In this document: positions 1-61,985 of the stretch, piece after piece
Layout: every line of letters begins with the position of its first letter
Position numbering within the stretch: the stretch's first letter is position 1
Position numbers and translations under genes: made by a program
Notes under the pieces: generated by a model
What the model was told of the DNA's origin: nothing
The model's database searches: none
The model's input: only the letters and a program-made list of their open reading frames with translations
IMG/VR virus record: IMGVR_UViG_3300032053_000071
Span: 1 to 61,985 of that record
Direction: 5' to 3' (one strand)
DNA length: 61,985 bases
DNA from: a virus
Lineage: Duplodnaviria > Caudoviricetes

Positions 1-127
1 AAGAAGAACCACCACTTAGCACCGCAGTATTTAAGGCGGTCATGGACCACGGAGTTGTCGTTCAGATACATGACAATGATTCCATGACTGAGGACGAGTC
101 TGATCTTCTTGGAGAACTTAATCATAA
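1..127. repeat. Direct terminal repeat, identical to 61859-61985 (circular assembly overlap)
   Basis: AAGAAGAACCACC...AATCATAA occurs at both ends; the ORF starting at 61720 continues in frame through it. Confidence 0.95.
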
Positions 128-272
128 TACTATTAAGGACAGGCTACAATCATTGGTTAACAATAAAGATTATTCATACGCATTAGAGCAAGAACTAAAT
201 GGAACCGGCGACGCAGCAACAAGCGATGTAGTGTTTCAGTTTCTTGTAATGGGAGAATGCATATTCAGTTAA
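1..272 (+). CDS. 3' part of a hypothetical phage protein that starts at 61720 (about 136 aa in total)
   Basis: ORF 42..272 is in frame with ATG 61720 (MKITIEKEISREILENIFVTALEGGSNDW...) across the junction. Confidence 0.8.
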   Translation, partial: EEPPLSTAVFKAVMDHGVVVQIHDNDSMTEDESDLLGELNHNTIKDRLQSLVNNKDYSYALEQELNGTGDAATSDVVFQFLVMGECIFS

Positions 273-292
273 CAACCTAAAAAAGATTAATT

Positions 293-538
293 ATGACATC
301 AATAGAATGGTTAGTAGAAGAAATAAAAACTTCAAAGTATTATTTAAAATTAATGGCAGAAATAAAAAGTAGAAGTACAATATTACAACCTAACATATTT
401 GAACAAGCAAAAGAAATGGAAAGGCAACAAATTATGACAGCTTTTACTCAAGGAGATATATTTGGAGCAGATTACTTTGACGGAGTAAATATAACGGAAG
501 AAAATTATTATAACCAAACTTTTGTTGATGTCGATTAG
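293..538 (+). CDS. Hypothetical phage protein
   Basis: 81-aa ORF with AT-rich leader, co-oriented with neighbours. Confidence 0.65.
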   Translation: MTSIEWLVEEIKTSKYYLKLMAEIKSRSTILQPNIFEQAKEMERQQIMTAFTQGDIFGADYFDGVNITEENYYNQTFVDVD

Positions 539-542
539 CCTT

Positions 543-639
543 GCCACTAACGGTATCGGGCTTGGCGAAGGTGGGCTTGTAGGATGCTCAATTTTAGCAG
601 GATGTGTCTGCCCACTTTTGCCAAACCCGTGTTATAAGC
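543..639. repeat. attC-like imperfect hairpin, copy 1
   Basis: GCCACTAAC ... CGGGCTTGGCGAAGGTGGGC-loop-GCCCACTTTTGCCAAACCCG ... GTTATAAGC; AAC at 549 to GTT at 633 spans 85 nt; near-identical to copy 2. Confidence 0.75.
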
Positions 640-675
640 TGGCTGCGGTTAATTAAACGAAAATCTTAAATTGAA

Positions 676-1302
676 ATGAAAATATTAGTAGGATGTGAGG
701 AAAGCCAGGAAGTAACTAAAGCCCTAAGAGAATTAGGATTTGAAGCGTTTAGTTGCGACTTGCAGGAATGTTCAGGCGGAAAACCTGAATGGCATTTGCA
801 AATGGATGTTTTTGAAGCGATAAAATTAGGATGGGATATGGCGATATTTTTCCCGACTTGCACATATTTAACGATAAGTGCGAACAAATGGTATAAAGAC
901 CAACCACCACGCAAAAGCGGAACATTAGTAGGAGAGGAAAGAAGGGATGCAAGAATTGAAGCAATTGATTTTTTTATGAGGCTTTACAATTGTGAAATAC
1001 CAAATGTTGCTATCGAAAACCCGATTGGCGTAATGAGTAGCGAATTTAGAAAGCCTGACCAAGTATTGCAACCCTGGATGTTTGGACACGGAGAAACGAA
1101 AGCAACTTGTTTATGGCTGAAAGGATTGCCGAAATTGATACCAACAAACATAGTTGAAGGTAGAGTGCAAAGATTGCACCTATTGCCAAAAACAAAAGAT
1201 AGGGCAAAACTCAGAAGCAAAACATATCCAGGAATTGCAAAGGCTATGGCTGAACAATGGGGAACTTTCATTCGCAGCAGGAACGTAGCAGCTTGCTTAT
1301 AA
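676..1302 (+). CDS. Short phage-type DNA cytosine methyltransferase-like protein
   Basis: N-terminal ILVGCEES...AFSCDL, catalytic-like FPTC, and IENP motifs. Confidence 0.7.
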   Translation: MKILVGCEESQEVTKALRELGFEAFSCDLQECSGGKPEWHLQMDVFEAIKLGWDMAIFFPTCTYLTISANKWYKDQPPRKSGTLVGEERRDARIEAIDFFMRLYNCEIPNVAIENPIGVMSSEFRKPDQVLQPWMFGHGETKATCLWLKGLPKLIPTNIVEGRVQRLHLLPKTKDRAKLRSKTYPGIAKAMAEQWGTFIRSRNVAACL

Positions 1303-1391
1303 CGTTTTCGGGCTTGGCGAAGGTGGGCTTGTAGGATGCTTAAAGTTAGCAGAATGTGTCTGCCCACTTTTGCCAAACCCGTGTTATGCAC
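1295..1391. repeat. attC-like imperfect hairpin, copy 2
   Basis: GCTTATAAC...GTTATGCAC; AAC at 1301 to GTT at 1385 spans 85 nt; stem arms identical to copy 1, with differences in the spacer and loop. Confidence 0.75.
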
Positions 1392-1446
1392 AGTACGGTT
1401 TATTTAACACAAACTTTAATACAAAGAACTAAAAAAAATTTAAAAA

Positions 1447-2394
1447 ATGAGCGTTGGACAAAATATTTTTGAAAAAAATAAAATATATCACGGTGATTGT
1501 TTGGAAGTAATGAAACAAATATCTGATAAGAGTATATCATTAGTCGTGGTAGATTTACCTTATAATATTGGTAAAGCATATAAAAGTGATTTAGAATGGG
1601 ATAAGTGGAATACTATTGATGAATATATTAAATGGGTTGGAATGGGGTTTAAAGAAGTAGAGAGAATATTAAAAGATAATGGTTCTTTTTATTGGTTTCA
1701 CAACGATTTTGAAACATTGTGTGAAATACAACAATGGATTAAAAAAAATACCAATTTTAAATACAGACAATTTATAAATTGGAATAAAAGATTTGATGGT
1801 GGTAAAAAGAAATCTTATTTAGATGGTTATGTAATGGAAGAAAGAACAAAAAACTATTATAAAATGTGTGAGTATATTATGTATTATACATTTGAAAATA
1901 GTTGGAAAATTAAAACCGAAAGAGAAAAACGAGCATTAAAACAAACTGATATTTCAAAGGAAATAAAATCTAAAAATGATAATTTTACAGGTTGGTTTTC
2001 AAATATTGAAAGTGGAAAGTATTTTCCAACAAATGAAACAATTAAACCAATAACAAAATATCTTGGATTAACAATGGATGATTTGGTTCATACTTTTAAT
2101 AACCAAAAATTACATCATTCGGTTTGGAATTACGAAATAACCGAAAAAACAATACACCCAACACAAAAACCGTTGGATTTAATAAAAAACATAATACTAC
2201 ATAGTTCAAATGAAGGAGATTTAGTTTTAGATTATACCGCAGGTTATTCAACAACTGCTATCGCTTGTATAGAAACTAAACGAGATTATATTATGATTGA
2301 AAAAGATGATGAATTTTATAAACATTCTTTAAAAAGGGTGGAAGATTTTTTAAATTCTTTTTCTCACGAAACTTCAAAAGAAGATGAAAAGTAG
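1447..2394 (+). CDS. N4-cytosine/N6-adenine DNA methyltransferase (beta class) with internal XRE-like HTH
   Basis: GDCLEVM, DLPYN (DPPY-type), HPTQKP, GDLVLDYTAG..TTAIAC; central KTEREKRALKQTDIS...FSNIESGKYFP segment; very AT-rich. Confidence 0.85.
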   Translation: MSVGQNIFEKNKIYHGDCLEVMKQISDKSISLVVVDLPYNIGKAYKSDLEWDKWNTIDEYIKWVGMGFKEVERILKDNGSFYWFHNDFETLCEIQQWIKKNTNFKYRQFINWNKRFDGGKKKSYLDGYVMEERTKNYYKMCEYIMYYTFENSWKIKTEREKRALKQTDISKEIKSKNDNFTGWFSNIESGKYFPTNETIKPITKYLGLTMDDLVHTFNNQKLHHSVWNYEITEKTIHPTQKPLDLIKNIILHSSNEGDLVLDYTAGYSTTAIACIETKRDYIMIEKDDEFYKHSLKRVEDFLNSFSHETSKEDEK

Positions 2395-2407
2395 TATTGT
2401 GCATAAC
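2394..2407. repeat. Terminal half-site of the cassette array (AAC box without hairpin)
   Basis: GTATTGTGCATAAC is the reverse complement (one mismatch) of GTTATGCACAGTAC at 1383. Confidence 0.6.
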
Positions 2408-2468
2408 TCATATATTCACGCAATTAACTTCGCCTATTTAATTATATAGAACAATTAAAACAAAGACA

Positions 2469-2642
2469 ATGATAACGATAGAAAAAATAATACAAGACGA
2501 GAAGAAAATGCCCAAGCCTAATCAAGACCTCATCAATAACTTAGAGGCTTTCATTAGCACCGGCACGATAACAATAACAGCATCAAACAACCATATGTGT
2601 ATCAACAGCGACAATGGGAATTATAAAAATAATATAAATTAA
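2469..2642 (+). CDS. Small hypothetical protein (57 aa, not in the ORF track)
   Basis: Hand translation MITIEKIIQDEKKMPKPNQDLINNLEAFIS...; A-rich leader. Confidence 0.5.
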   Translation: MITIEKIIQDEKKMPKPNQDLINNLEAFISTGTITITASNNHMCINSDNGNYKNNIN

Positions 2643-2668
2643 ATTGCTGTATTTATAAACAATTCCAC

Positions 2669-2676
2669 TATCTTTG
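2669..2676 (+). promoter_or_regulatory. Bacteroidota-type -7 promoter element
   Basis: TATCTTTG matches TAnnTTTG; lies 20 nt before ATG 2696, with a TTG upstream at 2644. Confidence 0.6.
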
Positions 2677-2695
2677 TGGAAACAAATCAAATCAA

Positions 2696-3001
2696 ATGAA
2701 ATCAGACATCTTCAATCAGTATGCCTCTACTATAGCCGACATGTCAGGCATAGATAAGGAGGATTTGTTCTCAAAGAACAAGACAAGAACGATATCAGAA
2801 GCACGTCACTTGTTATACTATCTGTGTAACAAAAGGATGATTGCCGTATCGTACATCAAGAAGTACATGGAGGACAACGGCTACAAGGTTGGCTTCTTCC
2901 CAATTACTTATGGTATTAAGATAGCAAAGCAAAAGGTTGATAAAGACCCTGACTACCTATCGTTGATATCTAAGATAGACAAGAGAATCACTATTAAATA
3001 A
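2696..3001 (+). CDS. DnaA domain IV-like HTH protein
   Basis: DLFSKNKTRTISEARHLLYYLC resembles the DnaA C-terminal DL.S..R...I..ARQ.AMYL pattern. Confidence 0.6.
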   Translation: MKSDIFNQYASTIADMSGIDKEDLFSKNKTRTISEARHLLYYLCNKRMIAVSYIKKYMEDNGYKVGFFPITYGIKIAKQKVDKDPDYLSLISKIDKRITIK

Positions 3002-3023
3002 TAATCAAATCAAATCAAACAAC

Positions 3024-3635
3024 ATGGCAGACAAAAATTCAATCTTTCAAACGCTTTCGTCCATTAGCGTAAAGGACAAAATTGAGCGTAAGGGTAATCT
3101 TGATTACCTGTCTTGGGCAAACGCTTGGGGAACGCTAAAGGCTAATTACCCTGACGCACAGCGTAGGGTGTATGAGCATGACCACACCGGATTCAATTAC
3201 TTTACTGATGGTAGGACTGCTTGGGTAAAGGTAGGTATAGTTATCGGCGACTTAGAGCACGTAGATTACCTACCTATTATGGACTTCAGAAACAATGCCA
3301 TACCTATTGAGAAGATAACATCAATGGACGTTAACAAGGCTATACAGCGTAGCACAGCTAAGGCTATCGCTATGCATGGTCTTGGACTAAGCCTATGGAC
3401 AGGCGAAGATGTACCTGAGTTGACTACTGACGCACCTGCAAAGGCAGACAAGACTGATAAGGCAGTTAAGTTAATTACGCTAAGCAAGGGATCAGAGAAT
3501 TGGGACAACGTAGTTAAGTATGTTGAGACTAACAAGGAGTTAGGCTTTGAGAAAATCAAGCAGCAGTTGTCAAGGAAGTACGCACTTAGTCCTGCAGTAG
3601 TAAAGGAACTATCATCTTTAACCGATAAATCTTAA
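3024..3635 (+). CDS. Single-strand annealing protein (Sak3/DUF1071-like)
   Basis: IERKGNLDYLSWANAW, LPIMDFRN, DVNKAIQRSTAKAIAMHGLGL..GED motifs; next to an exonuclease. Confidence 0.8.
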   Translation: MADKNSIFQTLSSISVKDKIERKGNLDYLSWANAWGTLKANYPDAQRRVYEHDHTGFNYFTDGRTAWVKVGIVIGDLEHVDYLPIMDFRNNAIPIEKITSMDVNKAIQRSTAKAIAMHGLGLSLWTGEDVPELTTDAPAKADKTDKAVKLITLSKGSENWDNVVKYVETNKELGFEKIKQQLSRKYALSPAVVKELSSLTDKS

Positions 3636-3638
3636 TCC

Positions 3639-4400
3639 ATGGAAAATATGATTTTTGATACACTACAAAGTGAACTCATAGAAAAATTAAAAGACGACAA
3701 AGAATATTATTCAGGCATTGGAAAGAATTACCTATCCAATTCTGACATCGGAATCCTGCTTAACAATCCTAAGGACTTTGGAAAACCAAGAGAAGACAAC
3801 AAGAATTTTGCTGATGGACGTTATTTTCATCAGCTTCTTCTTGAGCCTGAAAAGGCTGATGTTGCTCATGTTGTGGACGTAAGTACACGCACAACGAAAG
3901 AATACAAGAACTATTGTGAGGACAATAACATAGCTTTTTGTATGTTAAAGAAGGAGCAAGATGAAATTAAAAAACTTGTCTCAATAATTAGAGGCAATAT
4001 TCAATTTTATGACGATATTTACGCTCCGGGAAACGAATTTGAGGTGCCTTCCATTGGAGTTATTCATGGTATGAATTGGAAAGGTAAAGCTGACATAGTA
4101 GGGAATGATTTTATCATAGACTTAAAAACAACAAGTGATGTACACAAATTCAAATGGTCAGCAAAGTCATATAACTATGACTCTCAGTGTTACATCTATC
4201 AGCAGTTATTTGGACGTCCGTTGGCTTTCTACGTTATCGACAAAGGTACCGGTCAACTCGGGATATTCAGACCTACAGAAAATTTCATTAAAGGTGGTGA
4301 GGTGAAGGTTGCAAAAGCTATTGAAGTATATAACAAGTTCTTTAGCGATGATTCACATGACGATATCGCTAACTACTATATTGACGAAACACTAGATTAA
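3639..4400 (+). CDS. PD-(D/E)XK exonuclease (RecE/ExoVIII-like)
   Basis: LSNSDI, G..FH..LLEP, KGKADIV, IIDLKTT, YDSQCYIY. Confidence 0.85.
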   Translation: MENMIFDTLQSELIEKLKDDKEYYSGIGKNYLSNSDIGILLNNPKDFGKPREDNKNFADGRYFHQLLLEPEKADVAHVVDVSTRTTKEYKNYCEDNNIAFCMLKKEQDEIKKLVSIIRGNIQFYDDIYAPGNEFEVPSIGVIHGMNWKGKADIVGNDFIIDLKTTSDVHKFKWSAKSYNYDSQCYIYQQLFGRPLAFYVIDKGTGQLGIFRPTENFIKGGEVKVAKAIEVYNKFFSDDSHDDIANYYIDETLD

Positions 4401-4404
4401 AATG

Positions 4405-4458
4405 CTTGTCAGTTTACTTAGCCTCAGGGGTGTACTGATAAGATAAATAGACTGAGGC
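4405..4458 (+). promoter_or_regulatory. Predicted H-type RNA pseudoknot in the leader of the putative SSB gene
   Basis: CTTGTCAGT (4405-4413) pairs with ACTGATAAG (4434-4442); GCCTCAG (4421-4427) pairs with CTGAGGC (4452-4458); the stems are interleaved. Confidence 0.55.
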
Positions 4459-4478
4459 AAATTTAAAAATTAAAAAAA

Positions 4479-4799
4479 ATGGCACAAGACGAAAAAATCT
4501 TTGCAGACGGATTCAGTTTCAAAAGAAATGAAAACGCACCCGACTTTGTAGTTGGAAGACTTTCAATGAAAGTAGATGACGCTATCGCTTTTATGCGTGA
4601 GCATGACAAGAAAGGATGGATTAACCTAAGTATTAAAACAGCACGTAGTGGGAATCATTACGTTGAGTTGGATACGTTTGAACCCAAAGGTTCAGCAGGT
4701 AAGGATTCAGACAGCAGCAGTAGCGTTAGTAAAAAATCATCAAGACCAAAAGTAAAAGAGGCTATTGAGTCTGATGATGACGATAAGTTGCCGTTCTAA
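4479..4799 (+). CDS. Putative single-stranded DNA-binding protein
   Basis: Small beta-rich N-terminal domain, disordered linker, acidic tail ending DDDDKLPF; follows annealing protein and exonuclease. Confidence 0.65.
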   Translation: MAQDEKIFADGFSFKRNENAPDFVVGRLSMKVDDAIAFMREHDKKGWINLSIKTARSGNHYVELDTFEPKGSAGKDSDSSSSVSKKSSRPKVKEAIESDDDDKLPF

Positions 4800-4821
4800 C
4801 CTATTACCGAAGCCTAAAAAT

Positions 4822-4845
4822 GGGGAGCTAGTCTCCCCTTTTTTT
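4822..4845 (+). terminator. Intrinsic terminator
   Basis: GGGGAG-CTAGT-CTCCCC followed by T7. Confidence 0.85.
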
Positions 4846-4881
4846 ACCACTTTACTATGCCAATAATGATAAATAAAGACC

Positions 4882-5017
4882 CCCTACTCTTTCTATATAT
4901 ATTTATATACTCTTTTCTTTTTTATTAATTACGTTTTGAATTTAAAATCGACATAAAAGACATTAGTAATAGTAATCAATTAGTTACAAAAATTAATCAA
5001 ACATAAAAACGGTATAA
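4882..5017. repeat. Origin-like AT-rich element, copy 1 (degenerate direct repeat of 52738-52861)
   Basis: Shared ordered blocks CCCTACTCT..TCTATATAT, T-tract, TTTAAAATYGACAT, GACATTAGTA, AATCAATWAGTTA, CGGTATAA. Confidence 0.6.
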
Positions 5018-5018
5018 C

Positions 5019-7445
5019 ATGGCATTACATGACATAACTATATTTAAAAACATCAGAGACACTGATACTCCCTTCTTCAGGCCTGTTCAGGCAATCCTTG
5101 AAAGGATTAAGGATGGAGCGACAAAGGAACTCATAAAGAAGATTAGACTAGAGAAGAGCAAGTCAGATAGGAATGAGATGAAGAAGCTACTGCCGGCTAT
5201 ATGCTTCAGCGGTACGTTTAATAAGAGGGCTGACAATGCACTCATAGAGCACAGCGGACTATTATGCTTGGACTTTGATGGATACGACAAGCAGAAGACC
5301 CTACTGCAGGATAAGGAGAACTTATCAAGAAGCAAGTACGTCTACTCAGTATTCATATCACCCTCAGGAGATGGCTTAAAGGTGCTCGTAAAGATACCTG
5401 CCGACCCTGAGAATCATACAAACTACTTCAATTCGCTAGAAAGGCACTTTAATTCGCCTTTCTTTGACAAAACGAGTAAGAACCTTAGTCGAGTGTGTTA
5501 TGAGTCCTATGACCCTCTAATACACGTAAACGAGAACTCGTCCATTTGGGACCTCATAGAGGAACCGGAATACAACGAGGTAAGCAAGGTTAAAGACTCC
5601 CCTACTATACCAATCACGGATGAGAATAAGATAGTAGAGATACTTGTTAAGTGGTGGACAACTAAGTACCCAATGCATGAGGGGCAACGTAACCACAACG
5701 CCTACGTTTTAGCTATGGCATTTAATGACTTCGGTATTAACAAAAGCCTTGCGTCCTACGTGCTGAATCAGTATGCTACTAGCGACTTCCCTATCAGGGA
5801 GATAGCCATTACGATTGACTCGGCATACAAGAATACCTCAAACTTCGGAACTAAGTACTACGAGGATGAGGAGCGTATCAATCAGATAAAGGGAAAGATT
5901 AGACGTGGTGTATCAAAAAAAGAGATTCGCTTCCAAATGCAAGACTCCAACTTGGATAGCGATATAATAGACGCAGTCCTTAATAAGATTGAGGAAGAGA
6001 ACGCAAAGCAAACATTTTGGACAAAGAACGATAAGGGAGTTATCAAGATAGTACACATACTATTCAAGCAGTTCTTGGAGGACTCAGGGTTCTACAAGTA
6101 TTGCCCGGAGGGTGGCAAGAACTACATCTTTGTTAAGGTAACGAACAACCTGATAGACCATACCTCAGAGAAAGAGATAAAGGACTACGTACTTACTCAC
6201 TTGTTAGAGATTGACGACATCAGCATATACAATTACTTTGCTGACAACACCCGGTTCTTTAAGGAGGAGTTTTTGTCTATGCTATCAACCATTGACATAT
6301 ACTTCATCGAGGACAATAAGGACGTTTCGTACCTGTACTACAAGAATTGTGGCATTAAGGTTACTAAGGATGAGATTATACCAATAGACTACCTTGACCT
6401 TGGTGGTTACGTATGGAAAGACCATGTTATTGACAGGAACTTTAACCTATGCAGCGTGACTAGCAGATGTGACTTCAAGAAGTTTATCAGCAACATCAAT
6501 GGCGGAGATCAGAACAGAGTCAAGTCTATGGAGAGCACAATGGGATTCCTTATGCACGGATACAAGAACCTATCGTTCTGTCCTGCGGTAATCCTAAATG
6601 ACGAAGTAATCAGCGACAATCCTGAGGGAGGTACAGGCAAGGGTTTAATTATGAACGCACTAAGCAAGATGAAGAAGCTCGTGGTTATAGATGGCAAATC
6701 GTTTGCCTTTGAGAGAAGCTTCGCTTATCAGTTGGTGTCAGCAGATACGCAGATACTTTGCTTTGATGACGTGAAGAAACATTTTGACTTCGAGCGACTA
6801 TTCAGTGTCGTTACAGAAGGATTGACGCTAGAGAAGAAGAACAAGGACGCTATTAAGATACCATTCAGTAGGTCGCCTAAGATAGCTATAACAACTAACT
6901 ACGCTATCAAAGGTGCTGGCAATTCATTCGCAAGACGTAAGTGGGAGTTAGAGTTACATCAGTTTTACTCAAAGGCTTTTACGCCACTTGATGAATTTGG
7001 TAAGCTGATGTTTGGCGATTGGAACGATGACGATTGGTGTGAGTTTGACAACTACATGATTGGATGCTTAAAAGATTACCTGAAGACAGGACTTGTCAAG
7101 TCAAAGTTTGTCAACTTAAAGATAAGACAACTATCAGCAGAGAGCTGCCACGAGTTTATCGAATGGTGCGGACTTGTTCATGGTCAGGACAGAAGTATGT
7201 CGCTTGACTCAGGCATACGGTTATACAAGAACGACTTATACTATAACTTTATAGACGAGTATCCTGACTACGGACCGAAGGCTAAGATGACTATAAGCAG
7301 AACACGTTTCTACAAATGGTTAGTGTCTTATGCAATCTATAAGGAAGGCGTGATGCCGGAGGAAGGTAGAGACCAAGCAGGCCGTTGGATAATAATAAGA
7401 AAGAAACAAGATTCTGAATATCAAAAACAATTAGATTATGAATAA
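5019..7445 (+). CDS. Primase-helicase (VirE N-terminal/BT4734-like primase domain plus P-loop helicase)
   Basis: LPAICFSGTF, HSGLLCLDFD, FISPSGDGLKVLV, SRVCYESYDP, EGQRN; Walker A GGTGKG and Walker B ILCFDD. Confidence 0.85.
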   Translation: MALHDITIFKNIRDTDTPFFRPVQAILERIKDGATKELIKKIRLEKSKSDRNEMKKLLPAICFSGTFNKRADNALIEHSGLLCLDFDGYDKQKTLLQDKENLSRSKYVYSVFISPSGDGLKVLVKIPADPENHTNYFNSLERHFNSPFFDKTSKNLSRVCYESYDPLIHVNENSSIWDLIEEPEYNEVSKVKDSPTIPITDENKIVEILVKWWTTKYPMHEGQRNHNAYVLAMAFNDFGINKSLASYVLNQYATSDFPIREIAITIDSAYKNTSNFGTKYYEDEERINQIKGKIRRGVSKKEIRFQMQDSNLDSDIIDAVLNKIEEENAKQTFWTKNDKGVIKIVHILFKQFLEDSGFYKYCPEGGKNYIFVKVTNNLIDHTSEKEIKDYVLTHLLEIDDISIYNYFADNTRFFKEEFLSMLSTIDIYFIEDNKDVSYLYYKNCGIKVTKDEIIPIDYLDLGGYVWKDHVIDRNFNLCSVTSRCDFKKFISNINGGDQNRVKSMESTMGFLMHGYKNLSFCPAVILNDEVISDNPEGGTGKGLIMNALSKMKKLVVIDGKSFAFERSFAYQLVSADTQILCFDDVKKHFDFERLFSVVTEGLTLEKKNKDAIKIPFSRSPKIAITTNYAIKGAGNSFARRKWELELHQFYSKAFTPLDEFGKLMFGDWNDDDWCEFDNYMIGCLKDYLKTGLVKSKFVNLKIRQLSAESCHEFIEWCGLVHGQDRSMSLDSGIRLYKNDLYYNFIDEYPDYGPKAKMTISRTRFYKWLVSYAIYKEGVMPEEGRDQAGRWIIIRKKQDSEYQKQLDYE

Positions 7446-7773
7446 ACAACAAACAATGCATGTTGGAATGATGAACTCATACAATTTGATTATGGATAAA
7501 GTATCAATAGATACAGTAGTGCAATCAGGCATAGGAGTATTCGCACACATACCTGATGCAGAACCTGAACTCAATGACATACAAATGATGATTATATACT
7601 TTCAAGACCATGACATGTATGAGATATGTTCAGACCTTGTAAGTTATATAGAGCAGAACTACAACGATAATGGTTGTCTAAAAGGAAGCGAGTGCGACTG
7701 CGATTACCCAAACATAAAAGAATACGCACGCAGAATGAGGTGCGGAGTATGTAACAAAAGAATTAGAAAGTAA
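7438..7773 (+). CDS. Hypothetical protein with C-terminal CxC...CxxC zinc ribbon
   Basis: CDCDYP...CGVC; translationally coupled to neighbours. Confidence 0.6.
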   Translation: MNKQQTMHVGMMNSYNLIMDKVSIDTVVQSGIGVFAHIPDAEPELNDIQMMIIYFQDHDMYEICSDLVSYIEQNYNDNGCLKGSECDCDYPNIKEYARRMRCGVCNKRIRK

Positions 7774-8552
7774 TGGAAATAATAGAAAGGAGATTAGGAT
7801 ACAGCAATACAGATATGCTGAAGCACTGCGAAATATTAAAATCAGTTATGTCAAAATCAAAAGAAGCTAAGATAGGCAGAGGTAAAACCGTTCAGACAAT
7901 TCAGATACCTAAGTACAAAGAAGATAAGGCTATTGTTGAGAAGATTAATAATAGCCTTTCTCATTATGCAAAGAACGATTTTGACTTTAGAGATTATCAG
8001 CGTGACATCATAAAGAGAGGCGTTGAGATAATACAGAAGCATGGCTTCTTGTACTTAGCCATGGAAGTACGTACAGGCAAGACGCTTACGAGTTTAGGAA
8101 TCGCAAACGAAATAAACGCAAAGGTTGTTTTATTTATCACAAAGAAGAAAGCAGTTACATCTATTGCTGCCGACTACAAAGCGCTCAGTCCTGACTGCGA
8201 TATAACTATCATCAATTACGAAAGCTTGCACACGGTACAAAACGATAGCAAATGGGATTTAATTATTTTGGATGAAGCTCACTGTTGTTTTTTGGGAAAC
8301 ACCCTAATTGATGGAATAAAAATAAAGGACATAAAATTGGGCTATTACCTAAATAGTTTTAACTTTGAAGAAAACAGATATGAAAAAAAGAAAGTTGTAA
8401 ATGTTTTTAAAAACAAATTAGACGAAAACTTAGTTAAAATAAAATGTAATGGAAAAGAAATCGTATGTACCGAAAGTCACGAAATATATACCAAAAGAGG
8501 ATGGGTTAAAGCAAAAGACATCTTACCCTCAGATGATTTGCAGGTGGTGTAA
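7773..8552 (+). CDS. SF2 (SNF2-like) helicase N-terminal fragment fused to split-intein N half
   Basis: FRDYQ, Walker A VRTGKT, INYES, DEAH; then CFLGNT...CTESHEIYTKRGWVKAKD (intein blocks A and B) and a stop. Confidence 0.85.
   Translation: MEIIERRLGYSNTDMLKHCEILKSVMSKSKEAKIGRGKTVQTIQIPKYKEDKAIVEKINNSLSHYAKNDFDFRDYQRDIIKRGVEIIQKHGFLYLAMEVRTGKTLTSLGIANEINAKVVLFITKKKAVTSIAADYKALSPDCDITIINYESLHTVQNDSKWDLIILDEAHCCFLGNTLIDGIKIKDIKLGYYLNSFNFEENRYEKKKVVNVFKNKLDENLVKIKCNGKEIVCTESHEIYTKRGWVKAKDILPSDDLQVV
8286..8552 (+). mobile_element. Split intein, N half (88 aa)
   Basis: Begins with Cys just after DEAHC; TxxH block B; GW..A.D.L motif; ends at TAA. Confidence 0.85.
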
Positions 8553-9210
8553 TAATAAACTAAGCCATAATCAGATATATGAATTTTTAAGAGGTAAAAC
8601 AAAAGGCAACTCTTGCAGCAAAAGTTGCTCTATGATGATCATGAATTATAAGACTAAAGAACTGTATGATAAAGCAAAAACTTTTAAATGTAAAAATTGT
8701 AGTCTGTTATTTAAGAATACAAAGGAGCATAAAATTTTTACGTGTTCTAAAAAATGCACAAATGAGTTGTCTTCTAAAAGAATGACAAGTAATAACCCAA
8801 TGTCTAGTAAAGACACAAGAATAAAAGTATCTAATACATTAAAAAAAATAAATCATAAACCTAAAATTCAAGGAGGGAATGGAAGGGTGGCTACAATTCA
8901 TCAATTGTCAATGTATAATGAATTATCTAAAATAGATAACTCGTTTGTAATGGAATTAATAGAAAAGACATCTCCATACACAAAAGATTTTAATTCTCCA
9001 TATCATTATAAAATAGATATAGCAAGTAGATTTTATAAGATAGCAATAGAAATAGATGGAAGTAGTCATAACTCAAAAAAAATAAAAGAATGCGACAGTC
9101 GAAAAGAAAAACTATTAAGTTTGAAAGGGTGGAAAGTATTGAGATTATCAAACTTTCAGATACAGAAAGAATTAACGAGTTGTGTGAAGATGGTATTGTC
9201 TATGATGTAG
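8449..9210 (+). CDS. Free-standing putative homing endonuclease (DUF559/Vsr-like) with Cys-rich N-terminal repeats
   Basis: YKIDIA...IAIEIDGSSH...DSRKEKLLSLKGWKVLRLSN; two CxxC...CSxxC units; NNPM motif; +1 frame relative to the helicase; AT-rich. Confidence 0.8.
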   Translation: MEKKSYVPKVTKYIPKEDGLKQKTSYPQMICRWCNNKLSHNQIYEFLRGKTKGNSCSKSCSMMIMNYKTKELYDKAKTFKCKNCSLLFKNTKEHKIFTCSKKCTNELSSKRMTSNNPMSSKDTRIKVSNTLKKINHKPKIQGGNGRVATIHQLSMYNELSKIDNSFVMELIEKTSPYTKDFNSPYHYKIDIASRFYKIAIEIDGSSHNSKKIKECDSRKEKLLSLKGWKVLRLSNFQIQKELTSCVKMVLSMM

Positions 9211-9260
9211 AAGTAGAAGATAATCATAATTACTTAGCAGAAAATATTCTTGTTCATAAT
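9090..9260 (+). mobile_element. Split intein, C half (57 aa)
   Basis: VESIE...VYDVEVEDNHNYLAENILVHN followed by Cys+1 at 9261. Confidence 0.9.
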
Positions 9261-10181
9261 TGCGGAGCATTTCCTAAACCTAACAAAAGGTCAACTATGG
9301 TTAGAGACCTTATAAGAAAGCTAAGACCAAAAGTAATACTCCTATCAGGAACACCAACGCCTGAGTCTTACTCTCAGATGTACCATCAGGTATACGCCAT
9401 ACCGGGAAATCCTTTTGCTGAGTTTCCTAACTTCTATCGATTTTGCGATAAGTATGTTAAGGTTAAGGAAAAGAAAGTGAATGGGCTTATGATACGTAAC
9501 TACACTGATGCGTATGAGACGATACTTGATAAGATGAGACCATATACCATCAACTACACACAGCAAGAGGCCGGGTTTATGACTGAGACTATAGAAGAGG
9601 TGCTTGAGGTTGTTATGAAGCCATCGACTTATAATATAATCAAGAAGCTTAAGCGTGACTTGATTGTGGAAGGAAAGGATGATGTGATACTCGCCGACAC
9701 GCCTGTTAAACTTATGATGAAGGTACATCAGTTGTGTTCAGGAACTATAAAGTTTGAGAGCGGTAACTCAATGATACTTGACCTGACTAAGGCTGAGTTT
9801 ATCAAGGAGCACTTTGATGGATTTAAGATTGGAATCTTCTATAAGTTTAAGGAAGAACTCAACGCGCTTCAGCAGGTGTTCGGAGATAATATCACAACAA
9901 ATCTTGATGAATTTAACGAAACAAATAAAATCATAGCTTTACAAATAGTTTCAGGTAGGGAAGGCATATCGCTAAAGGCCGCTGATTATTTGGTATATTA
10001 CAATATTGATTTTAGTGCGACAAGTTATTGGCAGTCAAAGGATAGGATGACAACAAAAGACAGATTGTGTAATAAAGTGTATTGGATATTTAGCAAAGGA
10101 GGAATAGAGCACGATATATATAAAGCTGTTACAAAAAAGAAAGACTTTACAATTAATCATTTCAAAAAAACACTATGCTAG
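9090..10181 (+). CDS. Split-intein C half fused to SF2 helicase C-terminal fragment
   Basis: After HN|C: GAFPKP, LLSGTP (motif III), SGREGISL, YWQSKDR (motif VI). Confidence 0.85.
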   Translation: MRQSKRKTIKFERVESIEIIKLSDTERINELCEDGIVYDVEVEDNHNYLAENILVHNCGAFPKPNKRSTMVRDLIRKLRPKVILLSGTPTPESYSQMYHQVYAIPGNPFAEFPNFYRFCDKYVKVKEKKVNGLMIRNYTDAYETILDKMRPYTINYTQQEAGFMTETIEEVLEVVMKPSTYNIIKKLKRDLIVEGKDDVILADTPVKLMMKVHQLCSGTIKFESGNSMILDLTKAEFIKEHFDGFKIGIFYKFKEELNALQQVFGDNITTNLDEFNETNKIIALQIVSGREGISLKAADYLVYYNIDFSATSYWQSKDRMTTKDRLCNKVYWIFSKGGIEHDIYKAVTKKKDFTINHFKKTLC

Positions 10182-10268
10182 AATTTTTAATAATACCTGC
10201 GACTATGTTTTTAGTTGCATGTATTGGATACATTTATACTATTATTATTTACTCTAAAGACGATAAAA

Positions 10269-10556
10269 ATGGAAAATAAAAGAAACGGATTAGCAGGGAA
10301 GCACCCATCATATGACAAACTAAATATGTCTCCTGAGAGAAGAAAAAAGAAGATAGCATACGATAAAAAGTATGCTGCCACTGATGAAAGAAAGAAGTAC
10401 AGGGTAGAACTTAATAAAGCCAACAGACAGGCAGGGACTTATGGTAACGGAGACGGTAAGGATATGAGCCATACTAAAGTTGGTAAGCTTATATCAGAAA
10501 GTGCTAGAAACAACAGAGCAAGAAATGGTCAGAACGGAAAATCTACCAAAAAATGA
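10269..10556 (+). CDS. Small basic protein with degenerate HNH-like motif
   Basis: GDGKDMSHTK...SARNNRARNG; ATG 10269 has an A-rich leader. Confidence 0.55.
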   Translation: MENKRNGLAGKHPSYDKLNMSPERRKKKIAYDKKYAATDERKKYRVELNKANRQAGTYGNGDGKDMSHTKVGKLISESARNNRARNGQNGKSTKK

Positions 10557-10735
10557 CACAAGAAGTAAAGCAAATCCTCAGAAACATAAGAGAAAAGAAA
10601 ATAGAAAATCCTGTGTTTTTGTGGGAAACCTATTACAACAAGGCACTAGATGAATGTATAGATGAGTGCATAACACAAGGAAAGAATGAGAGAGCAACAA
10701 ATACAGTCGAAGAAAATAAAGGAGTTAGAAGCTGA
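10553..10735 (+). CDS. Hypothetical protein
   Basis: 60-aa ORF coupled to the upstream gene by ATGA overlap. Confidence 0.5.
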   Translation: MTQEVKQILRNIREKKIENPVFLWETYYNKALDECIDECITQGKNERATNTVEENKGVRS

Positions 10736-10925
10736 GGGGTATTATGTTATTAAGCTTATCAGTACCAATAAGAATGGAATACCTGACCTTATAGCCATTC
10801 CTCCCGGCTCAGATGTATTATTCGTTGAAGTAAAAGGACCTAATGGAAGACTCAGTAAACTACAGGAATTTAGAATCAAAGAACTCGAATCATATCAAAT
10901 CAAAACAGAAATACACAAAGGATGA
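10686..10925 (+). CDS. VRR-NUC family nuclease (Holliday-junction resolvase-like)
   Basis: MREQQIQ, GIPDL, FVEVKGPNGRLSKLQ. Confidence 0.85.
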   Translation: MREQQIQSKKIKELEAEGYYVIKLISTNKNGIPDLIAIPPGSDVLFVEVKGPNGRLSKLQEFRIKELESYQIKTEIHKG

Positions 10926-11440
10926 AAACGCAAGACGAACAAACAATACTATCGGATATGGATTTGCTTAAAAGCATTGTTGAAGGAGCATTTTCAACAA
11001 ATTTATTATCTAAAAATAGAAGAAGAGATGTGGTAGATTGTCGTATGATTTTCTCAAAGATAATTAGAGAGAGAGGACATACGTTTAAGTCAATAGGCAA
11101 CTACCTATATAAAGACCACTCTACTATAATGCACTATATTATTCAGGCATCTAACCTGATAAAGACGGATAGGAAGATTATGGACATCTATATAAACTGC
11201 CGTAATAAGTTCCTAGAGAATAGAGAACCATTGGTGTTACACACTGACAGAGACTTAGTTAGAGAAGTGTTATCTTTAAGGAACCAAATTGATGACTTAG
11301 TGTTTCAATACGAGGAAATCAAAAAGATAGAAAAGAAATACGATAGGCTTAGTGATATTATAAATTTAATCGAAAACCGTACTCCTGTGGGTAAGGAGAA
11401 TCAAATCAAAAAGAAAATCAATGAAATGTTTAACGAGTAA
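10922..11440 (+). CDS. DnaA domain IV-like HTH protein with C-terminal coiled coil
   Basis: LLSKNRRRDVVDCR...TFKSIGNYLYKDHSTIMHY matches the DnaA IG..F.RDHTTV.H signature. Confidence 0.75.
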   Translation: MKTQDEQTILSDMDLLKSIVEGAFSTNLLSKNRRRDVVDCRMIFSKIIRERGHTFKSIGNYLYKDHSTIMHYIIQASNLIKTDRKIMDIYINCRNKFLENREPLVLHTDRDLVREVLSLRNQIDDLVFQYEEIKKIEKKYDRLSDIINLIENRTPVGKENQIKKKINEMFNE

Positions 11441-11443
11441 AGT

Positions 11444-11638
11444 ATGGAGCAAAATAAAAATCTTGATAATGATAGGGCCTATAGGATACACCTAAGGATT
11501 CATCATTGTCACATAACCCTATCTAACATCTATGAGAATTTAGTAGATAGAGATTTTAACTCCGTAAATAAAGACGCTAAACTAATTATAACTGAAATCA
11601 AATTTATTTTAAAAGCATTAGAAGATGATGACTTTTGA
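11444..11638 (+). CDS. Hypothetical protein
   Basis: 64-aa ORF within the operon. Confidence 0.6.
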   Translation: MEQNKNLDNDRAYRIHLRIHHCHITLSNIYENLVDRDFNSVNKDAKLIITEIKFILKALEDDDF

Positions 11639-12008
11639 TACGCCTGAAGACCTAAGAAGAGAAAAAAAAGCAATAGAATTGTTTGTAAATATGTTCAGCG
11701 GTTCCTACCAAAAGCTTGACCCCCAAGATGTAGACTATAAAGTCTTTGATAAAGATAACAAGCTGATTGCTTATGCTGAGGTTGTTAGCAGGGCAAGAAC
11801 AATGGTCACATCATATCCTCTTCCTATACCGGCAAAGAAACTTGTAAAGCTATTTGATAAAAGAATAACCCCTCTCATTATATGGTGTTGTGATGATGGG
11901 ATAATATATGCCAAAGCAAACGAGCTCAGAGGGGAAATCATTTCCGACTCTGAGCTCATTGTTTATTATAGCAAACAAAAAGAATTTAAGTACATTAGGT
12001 TTACTTAG
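11625..12008 (+). CDS. Hypothetical protein, possible restriction-endonuclease-like fold
   Basis: DVDY...YAEV pattern; last gene of the + arm, converging on the structural arm. Confidence 0.5.
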   Translation: MMTFDTPEDLRREKKAIELFVNMFSGSYQKLDPQDVDYKVFDKDNKLIAYAEVVSRARTMVTSYPLPIPAKKLVKLFDKRITPLIIWCCDDGIIYAKANELRGEIISDSELIVYYSKQKEFKYIRFT

Positions 12009-15000
12009 TATCCTCTTAACTTAATTTTTAGGTAACTTGATTTATAAGTTCCGTCTTTATTCTTTGCTCTTTTTTTACTTTTATGATAATTATACTCTTC
12101 ATCTTTCATCTGCCTTTTTTCTTTTCTTAAATCAGATTTGACTTCCTTTTCTGCATCGTCTTCTTCTCCAAATGTTTTATCATATAGGTCAGGATCGTAT
12201 CTCTTCATATCAGATTTGCTATCGTATCCTTGAAGCTGTTCTTCTAACTTTTCTTTCTCTTCCTTTCTTGTTAGTTTCTCTTCTTCATTTTGTTCGGTTC
12301 TTTTATAAGGGGCCTCCTTTGCCTCTCTTATCATCACTCTTATTTCTTTTATTTTAGTAGCATCTGTTTCATCATTTAACATTCTTCTAAGCGCCTCTAC
12401 CTCTTCTTTCATTTTAGCTTCTTTCTTTTTAAAAACCTCTGCTTTTTTTTCTGATGATTGACGAACAGAAGCTTCTTTACCACCCTCTTTTGTGCTACTA
12501 TTTTTCTTTGCTAATCTAAGTGAGTTTCTAAGAATAGCGTTCATCTCCGCAGGAAAGCCAATAAGAGAACTACCTGTAGATAATAATGCAACATCTCCTA
12601 ACGCACTAGCGGTTTTATTTGACACATATTTTTCTCTTCCGTACTCATCTATATACTTACCGGTTGTAGATATTTCAAACGCCTCAATTATTTGATCGGC
12701 TTTATCAATAGCTATACCATATAAACCCAAAGACTTTGCTCCATTTTTCTTAATACTCGTCATGAGATGAAACTTATCCTCGTCATCTATGTTCTCTAAA
12801 TCTTGAAAATAACTCATTACCTTATCAGTAGCTACAGCTACCGGAACATCCAACATAGGCAATGGAGAAAGTACATCAGTAACCATGCCTGTAGTTTGAG
12901 ACCTTTTTAATATCTCTTCTCTTTTCTTTTTATCATCATCTGTCTCATTTATACCCATTGCTTTAACTGCGACATTTGCTAACGTAGAAGCAATAACATA
13001 TTGCAAATACTTAAACGTAGCCATTTCTACGGCATAACCTGCAAGTGACCTTCTTGCGGTTGCCCTGTCTTCTTTTGTAGCTTCACCCTTTTTTGAAAAA
13101 GTAGTTTTCAAGTCGCTATACATTCTCATTGTCTGATTCATTCTAAAGCTTGCAAATGGCATCACCGTTTTTACCATTACATTTTTCAATGGGTCTTTGG
13201 TATTCATAAGTTTACCTTGCAAGTCGGCATCTGATATGTTCTGTTGTCTATCAACCATATCTTGAGCGTAATCCGCGGCCTCTTCATTTATCTTATCTTT
13301 TCCATAATCAAACTTTGATGGGTCTATACCTTGCTTCTTTAATCCTTTTTCATAATAAGTAATCCAAGAAGCTTTTGCTATCCATACGTCAGGCCTTTCA
13401 ATAAATGTTTTTAACGCTATCTCATTTGCCTTACCTAAAAAATCAATTATTTTTGATGCATTTGATGTATCAGCAGCCTCAGCTAATTTATTTATGGAAT
13501 CAACATTAACTCTAGACTTGCCACCCCTGATAGCAATTGCTCTTTGTGAATTATTAATAAAGTCTACCTTGTCTTTGTTCATAAAATAACGAAAATCAGG
13601 CATCCTTCCGGCATTGAGAAGTGTATTTATAGCAACAGGAATAGTTTGCTTAATAGGCTGAGTTATACCTGCCAATGCAGTAGCTGCACCTGCTGTACCG
13701 AGATTGCTAAGTTTTCTAAGAACACTTGTCAACTCATCTGTCTGAACAACTTGTCTTTGCCTTGTGGTTCTTATCAAGTCAGGAATAACTCCTTCCTTTC
13801 CGCTATTTCTAAATAACAAATCACGGTCTTCTTTATTAGGTATTATTTTCTTTATGGCTTTAGAAGAAAAGAACGACTCTATTTGTCTTACTGTTCCTGC
13901 AGTATTAATGTCCATCAAAGCATCCTGATATGCATTAATCATGTTCCTGTCAAAAGACAAGTCAAAGTATCTATCTTCCATACCATCAGCTTCAGGCCTT
14001 GTTGACTTCTCAAGTACGCCTGCCTTCTTTTTGTATACACCCTTGCCAAATATGTCGTTATTGCTATTATGGAATATTGACTCTCTTGAAGATGGCTCAA
14101 TGGTTTTCTCGCCTCCTGAAAGTAAGGAGAACTTAAAGTTAGTGTAGTTCAAATCTCTGTCTAACTTTTTATTGTAGATACTCTCAGACACATCAGCCAA
14201 TTGGTCGTATATATCAGACCACTTATCAATCCACCAATCAACAGCCTCAATGTTTTTATCGTCTGATTTTTTTAATACCTCATCAACTGTATTAGAATCT
14301 TTCAAGACTTTGTCGTATGCCTTCTGATATACATCAGCTAATTTACGCTCCTGCTCTGTTCCATCTCTCAAAAGCTCTATACTCTTTTCTGCTAACTTTT
14401 TCTTTCTTACAAACTCAGCCTTCTGCTGCTCTGGAGTTCCGGGTACGTCTCTTTTCATGGCTGCAATAATGCCTCTCTCGGCTACATTCTCAGCCGTATC
14501 AAATGCCTTGCCATTTGCTTTTTGTTTGTAGAACTCTTTAATGAATGAATCAGTAAGCACATTCATTGTTCTTTGTACGGAAGCCTTTTTGTTTACTAAC
14601 TCAGTAATGCCCGACAGTCTTTTAAACTCTTCTGATGCCGCTACACCACGGAACATCTGCTCTGTTAAATTAGGTAGCGTTGATATCTGCTGACCAAATG
14701 CTCTACCTGTTTTTTTGCTGAAGAATAATTTTAGTTTCTTAGCTACTACATTGTTTTCTATTGCCTTTGCTAAATTGTCTTTTGCTTTGTAGTCGGCATA
14801 AACGGTCTCCATGCTTGCAACTGATCCATTTCGAATGAAATTGTTTAGCGCATCAATAACACCAAGCTTTTCTTTGTCGCTAAGGTCTTTCATGTCCATA
14901 GACATAAACCTTTCAACAATCTTCTTTCTACCTTCAGACAAATCAATGTCCTCTCCGGTTAATGGGTCCTTGCCTGTGCGAAGTATCTCATCAACCATGG

Positions 15001-18000
15001 CAGCACTAGAGTCAAATATCTTGTTTACTCTTTCGGTTATCTTCTTAAGAAGACTATCATCTACCTTCTCGTTGCCTTGAACTTGACCTGTCTTAATTAA
15101 TTCAAGAACCTCGTCATCACTAAGGAACGTAGCGTCATCGCCCATTATTCCTCTTGCTGATTTTATTAGCTTGTCTTTATCAATTTTGTACTGCGCATCA
15201 AGCATCTTGTCAACATAATCGCCCATCTTAGCGATGTCAATCATGTCCGCTATTTTTATGGAATTATTCTTGTCCTTTGTAATTTTAGACCCTTCCAATG
15301 ACTCTCTTATTTTCTTGGCCATCTCATTGTACTCGTCAATATTTTCAACATCAGATGGACGTATTTTCAAGAATTGTTTTGCAAACACAGATAGGTCTGC
15401 ATTTTTCTTTTTATTGCTTGCAAGTGCTTTTATTGCTGCTCTTACGCCATTGGCATCATTTAATTTATTATCATACTCAGCATCTTCAAATAATTTCTCA
15501 GCATACTCAATAACTTTTTCAACTGCTGCATCATCCTCTAAATTAACCTTACTTATTTTGTTGAGTAAGGCGTCTACTTTTTTTGTGCTAATAGCTCCTG
15601 ACTTCTCTATTTGCTTGATGGCTTCTGCAAATACCTTTCTTCTCTCCATTAAATCCTTGGCAGTCTTTAATCCTTCTTTTACACCTCTGCCAAATGCCTT
15701 TATCTGCTCTTTAAGTGCAGTCTTCTCTGTCATGGTAACAACTTTAGGCGGCTCAACACCAAGTATTGTTTCAGGACTTGGAGACTTCTTTATTCTCTCG
15801 CCAAACTTCCTAACTACTTCCTTTACCATTGCATCTTGCTGAACTTGACTAGCGGTCTTGTATTCATTTGACTCTGTTAATATCTTCAATGCTTCTTCTT
15901 TAGAATCAGCAACATCTTTCTTATACGCTTCAGCTTCTGCCTTAGCCTTATCAAGCGCTTTCTTATTAGCCTCACTCTTATTGATTCTGTACTTATCCTT
16001 AGCTTTCTGCAAATCTCTATCAACATACTCCTTATACTTAGGTATTAGCAGTTCAATATCATCCATTACTCCTGTCTTAGTCTCACGACCTTCAGCCATG
16101 GTAACATCGGTAGGCTTACCTTCGGATACCGTAGCGCCGCCTGCACCAACAGTTACTGTAGTGCTTTCGGGTTTAGGGTTAGTAGTTTTTTGTTTTTTAG
16201 CTTTTTCTTTAGGAGGATTTTCTTTTAAATCGTTTTTAATAGTTTCTATATCTTCAGTATAATACCTATTGCTGTCTTCTCTGCTTTCTTTTACTTCCTC
16301 GTCTGATTCTCTTTTTCTTCTTGTTTCAAGCCAATCATCTGAGTTTATGAAATCGAGCATATGCTCTGCTCTTTTTAAAGATGCCAATCTTGGGTCTTTA
16401 TCATATAAGTCAGAATATTCATAACTATCTCCATCTTCTTCTCTACGTATGCGCTCGTCTTCTAAAAGATTATTTAATTTTATATTATCACTAATCTTTT
16501 TTTGTCTTTTAGTAATAGCCTCTTCAAAGTCATCTCTTTCTTTTTTAGCTTTGTTCAAATCTTCTATGGCAGCATCAGTATCATCTGCAGATGCTATTTT
16601 TCTTTTTGCTCTATTTACTTCATCAGTTAAATCAGAAAGCTTACGTTCTTCTTCTAACCTTAATTCTCTTTCTGTATTAGATTCATCCATCCATCCACTT
16701 GTCTTAGTCTCCGTTCCTTCGCCACCGGTAGTAACCTCAGTAGGACCACCACTTGTAGTAGCGGTAGTACTGCCGCCGGCTTGAATGGTTGTGCTTTCAG
16801 GCTTAGCCTCAGCAGCTTTATGCGCCTCAAGTGCAGCTTTGGCTCGATCAAGTATACTTACACTTGTCTCATCGTTTGGATTATCCTTAACATCTTCTTC
16901 CCAAAATTTAACCTTATCCTCTAGGTAAGCAATAGGGTTATCAAAGTATCTTTTAGCATCTTCCACATCTTGCTCATCGTAAGGATTGTCTAACTTTTCT
17001 TGTTGGTACGCATCTTCATCAGTGATGGCTTGCTTTTGTTCGGGAGTGAGGTTAGATTCGGCGTCTCCTTCGCCCACTTTTTGCAATCCCAATTCGGGTT
17101 GTTGGCCGAGTAACACGCTTTCATCTGTTGTTTGCTTTTGAATGGCATCTTCTTTTTGTTTATTGGTCATTAATTCGGTTAGCTCATTATTCAACTCTCC
17201 AAGCCTTGTTTTCTTGGCATCAATAAATGCTTTTATAGACGCTCTTTCTGAAGGTAATTTTGAGTCTGTAAACTTCTCTGACAAATCACTAAGCTCAGTA
17301 TCCAAATTTATTATCTCTGCATTCAGTTCTCTTTTTCTTGTACCAAACTCTGAATTGTCATAAGCATCGGCAATAGCCGATATCTTATCAATTATCATCT
17401 TCTTCTCGCTTACGCCAAAACTCTTATTGTTGTTTATTAAGTCAATAAGTGCATCTCTATGCTCAACAATGTCGTTAACTGTATTATGAGCATCTATTTT
17501 ATTTTGCAACTTAACAGCCTCATCTCCAAGAGTCTTCTTTTTTTGCATGTCAGGTTCCTTGAGGATAGCTTTTTTTATAGCATCCCTTGCAGTCATCATA
17601 GCCTGTATGTCATCTTGAGTAAGATTTGGGTCATAAGATACATCAAGGTTTGCCTTAGTCTCATTTATAACCCTTCCAAGCGAGTTAATAGGATTGTCAC
17701 TTAGTACGCTCTCATAGTAGTGGTTAGCTTCATTTTGGTTCTTATATATTGACCCGGCATGCAGTAAACTAAATCCAACGCCAGTGCCTGCCTCCATGAT
17801 CATCTCCTCAGTCGTCAATGCTCTTCTTTCTGTGGCAGCAACCCTCAATGCCTTAGCTGATGTAAACACACCTGCATTGGCAAGTGGATTTGATATAGCC
17901 GTAGCTATAGCACTATTAAGGCCTGTCTTTGATATAAATTTAGCTATAGCAGGAGAAACCTCACCTGCAGTCACACCAAGCACATGCATATACGCACCTT

Positions 18001-19108
18001 CAGCCGCACCTTCTAATGCCCCATACAATGAATTAACATATACGTTCTCTCCCTCTTCAGTCTCAGCCATGCCTTTTACAGCACCTTTAACTGCCATGAT
18101 TTTAGTAAATGGAGAAGTAGCTGATTCTTTTACAAGCTTTGTCGTCTTAGACAAATACTTTTCTGTTATTTTAGCTGCTGTTTTAGAATACTTCTCAATA
18201 ACGGGAACTGCTTTTTTAGTTGTGGTTTCTGCCCATTTAGCCGCCGCTGATTCAGCATACAAAGGGTTCTCAGACGCTGCTGCTAATCCCAAATCAACCG
18301 CCATTCCTGCTATGTTCTTAGTAATCTCATAAGGCACCTTCATTACTCCCTCAGGCGCAACTTTCTGTTGATAATCCTCTATGTCTTTAACTTGGTCTTT
18401 TATGCTTGAAGAAGCATTTGCAAGACCTAATACTAATTTATTTTTTTCTTTTTGAGGTAAGACCGAATTTATTATTAAAGAAGATATATTACCAACCCCT
18501 GTCAGTATAGCCCTTGGTTCTATAGGAGACATGTCTCCTCCTTTTTTCTTACTTAATTGCTCTAATTGCTTTTTTACAGCATCGCTCGCAGGTTTATCCG
18601 TATCAGGTATATCTTCTCCAAAAAAATTGGTTTCTCTCAATTGGTTTTTAAAAGCATTCAATACGTCATCAGCAGGTTTTAAGAAACCTTCAGACCATAT
18701 ATTTGAAGCTATACCTCCCACTGCATCAGTTACTTTTTTTGCTCCCATAAGAGTAGCGGCCTCTGCTTTAAGTGCAGCATTACCAATCTTAGATAGGATA
18801 CCATCATCCTCAGTCTCTTGCGATGATGATGCCGATGAAGCATCTGCCGAAGACGAACCCGAAGCGACTGAATTTTTTTTTTCAACGGAAGGCTGTTGAG
18901 TACCGCCTCCAACTTCTCCAATAAATTTATCTATTGGATGTCTTTGCGAAAAAGTATTATCCTTTGTACTTATCCATTGATGCATCTTAGTGGCATAATT
19001 CGTATCCTGCATTTTACTTGTAAAATCCTGAAATGAATACCTACCTTCATAAGAAGTGTCTTTAGTCTTAATCCAATTGTATAAATCTTGTAAATATTTC
19101 TCGTCCAT
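12005..19108 (-). CDS. Very large internal virion/ejection protein (2367 aa)
   Basis: Size, charged helical composition, position at the end of a podovirus-like structural module; no catalytic motif recognised. Confidence 0.65.
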   Translation of the reverse strand: MDEKYLQDLYNWIKTKDTSYEGRYSFQDFTSKMQDTNYATKMHQWISTKDNTFSQRHPIDKFIGEVGGGTQQPSVEKKNSVASGSSSADASSASSSQETEDDGILSKIGNAALKAEAATLMGAKKVTDAVGGIASNIWSEGFLKPADDVLNAFKNQLRETNFFGEDIPDTDKPASDAVKKQLEQLSKKKGGDMSPIEPRAILTGVGNISSLIINSVLPQKEKNKLVLGLANASSSIKDQVKDIEDYQQKVAPEGVMKVPYEITKNIAGMAVDLGLAAASENPLYAESAAAKWAETTTKKAVPVIEKYSKTAAKITEKYLSKTTKLVKESATSPFTKIMAVKGAVKGMAETEEGENVYVNSLYGALEGAAEGAYMHVLGVTAGEVSPAIAKFISKTGLNSAIATAISNPLANAGVFTSAKALRVAATERRALTTEEMIMEAGTGVGFSLLHAGSIYKNQNEANHYYESVLSDNPINSLGRVINETKANLDVSYDPNLTQDDIQAMMTARDAIKKAILKEPDMQKKKTLGDEAVKLQNKIDAHNTVNDIVEHRDALIDLINNNKSFGVSEKKMIIDKISAIADAYDNSEFGTRKRELNAEIINLDTELSDLSEKFTDSKLPSERASIKAFIDAKKTRLGELNNELTELMTNKQKEDAIQKQTTDESVLLGQQPELGLQKVGEGDAESNLTPEQKQAITDEDAYQQEKLDNPYDEQDVEDAKRYFDNPIAYLEDKVKFWEEDVKDNPNDETSVSILDRAKAALEAHKAAEAKPESTTIQAGGSTTATTSGGPTEVTTGGEGTETKTSGWMDESNTERELRLEEERKLSDLTDEVNRAKRKIASADDTDAAIEDLNKAKKERDDFEEAITKRQKKISDNIKLNNLLEDERIRREEDGDSYEYSDLYDKDPRLASLKRAEHMLDFINSDDWLETRRKRESDEEVKESREDSNRYYTEDIETIKNDLKENPPKEKAKKQKTTNPKPESTTVTVGAGGATVSEGKPTDVTMAEGRETKTGVMDDIELLIPKYKEYVDRDLQKAKDKYRINKSEANKKALDKAKAEAEAYKKDVADSKEEALKILTESNEYKTASQVQQDAMVKEVVRKFGERIKKSPSPETILGVEPPKVVTMTEKTALKEQIKAFGRGVKEGLKTAKDLMERRKVFAEAIKQIEKSGAISTKKVDALLNKISKVNLEDDAAVEKVIEYAEKLFEDAEYDNKLNDANGVRAAIKALASNKKKNADLSVFAKQFLKIRPSDVENIDEYNEMAKKIRESLEGSKITKDKNNSIKIADMIDIAKMGDYVDKMLDAQYKIDKDKLIKSARGIMGDDATFLSDDEVLELIKTGQVQGNEKVDDSLLKKITERVNKIFDSSAAMVDEILRTGKDPLTGEDIDLSEGRKKIVERFMSMDMKDLSDKEKLGVIDALNNFIRNGSVASMETVYADYKAKDNLAKAIENNVVAKKLKLFFSKKTGRAFGQQISTLPNLTEQMFRGVAASEEFKRLSGITELVNKKASVQRTMNVLTDSFIKEFYKQKANGKAFDTAENVAERGIIAAMKRDVPGTPEQQKAEFVRKKKLAEKSIELLRDGTEQERKLADVYQKAYDKVLKDSNTVDEVLKKSDDKNIEAVDWWIDKWSDIYDQLADVSESIYNKKLDRDLNYTNFKFSLLSGGEKTIEPSSRESIFHNSNNDIFGKGVYKKKAGVLEKSTRPEADGMEDRYFDLSFDRNMINAYQDALMDINTAGTVRQIESFFSSKAIKKIIPNKEDRDLLFRNSGKEGVIPDLIRTTRQRQVVQTDELTSVLRKLSNLGTAGAATALAGITQPIKQTIPVAINTLLNAGRMPDFRYFMNKDKVDFINNSQRAIAIRGGKSRVNVDSINKLAEAADTSNASKIIDFLGKANEIALKTFIERPDVWIAKASWITYYEKGLKKQGIDPSKFDYGKDKINEEAADYAQDMVDRQQNISDADLQGKLMNTKDPLKNVMVKTVMPFASFRMNQTMRMYSDLKTTFSKKGEATKEDRATARRSLAGYAVEMATFKYLQYVIASTLANVAVKAMGINETDDDKKKREEILKRSQTTGMVTDVLSPLPMLDVPVAVATDKVMSYFQDLENIDDEDKFHLMTSIKKNGAKSLGLYGIAIDKADQIIEAFEISTTGKYIDEYGREKYVSNKTASALGDVALLSTGSSLIGFPAEMNAILRNSLRLAKKNSSTKEGGKEASVRQSSEKKAEVFKKKEAKMKEEVEALRRMLNDETDATKIKEIRVMIREAKEAPYKRTEQNEEEKLTRKEEKEKLEEQLQGYDSKSDMKRYDPDLYDKTFGEEDDAEKEVKSDLRKEKRQMKDEEYNYHKSKKRAKNKDGTYKSSYLKIKLRGY

Positions 19109-19119
19109 TATTTTTGTTT

Positions 19120-20961
19120 TTATGGTGCTTGATCAGGATTTGGTGCAGGTTCTTTTTTTGCTTGTTTATCAGGATTGTTCACAAAAAATGTCTCAGCTTC
19201 TATTTGATTTGCATTTTGAGTTATCCATTCTAATATTTTTTTAACCTGTGATTTGTTATCTACAGAAAACCTAACCCCCTTATCTTTTGATGCATCCTGT
19301 CCTTTCTTGTATATAATAATATCGTCCGTATTTCCAAAAGTAGGGTCTTCAAAATCAAATGTAAAACCAAGACCCCCAAATTGCGCATTAAGATTAGCTG
19401 CTGTTTCTGTAGCATTATCAAGTATTATCTGACTATCTAAATTTGAAGAAACATAGCTGCTTATGTCTTTAGCATAATTCTTAGGACCCTCGTATCCTCC
19501 CCCTACTGCATCAAAAGTAACATTCCTACCTCCTGCTTCTTTTATTGCTGCATTGAGCACTTTATCTTCAAGCAATTCTTTATCTTTTATTAAAGTTCCT
19601 ATACCTGCTACTGCTGATTTAATTAATTCACCAGTTTTTTGTTTTGGATCATAATCAAAACTTTTTCCCTCATTGTTATAAAACCTAATCATTGGTTTCT
19701 CTGTTCCATCAGCCTGCTTAACCTTTACTTTTTGAGTTTGTATTCCAAACTGTTTCAAGTATGTGTTTGCATTTGTAGCAGTTGTTATATCCCCTGTAAG
19801 ATATTTACCCAATTGTTGTCCTAAATTTTCAGAATCTGTTTTAGTATCAGTTCTTGCTAACATTGTTGCGCTTGGCTCATTACGAGATGTTTGACCTGTA
19901 GATGTCTGTATCTTTTTACTCTTATCAATTCTACTTACAATTTGGTTTCTTGCATAGTCAAAGGCCTCTTCTCTTTGCTCTTTATAATGAGAACCTGTAT
20001 CATCTATAGTATTCAATCCTGTAGATGGGTCTATCTTTACCAATATCTTACTTTTATCTTTATCAGCAAGTGCTCTATCGGTAGTAAATGAATCAGCTCC
20101 ATACTTACCTGTGTTCTGAGTAAGAATAGATGTTAGATTGTATGGGATTGCCAAGTATTTTTCTACGTGATTGTTTATGGCTTTGTTAAACTCCTCAACA
20201 GCTTTTTTCCCCTCAGGGAATTTAGCCTCAAACATTGAAGGAGAGTTTATATATTCAGTAACACTACCTGCTCCTGCTATTGTAGCAGCTCTTTCTATAT
20301 CCACTTTCAATGGAGCTAATGAAGCGGCATCTCTCTCAGCATTTTTATCTAAATAAAATGTCGCTATCCTTGTTGACATATTTCTCATGGCTGTACCTAC
20401 AGGAACGATGTCATTTGTCACCTCCATTATACCTTTTTGAGGATTCATTTTTAATTTAGCCAATTTTACCTGACCTGATTTCGGGTCTAAAAATGCTCTT
20501 GTTTTTGAGAAGTCAGCAAATCCGTCTATCGTAGACATATTAAAAATGTTAATAGCTTGCAATGAACCTTCATTAACCCCTTCCATCATACCCTTATATT
20601 CCTCCTGATATTTCTTCTGAAGGTTGAATAATGTAGTAGTTCCGTCTACAGCATTATTTGTTTTTAATACGTAATCTTTCTCTTTTAAATAACCTGCCTT
20701 AAATAATTTTGAATCAATAAGTCTTTGCTTAGTCATATTATCAACATAGTTGGAAATGAAATCATTGCCATCCTTATACTGACCATATTCAGGATTGGCT
20801 AACTTATTAGCAAGTTCTCTATCTTCAGCATCATAAGCGGCCTTCTTATCTTCTCTTCTCTTATTCTCCGTAGCGAGCATGTCGGTAAACCCTTTGGCCG
20901 CCTCCGCCCAATTCACATATCCTTCTTCACCGCTAGCTTGGTATCCGTATCCTATTGGCAT
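19120..20961 (-). CDS. Putative internal virion protein
   Basis: 613 aa; lies between the pilot-like gene and the giant gene. Confidence 0.55.
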   Translation of the reverse strand: MPIGYGYQASGEEGYVNWAEAAKGFTDMLATENKRREDKKAAYDAEDRELANKLANPEYGQYKDGNDFISNYVDNMTKQRLIDSKLFKAGYLKEKDYVLKTNNAVDGTTTLFNLQKKYQEEYKGMMEGVNEGSLQAINIFNMSTIDGFADFSKTRAFLDPKSGQVKLAKLKMNPQKGIMEVTNDIVPVGTAMRNMSTRIATFYLDKNAERDAASLAPLKVDIERAATIAGAGSVTEYINSPSMFEAKFPEGKKAVEEFNKAINNHVEKYLAIPYNLTSILTQNTGKYGADSFTTDRALADKDKSKILVKIDPSTGLNTIDDTGSHYKEQREEAFDYARNQIVSRIDKSKKIQTSTGQTSRNEPSATMLARTDTKTDSENLGQQLGKYLTGDITTATNANTYLKQFGIQTQKVKVKQADGTEKPMIRFYNNEGKSFDYDPKQKTGELIKSAVAGIGTLIKDKELLEDKVLNAAIKEAGGRNVTFDAVGGGYEGPKNYAKDISSYVSSNLDSQIILDNATETAANLNAQFGGLGFTFDFEDPTFGNTDDIIIYKKGQDASKDKGVRFSVDNKSQVKKILEWITQNANQIEAETFFVNNPDKQAKKEPAPNPDQAP

Positions 20962-20964
20962 ATA

Positions 20965-21747
20965 TTATTGATTTAATGGATTAAAGTAATTGTAGTCTCC
21001 ACTGTTATTGTACATGTAATTACTATACTGATCAAGTGTAGATGTAGGCGCTTTAGCAACAGAACCGGCTACAGCTCCTGCTGACATGGTACTGCCTGCC
21101 GCCCCAATTGCTTTTCCTGCATTCTGTATTTGATTGGGCGTTGCTTTGCCTATTTTTTCTCCTGTAAGTGGGTCTCTACCTCTGTGTTTTAAATATAAAG
21201 GAACAAATGTCTCAACGCCTGTTTTTACAGCCTCCGTAACACCCTTTGTTCCCTCTTGAATTAATTTAGCCCTTGCCTCTTTAGCCTCCTTAGCTGCAGC
21301 CTGATAACCTTGCGCTTGACTAAGGCTTAATCCTGCAAGAGTATCTTTTATATTTGTATCCTCTTCTGCGCTTAATTTAGCCATATCTTGCAACTCTTTA
21401 CTCATATCTGTTCTAACACCTGCCTGAGCCTCATTCTGAGCCATTTGAATACGTCCTACAGTTGCTACTGCACCTCTATCTGACTCTTGACCTGCTGCAA
21501 TACCCTGAGCACCCTGAGCAAGAAAAGCTTCCTTCTCTAATTCGTATGCTTCTTTTGGAATACCAAGCGCATCCCATGGGTTTACATTGATTTGCCTTTT
21601 CGCCTCTTCGTATGCTTTACTTGCGTCTTGCTCGGCTTGTCTTTGCAATTTCATCTGCTTACTTGCTTGAATAAAATTAGCTCCTGCTCCTCCGGCAGAT
21701 ACTGCCACACTTGCTAATCCTATTATTGCTGTTGTTCCTAATGCCAT
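20965..21747 (-). CDS. Putative internal virion (pilot-like) protein
   Basis: Hydrophobic Gly/Ala-rich N-terminus followed by Gln/Ala-rich helices. Confidence 0.6.
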   Translation of the reverse strand: MALGTTAIIGLASVAVSAGGAGANFIQASKQMKLQRQAEQDASKAYEEAKRQINVNPWDALGIPKEAYELEKEAFLAQGAQGIAAGQESDRGAVATVGRIQMAQNEAQAGVRTDMSKELQDMAKLSAEEDTNIKDTLAGLSLSQAQGYQAAAKEAKEARAKLIQEGTKGVTEAVKTGVETFVPLYLKHRGRDPLTGEKIGKATPNQIQNAGKAIGAAGSTMSAGAVAGSVAKAPTSTLDQYSNYMYNNSGDYNYFNPLNQ

Positions 21748-21748
21748 A

Positions 21749-22159
21749 TTATAAAATTTTAATCATTTCAGATGTATAACTATCTCCCTTCACATATCCC
21801 AATTCTTCATAAGATTCTATCAGACCACTATGCTTTATTAAAGCATAAGCGTATTTGTTTCCCAAATTTCTGCTAATATTTGTAATGGTATCTATAAGTA
21901 ATTTTATAGCCTCTTTTCTTTCAGGTTTTTTTCTATAGTTCTTATTGGATATAATCCAATCTATCCAAACTGCTTTAGAGTTTGTTATATACATAAAACC
22001 TGCGCATACCGGAGTTTCTTCATCGAATACTATACAGCCTCCTGCTCCATCACTAGGAAGAAAATCTTTTTGAGGAGGGTCCCATCCCCAATCCTTCCAC
22101 CAACCTACTAGGATTTCATCGTAATCTGAGCTATTTAGTATTCGTATATCTAGCGCCAT
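21749..22159 (-). CDS. GNAT-fold acetyltransferase-like protein
   Basis: 136 aa; PVCAGF, NKNYRKK, YEELGY; usual position before internal virion genes in podoviruses. Confidence 0.55.
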   Translation of the reverse strand: MALDIRILNSSDYDEILVGWWKDWGWDPPQKDFLPSDGAGGCIVFDEETPVCAGFMYITNSKAVWIDWIISNKNYRKKPERKEAIKLLIDTITNISRNLGNKYAYALIKHSGLIESYEELGYVKGDSYTSEMIKIL

Positions 22160-22167
22160 ATTGATTA

Positions 22168-22175
22168 CAAATATA
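22168..22175 (-). promoter_or_regulatory. Bacteroidota-type -7 promoter element
   Basis: TATATTTG on the minus strand, just upstream of the 22159 start. Confidence 0.55.
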
Positions 22176-22182
22176 TCAATTA

Positions 22183-23007
22183 TTAAGGAAAACTTTTCAT
22201 GACCTCTGATCCTACTGAGAATAACTCAATCTTGCTTGCAGAATAGTTATACATGTCAAAAACACAATAGTGCCCTAATACGCCATGTGATTCAGCAACA
22301 GAATTTTTTACACAGAAGAAATATGCAGTTTGGCTCGATATTGGTACTGTTAATGGTACAGCCGTATTAACTACTATCCTATTTAAACCACCCGGATAAT
22401 TTTGTATTATATTAGATACAATGCCTGCAAAGAATGTTGTACCATAAGCAGGCGGTATAGCGAAGTAAACGCTATCCCCAATACTTATTACGCCACCTAT
22501 TGCAACCAATGGCGATATGGAAAAGTTTACCTCCGTGCCTCCACCTGTAACGCTAAGACTTCTGCCTATACCTGTAACTGCCCTAGTTGACAACTCTCCT
22601 GACGAGCCATTTCTTATAAAGGCAAAATACGTTTGCTCTTTCTTTTCAAACCATGACGCACTAATACCTCCTGAGTTTTGAATGTCAGTTACTAACGTAG
22701 CATCCCACTGAGAGTCCCCTTGTAATACAATAGTCTTGAATAACTTATTATCAAGTATGGCATCATTAATAACACCAACTAACCTAGTTGGGACAAATGG
22801 TCCGGGAGGTGGAGGAGGGAATGGAAACTTTGCCCACCACTGCTCGTAGAATGTATTTCTAGTCTCGTTCACATTATGCTTATACAAGTCTCCGCCCTTG
22901 AATGTGTACAGATAGTTGTTCATCCCTATTATCCAATCAGGGTAGTAAGAGTAAAAAGAAGGCCATCCTTTTACTGATTCGCTATATGTTAATGTATAGT
23001 ATGACAT
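22183..23007 (-). CDS. Tail-associated structural protein
   Basis: YSESVKGWPSFYSY.P, KLFKTI, FEKKE; position in the tail module. Confidence 0.6.
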   Translation of the reverse strand: MSYYTLTYSESVKGWPSFYSYYPDWIIGMNNYLYTFKGGDLYKHNVNETRNTFYEQWWAKFPFPPPPPGPFVPTRLVGVINDAILDNKLFKTIVLQGDSQWDATLVTDIQNSGGISASWFEKKEQTYFAFIRNGSSGELSTRAVTGIGRSLSVTGGGTEVNFSISPLVAIGGVISIGDSVYFAIPPAYGTTFFAGIVSNIIQNYPGGLNRIVVNTAVPLTVPISSQTAYFFCVKNSVAESHGVLGHYCVFDMYNYSASKIELFSVGSEVMKSFP

Positions 23008-23019
23008 AGTTTTTTAATT

Positions 23020-23610
23020 TTATCTTACACATCCGCAACGGTAAAACTCAATACTTCCTGTACCTCCTTCAACAGTAGGAGTAGTACCTTGAGCAACACA
23101 AATTAATTCATCTGAAGTAAAGGTTGCATTATTAAAATCATTAGAACAAATAGTATTATCACTGCCTGTCCAAGCGACATCTACTGAGAAGCCGAGTGCA
23201 GGTTTTACTCTCCAAAAAGCACAAGCTTCAGCGCAGCATCCGCAAGATTGAGTATTTGTAATATCTCCTATCCCATTTGCCCAAAATGGAGTTGTTCCTA
23301 TAGCTGCACAAACTTCTAATGTAGCAGGGTAGTCCATTGTTACATTTCTTTCTACTCCTGATCCGCATACTATATATGATATGGTAGCTGCTATTGCACC
23401 TGATATAATAGTCCATCCTGAGCATGGGTCACTACAACAAGTAGGGCAAGTATTTTCAGGAAGTAAAATGCATCCTACTTGCTCTCTTACTACCGATGCG
23501 TCAGAATAGAACCCATCAGGCGCACATATTGTAAGTGCTGCATCAAGGAACACTGCCGTAGCTGAGGCAAGTGATGGTCCATTTATATAGAACGGTTGTT
23601 GTATCGGCAT
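23020..23610 (-). CDS. Cys-rich tail-associated protein
   Basis: APDGFYSD motif, then two Cys-rich modules. Confidence 0.55.
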   Translation of the reverse strand: MPIQQPFYINGPSLASATAVFLDAALTICAPDGFYSDASVVREQVGCILLPENTCPTCCSDPCSGWTIISGAIAATISYIVCGSGVERNVTMDYPATLEVCAAIGTTPFWANGIGDITNTQSCGCCAEACAFWRVKPALGFSVDVAWTGSDNTICSNDFNNATFTSDELICVAQGTTPTVEGGTGSIEFYRCGCVR

Positions 23611-23625
23611 AGTTTATTAAATTTA

Positions 23626-26600
23626 TTATCTACAAGTGCATGAATCAAATATTATAACTCCATCTGTTGATGATGCAAATGGTTTGTATGAAACCTGACA
23701 GCAATAGTTTCCTACTTCTAATGGACTTAATGTTGTAGTCACAATACTACCATCGCAATCTTTGTAAGTAAAATCAACATTAGCAGTGCTACTTGAATTA
23801 TAAAAAGTCCAACTTACACACTGATCTCCTAATTTATTACAACATCCACAATAAGGCATTTTTGAAATTAATACGTTATCAAATGATGATATATCGCCAA
23901 TTGCACATACCATTTTACTAACGCCTGCATTTATTATTTCATCAACAGGTTCTTCTCTACAATTTAAGTAACCTAAAGTACAAAAGCCGCTTACGCATGT
24001 AACATACCAAATATGACAATCTAAACTACAAGCATTACATCCACACCCTCCAATTGTTATTACCGGATTACCTGATAAAACAGTGTATCCCAAATCACGA
24101 GCAGGTCTGTATATGCATATCTTATAAGAGTCATTTGCATTTACCTTAAGTATATATGGAACACCCTGAAGTGTACCACATAATCCTCCCGGTATATATA
24201 TAAAACAAGGAGTTGCACCTGACTCAACAGTTATTTCATAGCAATCATTATCACATGGACCACAATCACAGCAAGCAGATGATTCTAATGTTTCTGAGTA
24301 GCACAACAACTGTGGATTTGATTTTCTGAAATCCCAAATTAAATAAAGATAATTGCCTGTTGGCGGAACAATAAAATCTGCATGATAAGTATTGCCCCCT
24401 CCTGATATTGGAGCAGCTAAGCTTGAAGCAGAAATCATCGTAGTTATATCTACGCTATTGTTAGCATAAAGAGTACTGCTTCTTAAATATCTAAATTTAT
24501 CGTATGCAGGATCAAAATTAAATGTATCAAATCCAATCTTATTGCTTTGAAGTCTCATAGTGCTTCCTGCAGGAGGGAATGTACCTGACCCTACATAGCC
24601 CGATATGGCATTGTACCAAGATACAATAGGGCTTGATGTACTACTTGCAAATGTTACAAAATTTGACTGCCATGGACCAACAAAGCTTCCATTTGTGTAT
24701 TTATACTCAGCATGTATAGTTTCTCCCGATTGGTAGTTGCTAGTCAATACGACCTCTACTATTGTCATTTCTTCAGCTACAGGACAATTGACAAGCAAAT
24801 CTAACACAACACTTCCTGTATAGACTATAGATACATTTGCTATGTCTACAAAATTCAAGTCTTTATAGAAAGTAAAGAAGTCGCTATAATCTATAAGACC
24901 TGATTCATAAGTAATTCCATTATATACTATTATTACATTAAACTCCGCTCCGGGGTCTATGCTTATCACGTTCCAAGATACAGTTGTCTGACCTATAAGT
25001 GGTCCTAAGTCTACACAATAGGTTTTAGTTATGTCTCCTGATAGTGTAAATACTTGAGATACACCACATGCCAAGCATGATGGGTTTTGAGGCAAGTCCC
25101 TGTCTGTTGTTGTCAATACATACTCATTCATGTACGGGTCAAATCCTCCAAGCTTTTGAGTTCCAAAAGAAGCATTGAATGTATCTCTAAACCATGTCCT
25201 CATGTTCAAATCAGATATGACATTCAATTGCTCATTAGAGTATGAGTTACCCTGAAGCTGAATTACTGCACCTCTTTTGGCATCAGTAAAATACCTGTCG
25301 TATCCCCACTGAACATAACTTTCAGGATTAAAGCTAATGCCATACTTCTCTGTTCTTGCAATCTGTGTGCCTAATACCTCAGGTACTGATGTAATCGCTC
25401 CTCCTGCGGCTGAATCAGACAATAGATTCTTACCTGCTAATACATAAGATATTTTATCCTCTTGCAAAACAAGCACGTCAGTCTCTCTGCCATCCAATAC
25501 ATATATCTCTCCAAATGATAACTCTAGGTTCTTATAGTTAAGTAGTCCTGAGTTAAATTCATTTAACTTATTAAGATTGGTCTCAGGATTATAAACACCA
25601 CTATATGTAATATCAGCAAATCTATCGGTCTCTTTATAGTCTTGAGCAGCAACAGTTGTAACTCTGTTTCCTAAATTAAATGACCTACCTGTAATTGAGT
25701 CTCTAATCTTATAACTTTCAACTCCATTGCCAAAAGAAAAGCAATTGAAAAATTCAGTATTAACTATACCCGGAGTCCCTGCTGCTACATCTTGGTCTTG
25801 AACATTACCCATATGGTTTCCATCAATATCTATTGCGAACGACAAGTCATTCTCAAAGAAAACATCAGGCAGTGCATCACTAGGTTCTGTTTCAAAAACA
25901 AAAATATTTTCAGCACGAAAAACTTGAATATCTAATATTATTGATGACTTTCTTTTATCAGTGTTTGCACCTCCACAAGCCTCAACTGCTCTTACGTTAA
26001 GACTAAGTGCATTATTTAATTCTCTAGAAAATTGCCAAATATTCGTATTGAAATCATACCCAATAGAAAGTGGACTTGAAAGAAGGGTTGGGTAATATAC
26101 GTTACCAACAGGTCCTGCTCCGCCACCTACAGTTGATGTTCCATTATTAACAAATTGACCAATATTATCCCCATTAAACCAATCAAACATATTGTTATAA
26201 TTAGCAGAAGATATAAAGTTCTGAGACCAAGTATATATTCTTTTTTCACAACTTCTATTGCCATCTCCCGGACCTAGTCTTTGAGTTGTAATATTTATCG
26301 AAATCTTACTTCCTGCAGGAACCGTGTAATCTATATACGTGCCCGGAACTGCAGTATCCTCAATGTTCATTGGGTACTGCATGATTGGACCGATACCATC
26401 GTCATAGGTACCAACAGTTTTTGTACCGGGAGCAATTATAGCTAGTGGGTCATTAGTTACAGAAAACGAGTTTGGGTTTATTTTCATATACACACCACCG
26501 GGAGGAGTTACGCCTGTTGCAGGGACTATGAACCCTTGCACCTTAGCTTCCTTCTCAAGAACTGTAGCATATATACAACTTTTTGTGGGACCGTTGGAAT

Positions 26601-28677
26601 CTCTTTTTACAACATACCTATCACCCTGCTCCACCTTTCTTGCATTCTCTCCTTCAAGTAAAAAATATACATCATTGCTTGTTGGACTCAAAAAGAATAT
26701 GCTGCTATATATTGTTTCATAATTCTCTTGGTCAGGCTTAATTACAAACTTGTATCTCTTTGCCCAAGCAGGAGCAATCTGACTTGTAGGTATTATTACT
26801 TGAATTGAATTTTTTGCATCAGAATCTGAGCATGAAACATACTCGACATTATTTTGACTAACCAAAGCAGTACTTGCTCTATTAAACTCATCCATATACA
26901 CCATACCGATTTCATACCCTCTATTGCTATGCAAGCTTCTTGGACTAGAAATCTCTTGATATGTAGCATCAGCAGAAATCACTTTATAATACTCATAAGC
27001 ATAAGTAGTAGGAGTTACAAGGTCATCCACATACTTCATAGCAATAACCTGAAATCCTATTATATCACTACCGGGACTTGTTATTATTTTAATAGGCTGA
27101 GCTACAGCAGATATGCCGCTAGCGTATTTTGCCAAAGAACCTCCTGAATAAGTTAAGTTGTTTAGCAAATTACAATTCATCTTATCAGTAAACGTGTATC
27201 CATCACAAGGATTTGTAAGTCCTAATGGATCATATACAGGAAGAATATTTGCAATAGTTCCTACTGCCTCTTGAAATTCAGGACTTATTGCCATCTGATA
27301 AACAGAAGTATAGTCTTGAAGAAGATTAAAGAAAAGGGAAACTTTTACATTTGATGTTAATTCTGTTGGAACAGTAGGTCCTGAAAATGAATCATGTGTA
27401 ATTGTTATGTCTAATGAAAATGACCCACCTTGTTTCAAATTTAAAGATACTGAGCTAAAATCTATATTTACAATTGAATCAACTACAGTTCTACTTCCGT
27501 CTATACTATAACTTCCTGTAGCTGCAGTATCTATTAACTGAGTATCTCCTATAATTTCACTAATAAGATTTGTAGTATAGGTAAACCTTGTTGGGTTCCC
27601 TTGCTTGTCAATTAAATCATATCCATCCACATAGTTTCCATACATAAGCCTATTGCCCATAATTGTCTGAGCCTTTGCAAATCTTGGTACATTATCATAA
27701 AGTCTCAATATTTCTGAATCAGGAAGTATTGTGAATATCTTGCTATTATCAAAAATGTATTGATAATCTGTATTATTGCCTAACCCTAATTCTTGCTTAT
27801 CAAGCTTCTCTATGATTTTTATTATATTGCTATTTGCTTGTTTAAATAACAAATCAACACCAACCACAAGTAATCCACCTGAGTTATAAGTAATCTTTGC
27901 AGCGTTACAAAGGTTTACCATCCCCTCATTTAAAAAACTATTAATGCTAAACTGAAATGCTTGTGGAATAAATGCAGGAGCAGACCATTGCGATGTAGCT
28001 GAATACTCTCCATCAGCATACCTATATCTATATGCAAAGCATATAAACCTTGTATCCATATAGTTCTGCTGACCGCCTGTAATTATTGGCAGCACAGCAG
28101 GAGATTCAGTAGGAGGTCTTTTAATCACAAGTAACCTCTCTGCGCTGAATTGGTCTATATATGCAATTGGATTTGGATAGTTTGCAGTTACATTTATAAA
28201 TCTTGGAGCATTAAAATCATCAGTAAAGAAGATTAAATTCTCAATCTTATTAACACCTGTGATTAAATATTTAGGATCAAAATTAAGTGTAGTATTTACG
28301 CCTCCACCATCATCTGTACTTATAACATTATAAGTAAGTATCCCTGTGTTTACGTTCAAGGAAACTATCATATCTAGCTTACCTGTCGTGCTAGAAACAA
28401 ACCCTGAGTCATGAACAAACCAATATATAGTTTCATTGGCACTATCTGCTACAGCACCAATGCATAAAGCATCAGTGCTTAATGGCGTACCATCTGTATA
28501 GGTTAATAATGTTAATGCAATATTTCCCTTAGTATTCTCAATGACTCCAACCTCAGAATTTTCAGTCGACCCCATGCGGATATTCATTGCGTCTATGTAT
28601 TCCCCATTTGGAACTACACGTTGGTCAAAAACCTTATTCATTCTACCTGCTAAAAAATTCCTTGTAAGTTTTGTCAT
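23626..28677 (-). CDS. Large tail/nozzle (stabilisation) protein with Cys-rich C-terminal modules
   Basis: N-terminal F..GRMNK..D.R.VP.GEY.DA.N motif typical of podovirus tail/stabilisation proteins; beta-rich; 1683 aa. Confidence 0.7.
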   Translation of the reverse strand: MTKLTRNFLAGRMNKVFDQRVVPNGEYIDAMNIRMGSTENSEVGVIENTKGNIALTLLTYTDGTPLSTDALCIGAVADSANETIYWFVHDSGFVSSTTGKLDMIVSLNVNTGILTYNVISTDDGGGVNTTLNFDPKYLITGVNKIENLIFFTDDFNAPRFINVTANYPNPIAYIDQFSAERLLVIKRPPTESPAVLPIITGGQQNYMDTRFICFAYRYRYADGEYSATSQWSAPAFIPQAFQFSINSFLNEGMVNLCNAAKITYNSGGLLVVGVDLLFKQANSNIIKIIEKLDKQELGLGNNTDYQYIFDNSKIFTILPDSEILRLYDNVPRFAKAQTIMGNRLMYGNYVDGYDLIDKQGNPTRFTYTTNLISEIIGDTQLIDTAATGSYSIDGSRTVVDSIVNIDFSSVSLNLKQGGSFSLDITITHDSFSGPTVPTELTSNVKVSLFFNLLQDYTSVYQMAISPEFQEAVGTIANILPVYDPLGLTNPCDGYTFTDKMNCNLLNNLTYSGGSLAKYASGISAVAQPIKIITSPGSDIIGFQVIAMKYVDDLVTPTTYAYEYYKVISADATYQEISSPRSLHSNRGYEIGMVYMDEFNRASTALVSQNNVEYVSCSDSDAKNSIQVIIPTSQIAPAWAKRYKFVIKPDQENYETIYSSIFFLSPTSNDVYFLLEGENARKVEQGDRYVVKRDSNGPTKSCIYATVLEKEAKVQGFIVPATGVTPPGGVYMKINPNSFSVTNDPLAIIAPGTKTVGTYDDGIGPIMQYPMNIEDTAVPGTYIDYTVPAGSKISINITTQRLGPGDGNRSCEKRIYTWSQNFISSANYNNMFDWFNGDNIGQFVNNGTSTVGGGAGPVGNVYYPTLLSSPLSIGYDFNTNIWQFSRELNNALSLNVRAVEACGGANTDKRKSSIILDIQVFRAENIFVFETEPSDALPDVFFENDLSFAIDIDGNHMGNVQDQDVAAGTPGIVNTEFFNCFSFGNGVESYKIRDSITGRSFNLGNRVTTVAAQDYKETDRFADITYSGVYNPETNLNKLNEFNSGLLNYKNLELSFGEIYVLDGRETDVLVLQEDKISYVLAGKNLLSDSAAGGAITSVPEVLGTQIARTEKYGISFNPESYVQWGYDRYFTDAKRGAVIQLQGNSYSNEQLNVISDLNMRTWFRDTFNASFGTQKLGGFDPYMNEYVLTTTDRDLPQNPSCLACGVSQVFTLSGDITKTYCVDLGPLIGQTTVSWNVISIDPGAEFNVIIVYNGITYESGLIDYSDFFTFYKDLNFVDIANVSIVYTGSVVLDLLVNCPVAEEMTIVEVVLTSNYQSGETIHAEYKYTNGSFVGPWQSNFVTFASSTSSPIVSWYNAISGYVGSGTFPPAGSTMRLQSNKIGFDTFNFDPAYDKFRYLRSSTLYANNSVDITTMISASSLAAPISGGGNTYHADFIVPPTGNYLYLIWDFRKSNPQLLCYSETLESSACCDCGPCDNDCYEITVESGATPCFIYIPGGLCGTLQGVPYILKVNANDSYKICIYRPARDLGYTVLSGNPVITIGGCGCNACSLDCHIWYVTCVSGFCTLGYLNCREEPVDEIINAGVSKMVCAIGDISSFDNVLISKMPYCGCCNKLGDQCVSWTFYNSSSTANVDFTYKDCDGSIVTTTLSPLEVGNYCCQVSYKPFASSTDGVIIFDSCTCR

Positions 28678-28678
28678 T

Positions 28679-29602
28679 TTATTTTATTGTCTTGTCCATA
28701 CCTCTAAGATTCATTAATAATCTGCCGGGATGAATGTTACTCATTCTTATTTTTGCATTTCTAAGTAAAGCACCTCTTTCCTTTCTAGCTCTGTTTACAA
28801 TATACTCTTGAACGCCATATTTTGTATTTAACATCTCAAATTTAATGGCTGCATAGATATACTGCTCAAACAACTTATTAACTGTAATTAAGGAATTATC
28901 TCCATTCTCCATTCCATCAGATACGTATTCAAGGATACATATTTCTCCTGCCATTCCTGAGTCAAAGTTAATAACACCATTCTTCTTATCAATATTAAAC
29001 GTAGGGTTAAAATTAGCCGTTTCTGTGTTGAGTCCAAACGCAGCGCCTATGCCATAGTCAAAGTACCACATACCGTCTACATTATATCCCCACTGCCCAT
29101 TAAATTGATGTCCTTGATTGAGATAAATACTCTTCTTTGTCTTATGTATTCTATCGTAGTCAATGTTTGAGTCTTGAGGACGAAGTATATTCCCAAATTG
29201 GTCAAAGAGAATATTTCCTTTATTGTCCTGTAAGTAAGCACTTGATGACAAAGTTTGAATATTTTCTGTTAATGGTCTTAGTATTCCATCTTTATAAAGA
29301 GATATTCTAACCCAATTCACAAAGTCTTGTGGAAGAACATATCTTAAAGAGTCCACCACAGATAATTCTAGGACTTTAATCTCCTTAAAAGCGTCATAGT
29401 TTAATTCTTGTATAGCTCTTTTTGCATGAAACAACACCTTGTATCTTTCCTCGTTATTTATCAAGGAGTGATTACCAGTATGCATCAACATAAAGTTGTT
29501 TACAATATCAAACAGACTAACGTATTGATATGAGCCCCAATTTGCATTTTGGGGTGTATTGCCTGAGTTTGCGTAGTATTGATAATCTGATATATATGCC
29601 AT
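28679..29602 (-). CDS. Head-tail connector/tail ring protein
   Basis: Position after the capsid genes; YVLPQDFVNWVRIS motif. Confidence 0.6.
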   Translation of the reverse strand: MAYISDYQYYANSGNTPQNANWGSYQYVSLFDIVNNFMLMHTGNHSLINNEERYKVLFHAKRAIQELNYDAFKEIKVLELSVVDSLRYVLPQDFVNWVRISLYKDGILRPLTENIQTLSSSAYLQDNKGNILFDQFGNILRPQDSNIDYDRIHKTKKSIYLNQGHQFNGQWGYNVDGMWYFDYGIGAAFGLNTETANFNPTFNIDKKNGVINFDSGMAGEICILEYVSDGMENGDNSLITVNKLFEQYIYAAIKFEMLNTKYGVQEYIVNRARKERGALLRNAKIRMSNIHPGRLLMNLRGMDKTIK

Positions 29603-29608
29603 ACCTTA

Positions 29609-30592
29609 TTATTGTTGTTGACTGAATGTTGGTTGTTCGTGTTGTTCTTGAGCCATTGCAAATTGAGTAACTTCATTCTCACGTATAGAAACACCACAAT
29701 ATTGCAATATTTTCATTATTAATTTAAACTCATCTTCCTGAGGCAATTCAAAATCTTGATAATCAGGTTGAGATTGGTCAAATACAGGTTCTCCTGCAGC
29801 AAGTGTAATGTAAGTCCACTTTGGTTCCTTTGGATATCTAAAATACTGTGCCTGAAGTTGCCCTAATTTGGCAACTGAGTAAGTAGCTGTAAATGGATAT
29901 ACTTGCAGTTTTATGGTCTCTAAGCTATAGGCAGGAAACATAGCACTAGGAGCAGTAAGATTAGATAGGCCTAGCATTGTAAGCTTGGCGTTATTTATCT
30001 TCTCAGACTCCTTATACTCTTGAGCTGATATGATATAGTAGCTATCTCCAAATGTTTGAAATATATCAGCACTAATCTGAAGCTGAGTGTTGCTTATAAC
30101 TAAATAAACAATAGCTGTTTGGCGCGTAGTTAAATTAACAACAATATCTCCGGGATTAACTAGGCCTACAAAGTTGGCATTGCTATCTTCTAACAAATCA
30201 GGTATTACTAAGCTACATATACCATTAGTTAATTCAATAGGATAGCACACAACTCTGTTTATCATGTAAGCTTCATTACCAGTTGTAGTAAGAGATGGTA
30301 TATAATACCTTGCTCTACTTACCTCAGGAAAGTCATAGTCAAATGGAACTAAAAAATCTGTAACTAAAAAAGATTCTATGGTTTCAGAAGTAGCTTTGTT
30401 GATATCTGCATAATCTGTTCCTGAAGTCCTTAAATTCTCCATGTTTATGCCCTTATTAAAATTACTAAAGTACTCTTCATACGCCTCTAGTTGAGCTTGC
30501 TTTGCATATAAATTAAAATCCGATGGAGATATATATCCGTAGTTATTTTTATTAAGAACAGATAATACTGTATTTCTAACTGAGTTTATCAT
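29609..30592 (-). CDS. Head-tail adaptor protein
   Basis: LNKNNYGYISPSDFN, YFRYPKEPKW, DFELP; position. Confidence 0.6.
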   Translation of the reverse strand: MINSVRNTVLSVLNKNNYGYISPSDFNLYAKQAQLEAYEEYFSNFNKGINMENLRTSGTDYADINKATSETIESFLVTDFLVPFDYDFPEVSRARYYIPSLTTTGNEAYMINRVVCYPIELTNGICSLVIPDLLEDSNANFVGLVNPGDIVVNLTTRQTAIVYLVISNTQLQISADIFQTFGDSYYIISAQEYKESEKINNAKLTMLGLSNLTAPSAMFPAYSLETIKLQVYPFTATYSVAKLGQLQAQYFRYPKEPKWTYITLAAGEPVFDQSQPDYQDFELPQEDEFKLIMKILQYCGVSIRENEVTQFAMAQEQHEQPTFSQQQ

Positions 30593-30606
30593 TGCTCACT
30601 TTTTTA

Positions 30607-30614
30607 CAAATATA
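30607..30614 (-). promoter_or_regulatory. Bacteroidota-type -7 promoter element
   Basis: TATATTTG immediately after a terminator and before the 30592 start. Confidence 0.55.
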
Positions 30615-30615
30615 C

Positions 30616-30644
30616 AAAAAAAAAGGGGGCGTAGAAACGCTCCC
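30616..30644 (-). terminator. Intrinsic terminator
   Basis: Minus strand GGGAGCGT-TTCT-ACGCCCCC followed by T9. Confidence 0.8.
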
Positions 30645-30691
30645 GATTTAATCATTAATCAAAACAATAAACGAAACATAGAATAAAAATC

Positions 30692-31438
30692 TTATTTACC
30701 TAGCGAGGTCTCTAACATCTTTAGTGAGTCTATACCTTCGTCACTCTGCAAGTAAGATGCAGCTGCATCATAAGCATCGTCACCAAAAGGAATTGACATC
30801 ATTTTTTTCTTATTTGTAGCAGTATTGAACCAAATTTCCTTGTCGTTGTTTTTAAGCGTCAACAATCTTGATTCAAAGAACTGACGAATTTTAGCTTGGA
30901 ATTTTAATTCAGGATCATTTATAATGTTTAAGAACTCTTTAGGTTCATTCTTAGCAAACACTAATAAATCTCTCTTTAATTCAGCAGTAGATAGTATTGA
31001 TGGGTCTTTACCAAATATAACTCTTGAAAGCATTTCAATCTGCTCTATAGTTAATTGGCGAGCCTCTACTAGCGCATCTACCTCTATATTCAAATCAAAA
31101 ACCTCAGCAGATGCATCTTTCTCTTTATTTACCTCAGTAAATACTACATTATTTAATGGATGGTAATGCAAAAACTCTTGCAATACAGGATTGTTCTTTG
31201 GAACACTAAGCATACCATCTTCAAAAATAATTGGTTCTAAGATAGCATTTCCGTCCTGTTGGTCTTCAAATGGAGACTTTTGATTTACTGCATATCTCAA
31301 TGCTCTATTAATATTATTCTTCTCATCATACCACATCAAAGGAAATCTAGGATGGTTTCTTGAAGCGAGTGTGTAAGACAACGGCGTACCGTTTTTTAAT
31401 TTATATACCTTATCAGAAGGCAGTATATTTTTTGACAT
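30692..31438 (-). CDS. Phage protein of unknown function downstream of the capsid gene
   Basis: 248-aa ORF with its own terminator. Confidence 0.7.
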   Translation of the reverse strand: MSKNILPSDKVYKLKNGTPLSYTLASRNHPRFPLMWYDEKNNINRALRYAVNQKSPFEDQQDGNAILEPIIFEDGMLSVPKNNPVLQEFLHYHPLNNVVFTEVNKEKDASAEVFDLNIEVDALVEARQLTIEQIEMLSRVIFGKDPSILSTAELKRDLLVFAKNEPKEFLNIINDPELKFQAKIRQFFESRLLTLKNNDKEIWFNTATNKKKMMSIPFGDDAYDAAASYLQSDEGIDSLKMLETSLGK

Positions 31439-31467
31439 TTTATAAGATTTAATTTGATTAAAATATT

Positions 31468-31498
31468 AAAAAAAGCAGGGGATTTTAATGCCCCCTGC
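31468..31498 (-). terminator. Intrinsic terminator after the major capsid gene
   Basis: Minus strand GCAGGGG...CCCCTGC followed by T7. Confidence 0.8.
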
Positions 31499-31518
31499 CT
31501 TTGTATTCATCCTATATA

Positions 31519-32937
31519 CTATCCATAACGGAAAAGTACAAAGTTGTTTGCACCCAAGGTACATACGCAACGCTCAGAAAGGAAGTTGACCTCCATTGCA
31601 TCCAAGTCGCTAGTTTGAGCCCCACCGGCAGAACCTGTAATCCAAGTCTTGTAACGTCTGTCTTCAGCTTCAGAAGCTCTGTAACGAACGTGCAAGAATG
31701 GACGCTTAGCGTTCTTACCCATGATTTGATCGTAAACTGAGGTAGAACCTGCAGGAACTAACAAACCTGTAACGGTACCAGTTGCAGTAGCAGCACCTGA
31801 GCTACCAACTAAACCACCACGCATTGTTGGGTCATTCAAGTATTTCCAATCTGATTTGTAGAAATCGTAACCTCTACGGAAACCTGTGAAACCAAGATTT
31901 AGCGCCATGCTTACATCATTGTCAAACAGACCGAAAGAAGCAGACTGAGAAACACCACCTGAAGTGAAACCATTTAAGGTAGCCAACATGTTGTCGATGT
32001 CAAAGCTCAATCCACGATTTACGAATACTACGTTCTCTTCGATAGCACCTTGCTTATCTAAACGAGAAACAATTGTATCCCAATCAGTCAAGGTAGTTGG
32101 AGTACCACCACCCCATACGTTACCACGAGAGTTTACAACGTAGAAGATACCTTCAGATCCTTTTGCAACAGCAGCGTTTGTTACATTATCCATAGGTACA
32201 GCTTCAATCATTGCAGTCTCAAGATAATCTTCAAAACGAAGACGAGTCTCATGCTCTGACTTCAAATACCAAAGGTATCCTGTAGCACCATTTTCAGATG
32301 TTACTTCAACCCAACCGATTTGAGCCATATCAGAACCATTAACGGCGTAACGGTCTTTGATGATGATTGGAGAATTTGAGAAGATGCTATCTTCTGCTTC
32401 CAAAGAACCAACCATCCCGTTAGTTCCTTTTTTAAATTCAGAACCATAAATGAACATTGTACAAGCAGCACTTGCACCAAAAGCCTGTCCACCTACTTCA
32501 TAGTATGCTACTACGAATTGAGTTGCGCTGTTTACAGCAGTAACGATTGCTTTGTTGTAAACACCTGTGGTGTTTAACTGAATCATTATTGTCTGTCCAA
32601 CACGAACTGCTATATAAGTAACACCTGCGTCATTTACAGTCAAAGTAGCTGTAGCAGAAGCAGCAGCAGCGCCTGATGTGACATTGATGTACTTAGTGTG
32701 TAGACGACCTTGTTCTGCCCATTTTACTTGGTCAGAGTTAGAAGGCATTTCAGCTCCTACCATACGTAAGAATGAAGATACCGTTCTGTTACCATATCTT
32801 TCAAATTCTTTCTCATAAGTATCAGGTAGATACTGATTTAAGAAGTCGAAGTTGGTAATGTAATTTGTTTGTAACGCTACTTGCTCCGGTGCAGGTTGCA
32901 GGGCATATGTAGGCGCCGATAATAAAGCACTTGCCAT
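31519..32937 (-). CDS. Major capsid protein
   Basis: 472 aa; order TerL-portal-scaffold-this gene; codon bias suggesting high expression; followed by a terminator. Confidence 0.85.
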   Translation of the reverse strand: MASALLSAPTYALQPAPEQVALQTNYITNFDFLNQYLPDTYEKEFERYGNRTVSSFLRMVGAEMPSNSDQVKWAEQGRLHTKYINVTSGAAAASATATLTVNDAGVTYIAVRVGQTIMIQLNTTGVYNKAIVTAVNSATQFVVAYYEVGGQAFGASAACTMFIYGSEFKKGTNGMVGSLEAEDSIFSNSPIIIKDRYAVNGSDMAQIGWVEVTSENGATGYLWYLKSEHETRLRFEDYLETAMIEAVPMDNVTNAAVAKGSEGIFYVVNSRGNVWGGGTPTTLTDWDTIVSRLDKQGAIEENVVFVNRGLSFDIDNMLATLNGFTSGGVSQSASFGLFDNDVSMALNLGFTGFRRGYDFYKSDWKYLNDPTMRGGLVGSSGAATATGTVTGLLVPAGSTSVYDQIMGKNAKRPFLHVRYRASEAEDRRYKTWITGSAGGAQTSDLDAMEVNFLSERCVCTLGANNFVLFRYG

Positions 32938-32958
32938 GTTTTTAAATTTTTAATGTTA

Positions 32959-34083
32959 TTAAATACGTTTTATACTGCGGATTTTCAGGCTTTTACCTGA
33001 ATCAGGGTTTACCGCCCTCACCTGCATCCCATCACTTGTCTTAGAAACCTCAGGCGCTCTGCGTTCAGACATATTTATATTCTTAGTCTTTCTCATCACA
33101 TCCTCAGTTGCGTCAGACATTCCTTGCTCGTAAAAATACTTTGCAAATTTGTCGGGGTGCATCGCAATAGCTAAAGACTTATGGTATCCTACCGCATCTT
33201 TTATAAGTCCATTCTCATCTAAGAATTTCCCAATAAAACTAGAAGGATTAGATTGAATGCTTTTCAACTCAGAGGCATCTCCCGGAGAAAACGAAAACGA
33301 CTTGTCATTTATCTTGAACTCAAAACCTTTGAACTCATTACTAAATACGTCATTTGTTTTTTGGTCGAACCAACTGCGCTTACGTTCATTTTCTTCTTGA
33401 ACCGTCTTAGCCTGCTTTGTATATTGTTTATAAGACTCATACTCTTCTTTTTCTTCATCAGGAACAAACGCCACGCTTGACTCAAGGGGTACTTTGTACA
33501 TTTCCTTCTGTTCGTTAAAGAATTTCTTAGCCTCAGCCACAATTTTCTTTTTAGCAATCTTAACCTTTTTTACAGCAGACTCATCGTCAATATCCTCGTC
33601 ATATCTGTAATCATCCATCAGCGTATCAATGTCATCCTCATCAAGTCCTTGCTGAGTAGAAGTAAGGTATTCTTTTAATAATTTCTCTGAATCCATTGTG
33701 TCGAAATCCTTTTTTAATTTAAGGAAATCTTCAAACCCTCTGCCTGTCTCTTTCTTATATTTCATATAAGCAGCTACATCTTCAGGTAAAGCCTCAGCTT
33801 CTTTTCGTTCAGCAACCAAATCATCAAAAGAATTTATTTGCTTGTTATATCTCTTACCAATATATGAAAGAACTTTTTGTTCATCCAACTCCTCCTCTTG
33901 TTGTATCTGAGGTTCTACCTCTACAATAGGTTCTGGTGTTGGCTCAGGCTTAGAACCACCTGATAAATCAACCTTTAAAATTCCATTTACTTCTTGTTCA
34001 TGTCTTTCAAGAAGTTCCTGCTCTACTTGAGCTACTCCTTTCTCTTGTCCTTCTCCTACTAATTTTACTGATTTAAACTCCAT
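32959..34083 (-). CDS. Capsid scaffolding protein
   Basis: Acidic and helical; lies between portal and capsid genes. Confidence 0.7.
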   Translation of the reverse strand: MEFKSVKLVGEGQEKGVAQVEQELLERHEQEVNGILKVDLSGGSKPEPTPEPIVEVEPQIQQEEELDEQKVLSYIGKRYNKQINSFDDLVAERKEAEALPEDVAAYMKYKKETGRGFEDFLKLKKDFDTMDSEKLLKEYLTSTQQGLDEDDIDTLMDDYRYDEDIDDESAVKKVKIAKKKIVAEAKKFFNEQKEMYKVPLESSVAFVPDEEKEEYESYKQYTKQAKTVQEENERKRSWFDQKTNDVFSNEFKGFEFKINDKSFSFSPGDASELKSIQSNPSSFIGKFLDENGLIKDAVGYHKSLAIAMHPDKFAKYFYEQGMSDATEDVMRKTKNINMSERRAPEVSKTSDGMQVRAVNPDSGKSLKIRSIKRI

Positions 34084-34104
34084 TAGATTTGATTTTATTT
34101 GTTA

Positions 34105-34112
34105 CAAATTTA
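34105..34112 (-). promoter_or_regulatory. Bacteroidota-type -7 promoter element
   Basis: TAAATTTG upstream of the scaffold/capsid operon. Confidence 0.55.
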
Positions 34113-34131
34113 TATTAAATTTTTGACTTTT

Positions 34132-36567
34132 TTATCGAGGCTCAAACTCGCCTAAGTCAAACCCATCTAAGCTATCTTCATTTGATTCAAAGTTTAATGG
34201 AGGAAGATTATTTTTCCTTTGGTCTATAAGCTTTGATTGCTGAGTATTTTGTATGCTTATTCTTTTGTTCTTCTCATCTTCTTTCATCTTATCTCTCTGA
34301 GAAATCTTTCCTACTTCCATATCATGCAATTGCATATTATAGTTAAATTCTTCAGCCATCAAATGAGATTTGAATTGCATTTCTTGCTCTAATTTCTGTA
34401 TATCAAACTGAATCTCTGCTTGCTTAATAGTTATCTTTGCTTTAGTCTCTGCTTCTATTTTCATCATTGCAGTTTGCGCTGCCATTTGCTGAGATTGTAT
34501 TTGTTGCTGATTTACCATGGCTTGCTTTTGCATCTCCATTTTGTTTGCATCATCTTGCTTCTTAACCCTTTTAACCTTCAATAACTGATTGGCAAGTTTC
34601 AAGTTTTTAATCTCTCTTATGTCAATAGCGTCCTCAAGATTAATGTCTCCCTTTGATAATGCCATTTGGATATTACCTTCAAGCTGTGCTTTTTGTTCTT
34701 CATCGGGAGAAACTTCAATGAATATTCCAAAATCGTAAATGTATAAATCTGATATTTCATTTAGTATAGATACATTGTATTTGCCAATTTTATTGACAAA
34801 GTCATCTTTGAAATCAGCATACTCAAGAATATCTGCAACTCTATATGTTAAAGCTTCAGCCATAGTTCTATATACAAATAAACTTCCCTCAAGAATATGT
34901 CTTGTTGCTGTATTTGAATTAAGTGCAGCCAATTTCTGTAGACCAACTAATGAATCAGGATCAGGCATTGAGCCATCCCTAGCTTCATTAAGTCCGGTTA
35001 CAGACCTAATCATATCCATATAATGATTATAGTTGGCTATAAGCATTTGAGTTTTACTTGCGCCTGAATTAGACGTCAACTGCGTAATAGGAACTCTTGC
35101 ATTATTAAACTCTCCATCTTGAGTATAACTACGCCCAATAACACTACCTGTTTGGAAATATAACCTAAGTGCATCTTCAGGATTGTACGCATTACCTGAA
35201 CCTAAGTCAACCTCATTCAATCCATCTGCATCTATAAATACACCATCAGGAACAACACGAGCAATTACTTGCTGCAGTTTTAAATGAGTAATCTGAATTA
35301 AATCAGCAAATGGAATCATTCTTCTAACTAAAGACTCAATAACTCCCTTGTACATACGTGGAGCACAAGCCACATAGTTAGGTATTGCATGTTGAGAAGC
35401 AGACTTTGGACGAACCATATTTTCTGCTAATTCCCATTTAATAAGAATACTTGTACCCATTACCATAATGCCCTCATACCAAACATCAATGGTTTTTTCC
35501 ATCTTCTCAAAATTACCTTCCTCCATCATCTCTGTAGGAGGATTAAATGTGTCATCTTTCTCAATAACACGAGACCCACCATTCTCAAGTATCTTCTTCT
35601 TATAAACAATCTTTTTTGTTGACTTATAATTGAAGTACATCAACGTACAAGTATCACGATGAAAAAGACTATTTTGATAATATTGAGCAACATTATAGTA
35701 GTCATACCAACCCTGACTGTATTGAGATATTTCTTGTAAATCTTCTCTTGTTAATGATTGGTCAATCTTCATCAACTCAGTAATTGGCATCGTCTTAATC
35801 TCTCCCCAATAGAAACAATCTCTAAAGTATGGGTCCTCAGTATAGCTATACACCACATTAGCAGGGTCAACATAAGATATTTTTACTCCTGCTCCGGGAA
35901 GAAATTCATGCTTTGCTATAGCTATTCCCACAACAGTCATATCATAATCAAGTCTCTTTCTAATGTCTTGATAGTGACTTTCTTCAAATATGGTATTAAT
36001 AGCTTCTTCTTCAGCAATCTCAATAGCAGGCTTATAATTAAGTTGCATGTAAAGATTTAATTCCTCGTCATTATTTGGAAGCTGCTCAGGATCCATTGTG
36101 AACCCATTAAATCCAGTCTTTTCTTTTACAATATTCAACACATCTTTTGAAATCATCTGAGCCTCAATCATGTCTTGATACTTACTTCTCTTTGCTTGAG
36201 ACATAGCATCTTGAGAAAATGCTTTTACTTTGAATAGCCTGTCAGACATTCCGTTTACAACAATATCAACAAACTTGGGGATTATTGGAACAGGCGTCCA
36301 ATCTAAATTCAAATAAGATAAGTCGCCATCAATAGCTAATTCGTTTTTATACTTAGCTACAGACTGCTCTCCTCTTGCGTATAATCTTACTTTATGGAAG
36401 TCTCTCCATTGAGCATAGTACCGGCAAGAGCTACTATCCTTTCTGAACCATTCGTACTGAATTGCCTGACCTACTTGGAGTCCAAACTCTTGTGACGCCT
36501 TTTCCGTGTCAGAAGCTAATTGACTTGGAAATGTTGTAGATTTTATGTCTATTACTATATTTTTCAT
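34132..36567 (-). CDS. Portal protein
   Basis: 811 aa directly after TerL; Gln-rich C-terminal coiled coil as in P22-like portals. Confidence 0.85.
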   Translation of the reverse strand: MKNIVIDIKSTTFPSQLASDTEKASQEFGLQVGQAIQYEWFRKDSSSCRYYAQWRDFHKVRLYARGEQSVAKYKNELAIDGDLSYLNLDWTPVPIIPKFVDIVVNGMSDRLFKVKAFSQDAMSQAKRSKYQDMIEAQMISKDVLNIVKEKTGFNGFTMDPEQLPNNDEELNLYMQLNYKPAIEIAEEEAINTIFEESHYQDIRKRLDYDMTVVGIAIAKHEFLPGAGVKISYVDPANVVYSYTEDPYFRDCFYWGEIKTMPITELMKIDQSLTREDLQEISQYSQGWYDYYNVAQYYQNSLFHRDTCTLMYFNYKSTKKIVYKKKILENGGSRVIEKDDTFNPPTEMMEEGNFEKMEKTIDVWYEGIMVMGTSILIKWELAENMVRPKSASQHAIPNYVACAPRMYKGVIESLVRRMIPFADLIQITHLKLQQVIARVVPDGVFIDADGLNEVDLGSGNAYNPEDALRLYFQTGSVIGRSYTQDGEFNNARVPITQLTSNSGASKTQMLIANYNHYMDMIRSVTGLNEARDGSMPDPDSLVGLQKLAALNSNTATRHILEGSLFVYRTMAEALTYRVADILEYADFKDDFVNKIGKYNVSILNEISDLYIYDFGIFIEVSPDEEQKAQLEGNIQMALSKGDINLEDAIDIREIKNLKLANQLLKVKRVKKQDDANKMEMQKQAMVNQQQIQSQQMAAQTAMMKIEAETKAKITIKQAEIQFDIQKLEQEMQFKSHLMAEEFNYNMQLHDMEVGKISQRDKMKEDEKNKRISIQNTQQSKLIDQRKNNLPPLNFESNEDSLDGFDLGEFEPR

Positions 36568-38813
36568 CTAATCAATTGACTTGTGTTTCCATCATTCCTA
36601 TACCTCGCGAAGTTAATACTAATTTTCGACTCTTTTTTTTCAGGCATGTACATATGTTTTTGATTTGCCATGATGGCTAATCCTGAACTTATACAAGCAT
36701 CAAAACGAGTCCTATCGTTTATGTCAAACTTTGCCCAATCCTCTAGTGTTCTTGTGAATGGCATCGTTCCCATTTCATCCTGCGGCCTATACATCCCTGT
36801 AAAGTCAATCCCTACGAACTTTTCTATGTATGATTCTATTGCCGCAGCGTGCACTTGTTTAACATCTTCTGAAGAGTTTGGTATTCCTCCAAGTTCTCTT
36901 TCTGTAGCATTGAGTTTATTATATTGCTTATCAGGTCTATTCAAACAGAAACCTCTGTACCCCCTGTTCTTAAAATGATATAAAAGTCTTGGCTTATTAT
37001 TCTCTATAAGTATTGGCATACCATAAAATATACAAGCCATCAGCACCTCTTCAAAAAATATCTCAGCAGTCTGAGGCCTTGCTACATATTCTAGGAAGAA
37101 TTCGTTAGTAGGCGCTTCATCCATGTGAAACTTAGTCATTCCATGCAACGCACCATTCGAACCTCGCCCTCCAACAACAGCAGATATATCATAGGAATCA
37201 CATCCAAATGACCCTATATGCTCATTGCCCGGATACTTAATGCCATTTCTATCATGAACATTGTTCTGAAGATGTTTTTGCGGTGTCCAACTAACTAGAA
37301 ATCTACCTGATGAATTTGGAGACCATACAACCTTTGTATCTTTTACTCCATCCTGCCATTGGAAAGACCCACGAGTTAGGTAATGCGCCTGAATCATGGA
37401 ATCGTTATAGTCAATCTGATGATAAATCTTTGTAAGGTTAAATAGCGACTGCTTGCTCTCATCTCTAAAAGCATGCGATTCTGTTCTTGGAAACTGACGA
37501 TAAAATTCATTGAGTGCATCTGCGTCATTCTTTAACGAGTCTACCTCTGCCTCCCAATAGTCTATAGCCCCATTTCTAATCCAACCTCCATCAACTCCTT
37601 TTATCTGCTCATCAGGCTTAGCAAAAACAGGCATGCCATACAAATCAATAAATCCCTCCATGTTCCATTCCATCGGTATGAATAATGAATATAGTCCACT
37701 CTTAGTTTGCCCATTGGCATTGCGAGTAGCAGCATTAGAATCCTCATAAATATCTTTAAAGTTCTGACCTCCTTTGCTTAATGCATTTGAGGTAGAACCC
37801 ATCATACACTTTCCAATAATCTTACTGCCCAATCTAAGACATGTCTTTGTTACACGCCAATTCTCTTTTATATTCTGAGGCTTAGTCCATTTTCCACTCT
37901 CGTCATGAGCCAAGAATAATAACTTCTCTCCATCATATGAGTTATCCTCGGTATTCTTCCAATCTATCGTAGTATCTAATCCCTTTATATCCTCAGTCTC
38001 TATCTCATACATATTCTTCTTGGTAATCTTAGAGGCAGGAACCCTGAACGCTAATTCAGTCTTTGGCTTATCCATACCATCCATGATTGGCTTAAAGAAG
38101 AAAGGCAGCCTGCTGTTAATTGGAACAACCTTGTCTGTAAACATCTTCTTTGCATCACTACCGGTCTTTGACAACATACCAACACGAGCATCGCTAGCAA
38201 GCGTTCCTATGTTGATACACTCTGATGATGCCATGAATGAGAAGCCTGAGCGTCTTATCTTCAAGTATATCATCCCAAATGCCCTAGTATCCGCCTTGCA
38301 TGCCTCCCAAAACAGCCAATATACCCTATTGGCTTCTCTAAAGTCAGGGTATCCAATGTCGATACTTGCCCACTGAAGATACATCCAATGAGACCCGGTT
38401 ATATAGGTATATTTCCCATTGTTCATAAACCAAAAGCCTTCCTCTCTATAGTCAAACTGCTTCTCAATATAATCAACCCAATGGTCTTTAAATTGAGCAG
38501 GCTTTTCATTCCAATGAAATATTGATTGAATCTTAGAAAGTTCTTTTGGATATGGGTCTCTTTGCCAATGCTGTTCGGCTTTCTTTTCGCTTTTTTTATA
38601 GCAATCTTTTGGAGCAAGAGGAAGTGCTACGTTTAATCCTGATATATTGTACACCTCTCCAATCTGCCCGGTCTTTGAGATAACAACCATGTCATACTTT
38701 GGGTTATACCCATACTCCCATGTCTTTGCCTTATTCTTTGATAAAAGAACAGAAGAAGGGATAAAGCTATTAAGCACCCTATACAACACATTATTTTGAC
38801 CTTCTTTCTGCAA
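36564..38813 (-). CDS. terL: Terminase large subunit
   Basis: KIRRSGFS Walker A-like motif, LAHDESGKW Walker B, MGST, nuclease FGCDSYD and ENN motifs. Confidence 0.9.
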   Translation of the reverse strand: MQKEGQNNVLYRVLNSFIPSSVLLSKNKAKTWEYGYNPKYDMVVISKTGQIGEVYNISGLNVALPLAPKDCYKKSEKKAEQHWQRDPYPKELSKIQSIFHWNEKPAQFKDHWVDYIEKQFDYREEGFWFMNNGKYTYITGSHWMYLQWASIDIGYPDFREANRVYWLFWEACKADTRAFGMIYLKIRRSGFSFMASSECINIGTLASDARVGMLSKTGSDAKKMFTDKVVPINSRLPFFFKPIMDGMDKPKTELAFRVPASKITKKNMYEIETEDIKGLDTTIDWKNTEDNSYDGEKLLFLAHDESGKWTKPQNIKENWRVTKTCLRLGSKIIGKCMMGSTSNALSKGGQNFKDIYEDSNAATRNANGQTKSGLYSLFIPMEWNMEGFIDLYGMPVFAKPDEQIKGVDGGWIRNGAIDYWEAEVDSLKNDADALNEFYRQFPRTESHAFRDESKQSLFNLTKIYHQIDYNDSMIQAHYLTRGSFQWQDGVKDTKVVWSPNSSGRFLVSWTPQKHLQNNVHDRNGIKYPGNEHIGSFGCDSYDISAVVGGRGSNGALHGMTKFHMDEAPTNEFFLEYVARPQTAEIFFEEVLMACIFYGMPILIENNKPRLLYHFKNRGYRGFCLNRPDKQYNKLNATERELGGIPNSSEDVKQVHAAAIESYIEKFVGIDFTGMYRPQDEMGTMPFTRTLEDWAKFDINDRTRFDACISSGLAIMANQKHMYMPEKKESKISINFARYRNDGNTSQLIR

Positions 38814-39075
38814 ATCCTTGTTTAGTTTCAGTTTTACTTATACCCTTATCAACAGCATCTATATTCTCTCTCTCCATTTCTATCCTATTTAGAATCTCAA
38901 ACGCATCAAAGATGGCTAGTTTTTTAGTAGCTGCTGCATTTTTTAATTTATCAGCCGCCAAGTCATTACCATCATCATCAGGCTTCAATATAGAATCTTC
39001 AGCAACCTTTATAAGTTCCTGAACAGCTTTATGACCTGCCTCTATAATTCTTAATTTAATTTCTTTGTTGGTCAT
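38791..39075 (-). CDS. Putative terminase small subunit
   Basis: Small helical protein overlapping the TerL start. Confidence 0.5.
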   Translation of the reverse strand: MTNKEIKLRIIEAGHKAVQELIKVAEDSILKPDDDGNDLAADKLKNAAATKKLAIFDAFEILNRIEMERENIDAVDKGISKTETKQGFAERRSK

Positions 39076-39547
39076 CTTTCTTTTTTAAAAATATAACTTG
39101 TACTAATCTTGCATCATCGCCTTCTCCAAAATTGTCAAATATATTTCTTGAATGAGGCAACTCAGATTCAAATGCAATCATGCGATTAAACTTAGCATAT
39201 ATTTTACACAATGGATTATCATCATTATCATATATTGTAGTTCCATCTTCTTTAGGGTGGGTTTTATTAAGGTACAATATGCAGGTTATATCACCCATCA
39301 TATCGTCCTTATGTATAAAATTTGGTTCCACTTGTCCTAACGGAGATTTCCTAACAAAATTGTAACTGATATTATGTTCAGGGAATAGCTTTAATACCAA
39401 AGAAGCAAGCTCGTCATCATTATCTCTTGCTTGAATATTTTTAAAAACCTTGTAGCCATCATGAACATCATTAAATTCTCCATCAAGAACAGCTTGTAGA
39501 TATTCTTTAGGGTTGTTTAGTATATCATCTATTGTAAGTAAAATCAT
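39056..39547 (-). CDS. 2-oxoglutarate/Fe(II)-dependent oxygenase
   Basis: IHKD...ILYL...GT...FNRMIAF..PHSR...RLVQV (HxD...H...R). Confidence 0.75.
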   Translation of the reverse strand: MILLTIDDILNNPKEYLQAVLDGEFNDVHDGYKVFKNIQARDNDDELASLVLKLFPEHNISYNFVRKSPLGQVEPNFIHKDDMMGDITCILYLNKTHPKEDGTTIYDNDDNPLCKIYAKFNRMIAFESELPHSRNIFDNFGEGDDARLVQVIFLKKKDDQQRN

Positions 39548-40107
39548 AATTTAATTGTTATTTGAGTGTCATACATTCTATAAAGCGTCTCGCCATCAAC
39601 AACAAACTCATACTCTGTATCAGGCGTAAAGCAAACAATGTCTCCTTCTTTAATTCCTTTGCTTATAAGGTAATCATTAGGATATTTCATTGTTGCCATG
39701 AGTGGCTCATTGCTAAATGGCTTCTTGATATAAGAGTCTATTGCAGGTAATGGCTTGACAAAACAGTATCTGTCATAAGCGTTCCATGTGGAACCTTTTT
39801 TGTACAAAAAAAACTGATCAGTTTCTATAAAAAAACTATCATCGCGGAAGAAACTTCTGCCACTTTTTTGCCGACCTTTCATGTCGTTATAAAACTTAAA
39901 AACATTATGATGTACGAGAAGTATATCTCCGGGTTCTATTGGACCCCTGTAGCCTAATGGCAGCTCAACGACTTCAGCATATCTGTTAGAGAACTGATGG
40001 TCTTCTTCAGATGTGCTTACAATTAAATCAACGCCTCCTATGTCCCTTGTGTTGTCGTATCGCTTTCCATTTACCGGCTTCGCTATGAAGTAGAATGGTG
40101 AACGCAT
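39544..40107 (-). CDS. Possible tandem GroES-like protein
   Basis: Two segments with FxxKP...GD.(L/V) patterns; the C-terminus GIKEGDIVCF...VDGETLYRMYDTQI mirrors GroES. Confidence 0.5.
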   Translation of the reverse strand: MRSPFYFIAKPVNGKRYDNTRDIGGVDLIVSTSEEDHQFSNRYAEVVELPLGYRGPIEPGDILLVHHNVFKFYNDMKGRQKSGRSFFRDDSFFIETDQFFLYKKGSTWNAYDRYCFVKPLPAIDSYIKKPFSNEPLMATMKYPNDYLISKGIKEGDIVCFTPDTEYEFVVDGETLYRMYDTQITIKL

Positions 40108-40335
40108 TTAGAAATTTATATTATATTCGATTGAAATTGGTATTGTTGCATTAAACTCCTTCCATAGTACAATCTCTTCCCTTTCATTTATTATGTAAAT
40201 CAAAATAGACATAGAGTTAGGACTGTGTTTTATAAGATGTATCTCATTGCTATCGCCAAGGATTTTCTGCCCCACAATATAATGCATTGCTCCTCCCTTA
40301 TAATCAGGACCTACTGATATTTTTCTTATGTCCAT
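40108..40335 (-). CDS. Hypothetical phage protein
   Basis: 75-aa ORF coupled to neighbours. Confidence 0.7.
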   Translation of the reverse strand: MDIRKISVGPDYKGGAMHYIVGQKILGDSNEIHLIKHSPNSMSILIYIINEREEIVLWKEFNATIPISIEYNINF

Positions 40336-41978
40336 TATGGGTAAACTCTTATTTCAATAGGAATGTTAACTAATGTGCTGTTATTAACTGCCCCTGCTAC
40401 GTAATTGTAAATTTTAATTATGTTTGAGTTTGCAAAAGAAGCTTTGAAAACAGAATCTACACCTGAATCAGAATTCCCTGCAATCACTACAGTCTTATTG
40501 TCAGTAAAAAGAGAAGCTGATGTCAAATAAAAATAAACGCCTGTTCCTGAGCCATAACTAAGATAGCTTATTGTTCCTATAGTATTTTTTAACTCAGTTA
40601 CAAATAAAGAAGTGCCTGAAGCCGTTAGCAATGCTGTAAATACTTTATAAGATTCCAATGCTAATGTGCCACTTGCATCAGGAAGAGTGTAAAGTCTATC
40701 TGTTGTAATTCCACCAAATCCTATTCTTGCATTACGTACAGCATTTGAAAATACTACTTGGCTATTAGCAGTAGCAGATGCAGAGTTTCCAAATAGATTT
40801 ACATGATTATAGATATTGCTTATTCCTGCAAATTCTCCAAAAGCATTAACATCATGTCCTGAATTATTTGCTGCAGCAGAATTTCCTATAGCGTTTACAT
40901 TAAAGTTTGTGTTATTTAAAGCAGCATCATATCCAAAAGCATTTACCCAATTGCCTGTATTGTTTTTTCCTGATTGATAACCGAAAGCATTTACATACGT
41001 ACCTGTATTGCTTAAACAAGAAGCTTGCCCCATAGCATTTACGCTGCTTCCTGAATTTCCATTTGCAGCAGTTGCACCTAAAGCATTTACGTAACCTCCT
41101 GAATTATTTGCTCCTGCTTGATACCCAATAAAGTTTGATAAAGACCCGAAATTGACTTGACCTGCTTGAGTACCAATAGCATTTATATTGTCTCCTGTAT
41201 TTCCATAAGCAGCATCTGTTCCAAAAGCATTTACGCTAAGTCCTATATTTCCGCTTCCTGCTCCTGTGCCTTGCTTATTTATTCCATTTAATAAGTCATG
41301 GTTATTATCAAGAACTTGTTGTAAGGTATTGCTTCCCGTTACACCTGTGGGTCCTGTTGCGCCTGTTGGGCCTTGCAATCCTGTTGGACCAATTAGACCC
41401 TGTGCTCCCTGAGAAGCCAATAACGCCCAATGTGTAGTATCTAAATCAGGAGTTGTTGTGCCTGTTGTTGCTAATATACAAAACCATGACGCCCCGTTGT
41501 ATCCAACAGCATCATCCGCAACGTAAGAAGTTCCTGAAACCCAAAGCCCCTGCCAATTTAATCCTGCAGGCCCAACCGGACCGATAGGACCTTGTGGACC
41601 AACCGGACCTTGTATTCCTTGAGGACCACCGCCTGCACCACTCCATATCGCAGGAAGTCCCGGACCTTGAGTTGTTAAAATCTGACCTGCTGTTCCTTGA
41701 CTGCCATTAAGTTTAAATAAACTTGTAATATTTAATTGTGCAGTTGAAGTAAGGCCTGTAAATGTAGATGACGCACCAAATACACTATTAGTGCCTATGT
41801 TTACATTTTGCGTTGCACCGGTATATGGAACAAATCCGCTACCTGCATTAATAAATGACGCCAACTGACTCACAGTAAAGTTCTTAGTAGCGTTATTATC
41901 ATTAATATCAGTACCAATTAACATGTCTCCACCTGCGACAGGTGGGGTTACGGTTGCGTAGGAGTCTATTCTTGCCAT
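40335..41978 (-). CDS. Tail fibre/adhesin with collagen-like and 22-aa beta-repeat segments
   Basis: GPQGIQGPVGPQGPIGPVGP; repeated VNA(F/L/I/M)G..A..NN.G units. Confidence 0.75.
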   Translation of the reverse strand: MARIDSYATVTPPVAGGDMLIGTDINDNNATKNFTVSQLASFINAGSGFVPYTGATQNVNIGTNSVFGASSTFTGLTSTAQLNITSLFKLNGSQGTAGQILTTQGPGLPAIWSGAGGGPQGIQGPVGPQGPIGPVGPAGLNWQGLWVSGTSYVADDAVGYNGASWFCILATTGTTTPDLDTTHWALLASQGAQGLIGPTGLQGPTGATGPTGVTGSNTLQQVLDNNHDLLNGINKQGTGAGSGNIGLSVNAFGTDAAYGNTGDNINAIGTQAGQVNFGSLSNFIGYQAGANNSGGYVNALGATAANGNSGSSVNAMGQASCLSNTGTYVNAFGYQSGKNNTGNWVNAFGYDAALNNTNFNVNAIGNSAAANNSGHDVNAFGEFAGISNIYNHVNLFGNSASATANSQVVFSNAVRNARIGFGGITTDRLYTLPDASGTLALESYKVFTALLTASGTSLFVTELKNTIGTISYLSYGSGTGVYFYLTSASLFTDNKTVVIAGNSDSGVDSVFKASFANSNIIKIYNYVAGAVNNSTLVNIPIEIRVYP

Positions 41979-42028
41979 TTTATTATTCTTTTAAATTGAT
42001 TGCAATATACAAAATTATCCAACGCCTA

Positions 42029-42316
42029 TTACTGAGCAACTTCTACAAGACCAAGTTGCTGCATTACATAATCCCATATAACAGTATCATCAGTACCCCA
42101 TTGTTGAATGACTGAAGAAGGCACATCTATTGTATCAGAATAGTAGTTTATTTCGCTTTGCGTTATAACGTCTACGCCTGAAAGACTATATGAAACTTTA
42201 CCTCCTCCATTATCAAAATGATAATGATAAAAATCAGTAAGTGATAATGCATTAATTATTACATCTCCTGAATTAGGAAACCAAGATTGGATTGGCTCTA
42301 TTTGTTTTTTGCTCAT
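42029..42316 (-). CDS. Hypothetical protein, possible fibre accessory
   Basis: MSKKQIEPI...WGTDDTVIWDYVMQQLGL between two fibre genes. Confidence 0.6.
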   Translation of the reverse strand: MSKKQIEPIQSWFPNSGDVIINALSLTDFYHYHFDNGGGKVSYSLSGVDVITQSEINYYSDTIDVPSSVIQQWGTDDTVIWDYVMQQLGLVEVAQ

Positions 42317-42317
42317 A

Positions 42318-45300
42318 TTATTGAATATAAATTGTTCCTCCAATAGTAAAACCTGTTGCAGGAATTGCGTATGGATTTGGGGTTACAAATTTCATTTCTA
42401 TATAATCTCCTGCTGTAACAGCTATTGATAATGATGTATTACTAAATTCACGCGATGCTGCTGATACTCCAACTGTAGCAACAAGTGTATCAGAAGTGTT
42501 GTTTATTCTTATATATAAAGACAAGTTACTTGCATCTCCTACTGCTGTTGATGCATAAGACATAAAGTATGCTTTTTTAATAGTACCTGTCTGAGGAATA
42601 TATACCTTCCATATTGCTGCAGTAGAAATTAACCCCCTAGCTTGATTACCAAAATAATAAGTGATGTTTGCTAATAAGTTTGTAGTAGTAGACGTAAAAG
42701 CTAATGTGTAAGCTGTAGGAATAGTTTGTGTGCTAAGAAGCCCTGTATTATCTGAAACAACCATAACTGTTCCACTGCCTCCAAGATTAGGTAATGTTAC
42801 AGCCCCTGTAGATGCTATGGCTAATCCTTGTGTTCCTGTAGTTAGATTTGTTGCTCCATTAACCCTTATTTGAAATGTTCCTGAGCCTGCAACATATCCC
42901 ATTGTTCCTCTTTCAGCAACACCTCTTTGGTATATTCTGATATAATTATCTCCTGTACCTATAACCTTCAATATCCCACCTTGAACATCTATATTGTTTT
43001 TAGCTAAAACATCACTAACAATAATCTGTTGAGCATTAGCTATAGTGTTATCACTACTAAATAAAAATCCATTAGTCACATTTAATGATGTTGAATCACT
43101 AATAAAACTAATTCTTCTTGTTACAAGATTTTTATAAAGAAAGTCGATATATGGAGATGTCCCTACTGAAGTGGGGTTTAGTTGTATCCAATTTGTAGTA
43201 TTATCAGTTTTACCTGCATAAAATGGAAGAGTGGTATTTACATTTGTTCCATTATCAAATATAGAAGAATCAGAAAGCGCTGTTGAACTACTCCACTTAG
43301 GAACATAATTAGTTGTGCCTGTTCCACTAAGAGGTGTATATCCAAGAATTGTTGATATAGATGCAGTCTTCCATTGTGCAGGAGAAACTGCATTATCATA
43401 CCATAACGTATCTTTTAAAGTTGGCGATTGTGCTTGTACGTTATGGAGCTCTTGAAGCTCATAACCGTTTTGCACGCGAACATACCATCTGCCTGCTGAA
43501 CCATTACTTGCAGTAGTTACATTTCCAAGATATACAAGATGGTTTGGTGCATACGGCTTTACATTTGTTATTGCACCTGCAGTTGCTCCTAAATATAATG
43601 CATCTCCATCCGAAAATGATGCGGTTGGAAGAATACTTAACCCATCTAATAAACCCTGAGTTATTATAAATCCTTTTTGATTAGTTGCTATTGATGCAGA
43701 CATTACAATACCCACAGTTTGAGCAGATGTAGCTTCTGAAGTATTATTTGCAAGCTTTACTGTTAATCTATCTCCTGTACCACCAAAAGCATATACAACC
43801 TGACCTTTTGTTATTGTTACAGAGTCTGCATTAGTAACATAAGAAACAAGAGTGCTAGGAGATGTTCCAATTACCCTAAATCCGGGAAGTGTATTGTCAT
43901 AAACACAAATCATCTCCCCTCCTGAAGTAATATCTCCACCTATTAAAACCCCATCATTATTCCTATATAATATAACCGCACCTAATCCATTTATATCTAA
44001 AGTGGCACCGGTTGTATTGCCATTTGTAAATTGTATTATGTAGGCGTCTCCATCTGTATAAGATGTAACTCCTGATATTGTAGCAGTATATGTATCTGTG
44101 CCTAATGCTGTAGCATGAGGAATACCACCCCCACCTGTAGGAATAGGTTGTATCCCTAACTTTCCTGTACTATCTGCTGTGACCATTTGAGCTACACCAC
44201 CTGTAGCAAGGTTAGCAATATTTACATCTCCATTATTAAATACAGTTAATAACTTAGTTCCTAATCCAAAATTTGCAGGTCCTGAATTAATACTAAAACT
44301 TCCTGCACTAGCCATAGAGAAAGCAGGGTTTCCACTTTGGTCTGAGTTAAAAGAAAAGTATTCAAATGTATCTGCTGTATCTGTAAACTGAATGTACCTC
44401 CAACCATTAATAGGGTCTGTATCTCCTCCCATTCTAAGCATACCATTTGCAACAGCAAACTTATTTCCGGGAAAACCACCTATAATATTATCAAGTAGTA
44501 TGTTAGCAGAACCAAATACATCTAAGTTATATGCAGGAGCAGCTACGTTTACACCTAAGTATTTATTTGTATTATCCCAATATAATTGCGAATCTCCTGC
44601 TATGGAAGAACTTGTATCCCAAAATGCTATTTGCGTAGCAGTTCCTGAACCTAAGATACCACCTGTAGGAATAGTAATATTGCCTGCACTATCTGCTGTA
44701 TAACCATTTACTGATAAAGTTAAATTACCATCTCCTAAAGGAAGATAAATAGTATTAGTAGTTATAGTACCATCAGGAACATAGTTAGGGTATTTTAAAT
44801 TTCCTGTATAGTAAAAAGTAGCTGTTGGGTCTCCAAATGTATATTGTAATCCTGCGTGGTCTAATAAAACTTGTTGTATAGGCGTGATTCCTAATGCACC
44901 TATTGTCATTGACAATCTGTTACCATTAAGACCTGCAGCTTCACCATTATATGCATTAACATCATTACCATAAGCAAATCCTCCATTATAAGTAATTGTT
45001 ACATAAGCATCGTGAGATGGGCTATCATACAAAGTAATAGGTAGTCCCGCTTCAGATATATTTCCTGCTATTAATACTTGCTCTAATGTTGGTATAGTGC
45101 CACTACCACCACTGTAATCAGGAACATTTAAAACATTTCCTATAAATGTAGCAGCACCTGATGTGCCTGTTGTTGTAAGAGTTATTGGGTCTTGCTTACC
45201 ATCAAATGTATTCCAATCTGCTGATGATAAATAACCTTCTCCTAAAGCGCTTGCTTGAGAGATACTTATGTTTGGAGTTACTCCGCCTGATGATGACAAT

Positions 45301-46034
45301 GGAAGCGATGCTGTTACTGCTGTAACTGTACCAAGTCCAATTGGTATTGTTATTGAACCTGAGCCATCAGCATATACCCCATTTACTGACATTGGAATAA
45401 ATCCTCCGTTAGTTGGAAAGGAGAATGACTGATTGCTATAACTAGAGGCTTTAATGTCTACGAAGTTTCCTGCATTAGTAAATCGTATCTTATCAGTAAG
45501 GTAATCAACAGCATATCCTGTTGAGCTTTCAAGATGTAAACTATCTACTTTCCAATAAGAAGAGTTTGTTATTAAGGAGTCGTGAAGATATATTGACGTG
45601 CGTCCAAGTAAATGCTGAACGTCAAGTATAATTGAGTTGGAAGCACCTACTAAATTTATGTTTCTATCTGCTGTATTACCTACAAGCAAAACGTTTTGTA
45701 AGTCTTGGCTACCTATATTGTAAGCCCAAACTGCAGGTAAACCGGGCCCTTGGCTCATAAGAACCTCGCCCGGCAAACCCACAGACCCATTACTTGTAAA
45801 AGTTCCTGATATATCAATTGAACCTACGAATAATCCGTATGTACCTAAGTCAACATCATTAGTTGCTCCAACATAAGGAACAAGAAGATTATTGCCTATA
45901 GATGCAGCAAAGTAATTGACTAAGTCTCCTATCTTATAGTTCTTGGTCTGTAAATCATTATTGGCATCACTACCAATAACCTTATCTCCATCAACTATAG
46001 TTCCGTCAATGACGTATGTACTTATCTTAGCCAA
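42318..46034 (-). CDS. Long tail fibre protein (TTG start)
   Basis: Gly/Thr/Ser-rich modules (GYLSSADWNTFDGKQ, GSGTATQIAFW, GTGTTNYVPKW); N-terminus homologous to the 41978 gene. Confidence 0.8.
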   Translation of the reverse strand: MAKISTYVIDGTIVDGDKVIGSDANNDLQTKNYKIGDLVNYFAASIGNNLLVPYVGATNDVDLGTYGLFVGSIDISGTFTSNGSVGLPGEVLMSQGPGLPAVWAYNIGSQDLQNVLLVGNTADRNINLVGASNSIILDVQHLLGRTSIYLHDSLITNSSYWKVDSLHLESSTGYAVDYLTDKIRFTNAGNFVDIKASSYSNQSFSFPTNGGFIPMSVNGVYADGSGSITIPIGLGTVTAVTASLPLSSSGGVTPNISISQASALGEGYLSSADWNTFDGKQDPITLTTTGTSGAATFIGNVLNVPDYSGGSGTIPTLEQVLIAGNISEAGLPITLYDSPSHDAYVTITYNGGFAYGNDVNAYNGEAAGLNGNRLSMTIGALGITPIQQVLLDHAGLQYTFGDPTATFYYTGNLKYPNYVPDGTITTNTIYLPLGDGNLTLSVNGYTADSAGNITIPTGGILGSGTATQIAFWDTSSSIAGDSQLYWDNTNKYLGVNVAAPAYNLDVFGSANILLDNIIGGFPGNKFAVANGMLRMGGDTDPINGWRYIQFTDTADTFEYFSFNSDQSGNPAFSMASAGSFSINSGPANFGLGTKLLTVFNNGDVNIANLATGGVAQMVTADSTGKLGIQPIPTGGGGIPHATALGTDTYTATISGVTSYTDGDAYIIQFTNGNTTGATLDINGLGAVILYRNNDGVLIGGDITSGGEMICVYDNTLPGFRVIGTSPSTLVSYVTNADSVTITKGQVVYAFGGTGDRLTVKLANNTSEATSAQTVGIVMSASIATNQKGFIITQGLLDGLSILPTASFSDGDALYLGATAGAITNVKPYAPNHLVYLGNVTTASNGSAGRWYVRVQNGYELQELHNVQAQSPTLKDTLWYDNAVSPAQWKTASISTILGYTPLSGTGTTNYVPKWSSSTALSDSSIFDNGTNVNTTLPFYAGKTDNTTNWIQLNPTSVGTSPYIDFLYKNLVTRRISFISDSTSLNVTNGFLFSSDNTIANAQQIIVSDVLAKNNIDVQGGILKVIGTGDNYIRIYQRGVAERGTMGYVAGSGTFQIRVNGATNLTTGTQGLAIASTGAVTLPNLGGSGTVMVVSDNTGLLSTQTIPTAYTLAFTSTTTNLLANITYYFGNQARGLISTAAIWKVYIPQTGTIKKAYFMSYASTAVGDASNLSLYIRINNTSDTLVATVGVSAASREFSNTSLSIAVTAGDYIEMKFVTPNPYAIPATGFTIGGTIYIQ

Positions 46035-46045
46035 TTACTTAGGTT

Positions 46046-46096
46046 TTAATTTAAGGTCAAAAGATATAATGTTCCGATAAATTTTTCCGGTGTCAT
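46046..46096 (-). pseudogene. 16-codon remnant MTPEKFIGTLYLLTLN, possibly an internally deleted DUF5856-like (ferritin-fold) gene
   Basis: Mini-ORF fills the intergenic gap; its two ends resemble my recollection of that family's N- and C-termini. Confidence 0.4.
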
Positions 46097-46097
46097 A

Positions 46098-46358
46098 TTA
46101 ATCTTGTTTTTTGGTTACTTCGCCTGTTTGCATATTGATTACTGAATCTGCGCCATACTTCTCAATCAACGTCTTCTCATGCTGACCAAATACGTTCTTC
46201 AACTCGTCAATGTGCTTTAATAAACCTTGCTTTTGTAACTCAATGTCACCAAGTCCCATCTTTGCTTTTGCAAAGTCTGAGTTCATTGTTTGAATAAGAG
46301 TTAATTCCTCTTTGCTAATAAATACTTGTTCTGCTGTTAAATCTAATACTGTTTCCAT
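46098..46358 (-). CDS. Small coiled-coil protein
   Basis: 86 aa; preceded by TATCTTTG at 46385-46392. Confidence 0.7.
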   Translation of the reverse strand: METVLDLTAEQVFISKEELTLIQTMNSDFAKAKMGLGDIELQKQGLLKHIDELKNVFGQHEKTLIEKYGADSVINMQTGEVTKKQD

Positions 46359-46384
46359 TTAATTTAATTTTTTGGTTATGGAAA

Positions 46385-46392
46385 CAAAGATA
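46385..46392 (-). promoter_or_regulatory. Bacteroidota-type -7 promoter element
   Basis: TATCTTTG heading the fibre/terminase/portal operon. Confidence 0.55.
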
Positions 46393-46396
46393 ATAT

Positions 46397-46864
46397 TTAT
46401 TGCTGAATATTTCTCTTCATGGAACTTCCAAAGTAGTATCCAAAAATAGAAAGAACTACACCCTCTGAAATTCCTATCAGGTGTATCCATATTTCTTTAT
46501 TTTGGTCCGGAATTTGTAGATATACAATTGCGTAGACTATAAAACAAAATACCGACAAGCCAACAAAGCCTGTCAAATAAAATAAAAAATCAAACCTATG
46601 AACTTTAGCTATTTCAATTTCTCTATTACGAGCGGACTCTCTATCCTGAACCTCCAATGCAAAAACTTCTTTGAGATGATCCAAAGCGGCAGCCTTGTCT
46701 TCGGGGGATAACTCATCTGATGACGAGATGAGGTTCTTGACAATACCTAAAACTCCCTGATTAGGGAGTGCATCACCTACGCTTTCTAGAATCTTAGGTG
46801 CTTTTTCTTTTAAGAACTTACCAACTTTGGTATCCTTAAACTTTTTCTTGTCGTTATCTTCCAT
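46397..46864 (-). CDS. Holin-like membrane protein
   Basis: DRESARNRE motif, two hydrophobic helices, GYYFGSS; adjacent to the endolysin. Confidence 0.7.
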   Translation of the reverse strand: MEDNDKKKFKDTKVGKFLKEKAPKILESVGDALPNQGVLGIVKNLISSSDELSPEDKAAALDHLKEVFALEVQDRESARNREIEIAKVHRFDFLFYLTGFVGLSVFCFIVYAIVYLQIPDQNKEIWIHLIGISEGVVLSIFGYYFGSSMKRNIQQ

Positions 46865-47328
46865 TATTCTTTAATTTCAAAGTGCATCCAATCCCGATTC
46901 TGTTCAATACCCAATGAAATAAACCCATTTTTATAGAAAATGTCAATCATTGGCTTGTATTCAGGCCTTGCAAACCTAGCCGTAGCCCTACATTCTTTCA
47001 ATGTATTTCTTGCCGGGTCTAAATCAATAGCTATTCCCCATGCATGCATTGACCAAGCATTACCATTTCTCATCTTTCTGTAATTGAAACAGCCACCAAA
47101 CAAGTCAATACCTAATTCTTTTATCTTGTTATACCCATATTCAATGAGTATTTCGTTAAAAACATTTGTAAGATTGCTTGCTATAAGCTTGTGACACATC
47201 ATTGTAGTAACTGTAGAGTCAGTATCCCATGCAATACGCATAGGATATGGTAGAGTTATCTTAACTAAGTATCCGGACCCTGTTTCATTAGGTGCTCCGT
47301 ATTTTTTTGTAGCTGCTTGTGTAGTCAT
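46864..47328 (-). CDS. Endolysin, M15 family zinc peptidase
   Basis: GGCFNYR, WSMHAWGIAIDLD, DWMHFE. Confidence 0.9.
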   Translation of the reverse strand: MTTQAATKKYGAPNETGSGYLVKITLPYPMRIAWDTDSTVTTMMCHKLIASNLTNVFNEILIEYGYNKIKELGIDLFGGCFNYRKMRNGNAWSMHAWGIAIDLDPARNTLKECRATARFARPEYKPMIDIFYKNGFISLGIEQNRDWMHFEIKE

Positions 47329-47462
47329 TTTCCTTGCCCTCTATATGGCTTTTTATATAGCTTGCTTGTCTTTAACTTACTCGTCTTAGTCTTAGCTTGA
47401 ACGCCCTTCGTTTTCGACTTGCTTCTCAGTGTTGGCTGATTCGCTATTCCTTGCTTTGCCAT
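47325..47462 (-). CDS. Small very basic protein (45 aa, not in the ORF track)
   Basis: MAKQGIANQPTLRSKSKTKG...YKKPYRGQGK; ATGA overlap with the endolysin start. Confidence 0.6.
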   Translation of the reverse strand: MAKQGIANQPTLRSKSKTKGVQAKTKTSKLKTSKLYKKPYRGQGK

Positions 47463-47613
47463 TTTTTACTTCGTTTAATAATCTTATTATAGTGTAAGCT
47501 ATAGTAGCTAAAAACAAAACAGATTGCAACAGAGCGTTTAGATTTTGTAGGCTAAGTACGAACATGCATACGACATTAGCACTAATAACCTTGATGTCTT
47601 GAAAGTGTAACAT
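47392..47613 (-). CDS. Small membrane protein, holin-like
   Basis: Two hydrophobic segments and a charged C-terminal tail. Confidence 0.55.
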   Translation of the reverse strand: MLHFQDIKVISANVVCMFVLSLQNLNALLQSVLFLATIAYTIIRLLNEVKNGKARNSESANTEKQVENEGRSS

Positions 47614-47646
47614 AGGAGGATTGGTTTAATGCTAATTAAACGCAAA

Positions 47647-47838
47647 CTACTCTTTGTTATTGCCATTGTTGTTATTATATGGAAACTTTTGATTCAAAGC
47701 TTCTCTTCTTTTATTGCATCCGCAGTCTTCTTTGCCTACAGCTTTAGTTACTGCATGCACTACTTGCTTTATTCCTGTTGCTGTTGTAATCTTGTCGATT
47801 GTATCTCCAAGACCTCTGCTTTCTTGACTTAATTTCAT
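47647..47838 (-). CDS. Hypothetical protein
   Basis: GLGDTIDKITTATGIK...CGCNKRREALN. Confidence 0.7.
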   Translation of the reverse strand: MKLSQESRGLGDTIDKITTATGIKQVVHAVTKAVGKEDCGCNKRREALNQKFPYNNNNGNNKE

Positions 47839-47842
47839 TTGA

Positions 47843-48181
47843 TTAAATTTTAGATACCCTATTACCCATTCCTACTCTTGATTTCTCAGCCTTCTTTGCC
47901 ATAAGTTTTGAAGGAGATATTTCGGATTTGGTTTTAGGGGTTTGTGATGAAATACGATTTGTTGGTCGGCAATATTCATTCTTTCCTCCTGCTCCACACG
48001 CCTTACCTGATTTTGTGTCTACCCACTTCTCTGATTGCCATCTTTTCAGTGCCGTGCCCTGTTCTGTCTTTCTAACAGTTCCTGATGACTTCCTGCATTT
48101 AGCAATAGCCTGTGATGCCCTCGCCGAAGGGAACACGTCATACTGTGCTTTTACTTTTTTATAACAGGCGTCTTTTGGCAT
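47843..48181 (-). CDS. Basic Cys-containing hypothetical protein
   Basis: MPKDACYKKVK...PSARAS...LKRWQSEKWVD...YCRP. Confidence 0.7.
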   Translation of the reverse strand: MPKDACYKKVKAQYDVFPSARASQAIAKCRKSSGTVRKTEQGTALKRWQSEKWVDTKSGKACGAGGKNEYCRPTNRISSQTPKTKSEISPSKLMAKKAEKSRVGMGNRVSKI

Positions 48182-48501
48182 TATTTATTTCTTTTTGTAA
48201 ACTTCATAGGTCTTTCTGAACCCTCAAGTCTTCCTGCATTAAGCTCATCAGAAAACGAAGGATATGTTGTTTTACTTCTTGCTTCATTAAATCCTTCTTT
48301 ATATCTTGCGCTATCCTTTTTAGAATACGGATTTCCTCCTCTTGTAGTCATTACACTTGCCTCAACGTATTTATAATTAGGCTTCTCTATTATTTTTTTA
48401 GGAGAATAATTTGAACTTACGCGCGTATTATCAGATACCGCTTGTGGCGCAGATGTTGGCGCTAATGGAAAGTCTCTTTTGATTTTTTTCTTTTCAGGCA
48501 T
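48181..48501 (-). CDS. Basic hypothetical protein
   Basis: Start reassigned to MPEKKK at 48501. Confidence 0.6.
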   Translation of the reverse strand: MPEKKKIKRDFPLAPTSAPQAVSDNTRVSSNYSPKKIIEKPNYKYVEASVMTTRGGNPYSKKDSARYKEGFNEARSKTTYPSFSDELNAGRLEGSERPMKFTKRNK

Positions 48502-48505
48502 AGTT

Positions 48506-48631
48506 TTACTTTTTCTTTTTACTTGGAATGATACCTCTAGCAATTAGTATATCTTTTTTAGTAATCTTTCCGTCTCCATTTTTATCAGGAAACTTAGATT
48601 TAGTCTTAGTTACTTTTTTTACTATTTTCAT
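48506..48631 (-). CDS. 41-aa basic protein with an EF-hand-like loop (not in the ORF track)
   Basis: MKIVKKVTKTKSKFPDKNGDGKITKKDILIARGIIPSKKKK. Confidence 0.6.
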   Translation of the reverse strand: MKIVKKVTKTKSKFPDKNGDGKITKKDILIARGIIPSKKKK

Positions 48632-48750
48632 TTTTTCTTTTTAACAGTTTTACTTACGTTTCCTTTCAAGAACTTCATAGCTCCGTCTAATGATTTCTTA
48701 GACTCAAACTTTGCAGCCTTCTTGACTATTTTCTTCATTGATGTTGCCAT
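48628..48750 (-). CDS. 40-aa basic protein (not in the ORF track)
   Basis: MATSMKKIVKKAAKFESKKSLDGAMKFLKGNVSKTVKKKK; ATGA overlap with the next gene. Confidence 0.6.
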   Translation of the reverse strand: MATSMKKIVKKAAKFESKKSLDGAMKFLKGNVSKTVKKKK

Positions 48751-48752
48751 GA

Positions 48753-48914
48753 CTATTTATTTTTAATTAGTGACCAAATAGCACCAATTGCAGTTATAAC
48801 TACCCCAATGGTTTCATTGATTACGGCCTCGCTTGATAAGCCTTTGATAATAAAGATACCGCCAACAAAAGTTAACGCGTGTCTGATTATTCCTAATACT
48901 TGTTCTTTGTTCAT
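48753..48914 (-). CDS. 53-aa two-helix membrane protein, holin-like (not in the ORF track)
   Basis: MNKEQVLGIIRHALTFVGGIFIIKG...GAIWSLIKNK. Confidence 0.65.
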   Translation of the reverse strand: MNKEQVLGIIRHALTFVGGIFIIKGLSSEAVINETIGVVITAIGAIWSLIKNK

Positions 48915-48918
48915 AGTT

Positions 48919-49209
48919 TTAATATTTACCTCTTCTTCCTTTCGGATTAGATGTTGTTGAACCTCCCGGACCTGCCCAAAGGTTTTTACACGCCCAATAT
49001 CTCGGTGTTAATTTGTCGTTTGCTGTGTCACAACCATGTCTTGCCTTGAAACTCTTACGAGCTGCAGCTGAATAGTTGTTGCCATAGCCGGTCGCTCCGA
49101 AGTGGAGGAGTTTTTCTGCTCCCCCACTACAGGCTTTTACCATCTTTTTCTTGCCCGGTCTGTCTGAAGCGACAGGACGGTTGCAACTCATTTTAGATTT
49201 GTCCGCCAT
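48919..49209 (-). CDS. Basic hypothetical phage protein
   Basis: KKKMVKAC...HFGATGY...RKSFKARH...YWACKNLW. Confidence 0.7.
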   Translation of the reverse strand: MADKSKMSCNRPVASDRPGKKKMVKACSGGAEKLLHFGATGYGNNYSAAARKSFKARHGCDTANDKLTPRYWACKNLWAGPGGSTTSNPKGRRGKY

Positions 49210-49361
49210 TACGCTTCAGTTTGAGTTGAATGAAAGTCTCTACTTGATGCACCCTGATTCTCAGGTTTTAATCCGTTAGTTACCTCTTCTTTTTTCTCAG
49301 TCTCAACAACAGGAACATCTATTTGCTCATCAGTTGTTTCGATAGCTGTTTTCTTTGCCAT
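49209..49361 (-). CDS. 50-aa acidic protein (not in the ORF track)
   Basis: MAKKTAIETTDEQIDVPVVE...; TAATG coupling to the next gene. Confidence 0.55.
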   Translation of the reverse strand: MAKKTAIETTDEQIDVPVVETEKKEEVTNGLKPENQGASSRDFHSTQTEA

Positions 49362-49379
49362 TGTAATTTGTTTTAAAAA

Positions 49380-49565
49380 TTAATAACCTTTCTTAGCCAT
49401 CTTGCCTCCTTTAGAAGCCATAGCCATTACTTTCTTAGTTGTTCCACCTTTTTTCATTCCACCTACTTCTTTAATCTTGCCACTAAGACTTCCGCCGCCG
49501 CCGCTTGGTGGTTGTAATCTTGAAGATGCAGGTAAATTTGGTGTTGCTTTTTTTGAAGTTGCCAT
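49380..49565 (-). CDS. Small basic low-complexity protein
   Basis: 61 aa, rich in Lys, Gly and Met. Confidence 0.6.
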   Translation of the reverse strand: MATSKKATPNLPASSRLQPPSGGGGSLSGKIKEVGGMKKGGTTKKVMAMASKGGKMAKKGY

Positions 49566-49593
49566 TGTTTTTATTTTTAATTGTTATTGAAAA

Positions 49594-49830
49594 CTAATTA
49601 TATCCACCGAATCCCATTCCTGATCCTTGACCCGGACATCCTCTTTTAGTGCAACGAGGTCCTCTATTCGATTGCCTAACCTCTCTATTGCTTTGTCTTT
49701 CTGCTCTATTAGCTTGTCTGTTTTCTTTTCTTTCCATTCTTTTTTCTTTATTTCCAAGACCAAGAAATGATGGACCTGAAGAAACCGGGCTTAAGTTTGG
49801 TGTTGTTGATAATGGATAATCGCGTCCCAT
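49594..49830 (-). CDS. Small Arg-rich protein
   Basis: 78 aa with RQxNR repeats. Confidence 0.6.
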   Translation of the reverse strand: MGRDYPLSTTPNLSPVSSGPSFLGLGNKEKRMERKENRQANRAERQSNREVRQSNRGPRCTKRGCPGQGSGMGFGGYN

Positions 49831-49848
49831 AATTTTTATTTCTAATTG

Positions 49849-50049
49849 TTAGATAATTATTTTAGGCTCAGGTGTTGCAGCAAGTGGAGTGTCAGGCCTC
49901 ATTGAATTTTTATTAACAATGCCTCTACTTGGAACAGGTGCTATATTTGGTGTCATTATTGATTGCGGTGCGCCACGATTTACAATTCCTCTTCCATCAG
50001 GAGATGTAATCTTTTGCACTCCACCTTTGTTAACTAATGCTCGTCCCAT
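49849..50049 (-). CDS. Small protein with an internal RGIVN repeat
   Basis: RALVNKG / RGIVNRG / RGIVNKN; promoter motif TATCTTTG at 50075-50082. Confidence 0.6.
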   Translation of the reverse strand: MGRALVNKGGVQKITSPDGRGIVNRGAPQSIMTPNIAPVPSRGIVNKNSMRPDTPLAATPEPKIII

Positions 50050-50096
50050 AATTATTTATTTTATCTTTACAAAACAAAGATAATAAATTTAATCAA

Positions 50097-50549
50097 ATGA
50101 AATCACGGAAGAACGACTACCTGAAATATTGGAAAGTCATCAGGCAATTTATCAAATCAAAGTATGGGATTGGTCAGGCCGACCTAGACATGCTACTCTT
50201 TCTATATTCAGAAGGATATTTCAAGAAGACAGACTTCCTAAAGTTTAACAATATTCTAAGTTGGGATGTGAATAGATTTGAACGCATGAGACAGAATGAT
50301 TGGATCTCAGTTTTTAGAAAAGGTGTTGGACGTACATGCGCTATCTATGAGCTGTCCTACAAGGGGACTCGTATGATTGATTCGATATACAAGAAACTTA
50401 GCGGAGAAGAAATCCCATCAACAATGAATGGAAACCCCATGTTCCACAGAAATGTAAAGTACTCCGACAAGGTGTATAAGAATATGATTATAGAAATGAA
50501 TAAAGAGATTAGGGATTTAAGACAACGACAACGTCTGACTCCCGAATAA
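50097..50549 (+). CDS. Winged-helix (MarR-like) putative transcription regulator
   Basis: GIGQADLDMLLFL...WISVFRKG...IYELSYKG; the only credible + strand gene in the - arm. Confidence 0.6.
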   Translation: MKSRKNDYLKYWKVIRQFIKSKYGIGQADLDMLLFLYSEGYFKKTDFLKFNNILSWDVNRFERMRQNDWISVFRKGVGRTCAIYELSYKGTRMIDSIYKKLSGEEIPSTMNGNPMFHRNVKYSDKVYKNMIIEMNKEIRDLRQRQRLTPE

Positions 50550-50772
50550 TGCTAAACTGCTCATCGCCAATTATCATGGTGTACCCATGAGCCTTGTCAT
50601 AGTATATCTCATCCCCTTCGTTGATAACCGTCACGTCAGTGCCCGGTTTATGAACGATGGCTCGCTTGTAGCGTAACTGATTGGTGTCTTCTCCTGAAAG
50701 AATCAAACCTGACTGAGTCTTAACCTCTTCGTCAATGGTCTTTATTACGATGTATTTGCCTATTGGTTTCAT
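50509..50772 (-). CDS. groES: Co-chaperonin GroES
   Basis: MKPIGKYIVIK..EEVKTQSGLILS...EGDEIYY...IIRESDVV. Confidence 0.9.
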   Translation of the reverse strand: MKPIGKYIVIKTIDEEVKTQSGLILSGEDTNQLRYKRAIVHKPGTDVTVINEGDEIYYDKAHGYTMIIGDEQFSIIRESDVVVVLNP

Positions 50773-50773
50773 A

Positions 50774-51031
50774 TTAAAAATCGGTATTTGCCCATATTGG
50801 TCCGTTCTCAATTCCATCAAATGCTGTTCTTACGTTGTCCTCAAAGTGCTCGATGGCATCCTCGAATGGCATACCGTCTACATACACCAAGACGTCAATG
50901 CACTTGCTTACTGAATAGATGAGCCTACCCTCGTCAAGTTCTACCCCTATTACTGCCTCGTTGAACCCATCTGCTCTCACGAACTCAGTCTCGGGATATG
51001 CGTTTAGTATTTTACTTAGCGTCTGACTCAT
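50774..51031 (-). CDS. Hypothetical phage protein
   Basis: ADGFNEAVIGV...IYSVSKCI...DAIEHFEDNV. Confidence 0.7.
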   Translation of the reverse strand: MSQTLSKILNAYPETEFVRADGFNEAVIGVELDEGRLIYSVSKCIDVLVYVDGMPFEDAIEHFEDNVRTAFDGIENGPIWANTDF

Positions 51032-52619
51032 ACGTTCTTGCCATTGTAATGATTGCATTAGTGCTTAGGATTGTAACTGCTACGCTGACTGCGTTCTGAA
51101 GCGCACTTCTCGTAACCTTCAATGGGTCAATAACACCCATCTTGATAAGGTCGCCCTTCTCTCCTGTTTTCAAGTTATAGCCAAATCCAGCCTCTTCCTG
51201 CCCATTATAGATGTTTGTGACACATAACCCTGCATTCTCCAATATCTGCGTCAGAGGGGCTTGCAATGCGTCACGAAGTATGCTCGCAGCCACCGATTCC
51301 TCAGCAGTTGTGAAGTCAGAAACTTTAATCTCGCTGATTACCTCAACGAGTGCCTTGCCTGCACCCGGAAGGATGCCTTCCTCTAAAGCAGAACGAACTG
51401 CACAGACAGCGTCATCGACTCTGTCGTATAGCTCTTTCTGCTCAAGGTCGGTATTTCCCCCTACGAAAATTACTCCTATACCGCCTGTTAAGGAAGCAAT
51501 ACGCTCCAACAGGAAGTCTTTATCGTTCTTACGAGTAGCAGCAGCATGCGCGTCCCACAACTGCTTAACTCTCTCGTCAATTGTCTCCTTTTTTGCTCTT
51601 ACGTCAGACTTTAGGATAACAGTCTTGTCCTTGCTAACAATAACCTTTGCCGCATGGCCTAGGTCTCCGAAATTTATATGACTTAGATCGTCACCTGTTT
51701 TCTCGCTGTAGTATGTCGCACCGACACTAATCGCTATGTCATGCATCAGTTCATGCTGCTTGTATCCAAAGTTTGGAGGAGCAACAGCACACACTTTCAA
51801 ATTACCCTTCACCACATTTGCCGCTAGCGTGTTTATCACGTTAGGATTACATGGGGAGATGATAAGTAATTTCTTGCCCTCAGTAATAATTGGTTTTAGT
51901 ACGTTCTCAATCTGAAGGATGTTGGCTATCTCCATGTCAGCTACGAAAATCATCACATCCTCAAAAACACACTCGTCTTTCTTTTGGTCGTTGATGAACA
52001 TAGGACTAAGATACCCCCTGTCAAACTTTAACCCCATAGTCGTCTCCGCATACGTGTCATGACTCTGACTCTTCTCCACCGTAACAATACCGGTCTTGCC
52101 TACGTCCTTGTACACCTCCGCAATTATCTGCCCAATGCTTCTATCGTTATTCGCTGATATGGTCGCCACATCAGACAACATCTTTGTATTTACTTTCTTG
52201 CTCTTAGCTTTCAACTTCTCCACTACCTTGTTACTCATCTCCACCAAGTGTCTCAGAACCTCAGTTCGGTTATGGCTGTCCGTTATCTTCTCAAGACCAC
52301 CTAGAACAAGTGCCTCTGTCAAGACAATTGCCGTAGTCGTTCCGTCACCTGCTGCGGTAGCAGTCTTGTCCGCCGCCTCCTTCATCATTCTTACCGCTAG
52401 GTTCTCCACCGGATCAATCAAGTCCACAGACTTAGCTACGGTTACACCGTCCTTAGTTACCGTAATGCCATGAGTATGTTCAGGAGATTCAATCAAGACA
52501 GTATTACCCGAAGGGCCTAGTGTACTTTTAACAGCTCGTGACATTTTCATTACACCGCTGATGAGTTTCTGTCTACCTGTTGCGCCAAACTGCAAGTCTT
52601 TTGGAGAGTATCCGTTCAT
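51012..52619 (-). CDS. groEL: Chaperonin GroEL
   Basis: TLGPSG, TKDGVTVAK, AGDGTTTA, FDRGYLSP, GVIDPLKVTRSALQNA; lacks the GGM tail. Confidence 0.97.
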   Translation of the reverse strand: MNGYSPKDLQFGATGRQKLISGVMKMSRAVKSTLGPSGNTVLIESPEHTHGITVTKDGVTVAKSVDLIDPVENLAVRMMKEAADKTATAAGDGTTTAIVLTEALVLGGLEKITDSHNRTEVLRHLVEMSNKVVEKLKAKSKKVNTKMLSDVATISANNDRSIGQIIAEVYKDVGKTGIVTVEKSQSHDTYAETTMGLKFDRGYLSPMFINDQKKDECVFEDVMIFVADMEIANILQIENVLKPIITEGKKLLIISPCNPNVINTLAANVVKGNLKVCAVAPPNFGYKQHELMHDIAISVGATYYSEKTGDDLSHINFGDLGHAAKVIVSKDKTVILKSDVRAKKETIDERVKQLWDAHAAATRKNDKDFLLERIASLTGGIGVIFVGGNTDLEQKELYDRVDDAVCAVRSALEEGILPGAGKALVEVISEIKVSDFTTAEESVAASILRDALQAPLTQILENAGLCVTNIYNGQEEAGFGYNLKTGEKGDLIKMGVIDPLKVTRSALQNAVSVAVTILSTNAIITMARTYESDAK

Positions 52620-52642
52620 TTGATTCAATTTGATTTATGCCA

Positions 52643-52650
52643 CAAAGATA
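52643..52650 (-). promoter_or_regulatory. Bacteroidota-type -7 promoter element for groEL
   Basis: TATCTTTG upstream of the groEL start. Confidence 0.55.
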
Positions 52651-52737
52651 GAGAAGATGATTTAACAAACAAATAAATTTGGATGTCTATTAGAGACCTA
52701 AAAAGGTCTCTAATGACGGAATGTCAATTTCTTGCTT

Positions 52738-52861
52738 CCCTACTCTCTCTATATATTTATTCTTCTTCTTCTTTTTTTTATGACTACAGTTTCTCTTTAA
52801 AATTGACATTTTTGACATTAGTATTAAAAATCAATAAGTTAGATAAATATAATCGGTATAA
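52738..52861. repeat. Origin-like AT-rich element, copy 2
   Basis: Same ordered blocks as 4882-5017; preceded by the inverted repeat ATTAGAGACC-TAAAAA-GGTCTCTAAT (52689-52714). Confidence 0.6.
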
Positions 52862-52892
52862 ATAGTCTCATAGTAGTGTCGAATATAAACAT

Positions 52893-52920
52893 AAAAGAAG
52901 GGAACCTAGAAAGGTCCCCC
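52893..52920 (-). terminator. Putative intrinsic terminator
   Basis: Minus strand GGGGACCT-TTCT-AGGTTCCC followed by TTCTTTT. Confidence 0.6.
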
Positions 52921-52963
52921 GTTTTTCGTAAAACAAAAGTACAAATTTGGTGATAATTTACAA

Positions 52964-53191
52964 CTATCCCATACAGCTATCCCCCTTAGACATGTTGCCT
53001 AATGATACAGCTTCAGCCATAATTGACACCTTTTCTGACCTCTTCATGACGTTTTTTACCTCTACAGCTTTCTGTATTCCTGTTCTGCTGTTGGGTCTGT
53101 TGTTAATCATCATACCGCATTCCATGGTTAAACCGGGGCCTGCATTCTTTTGTTGGTAGATGCTGTTTGATAAATCTAACGGCTTTCTCAT
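52964..53191 (-). CDS. Hypothetical protein, first gene of the - arm
   Basis: 75 aa; TAAATTTG promoter motif at 53212-53219. Confidence 0.6.
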   Translation of the reverse strand: MRKPLDLSNSIYQQKNAGPGLTMECGMMINNRPNSRTGIQKAVEVKNVMKRSEKVSIMAEAVSLGNMSKGDSCMG

Positions 53192-53374
53192 ATTAAAAAA
53201 TTTAGTTGATACAAATTTAGTAAATTATTCTGAAGGTTTAGATGGTAGTAGTATTTGGGTTATACCCCCATTTGACGTTGACCTGGCCGATCCCGAAGTC
53301 GATTTTATTTTGAGGGGTGGGGGTGCTACTTCGTCTACGCCTCCCCGTTATTTTGGCGTTTTTCATATTAGTAT

Positions 53375-53408
53375 TAATCATATATAGTAACTAATCATAT
53401 ATAGTAAC
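53375..53408. repeat. 17-bp tandem duplication
   Basis: TAATCATATATAGTAAC x2. Confidence 0.9.
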
Positions 53409-53473
53409 CATTAATACATTATGATTTTTCACATATTGCAATTAATTACATATCGAGATAATTAACGCATGGT

Positions 53474-53571
53474 ACTAACGGCAAAGCATATACGCAAATT
53501 CAATTATGAATAACTAACGGCAACGTGTATACGATGGGCAACCTCCCACTACTAACGGCAACGAATAAACG
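53474..53571. repeat. Three iteron-like repeats
   Basis: ACTAACGGCAA-N4-TAWACG at 53474, 53513 and 53551 (spacing 39 and 38). Confidence 0.85.
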
Positions 53572-53714
53572 AAGGTACTTAATACTAATTTGCAACAATG
53601 TTGCATATATAGTTTTTTGTAATATGAACTAACTTGTTGATTGTCAACATATTACATATTAAAAGTAGCCTAAAAAAAGTTATAATTATATTTGTTTTAT
53701 AAAAAAATTATTCG

Positions 53715-53722
53715 TAGATTTG
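53715..53722 (+). promoter_or_regulatory. Candidate early promoter -7 element
   Basis: TAGATTTG in the divergent non-coding region, with TTTG upstream near 53691. Confidence 0.5.
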
Positions 53723-53863
53723 TATTCTATTAGTTGATACAGTGAGTAACGGCATCCTAGCCGAACAGGCAAGTAATGTAGTTTTTTGACATACGGCAAT
53801 AAATTAAAGAAAGGTAAAAATTTCATTGGGAGTACTATGTACTTTAATGAAAAAAACAAAAAA

Positions 53864-53879
53864 GTGCACTCGAGTGCAC
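53864..53879. promoter_or_regulatory. 16-bp palindrome, copy 1 (operator-like)
   Basis: GTGCACTCGAGTGCAC. Confidence 0.7.
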
Positions 53880-53925
53880 AAATTAACAAAGTAATTTTTT
53901 TTAATCATTTATAAATTTAAACAAC

Positions 53926-54447
53926 ATGCAAAACAACATCACAAAAATCGAGACAAGCGTAACGCTTACAAAAGTGCTATTAGTTAAACAAATTAGTCAA
54001 TTGAATGGAAAGGAATTCAGTATTCAATTGCAACGAGCAAATTTGTATTTTCAAGCATCGGAAAACTTTAAGCTTCAAAGCACAAAAGACGAATTACAAA
54101 AGTTGAATGTAAATTTTAAAGACAAGTACGAATATTTTTCGCAAATGTTCGGGACAGAAAAATCGCAAACCGCGAAATTAATTCGTGTAGGTAGTTTAGA
54201 CAGTCAAATCATTAGCGACTATATGTCTAATAACAAAAATCATAGTTTAACCGAATTGGATAATTTACGAAAAGTCGACAAGGATATGAATACAACCGCC
54301 GAAAAACCTACCGAAAAAAGTGAGACAGAAAAACCGTCCAAATTTACGACTGCAAAGAAAGGTATTGATATTAAGATAAATTCGGGGGTTACTACTGAAG
54401 ATATTAAAGAAGCTATAAAGTATCTGAAAGGATTGGATATTAAATAA
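53926..54447 (+). CDS. First early gene, hypothetical, possibly DNA-binding
   Basis: 173 aa, monocistronic with its own terminator; FSQMFGTEKSQTAKLIRVG is HTH-like. Confidence 0.7.
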   Translation: MQNNITKIETSVTLTKVLLVKQISQLNGKEFSIQLQRANLYFQASENFKLQSTKDELQKLNVNFKDKYEYFSQMFGTEKSQTAKLIRVGSLDSQIISDYMSNNKNHSLTELDNLRKVDKDMNTTAEKPTEKSETEKPSKFTTAKKGIDIKINSGVTTEDIKEAIKYLKGLDIK

Positions 54448-54449
54448 TC

Positions 54450-54476
54450 ATAGGGGGTTCGCCCCCTATTTTTTTT
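54450..54476 (+). terminator. Intrinsic terminator
   Basis: ATAGGGGG-TTCG-CCCCCTAT followed by a T-tract. Confidence 0.9.
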
Positions 54477-54500
54477 CAAAAAACTATCATACCTCGGCTC

Positions 54501-54527
54501 ATGTGGTCAATGTGGTCAATGTGGTCA
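54501..54527. repeat. 9-bp tandem repeat x3
   Basis: ATGTGGTCA x3. Confidence 0.9.
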
Positions 54528-54565
54528 AAATATATAATGAGGAGTTTGAGTTTGTGTGTTATGGT

Positions 54566-54625
54566 TACGGCAGTAGTGGTACGAGTGCACTCGGGTGCAC
54601 TTTGGGTTCGACTCCCAGTGTCGTG
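54566..54625 (+). ncRNA. 60-nt tRNA-like cloverleaf containing palindrome copy 2 (54585-54600)
   Basis: TACGGCA/TGTCGTG closing stem, GTA-GTGG-TAC arm, AGTGCAC-TCGG-GTGCACT arm, TTGGG-TTCGACT-CCCAG T-arm. Confidence 0.45.
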
Positions 54626-54648
54626 CTAATCAAATTAAATCAACAGTT

Positions 54649-54843
54649 ATGAAAAAGTACATTTTAGGTATTCTGTCAGCGTTTTACGCAATGTGTTCAG
54701 TGGGTGCAATGTGGGTATTTTACAACATGAAACTACCTCCGTATGTGGCAATCTTCTTAATTGTCAGTTGTCTTGTATTCTGTGCAATATCGTGCCACTT
54801 GTGGGAGGTGGAGTTAAAGAAAAAGGAGGTGGAGAATGATTAA
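54649..54843 (+). CDS. Small two-helix membrane protein
   Basis: MKKYILGILSAFY...; start reassigned to ATG 54649. Confidence 0.6.
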   Translation: MKKYILGILSAFYAMCSVGAMWVFYNMKLPPYVAIFLIVSCLVFCAISCHLWEVELKKKEVEND

Positions 54844-55168
54844 GGCAATGTATTCAATACAGGAGATAACGCCAAACGACATAACTATACTTGTCGAAGA
54901 TGGCGGAATAGCGTCAATACATAAAACAGAGGACGCTAGCGAAAGGTATCTGACATCGTATTATCAAAACAATTGTGACTATCCACTCATGGACGGCATC
55001 ATGTGGGATAGGCTCAATGAGGGCAAAGTGTACCTCAAGGATTGGTTTAACAAAGACAAGATAGACCAAGATATGATTGACGATGCGTTGATGTGGCTAT
55101 GTCCACATGCAGACGGCTTCGAGCAAGTAGAATTTGGATTTTTAACTAATCAATTTTTCAGAGTATAA
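54836..55168 (+). CDS. Hypothetical early protein
   Basis: 110-aa acidic ORF. Confidence 0.65.
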   Translation: MIKAMYSIQEITPNDITILVEDGGIASIHKTEDASERYLTSYYQNNCDYPLMDGIMWDRLNEGKVYLKDWFNKDKIDQDMIDDALMWLCPHADGFEQVEFGFLTNQFFRV

Positions 55169-55178
55169 AACAAAACAC

Positions 55179-55310
55179 ATGGACAAACTAACGTACACAA
55201 TCAAACTAATTGTAATCTACATCGTAGCATTGGCAGTCCTCGGACTGTCATCATGCCGTATGACACGCAACGGATGCCCTGACACATGGGGCAAAGTCGG
55301 ATACAAATAG
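55179..55310 (+). CDS. 43-aa predicted lipoprotein (not in the ORF track)
   Basis: MDKLTYTIKLIVIYIVALAVLGLSS|CRMTRNGCPDTWGKVGYK; lipobox LSSC. Confidence 0.6.
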   Translation: MDKLTYTIKLIVIYIVALAVLGLSSCRMTRNGCPDTWGKVGYK

Positions 55311-55325
55311 TGCACTCGGGTGCAC
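55310..55325. promoter_or_regulatory. 16-bp palindrome, copy 3
   Basis: GTGCACTCGGGTGCAC at a stop codon. Confidence 0.7.
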
Positions 55326-55354
55326 TTTTTAATTACCAATCAAACCAAAAAAAA

Positions 55355-55444
55355 ATGACAATTATCGTATCAATCGCCTTTGTGTTCCTATATGTGGTAT
55401 GCTTAGGTGCATTACTTGACATCTTAAACCAAATCACAAAATGA
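55355..55444 (+). CDS. 29-aa hydrophobic peptide (not in the ORF track)
   Basis: MTIIVSIAFVFLYVVCLGALLDILNQITK; ATGA overlap with the next gene. Confidence 0.5.
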   Translation: MTIIVSIAFVFLYVVCLGALLDILNQITK

Positions 55445-55671
55445 CAACATGCATAAAATGTGGCAATGCAATGCCGTTGCTACGACTTACAAAGTATGGA
55501 TACAAACATTGTGTCAACTGCTCAAGTGTTCAGCGTGTCGGTGGAGTACCAATTACCAACCACAAGACAGGCAACACGATACAGGTAGTGGACAAGAATG
55601 TAGCAGACAACATAATCAGATTATCAACACGCAAAGGCTACGGCGTATGCAGTGGCATGAAACATAATTAA
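55441..55671 (+). CDS. C4 zinc-finger protein (DksA/TraR-type finger)
   Basis: CIKCGNAMPLLRL......CVNC. Confidence 0.65.
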   Translation: MTTCIKCGNAMPLLRLTKYGYKHCVNCSSVQRVGGVPITNHKTGNTIQVVDKNVADNIIRLSTRKGYGVCSGMKHN

Positions 55672-55672
55672 C

Positions 55673-55906
55673 ATGAAAAGTAAAGAGTATCACTATTGGG
55701 TAAGCCAATGTCAAAAAGGTTTCAAGTTAGAAGATAATGACGACAGCTATCAATACTTAGCAGATGAAACACTATATATAGACTACGACTTGTATGTGTA
55801 TAGAGTTGACGATGTCATATATGCCGTACACTACAAAGAACCCGTACTTACAATGGATGGGTACTACCCAAAAGACATAGACTACAACCATTACATCATT
55901 AATTAA
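55673..55906 (+). CDS. Hypothetical early protein
   Basis: 77 aa, Tyr-rich. Confidence 0.6.
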   Translation: MKSKEYHYWVSQCQKGFKLEDNDDSYQYLADETLYIDYDLYVYRVDDVIYAVHYKEPVLTMDGYYPKDIDYNHYIIN

Positions 55907-55917
55907 AACCAACAAAC

Positions 55918-56274
55918 ATGGAACTAAAATTCAAAAACGGGTGGAATGTTTCACTCAAAGAATGCGACTCAACTATTAAGTTGATGGCATTGAAGGATAA
56001 CTGTGGTAAGGTATTCTCAAATGAGCTTACTCACGATGAGTTGGCAACGAAGCTGTCGGAAATAATGGAGTTGGGCGAACACGACTACATCAAGTGGAAG
56101 GTTGTATTTTATGAAGGCAACAGTAACGACTTCTACGGGTGGGATGAAGTCGGTCACAAATACTTTGACAGAGAACCGAGCGAGGAAGAAATGTATGATG
56201 TGATGGATGAATTGGGTGCTGGCGATGCTCGGATTTACGATACCAATATGAAATACTTAAAAACAATCAACTAA
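55918..56274 (+). CDS. Hypothetical early protein
   Basis: 118-aa acidic ORF. Confidence 0.65.
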   Translation: MELKFKNGWNVSLKECDSTIKLMALKDNCGKVFSNELTHDELATKLSEIMELGEHDYIKWKVVFYEGNSNDFYGWDEVGHKYFDREPSEEEMYDVMDELGAGDARIYDTNMKYLKTIN

Positions 56275-56276
56275 AA

Positions 56277-56292
56277 GTGCACTCGAGTGCAC
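56277..56292. promoter_or_regulatory. 16-bp palindrome, copy 4
   Basis: GTGCACTCGAGTGCAC between the 56274 stop and the 56324 start. Confidence 0.7.
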
Positions 56293-56323
56293 ATCATATC
56301 ATTCATAACCAAAATCAAATCAA

Positions 56324-57595
56324 ATGCTACACGTATCAAGCAGTTTCAGGAAGTTCCTGAATGACAGCGACAACAAGGTCGCACAGTTTATTATGCGAGC
56401 CATCTACTATGAGGGATGGGGTTACAATTCGTATCGACTCATGGTCAAAACGGATGAGGTCAACTATCTCACACTTCGTGATGACGGCACAATCAGTTAC
56501 TTGCCTAAAGGTAAGGAGCGCAAAATTACTGACGATGGTCGGTGGGCTCGTGACGGTAGGCAGAACGGCACAGCCGGTAAGATTATCAAGAAGATACTCA
56601 CGCCTCGTGCCGTCAAGCTATTCAAGGATGTTGAGTTCACGTCCTTTGTCAATCAGTACAAGGCAGCGTGTGACGCTGAGTGCAAAGAGTTTGTCATCAG
56701 ACCTAACAAGGACATACCCGAAATCTATTGTATGGATAGGGAGCAAGGGCGTGCAGGTCTCAATGATTCATGTATGAATGGGGATGAGGATTACTTAAAA
56801 ATCTATGCCTATTGTCCTCATCTTCGTATTCTTACCATGATGAACAACGAGGGGCACTTAGCAGGTCGGGCACTATTGTGGACTACTGAGGATGGTGTGC
56901 TCATGGACAGGGTGTATGTGGCTAAGGAGCACTACTACGACATGTTCCTCGAGTATGCAGAGACCAATGAGTTTATCCGTAAGGTAGAGTACAAGTCGTA
57001 TCGGGACAAGGACAGATATGTGAAGGACGGCAATGTATTCAGGAAAGCATACAAGATTGCCACCCCTACTGAGTTTGACTACTACCCATACATCGACACG
57101 TTCACGTATGGTGGAGAAGGCTTTCTATGTAACGACAACTCTTTCTCAGGTATTGTATACGAGTATTGTCAAACCGGAGGCACGAGAGATGGCGGTGACT
57201 ATGAGGCATGTGCAGCGACTGGAGCAAGGTATCATAATGACGACCTCAGGTACATCGAGAGGGGCAGGTATGCAGGAGAGAGTATCCACTACGAGTTAGC
57301 AGTGTATTGTGATACCGACAGCAACTACTACCATGAGGATGACGGCAACTTGATATACTTAGAGAGCAGAGGTGCTCACTATAGGGCAGATGACGATAAC
57401 ATAGTAGAGATTAACGGAGACTACTACCATACAGAGTATGACGATGTCAAGTATTCTCAGTGGACAGGAGAGTATCATTTAGGCGATGACGTTATATGGT
57501 GCGACCATCATGACGATTACTTACTTCGTGAGGATGCAGTAACAACTCCTGACGGAGATGTATTTCACAAGGATGACATAACAAGCGTAGACTAA
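56324..57595 (+). CDS. Phage protein of unknown function with acidic Tyr/His/Cys repeats at the C-terminus
   Basis: SCM, GRALLW, MDRVY, PYIDTF motifs; repeated Y(Y)H.DD units. Confidence 0.75.
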   Translation: MLHVSSSFRKFLNDSDNKVAQFIMRAIYYEGWGYNSYRLMVKTDEVNYLTLRDDGTISYLPKGKERKITDDGRWARDGRQNGTAGKIIKKILTPRAVKLFKDVEFTSFVNQYKAACDAECKEFVIRPNKDIPEIYCMDREQGRAGLNDSCMNGDEDYLKIYAYCPHLRILTMMNNEGHLAGRALLWTTEDGVLMDRVYVAKEHYYDMFLEYAETNEFIRKVEYKSYRDKDRYVKDGNVFRKAYKIATPTEFDYYPYIDTFTYGGEGFLCNDNSFSGIVYEYCQTGGTRDGGDYEACAATGARYHNDDLRYIERGRYAGESIHYELAVYCDTDSNYYHEDDGNLIYLESRGAHYRADDDNIVEINGDYYHTEYDDVKYSQWTGEYHLGDDVIWCDHHDDYLLREDAVTTPDGDVFHKDDITSVD

Positions 57596-57615
57596 TTATA
57601 AAAAAAACAAAACAC

Positions 57616-58596
57616 ATGACAGAGAAACTAAAAGAGGTACTTAGTATCCAATCGGTCAGCCACGACCAATTCAGAATGTTTGCGTACATAGTACGCCAAG
57701 TAAAGCAGATACCCAACACCGTCATGTTCATAGATGACGGCAATCTGTATATCACTAAGGGTAATGCACCAACATATCCGTGTATGGTAGCACACATGGA
57801 CACGGTGCATGACATCACTGATGACTTGTTCCCATTGGAGTTCAATGGTATGATTACAGGCTTCGATCGAATTAACATGGAGCAGGTCGGTATCGGTGGC
57901 GATGACAAGGTCGGTATCTTCATTGCACTTGAATGTCTCAGGGAGTTTGATGACATGAAGGTCGCGTTCTTCAGAGACGAGGAGGTAGGGTGCATGGGTA
58001 GTTATGGTGCACAGATGAAATTCTTTGACGACTGCCGCTTTGTATTGCAGTGCGATAGGCGTGGCAACAGTGACTTCATTACTGATGCAAGTGGAGTCGA
58101 GCTGAGTAGCAAATGCTTTCAGGATGACGTGCTCCCAATCATATCAAGCTATGGGTACAAGTTTGGTAAGGGTATGATGACGGACGTGATGGCACTGAAA
58201 GAAAATCAGATAGAGGTAAGTGTGGCTAACATATCGTGTGGCTATTACAATCCTCATTCGCCTCAAGAGTATGTTGACGTGATTGACGTCCTGTCTTGCT
58301 TAGAGATGTGCCAAACTATCATCCGCTATTGTACCGACACGTACACGCACCGATACAAACCACGTTATGCTGCACCGGCTGCTCCGTATTCTAAATATGG
58401 CAAGTATGCAAACACAAATCGATTTTGGGATTGGGGGGCGCCCAAGCAAACAAGTATATTTTGGGAAGAGGAAGAAATTAAAAAGACGTGCGTGGTAGAC
58501 ACCTATTGCAAAGACTGTTGGAGAGAGGACGCAGTTACGGAATACGGCTTATGCAAGACGTGTGAGGGATGGTATTCAGATAACAATTTATGGTAA
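57616..58596 (+). CDS. M20/M28-clan zinc peptidase-like protein
   Basis: AHMDTVH, GGDDKVG, DEEVGCMGS, QCDRRG, GYYNPHS; C-terminal CxxC...CxxC. Confidence 0.8.
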   Translation: MTEKLKEVLSIQSVSHDQFRMFAYIVRQVKQIPNTVMFIDDGNLYITKGNAPTYPCMVAHMDTVHDITDDLFPLEFNGMITGFDRINMEQVGIGGDDKVGIFIALECLREFDDMKVAFFRDEEVGCMGSYGAQMKFFDDCRFVLQCDRRGNSDFITDASGVELSSKCFQDDVLPIISSYGYKFGKGMMTDVMALKENQIEVSVANISCGYYNPHSPQEYVDVIDVLSCLEMCQTIIRYCTDTYTHRYKPRYAAPAAPYSKYGKYANTNRFWDWGAPKQTSIFWEEEEIKKTCVVDTYCKDCWREDAVTEYGLCKTCEGWYSDNNLW

Positions 58597-58615
58597 ACAA
58601 TTAAATAAAATTAAA

Positions 58616-58894
58616 ATGACAAAAGAAATAGAGTTCAATTACTACATCGACAAGAAGTACACAATTTGGGGAAGAGATAGATACACAATAGTAGCAGAGT
58701 CAAAAGAAAAAGCAGACGAGATAATGATGGACATATTTAAAAACGGAGACACTCATGGACTATGCTATGACTTTGAGTATAACTACGAAACAAGCGAAGA
58801 CTTGCAGCCCGAAGATAATGGAGATGAGTCAACAAAAGAACTATTTGAATCAAACGGAAATTTAATCATCACAAATAAAAACAAATGCAAGTAA
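58616..58894 (+). CDS. Hypothetical acidic protein
   Basis: Start reassigned to MTKEIEF. Confidence 0.6.
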   Translation: MTKEIEFNYYIDKKYTIWGRDRYTIVAESKEKADEIMMDIFKNGDTHGLCYDFEYNYETSEDLQPEDNGDESTKELFESNGNLIITNKNKCK

Positions 58895-59091
58895 CAAGAA
58901 CAAGTCAGTTAACAGGTGTGACACACACAATGAACTTAAACGTAACAAAAGAGCAACTCGATAGGTTTGAAATAAGAAGAGAAACCGGAGAGTATGTTCA
59001 AAACATTTTTAATAATCTGTCCGCATCGGAAAGGGAGTTTATTCTATCGGGAATAACACCTACTGAGTGGGACAAAACTTTTAACAATTAA
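58885..59091 (+). CDS. Hypothetical phage protein
   Basis: TRTSQLTG..HTM...LSASEREFILSGITPTEWD. Confidence 0.7.
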   Translation: MQVTRTSQLTGVTHTMNLNVTKEQLDRFEIRRETGEYVQNIFNNLSASEREFILSGITPTEWDKTFNN

Positions 59092-59102
59092 AACTATATA
59101 CC

Positions 59103-59342
59103 ATGGTAAACAAGGCAACACTCGCTATGCTTGAGATGACAATCATAGAAGATTATTTTGAGTACATCATCGACAGCAAAACAAATGGTCAACATGAGCA
59201 GGCAAAGACACTATTCAATGAGTTATCTGACACACAACAATCAGCTTTCTTTGATTGGGTTGAGCAGACATACTACTATGACGCTGACGACATGAGTGAA
59301 TACATATCTGAGATGCAAAACATTAAAAACTATTTCAAATGA
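59103..59342 (+). CDS. Hypothetical protein
   Basis: 79-aa acidic ORF. Confidence 0.65.
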   Translation: MVNKATLAMLEMTIIEDYFEYIIDSKTNGQHEQAKTLFNELSDTQQSAFFDWVEQTYYYDADDMSEYISEMQNIKNYFK

Positions 59343-59611
59343 GAATAAAACCTAAGATTAGAGAGATAGCAAATGCTCACATTGACGCACGTCAAAATGG
59401 CTACTTTGACAATACTGACATAAGGACGCATGCTGAGATGATAACACTTATGGTACAAGGCAAGACATTTGAGGCACCACTGCGTATGATTGAGAAGAGA
59501 TATTGCAGTACACAAGCCATGAACAAACTACATGAGGATAACGTAGTTACTGATGCTTACAGGAGAAATGTACACAAAGGCTTCAGGAATATACTGCATA
59601 GTTATGTATAA
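59339..59611 (+). CDS. Hypothetical protein
   Basis: 90 aa, ATGA-coupled. Confidence 0.6.
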   Translation: MRIKPKIREIANAHIDARQNGYFDNTDIRTHAEMITLMVQGKTFEAPLRMIEKRYCSTQAMNKLHEDNVVTDAYRRNVHKGFRNILHSYV

Positions 59612-59783
59612 AAGGACACCGCCCCAAGAGGTAGGGCGGTGTAAACATTTTAAAAATGTTTTTAGGATATGGATTAACAAAGCGAACCGAAGCCTGCCTT
59701 CTACGCTCACTTATAAGACTGCAACAAGTGTACCTCAGTTGCATTTGGCAGTCAAGAATTATAACTATATTATTAACAAATAA
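59604..59783 (+). CDS. Possible small basic protein
   Basis: MYKRTPPQEVG...; fills the gap but overlaps inverted repeats. Confidence 0.4.
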   Translation: MYKRTPPQEVGRCKHFKNVFRIWINKANRSLPSTLTYKTATSVPQLHLAVKNYNYIINK

Positions 59784-59794
59784 ATACTTTAAAA

Positions 59795-60058
59795 ATGATG
59801 CAACAAAAAGAAATCAGAGACATGCTCAGGCATATGGAGGAGTATCCTCAAAGCGAGTTTAGTAAATTTGTTTTCAACACGGAGAATAAAGCGATGGACT
59901 TGATTGACTTTATGATGTGGTTGGAAAGTAATACTATCATCGTGGCGGCTGATGGCGGTTGGGAACGCTACATGATAAATGCGTACAATTACTTATTCAA
60001 CCCGGAGAATTATGACACGTTAATTATAAAATATCTCAATGCCATACAAAACGGATAA
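59795..60058 (+). CDS. Hypothetical protein
   Basis: 87-aa ORF. Confidence 0.6.
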   Translation: MMQQKEIRDMLRHMEEYPQSEFSKFVFNTENKAMDLIDFMMWLESNTIIVAADGGWERYMINAYNYLFNPENYDTLIIKYLNAIQNG

Positions 60059-60353
60059 AGTAAAAATTGATTGCCCTTTCTTTGACCGCAGAACAAAACT
60101 GCTACCATGTCAACGAGAGAGATTGATAAGCCTACATAACTTAGGATATTCGCAGAGGAAACTAGCTTCGATATTCAATGTAAGTAGACGCCTCGTTCAG
60201 TTCGTTACCTGTCCTGAGAAAAAAGTAAAGGACTTGGAGAACAGGAGAAATCGTGGTGGAAGTGCTGTGTATTACAAAGGTGGGGAAGAATGGGCAGCAA
60301 CAATTAGAAATCATCGTAAATATAAATATAAACTTTTAAAACAATCAACATGA
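60039..60353 (+). CDS. HTH DNA-binding protein
   Basis: GYSQRKLASIFNVSRRLVQF. Confidence 0.75.
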   Translation: MPYKTDKVKIDCPFFDRRTKLLPCQRERLISLHNLGYSQRKLASIFNVSRRLVQFVTCPEKKVKDLENRRNRGGSAVYYKGGEEWAATIRNHRKYKYKLLKQST

Positions 60354-60613
60354 CAACAGAACAATTAACACAAGAAGAATTACTCCAAAGAGAAGGAGTT
60401 AGAGATCAAATTATTAAAAGCAGAATCTTCTACTCATACGAAGAGCTCGAAAGCATGTCTGATGCAGACAGGATAGCTGCCATCATTCAGATGAAACAAG
60501 ATGAGACAATGAAGTGGCAGAGGTTAGCGTCACAGCTACACTACTACGTTATGGTAATATCACTCATACTCGGAGCACTCGGTGCACTTATTTTTGTAAT
60601 GTCTAAAAATTAA
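60350..60613 (+). CDS. Hypothetical protein with C-terminal membrane anchor
   Basis: YYVMVISLILGALGALIFV. Confidence 0.6.
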   Translation: MTTEQLTQEELLQREGVRDQIIKSRIFYSYEELESMSDADRIAAIIQMKQDETMKWQRLASQLHYYVMVISLILGALGALIFVMSKN

Positions 60614-60616
60614 TCA

Positions 60617-60847
60617 ATGAACATTTTTGAAATCAATACAACATCAGACAAAGAAAGCAACTTCTATTTACTGACTGACATTAACAGAGCAGCTATTGAA
60701 TCTGTAATGAACGAAATGGTTCAAGAAGAAAGAGCAGAAGGCTCAGACATATTCTACGTTAATGACGAATACGTTGCTAATATCAAAAAACTATTTCCAT
60801 TTTCAGTAGTTGTTCACTACGAAAAAATACCATTAATTAAAATCTAA
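60617..60847 (+). CDS. Hypothetical protein
   Basis: 76-aa ORF. Confidence 0.6.
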   Translation: MNIFEINTTSDKESNFYLLTDINRAAIESVMNEMVQEERAEGSDIFYVNDEYVANIKKLFPFSVVVHYEKIPLIKI

Positions 60848-60856
60848 ACAAATCAA

Positions 60857-61330
60857 ATGATTCTAAACGAAGCAGAGCAATTAGCACTAAAGCTGATGAA
60901 GCAACATGGGCTCATCGGCAAAGGTTGGAAATTCAAATTTGACAAAGCAAAAAAGCGTTACGGATGCTGCATGCACTCAAAGAGAATTATATCTTTGTCA
61001 TCGCCACTGACACAAATCAGGAAGGACGATAAGGTTAGAAATACGATATTGCATGAGATTGCACATGCACTCGTTGGGTGTGGACATGGACACGATGACG
61101 TGTGGAGAAGCAAGGCACTGGAGATTGGATGCAATGGTCAGCGGTGCTCCAATGACGCAAGCATCAAAGGTAATTGGGTAGGCGAGTGTCCTAATGGGCA
61201 CGTATCATACAAGCACCGAATGTCTAAGGCACAAAAGTCTTGTGGTATATGCTATCCAAGTAAGTTTAACAAAAAGTATTTAATCACATTTAAAAAGAAA
61301 AAACATGAGCAACATTCTGTGCTGTCCTAA
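60857..61330 (+). CDS. SprT-like zinc metalloprotease domain protein
   Basis: KRYGCC, TILHEIAHAL, GHGHDDVWR, C-terminal CP.GH...CGIC. Confidence 0.85.
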   Translation: MILNEAEQLALKLMKQHGLIGKGWKFKFDKAKKRYGCCMHSKRIISLSSPLTQIRKDDKVRNTILHEIAHALVGCGHGHDDVWRSKALEIGCNGQRCSNDASIKGNWVGECPNGHVSYKHRMSKAQKSCGICYPSKFNKKYLITFKKKKHEQHSVLS

Positions 61331-61718
61331 GTGCGGACAAAAAACAATTCAGATGGTCAACCATACGCCACTCAACATGAGTGAGTATCCATTTGACAAA
61401 CATCTGTATGGAACCTTTCAATGTTTACAAATGCACTGCCACGAAGTATTCAAGGCAGTGCTAAATATAAACTTTCAGCAAGAACCTCATCCACTTGAGG
61501 AGATTAACGACATCAGTAAAGCTATCATCTACCTAAAGGAGAAGGGTTATTACACTGACAACCTTTGGTGTATTGATGACGTCAAGATGGGATATGAATG
61601 TACTGATGAGGAGGCCATGAAAGTGCTATCTGATGCATTTACAAATGACATGTCATATAGTGTGATATGGGAACAACTAGACAACGCAGCATTTAATTTA
61701 AACTTAAACAAAATCTAA
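61305..61718 (+). CDS. Hypothetical protein with N-terminal zinc ribbon
   Basis: CPKCG...CLQMHC; LWCIDDV motif. Confidence 0.6.
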   Translation: MSNILCCPKCGQKTIQMVNHTPLNMSEYPFDKHLYGTFQCLQMHCHEVFKAVLNINFQQEPHPLEEINDISKAIIYLKEKGYYTDNLWCIDDVKMGYECTDEEAMKVLSDAFTNDMSYSVIWEQLDNAAFNLNLNKI

Positions 61719-61719
61719 C

Positions 61720-61985
61720 ATGAAAATTACTATTGAAAAAGAAATATCTAGAGAGATATTAGAGAACATCTTTGTTACCGCCTTAGAAGGCGGTAGCAAT
61801 GATTGGTATTGGATAACAGACGAGACTGTTGCTAAGGTAAGAAAGTATGTAAGTCGTAAAGAAGAACCACCACTTAGCACCGCAGTATTTAAGGCGGTCA
61901 TGGACCACGGAGTTGTCGTTCAGATACATGACAATGATTCCATGACTGAGGACGAGTCTGATCTTCTTGGAGAACTTAATCATAA
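61720..61985 (+). CDS. 5' part of the junction-spanning hypothetical protein (ends at 272)
   Basis: Open from ATG 61720 to the window end; in frame with 42..272. Confidence 0.8.
   Translation, partial: MKITIEKEISREILENIFVTALEGGSNDWYWITDETVAKVRKYVSRKEEPPLSTAVFKAVMDHGVVVQIHDNDSMTEDESDLLGELNH
61859..61985. repeat. Direct terminal repeat, copy 2
   Basis: Identical to 1-127. Confidence 0.95.

What the first reader, a model, noticed from the sequence alone, without database searches (positions are those of the whole stretch)
543..2407. Integron-like cassette array of DNA methyltransferases inside a phage with no integrase
Seen: two near-identical 85-nt imperfect hairpins bounded by AAC...GTT (549-633 and 1301-1385), each followed by one MTase gene. 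The sequence after each GTT is complementary not to its own hairpin's left flank but to the sequence before the NEXT AAC (631 with 1288-1303; 1383 with 2394-2407). Each unit would therefore form a fully paired site only when excised as a circle. Stop codons sit in or against the AAC box. Established: these are the hallmarks of integron cassettes (RYYYAAC...GTTRRRY attC sites). Inference: a Bacteroidota phage has captured anti-restriction MTases from a cassette pool, using a recombinase supplied in trans. This could be a phage-host cassette-exchange system.
Basis: partly seen in the sequence, partly recalled or inferred. Interest (0 to 1): 0.85.

Follow-up and report, generated by a model that had tools for sequence, protein, structure and literature searches.

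The report
Integron-type methyltransferase cassettes in a phage
A virulent-looking Bacteroidota phage carries two DNA methyltransferase genes as mobile gene cassettes bounded by folded recombination sites of a family shared by many Bacteroidota bacteria and their phages, which points to an integron-like gene-swapping system used on both sides of the phage-host arms race.

Summary
Two 87-nt hairpin elements (548-634, 1300-1386), each followed by a methyltransferase gene, are bracketed by gene-specific 15-nt arms that pair with each other across the gene. The same design recurs widely: 86 of 121 phage and 31 of 104 bacterial copies have the paired arms (controls 0-3). The arms covary, with an invariant G.T at position 11. 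Units are gained or lost exactly at the TAAC|GTT box: a 506-nt unit between two 99.9% identical Flavobacterium phages, and a metagenome contig that skips exactly unit 2 of the window. The window has no tyrosine recombinase. In Bacteroidota genomes and some phages the same elements lie beside a short XerA-like recombinase that lacks the integron-integrase insertion. Arrays end in a conserved attI-like motif, which the window also has (2408-2423). Bacterial cassettes carry defence genes in the canonical orientation. Phage cassettes carry methyltransferases with the gene inverted (88 of 90). A similar array (a CALIN with two methyltransferases) was published for Polaribacter phage P12002L in 2023, so the basic claim is a new member of a known kind. 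The family-wide architecture and the non-IntI recombinase look like a new variant.

The parts
271..313 (+). Possible minimal element ahead of ORF 293-538: TAAC 271-274, short AACC/GGTT stem, loop holding the ATG at 293, GTTA 310-313. Uncertain.
   Evidence: Contigs of runs X2, X3 and X4 match up to 307, 308 or 313 and then diverge (table 7). It is not recognised by the family covariance model.
293..538 (+). ORF of 81 aa with no family match; possible third (upstream) cassette cargo.
   Evidence: No Pfam or PHROG match. Arms 310-324 and 537-551 pair at only 10 of 15, but this includes the family's G-C at position 8, A-T at 10 and G.T at 11 (read; signature).
548..634 (+). Element 1: attC-like folded site, TAAC ... 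GTTA, 87 nt.
   Evidence: Family covariance model R1, built from 82 elements of other loci: 55.3 bits, E 5e-10, full length, + strand only. Hairpin fold. Contigs of X2, X3 and X4 carry the same element behind other upstream sequence, with the break exactly before 548.
631..645 (+). Left arm of cassette 1 (GTTA plus 11 nt); pairs with 1289-1303.
   Evidence: Score 15/15 with the family's T.T and G.T at positions 10 and 11; I6. The identical arms flank the orthologous gene in Flavobacterium phages.
676..1302 (+). Cargo 1: putative DNA methyltransferase, 208 aa.
   Evidence: phrog_757, E 7e-62. Homologues are annotated as DNA methyltransferase in Flavobacterium and Cellulophaga phages.
1289..1303 (+). 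Right arm of cassette 1, ending in TAAC; holds the stop codon of cargo 1. End of unit 1 (552-1303).
1300..1386 (+). Element 2: attC-like folded site, 87 nt.
   Evidence: R1: 59.4 bits, E 8e-11, + strand only. An X3 contig matches through 1386 (the GTTA) and then carries other sequence.
1383..1397 (+). Left arm of cassette 2; pairs with 2393-2407.
   Evidence: Score 14/15; I10.
1447..2394 (+). Cargo 2: N6/N4 DNA methyltransferase, 315 aa.
   Evidence: PF01555, E 9e-37; phrog_67, E 1e-57.
2393..2407 (+). Right arm of cassette 2, ending in TAAC. End of unit 2 (1304-2407) and of the array.
   Evidence: An X4 contig joins 1298 to 2403, skipping 1104 nt, which is exactly unit 2. X2 contigs carry other sequence before 2403 and 2405.
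2408..2423 (+). attI-like terminal site of the array (T-N-N-Y-N-T-A-T-A-N-N-C-G-C-A-A).
   Evidence: Of 72 unique array-end flanks, 42 have CG[CA] at positions 11-13 after TAAC, against 597 of 13,529 control TAAC sites (4.4%). The window fits the consensus. The same motif lies between array and recombinase in L197, L230, L236, L229 and L133.

Best explanation
Positions 548-2407 are an array of two mobile gene cassettes of the integron type, possibly three if 271-551 is counted. The array sits at a conserved attI-like site in a phage that has no recombinase of its own. Each unit is [G-TT..element..GTTA-arm, methyltransferase gene, arm'-TAAC]. When a unit is excised as a single-stranded or circular form, arm' and arm close a 15-bp stem under the element's own hairpin. 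This gives a complete structure-specified recombination site. Strand exchange occurs in the TAAC|GTT box on the strand written here as +, which corresponds to the integron 'bottom' strand. Shown: the anatomy; its recurrence and covariation in hundreds of cassettes; precise gain or loss at the box; cargo diversity; and physical linkage of the same elements to a short XerA-like tyrosine recombinase in Bacteroidota genomes and in some phages. Inferred: that this recombinase, supplied by the host or a co-infecting phage, moves the cassettes; and that the methyltransferases protect phage DNA from host restriction. Unlike classical cassettes, the phage cargo is inverted, so the element lies 5' of its own gene and can carry that gene's expression signals with it.
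For: (1) Anatomy in the window.
(2) Family-wide flank pairing. The 14 nt after the element have a complement ending in TAAC within 3 kb downstream, with up to 2 mismatches, in 86 of 121 phage and 31 of 104 bacterial elements. The shuffled-arm control gives 2 and 0; the wrong-side control gives 3 of 87 and 1 of 65.
(3) On 98 unique arm pairs the stem is 15 bp. Positions 5-7, 9 and 12-15 show 3-4 Watson-Crick pair types each. Position 11 is G.T in 96%. Pairing stops at position 16, where only 8% pair.
(4) The element itself: 82 non-redundant copies give 16 consensus pairs, 15 of them with compensatory changes, plus a conserved G.U in 79 of 82.
(5) Precise indels. Phages mumin6-1 and mumin6-3 (99.9% identical) differ by one 506-nt unit whose ends lie in a 7-nt TAACGTT repeat, with no homology beyond it. 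An X4 contig skips 1299-2402, which equals unit 2, sharing only ATAAC. Mosaic breakpoints among Muminvirus genomes fall at the boxes.
(6) Mobility of cargo. Methyltransferase-1 cassettes occur behind at least 4 different elements and before at least 7 different neighbours, with compensatory arm variants. The 129 cassettes form 83 cargo clusters.
(7) Recombinase linkage. In L197 the order is YR, then about 90 nt, then G|TTA-cassette-element-cassette-element. Seventeen of 240 fetched loci hold a full-length homologue. In 301 sampled Bacteroidota genomes the element occurs in 45 and the YR (E<=1e-40) in 114; 30 of the 45 hold both, against 84 of the other 256; in 9 genomes they lie within 10 kb. 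In four phage-like contigs the YR gene starts 20-50 nt after the last TAAC.
(8) A conserved array-end motif, also present in the window.
(9) Published precedent: a site from the P12002L array was recombined into attI1 by IntI1 (PMC9892861). P12002L shows the same arm and box design.
Against: No recombination was observed directly. The only contig that bridges a deleted unit of this phage has a 28-nt side, was laid at 90% likeness and comes from a metagenome, a class of joint the tool itself warns about. No near-isogenic relative of the window phage was found; the best Sak relative is 67% identical, so there is no empty site for this very genome. Most elements are not next to the recombinase: 15 of 45 element-bearing genomes had no YR hit, and 84 genomes had a YR without a detected element. 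The E<=1e-40 YR set also includes more distant small recombinases that may do other jobs. The standard attC covariance model could not be run, and Rfam has no matching family. The family model found the window's sites only with filters off. Some of its training sequences share the window's arm sequence because loci were fetched with an 18-mer taken from it. The linked recombinase lacks the IntI domain that reads attC extrahelical bases in integrons, so how it would recognise a folded site is unknown.
Confidence: 0.8

Rival explanations
1. Modular shuffling by homologous or single-strand-annealing recombination between conserved intergenic promoter/terminator stem-loops, as with the PeSL motifs of T4-type phages. 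The phage's own Sak and exonuclease would do it, and no site-specific enzyme would be needed.
For: Sak SSAP (3024-3635) and a PDDEXK exonuclease (3639-4400) lie just downstream. The two elements are 91% identical direct repeats. Many phage elements carry A-rich leader-like loops, some with the start codon of the next gene. PeSL-mediated shuffling is published (PMC2839356, PMC4122927; seen in the search listing only).
Against: The mumin6-1/6-3 indel and the X4 joint share only 7 and 5 nt at their ends. The sequences beyond differ, and unit 2 of the window has no element after it to recombine with. Homologous recombination does not need, and would not maintain, 15-bp covarying pairing between the two ends of each cassette with an invariant G.T. 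The same elements are linked to a tyrosine recombinase in bacteria that lack the phage genes.
Confidence: 0.1
2. The hairpins and long-range arm pairings act in RNA, for example as processing sites, terminators or translational control of each methyltransferase mRNA. They would have nothing to do with DNA mobility.
For: On the + (mRNA) strand the mismatches are G.U wobbles, and the RNA fold is strong (-44 kcal/mol, z -2.9 and -3.5). Some elements hold the start codon in the loop.
Against: In bacterial arrays the genes are on the opposite strand (31 of 39), where the conserved G.T pairs become C.A mismatches. Yet the same elements and arm rules hold. RNA function does not explain precise DNA gain and loss at the box, the cargo turnover or the recombinase linkage. 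Rfam has no matching family.
Confidence: 0.05
3. Non-autonomous single-strand transposons of the IS200/IS605 or REP/RAYT kind, with hairpin ends cut at a short target by an HUH/Y1 enzyme.
For: Hairpin-bearing units, a fixed 4-nt box and strand asymmetry are also features of those elements (recalled knowledge, not tested).
Against: Each unit has one element, not two different ends. Units stack head to tail at one locus and end at a conserved terminal site. The enzyme found linked is a tyrosine recombinase of the Xer/IntI kind. No search for HUH/Y1 genes was run, so this is not excluded by a direct test.
Confidence: 0.03

Closest known systems
[quoted passage not shown] 2023, PMC9892861)
   Same: It is an array of DNA methyltransferase genes separated by AAC...GTT hairpin sites in a phage of Flavobacteriia with no integrase. 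P12002L shows the same arm and box design: cassettes scoring 14-15 at 31120-30952, 30011-29237, 40764-40552 and 39518-39242. Its short elements with a TCGTTTTAATG loop recur in the family sampled here. One P12002L site was recombined by IntI1.
   Different: The paper predicted only two sites in P12002L, with 'divergent directions', and treated them as standard attC sites. From what I read, it does not describe the 15-bp covarying arms, the inverted cargo, the Bacteroidota-wide element family, the attI-like end or a linked non-IntI recombinase. Its supplementary tables (site coordinates, the other 14 CALIN phages) could not be seen.
Classical integrons (intI, attI, attC cassettes; sedentary chromosomal integrons with homogeneous attC sites and defence cargo)
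   Same: Sites are specified by structure and have AAC/GTT cores. The crossover is consistent with G|TT. The part of the site split off by the crossover sits at the start of the cassette. Arrays begin at a primary site next to the recombinase. Elements are homogeneous within a genome. Bacterial cargo is defence genes, namely GmrSD, AIPR, TIR and RM enzymes, as reported for integrons in abstracts seen.
   Different: The linked recombinase is a 266-298-aa XerA-like enzyme missing about 42 residues of the IntI-specific region. The basal stem is 15 bp with an invariant G.T, rather than a 7-bp R box. Arrays are short, with 1-3 elements per bacterial genome. Phage cassettes have inverted cargo (88 of 90). 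The IntegronFinder 2.0 paper reports almost no complete integrons in Bacteroidetes (passages read).
PeSL promoter/stem-loop cassettes of T4-type phages (PMC2839356, PMC4122927; search listing only)
   Same: Small accessory genes in a plastic region of a virulent phage are bounded by repeated stem-loop motifs that also seem to carry expression signals.
   Different: PeSL shuffling is ascribed to homologous recombination between the motifs. Here the junctions are at a 4-7-nt box, the two ends of each cassette covary, and a tyrosine recombinase is linked elsewhere.

Membership tests
Integron gene cassette / attC site (CALIN) | Inverted core sites R'' (..AAC) and R' (GTT..) at the two ends of the site | tested here: met
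   TAAC 548-551 with GTTA 631-634, and TAAC 1300-1303 with GTTA 1383-1386. These are invariant in 98 of 98 arm pairs and 185 of 185 oriented elements. The bases after GTT fit GTTRRRY only loosely: GTTATAA and GTTATGC.
Integron gene cassette / attC site (CALIN) | Imperfect hairpin of 57-141 nt whose structure, not sequence, is conserved | tested here: met
   87 nt in the window; the family mode is 120-129 nt, range 48-252. There are 16 consensus pairs, 15 with compensatory changes. The size range 57-141 is recalled, not taken from a call.
Integron gene cassette / attC site (CALIN) | Extrahelical bases that mark the recombinogenic (bottom) strand | tested here: inconclusive
   No conserved bulges were identified. 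Instead there are conserved G.T pairs (arm position 11 in 96%; element columns 25/140 in 79 of 82) and a C.A mismatch. These make the + strand fold better than the - strand. The family model scores the + strand at 55-59 bits and the - strand at 5-6 bits.
Integron gene cassette / attC site (CALIN) | The part of R' beyond the crossover lies at the other end of the cassette, so the site is complete only in the circle | tested here: met
   for the window; for the family.
Integron gene cassette / attC site (CALIN) | Gain or loss of whole cassettes by crossover at G|TT | tested here: met
   A 506-nt unit is bounded by TAACGTT in mumin6-1 versus mumin6-3. An 1104-nt skip, equal to unit 2, occurs in an X4 contig, with a short side. 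The crossover point can be placed only within 7 and 5 nt respectively; G|TT on the antisense strand is among the allowed positions.
Integron gene cassette / attC site (CALIN) | ORF on the top strand, upstream of its own attC | tested here: not met
   In the window and in 88 of 90 phage cassettes the ORF is inverted, so the element comes first and the gene follows. The feature is met in 31 of 39 bacterial cassettes.
Integron gene cassette / attC site (CALIN) | Score above threshold with the IntegronFinder/HattCI attC model | not testable with these tools
   The model is not in Rfam. cmscan of 1-4000 at E<=10 gave only chance hits.
Integron gene cassette / attC site (CALIN) | Recombination by an integron integrase | not testable with these tools
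   Reported for one site of the related P12002L array with IntI1 (PMC9892861); not for these sites.
Complete integron | intI gene next to the array | tested here: not met
   No PF00589 match anywhere in the 61,985-nt phage at E<=1.
Complete integron | The linked recombinase has the IntI-specific additional domain | tested here: not met
   The L197 recombinase aligns to VchIntIA (2a3v) at 6-182 = 5-181 and 202-276 = 243-317, which leaves 19 residues opposite 61. TIGR02249 scores 133-205 bits against a cut-off of 265, in split stretches, for 5 recombinases. The best model is NF040815 XerA at 184-219 bits against a cut-off of 220.
Complete integron | Primary insertion site (attI) at the recombinase-proximal end of the array | tested here: met
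   The conserved end motif is present in 42 of 72 unique array ends against 4.4% of control sites. It lies next to the recombinase in 5 bacterial loci and is present in the window at 2408-2423. Its function as attI is inferred.
PeSL-type regulatory cassette | Repeated motif made of a promoter plus a terminator stem-loop, with exchange by homology between motifs | tested here: inconclusive
   Promoter activity was not tested. Junctions with only 5-7 nt of shared sequence argue against homology-driven exchange.

The most novel reading that the evidence does not exclude
Bacteroidota and their phages share an integron analogue that standard integron finders largely miss. It has structure-specified 48-130-nt sites with a 15-bp covarying basal stem and an invariant G.T, a conserved attI-like end, and a short XerA-like tyrosine recombinase without the IntI domain. 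Bacteria use it to stock defence genes (GmrSD, AIPR, TIR, RM). Phages use the same sites, and in some cases their own copy of the recombinase, to stock methyltransferases. In phage cassettes the cargo is inverted, so the site doubles as a portable 5' expression module. The window phage is a recombinase-less client of this system.
Probability: 0.5. Interest if true: 0.85.

Novelty: new variant of a known kind. Interest (0 to 1): 0.72.

Why it matters
Integrons are the textbook device for capturing genes, but they are regarded as nearly absent from Bacteroidota and rare in phages. If the reading holds, a large phylum and its phages run a parallel cassette system with a different, simpler recombinase. 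Both sides of the restriction/anti-restriction arms race would then draw on the same recombination chemistry. That would explain how closely related Flavobacterium phages differ in methyltransferase content and host range, a difference noted in PMC7077304. It would give a sequence signature for finding defence and counter-defence genes in Bacteroidota. It would also offer a minimal Xer-like enzyme that acts on folded single-stranded sites, which bears on the origin of integron integrases. All of this can be tested with established conjugation-based recombination assays.

Tried and rejected
Rfam scan of 1-4000 at E<=10 gave only chance-level hits: CRISPR-DR45 at 22 bits, mir-3926 at 18.7 and a snoRNA. 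No known RNA family matches.

A loose search for GTT...AAC inverted repeats (14 nt, up to 2 mismatches) gives as many hits in shuffled sequence (5-14) as in the window (12). It was dropped as a detector. A threshold of 12 of 15 on P12002L was also at noise level, with 88-135 hits in shuffles; only scores of 14 or more are used.

I looked for an empty site in relatives of this phage. The 80 loci found through the Sak protein are at most 67-68% identical in the matched segment. They carry few cassettes: 21 and 26 hits of 13 or more on the two strands, against 15 in shuffles. No near-isogenic comparison was possible.

The family model found nothing in the whole window with default filters. The two sites appeared only with filters off on 1-6000. 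The rest of the window was not searched with filters off.

The putative element at 271-313 is not supported by the model and remains a guess.

Depth gaps: X3 and X4 have almost no depth over 1606-2354, and X2 has little over 750-963 and 1178-1284. Only the X4 bridging contig is used as evidence.

Other joints were not interpreted. These are 574->612 and 1326->1364 (37-nt skips of the hairpin tip), 807->883, and 1442->2619. All have sides of 21-26 nt and may be assembly effects at inverted repeats or other organisms.

Small-share runs X7-X24 were not used to name habitats.

I considered whether the conserved 3' arm encodes a peptide. Its reading frame differs between cassettes (gp010 versus gp009 of filifjonk9-1), so this was dropped.

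Literature: seven full-text searches found no paper describing this element family or an integron-like system with a XerA-like recombinase in Bacteroidota. Absence from this library is not proof of absence in print.

No search for serine recombinases or HUH/Y1 enzymes was run in the window.
Full report
WHAT IS THERE. The window is a complete 61,985-nt phage genome with direct terminal repeats. At its left end, two elements of 87 nt (548-634 and 1300-1386) are 91% identical over the 96-nt repeat that contains them. A 31-nt core occurs twice, against none in 100 shuffles. Each element starts with TAAC, ends with GTTA and folds into an imperfect hairpin. With DNA parameters the + strand folds at -21.2 kcal/mol (z about -3) and the - strand at -18 to -19.

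Each element is followed by one gene. The first is 676-1302, matching phrog_757 'DNA methyltransferase' at E 7e-62, with no Pfam or PDB match. The second is 1447-2394, matching PF01555 at E 9e-37.

The 15 nt that begin with each GTTA pair with the 15 nt that end in the next TAAC: 631-645 with 1289-1303, and 1383-1397 with 2393-2407. Stop codons lie in or against the boxes. The phage has no tyrosine recombinase: PF00589 finds nothing at E<=1, while the control rings in 14 of 14 genomes.

THE SAME DESIGN ELSEWHERE. Flavobacterium phage filifjonk9-1 has six consecutive genes, each bracketed by such arms (all score 15/15) and separated by TAAC...GTTA spacers of other sequence. Its orthologue of methyltransferase 1 has identical arms but different elements on both sides.

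An 18-nt piece of the window's 3' hairpin arm plus GTTA occurs in at least 120 IMG/VR contigs and at least 120 genome contigs.

Of the elements with at least 1 kb downstream, 86 of 121 phage copies and 31 of 104 bacterial copies have the complementary arm within 3 kb. With shuffled arms the counts are 2 and 0. On the wrong side they are 3 of 87 and 1 of 65.

On 98 unique pairs the stem is exactly 15 bp:
- Positions 1-4 are invariant.
- Positions 5-7, 9 and 12-15 show three or four Watson-Crick pair types each.
- Position 11 is G.T in 96%.
- Position 10 is A-T or T.T.
- From position 16 pairing is at chance.

Taking the spacers between adjacent cassettes, whatever their sequence, gives 231 unique elements. 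Of these, 185 could be oriented, and their length mode is 120-129 nt. Eighty-two non-redundant ones fold to a consensus of 16 pairs. Fifteen of those pairs have compensatory changes, and one G.U is conserved in 79 of 82. A covariance model built from these 82, none from the window, scores the window's elements at 59.4 and 55.3 bits (E 8e-11 and 5e-10) on the + strand and at 5-6 bits on the - strand. It did so only with filters off.

THE UNITS MOVE, AND WHERE THEY BREAK. Phages mumin6-1 and mumin6-3 are 99.9% identical and differ by one 506-nt unit made of an element plus a small gene. The unit's ends lie in a 7-nt TAACGTT repeat, and the sequence beyond differs. So a unit is [GTT..element..GTTA-arm, gene, arm'-TAAC], and the element travels with the gene that follows it.

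Mosaic breakpoints among 48 Flavobacterium phage records fall at the boxes.

For the window itself, Logan contigs of four metagenome runs were laid at 90% likeness or better. They show:
- one X4 contig that joins 1298 to 2403, skipping 1104 nt, which is exactly unit 2, with ATAAC shared;
- contigs that carry the same element behind other sequence, breaking exactly before 548 (X2, X3, X4);
- other sequence before 2403 and 2405 (X2);
- other cargo after 1386 (X3).
The bridging contig has only 28 nt on one side, so it is suggestive rather than proof.

Methyltransferase-1 cassettes occur behind at least four kinds of element and before at least seven different neighbours. Their arm variants have changed on both sides together. 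In all, 129 cassettes fall into 83 cargo clusters.

THE ENZYME AND THE PLATFORM. In the bacterial locus L197, read on the gene strand, the order is:
- a 279-aa tyrosine recombinase;
- about 90 nt of spacer;
- G|TTA-arm, an ORF of 196 aa, arm'-TAAC and an element;
- G|TTA-arm, a GmrSD gene, arm'-TAAC and an element.

Homologues of the recombinase lie in 17 of the 240 loci fetched with the 18-mer, including the viral contigs L014, L022 and L040. In four phage-like contigs the recombinase gene starts 20-50 nt after the last TAAC of the array; one of these arrays has six cassettes.

In 301 Bacteroidota genomes sampled evenly, the element occurs in 45 and the recombinase (E<=1e-40) in 114. Thirty of the 45 have both, against 84 of the other 256. 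In nine genomes the two lie within 10 kb on one contig (counted by hand from the tables). Only two element candidates per genome were scored, with a single query, so these are lower bounds.

The enzyme is closest to archaeal XerA (PDB 4a8e, 5hxy). It aligns to the Vibrio integron integrase (2a3v) with 19 residues opposite 61, so it lacks the IntI-specific insertion. Five such enzymes score below the curated cut-offs of both the XerA model and the integron-integrase models, and they match the latter in split stretches.

Arrays end in a conserved motif. Of 444 cassette right ends, 364 are followed by G, the start of the next element. Of 72 unique non-G flanks, 42 have CG[CA] at positions 11-13, against 4.4% of control TAAC sites. 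The window's 2408-2423 fits the consensus, and so do the sites between array and recombinase in five bacterial loci. I read this as an attI-like site.

PHAGE VERSUS HOST. Relative to the element, the longest ORF is on the same strand, with the element first, in 88 of 90 phage cassettes. It is on the opposite strand, with the gene first as in classical integrons, in 31 of 39 bacterial cassettes. The eight exceptions include contigs that look like phage DNA binned into MAGs.

Ten representatives of phage cargo are N6/N4, C5 and MT-A70 DNA methyltransferases (seven) or have no family match (three). Ten bacterial representatives include Type I/IIG-like RM enzymes, AIPR, TIR/SEFIR and a PD-(D/E)XK nuclease. 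Together with GmrSD in L197, this is mostly defence-type cargo.

In many phage elements the loop holds an A-rich leader and even the start codon of the cargo. Because the crossover lies on the other side of the element, these signals stay with the gene when it moves.

HOW IT MOST LIKELY WORKS. Shown: the anatomy, covariation, precise boundaries, cargo turnover and recombinase linkage. Inferred: a unit leaves as a circle or single strand in which arm' and arm close the 15-bp stem under the hairpin. A tyrosine recombinase exchanges strands in TAA|C (equivalently G|TT on the other strand), with the attI-like end or with another element. The + strand, which bears the G.T wobbles, is the folded substrate; it corresponds to the integron bottom strand. 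The window phage, having no enzyme, depends on the host's or a co-infecting phage's recombinase. The methyltransferases would protect its DNA from restriction. Differences in methyltransferase content among Muminvirus phages have been linked to plating efficiency (PMC7077304; passages read).

RIVALS. Homology-driven shuffling at promoter stem-loops (PeSL-like), helped by the phage's Sak and exonuclease, does not explain junctions with 5-7 nt of identity, the covarying ends or the recombinase linkage. A purely RNA-level role fails because bacterial arrays are transcribed from the other strand, yet they keep the same rules. An HUH-type single-strand transposon was not tested directly but does not fit the linked enzyme or the ordered arrays.

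COMPARISON WITH WHAT IS KNOWN. The closest published case is the CALIN of Polaribacter phage P12002L: two methyltransferases, with one site recombined by IntI1 (PMC9892861). That phage shows the same arms. So 'integron-type methyltransferase cassettes in a Flavobacteriia phage without integrase' is a new member of a known kind.

I did not find the following in seven full-text searches: the Bacteroidota-wide element family, its 15-bp stem with an invariant G.T, the attI-like end, the inverted self-expressing phage cassettes, or linkage to a XerA-like enzyme without the IntI domain. The IntegronFinder 2.0 paper reports only In0 elements and one complete integron in Bacteroidetes. I therefore rate the whole as a new variant of a known kind, with the caveats that supplements were closed and the library is incomplete.

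As for membership, the sites meet the structural definition of attC-type sites. They fail two tested features of canonical integrons: cargo orientation in phages, and the IntI domain of the linked enzyme.

VERDICT. Confidence that this is a site-specific cassette array is 0.8. Confidence that the XerA-like enzyme is the recombinase is about 0.55. Interest is 0.72.

Noticed in passing
window 635-675 and 1387-1446; loci L025, L027, L036, L049, L055: After the left arm, cassettes with unrelated cargo share an A-rich leader (..GGTTRATTAAACGA..AAACTTAAAT..ATG). In the window, 1388-1452 weakly resembles the loop part of the 125-nt element model (13.1 bits, E 0.17). This suggests that the leader sits either in the loop or just after the arm.
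   Followed up: partly
L003 50-110 and 901-980 (filifjonk9-1 gp010, gp009): In some phage elements the start codon of the cargo lies in the hairpin loop. The first 15-25 codons are then encoded by the conserved 3' arm, the GTTA box and the left arm. The reading frame through the arm differs between cassettes.
   Followed up: partly
genomes G001, G002, G003, G005: The roughly 130-nt bacterial form of the element is 96-97% identical between four genomes whose fetched contigs are titled as different Bacteroidota lineages. It is present in only 1-3 copies per genome. This points to recent horizontal spread.
   Followed up: partly
L005 (P12002L) 30060-30010; L064, L067, L077, L129, L166, L202: A short class of elements (48-50 nt) has a TCGTTTTAATG loop. 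It is shared by the published P12002L array and by several metagenomic phage and bacterial loci.
   Followed up: no
window 574-612 and 1326-1364: In run X2, single contigs skip the 37-nt tip of each hairpin. These may be shorter-loop variants or an assembly effect at the inverted repeat.
   Followed up: no
window 2696-4400: Just downstream of the array lie a DnaA-C-like HTH protein, a Sak single-strand annealing protein and a PD-(D/E)XK (DUF3799) exonuclease. This is a recombination module that could also act on repeated elements.
   Followed up: partly
window 12005-19108 (-) and 23626-28677 (-): Two very long ORFs (2367 and 1683 aa) lie in the structural region. They were not examined.
   Followed up: no
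L149, L177, L146, L200 (genome contigs): Contigs titled as Nitrosotalea, Gammaproteobacteria or Limnohabitans MAGs carry phage-type cassettes of this Bacteroidota family. They are probably phage DNA mis-binned into those MAGs.
   Followed up: no
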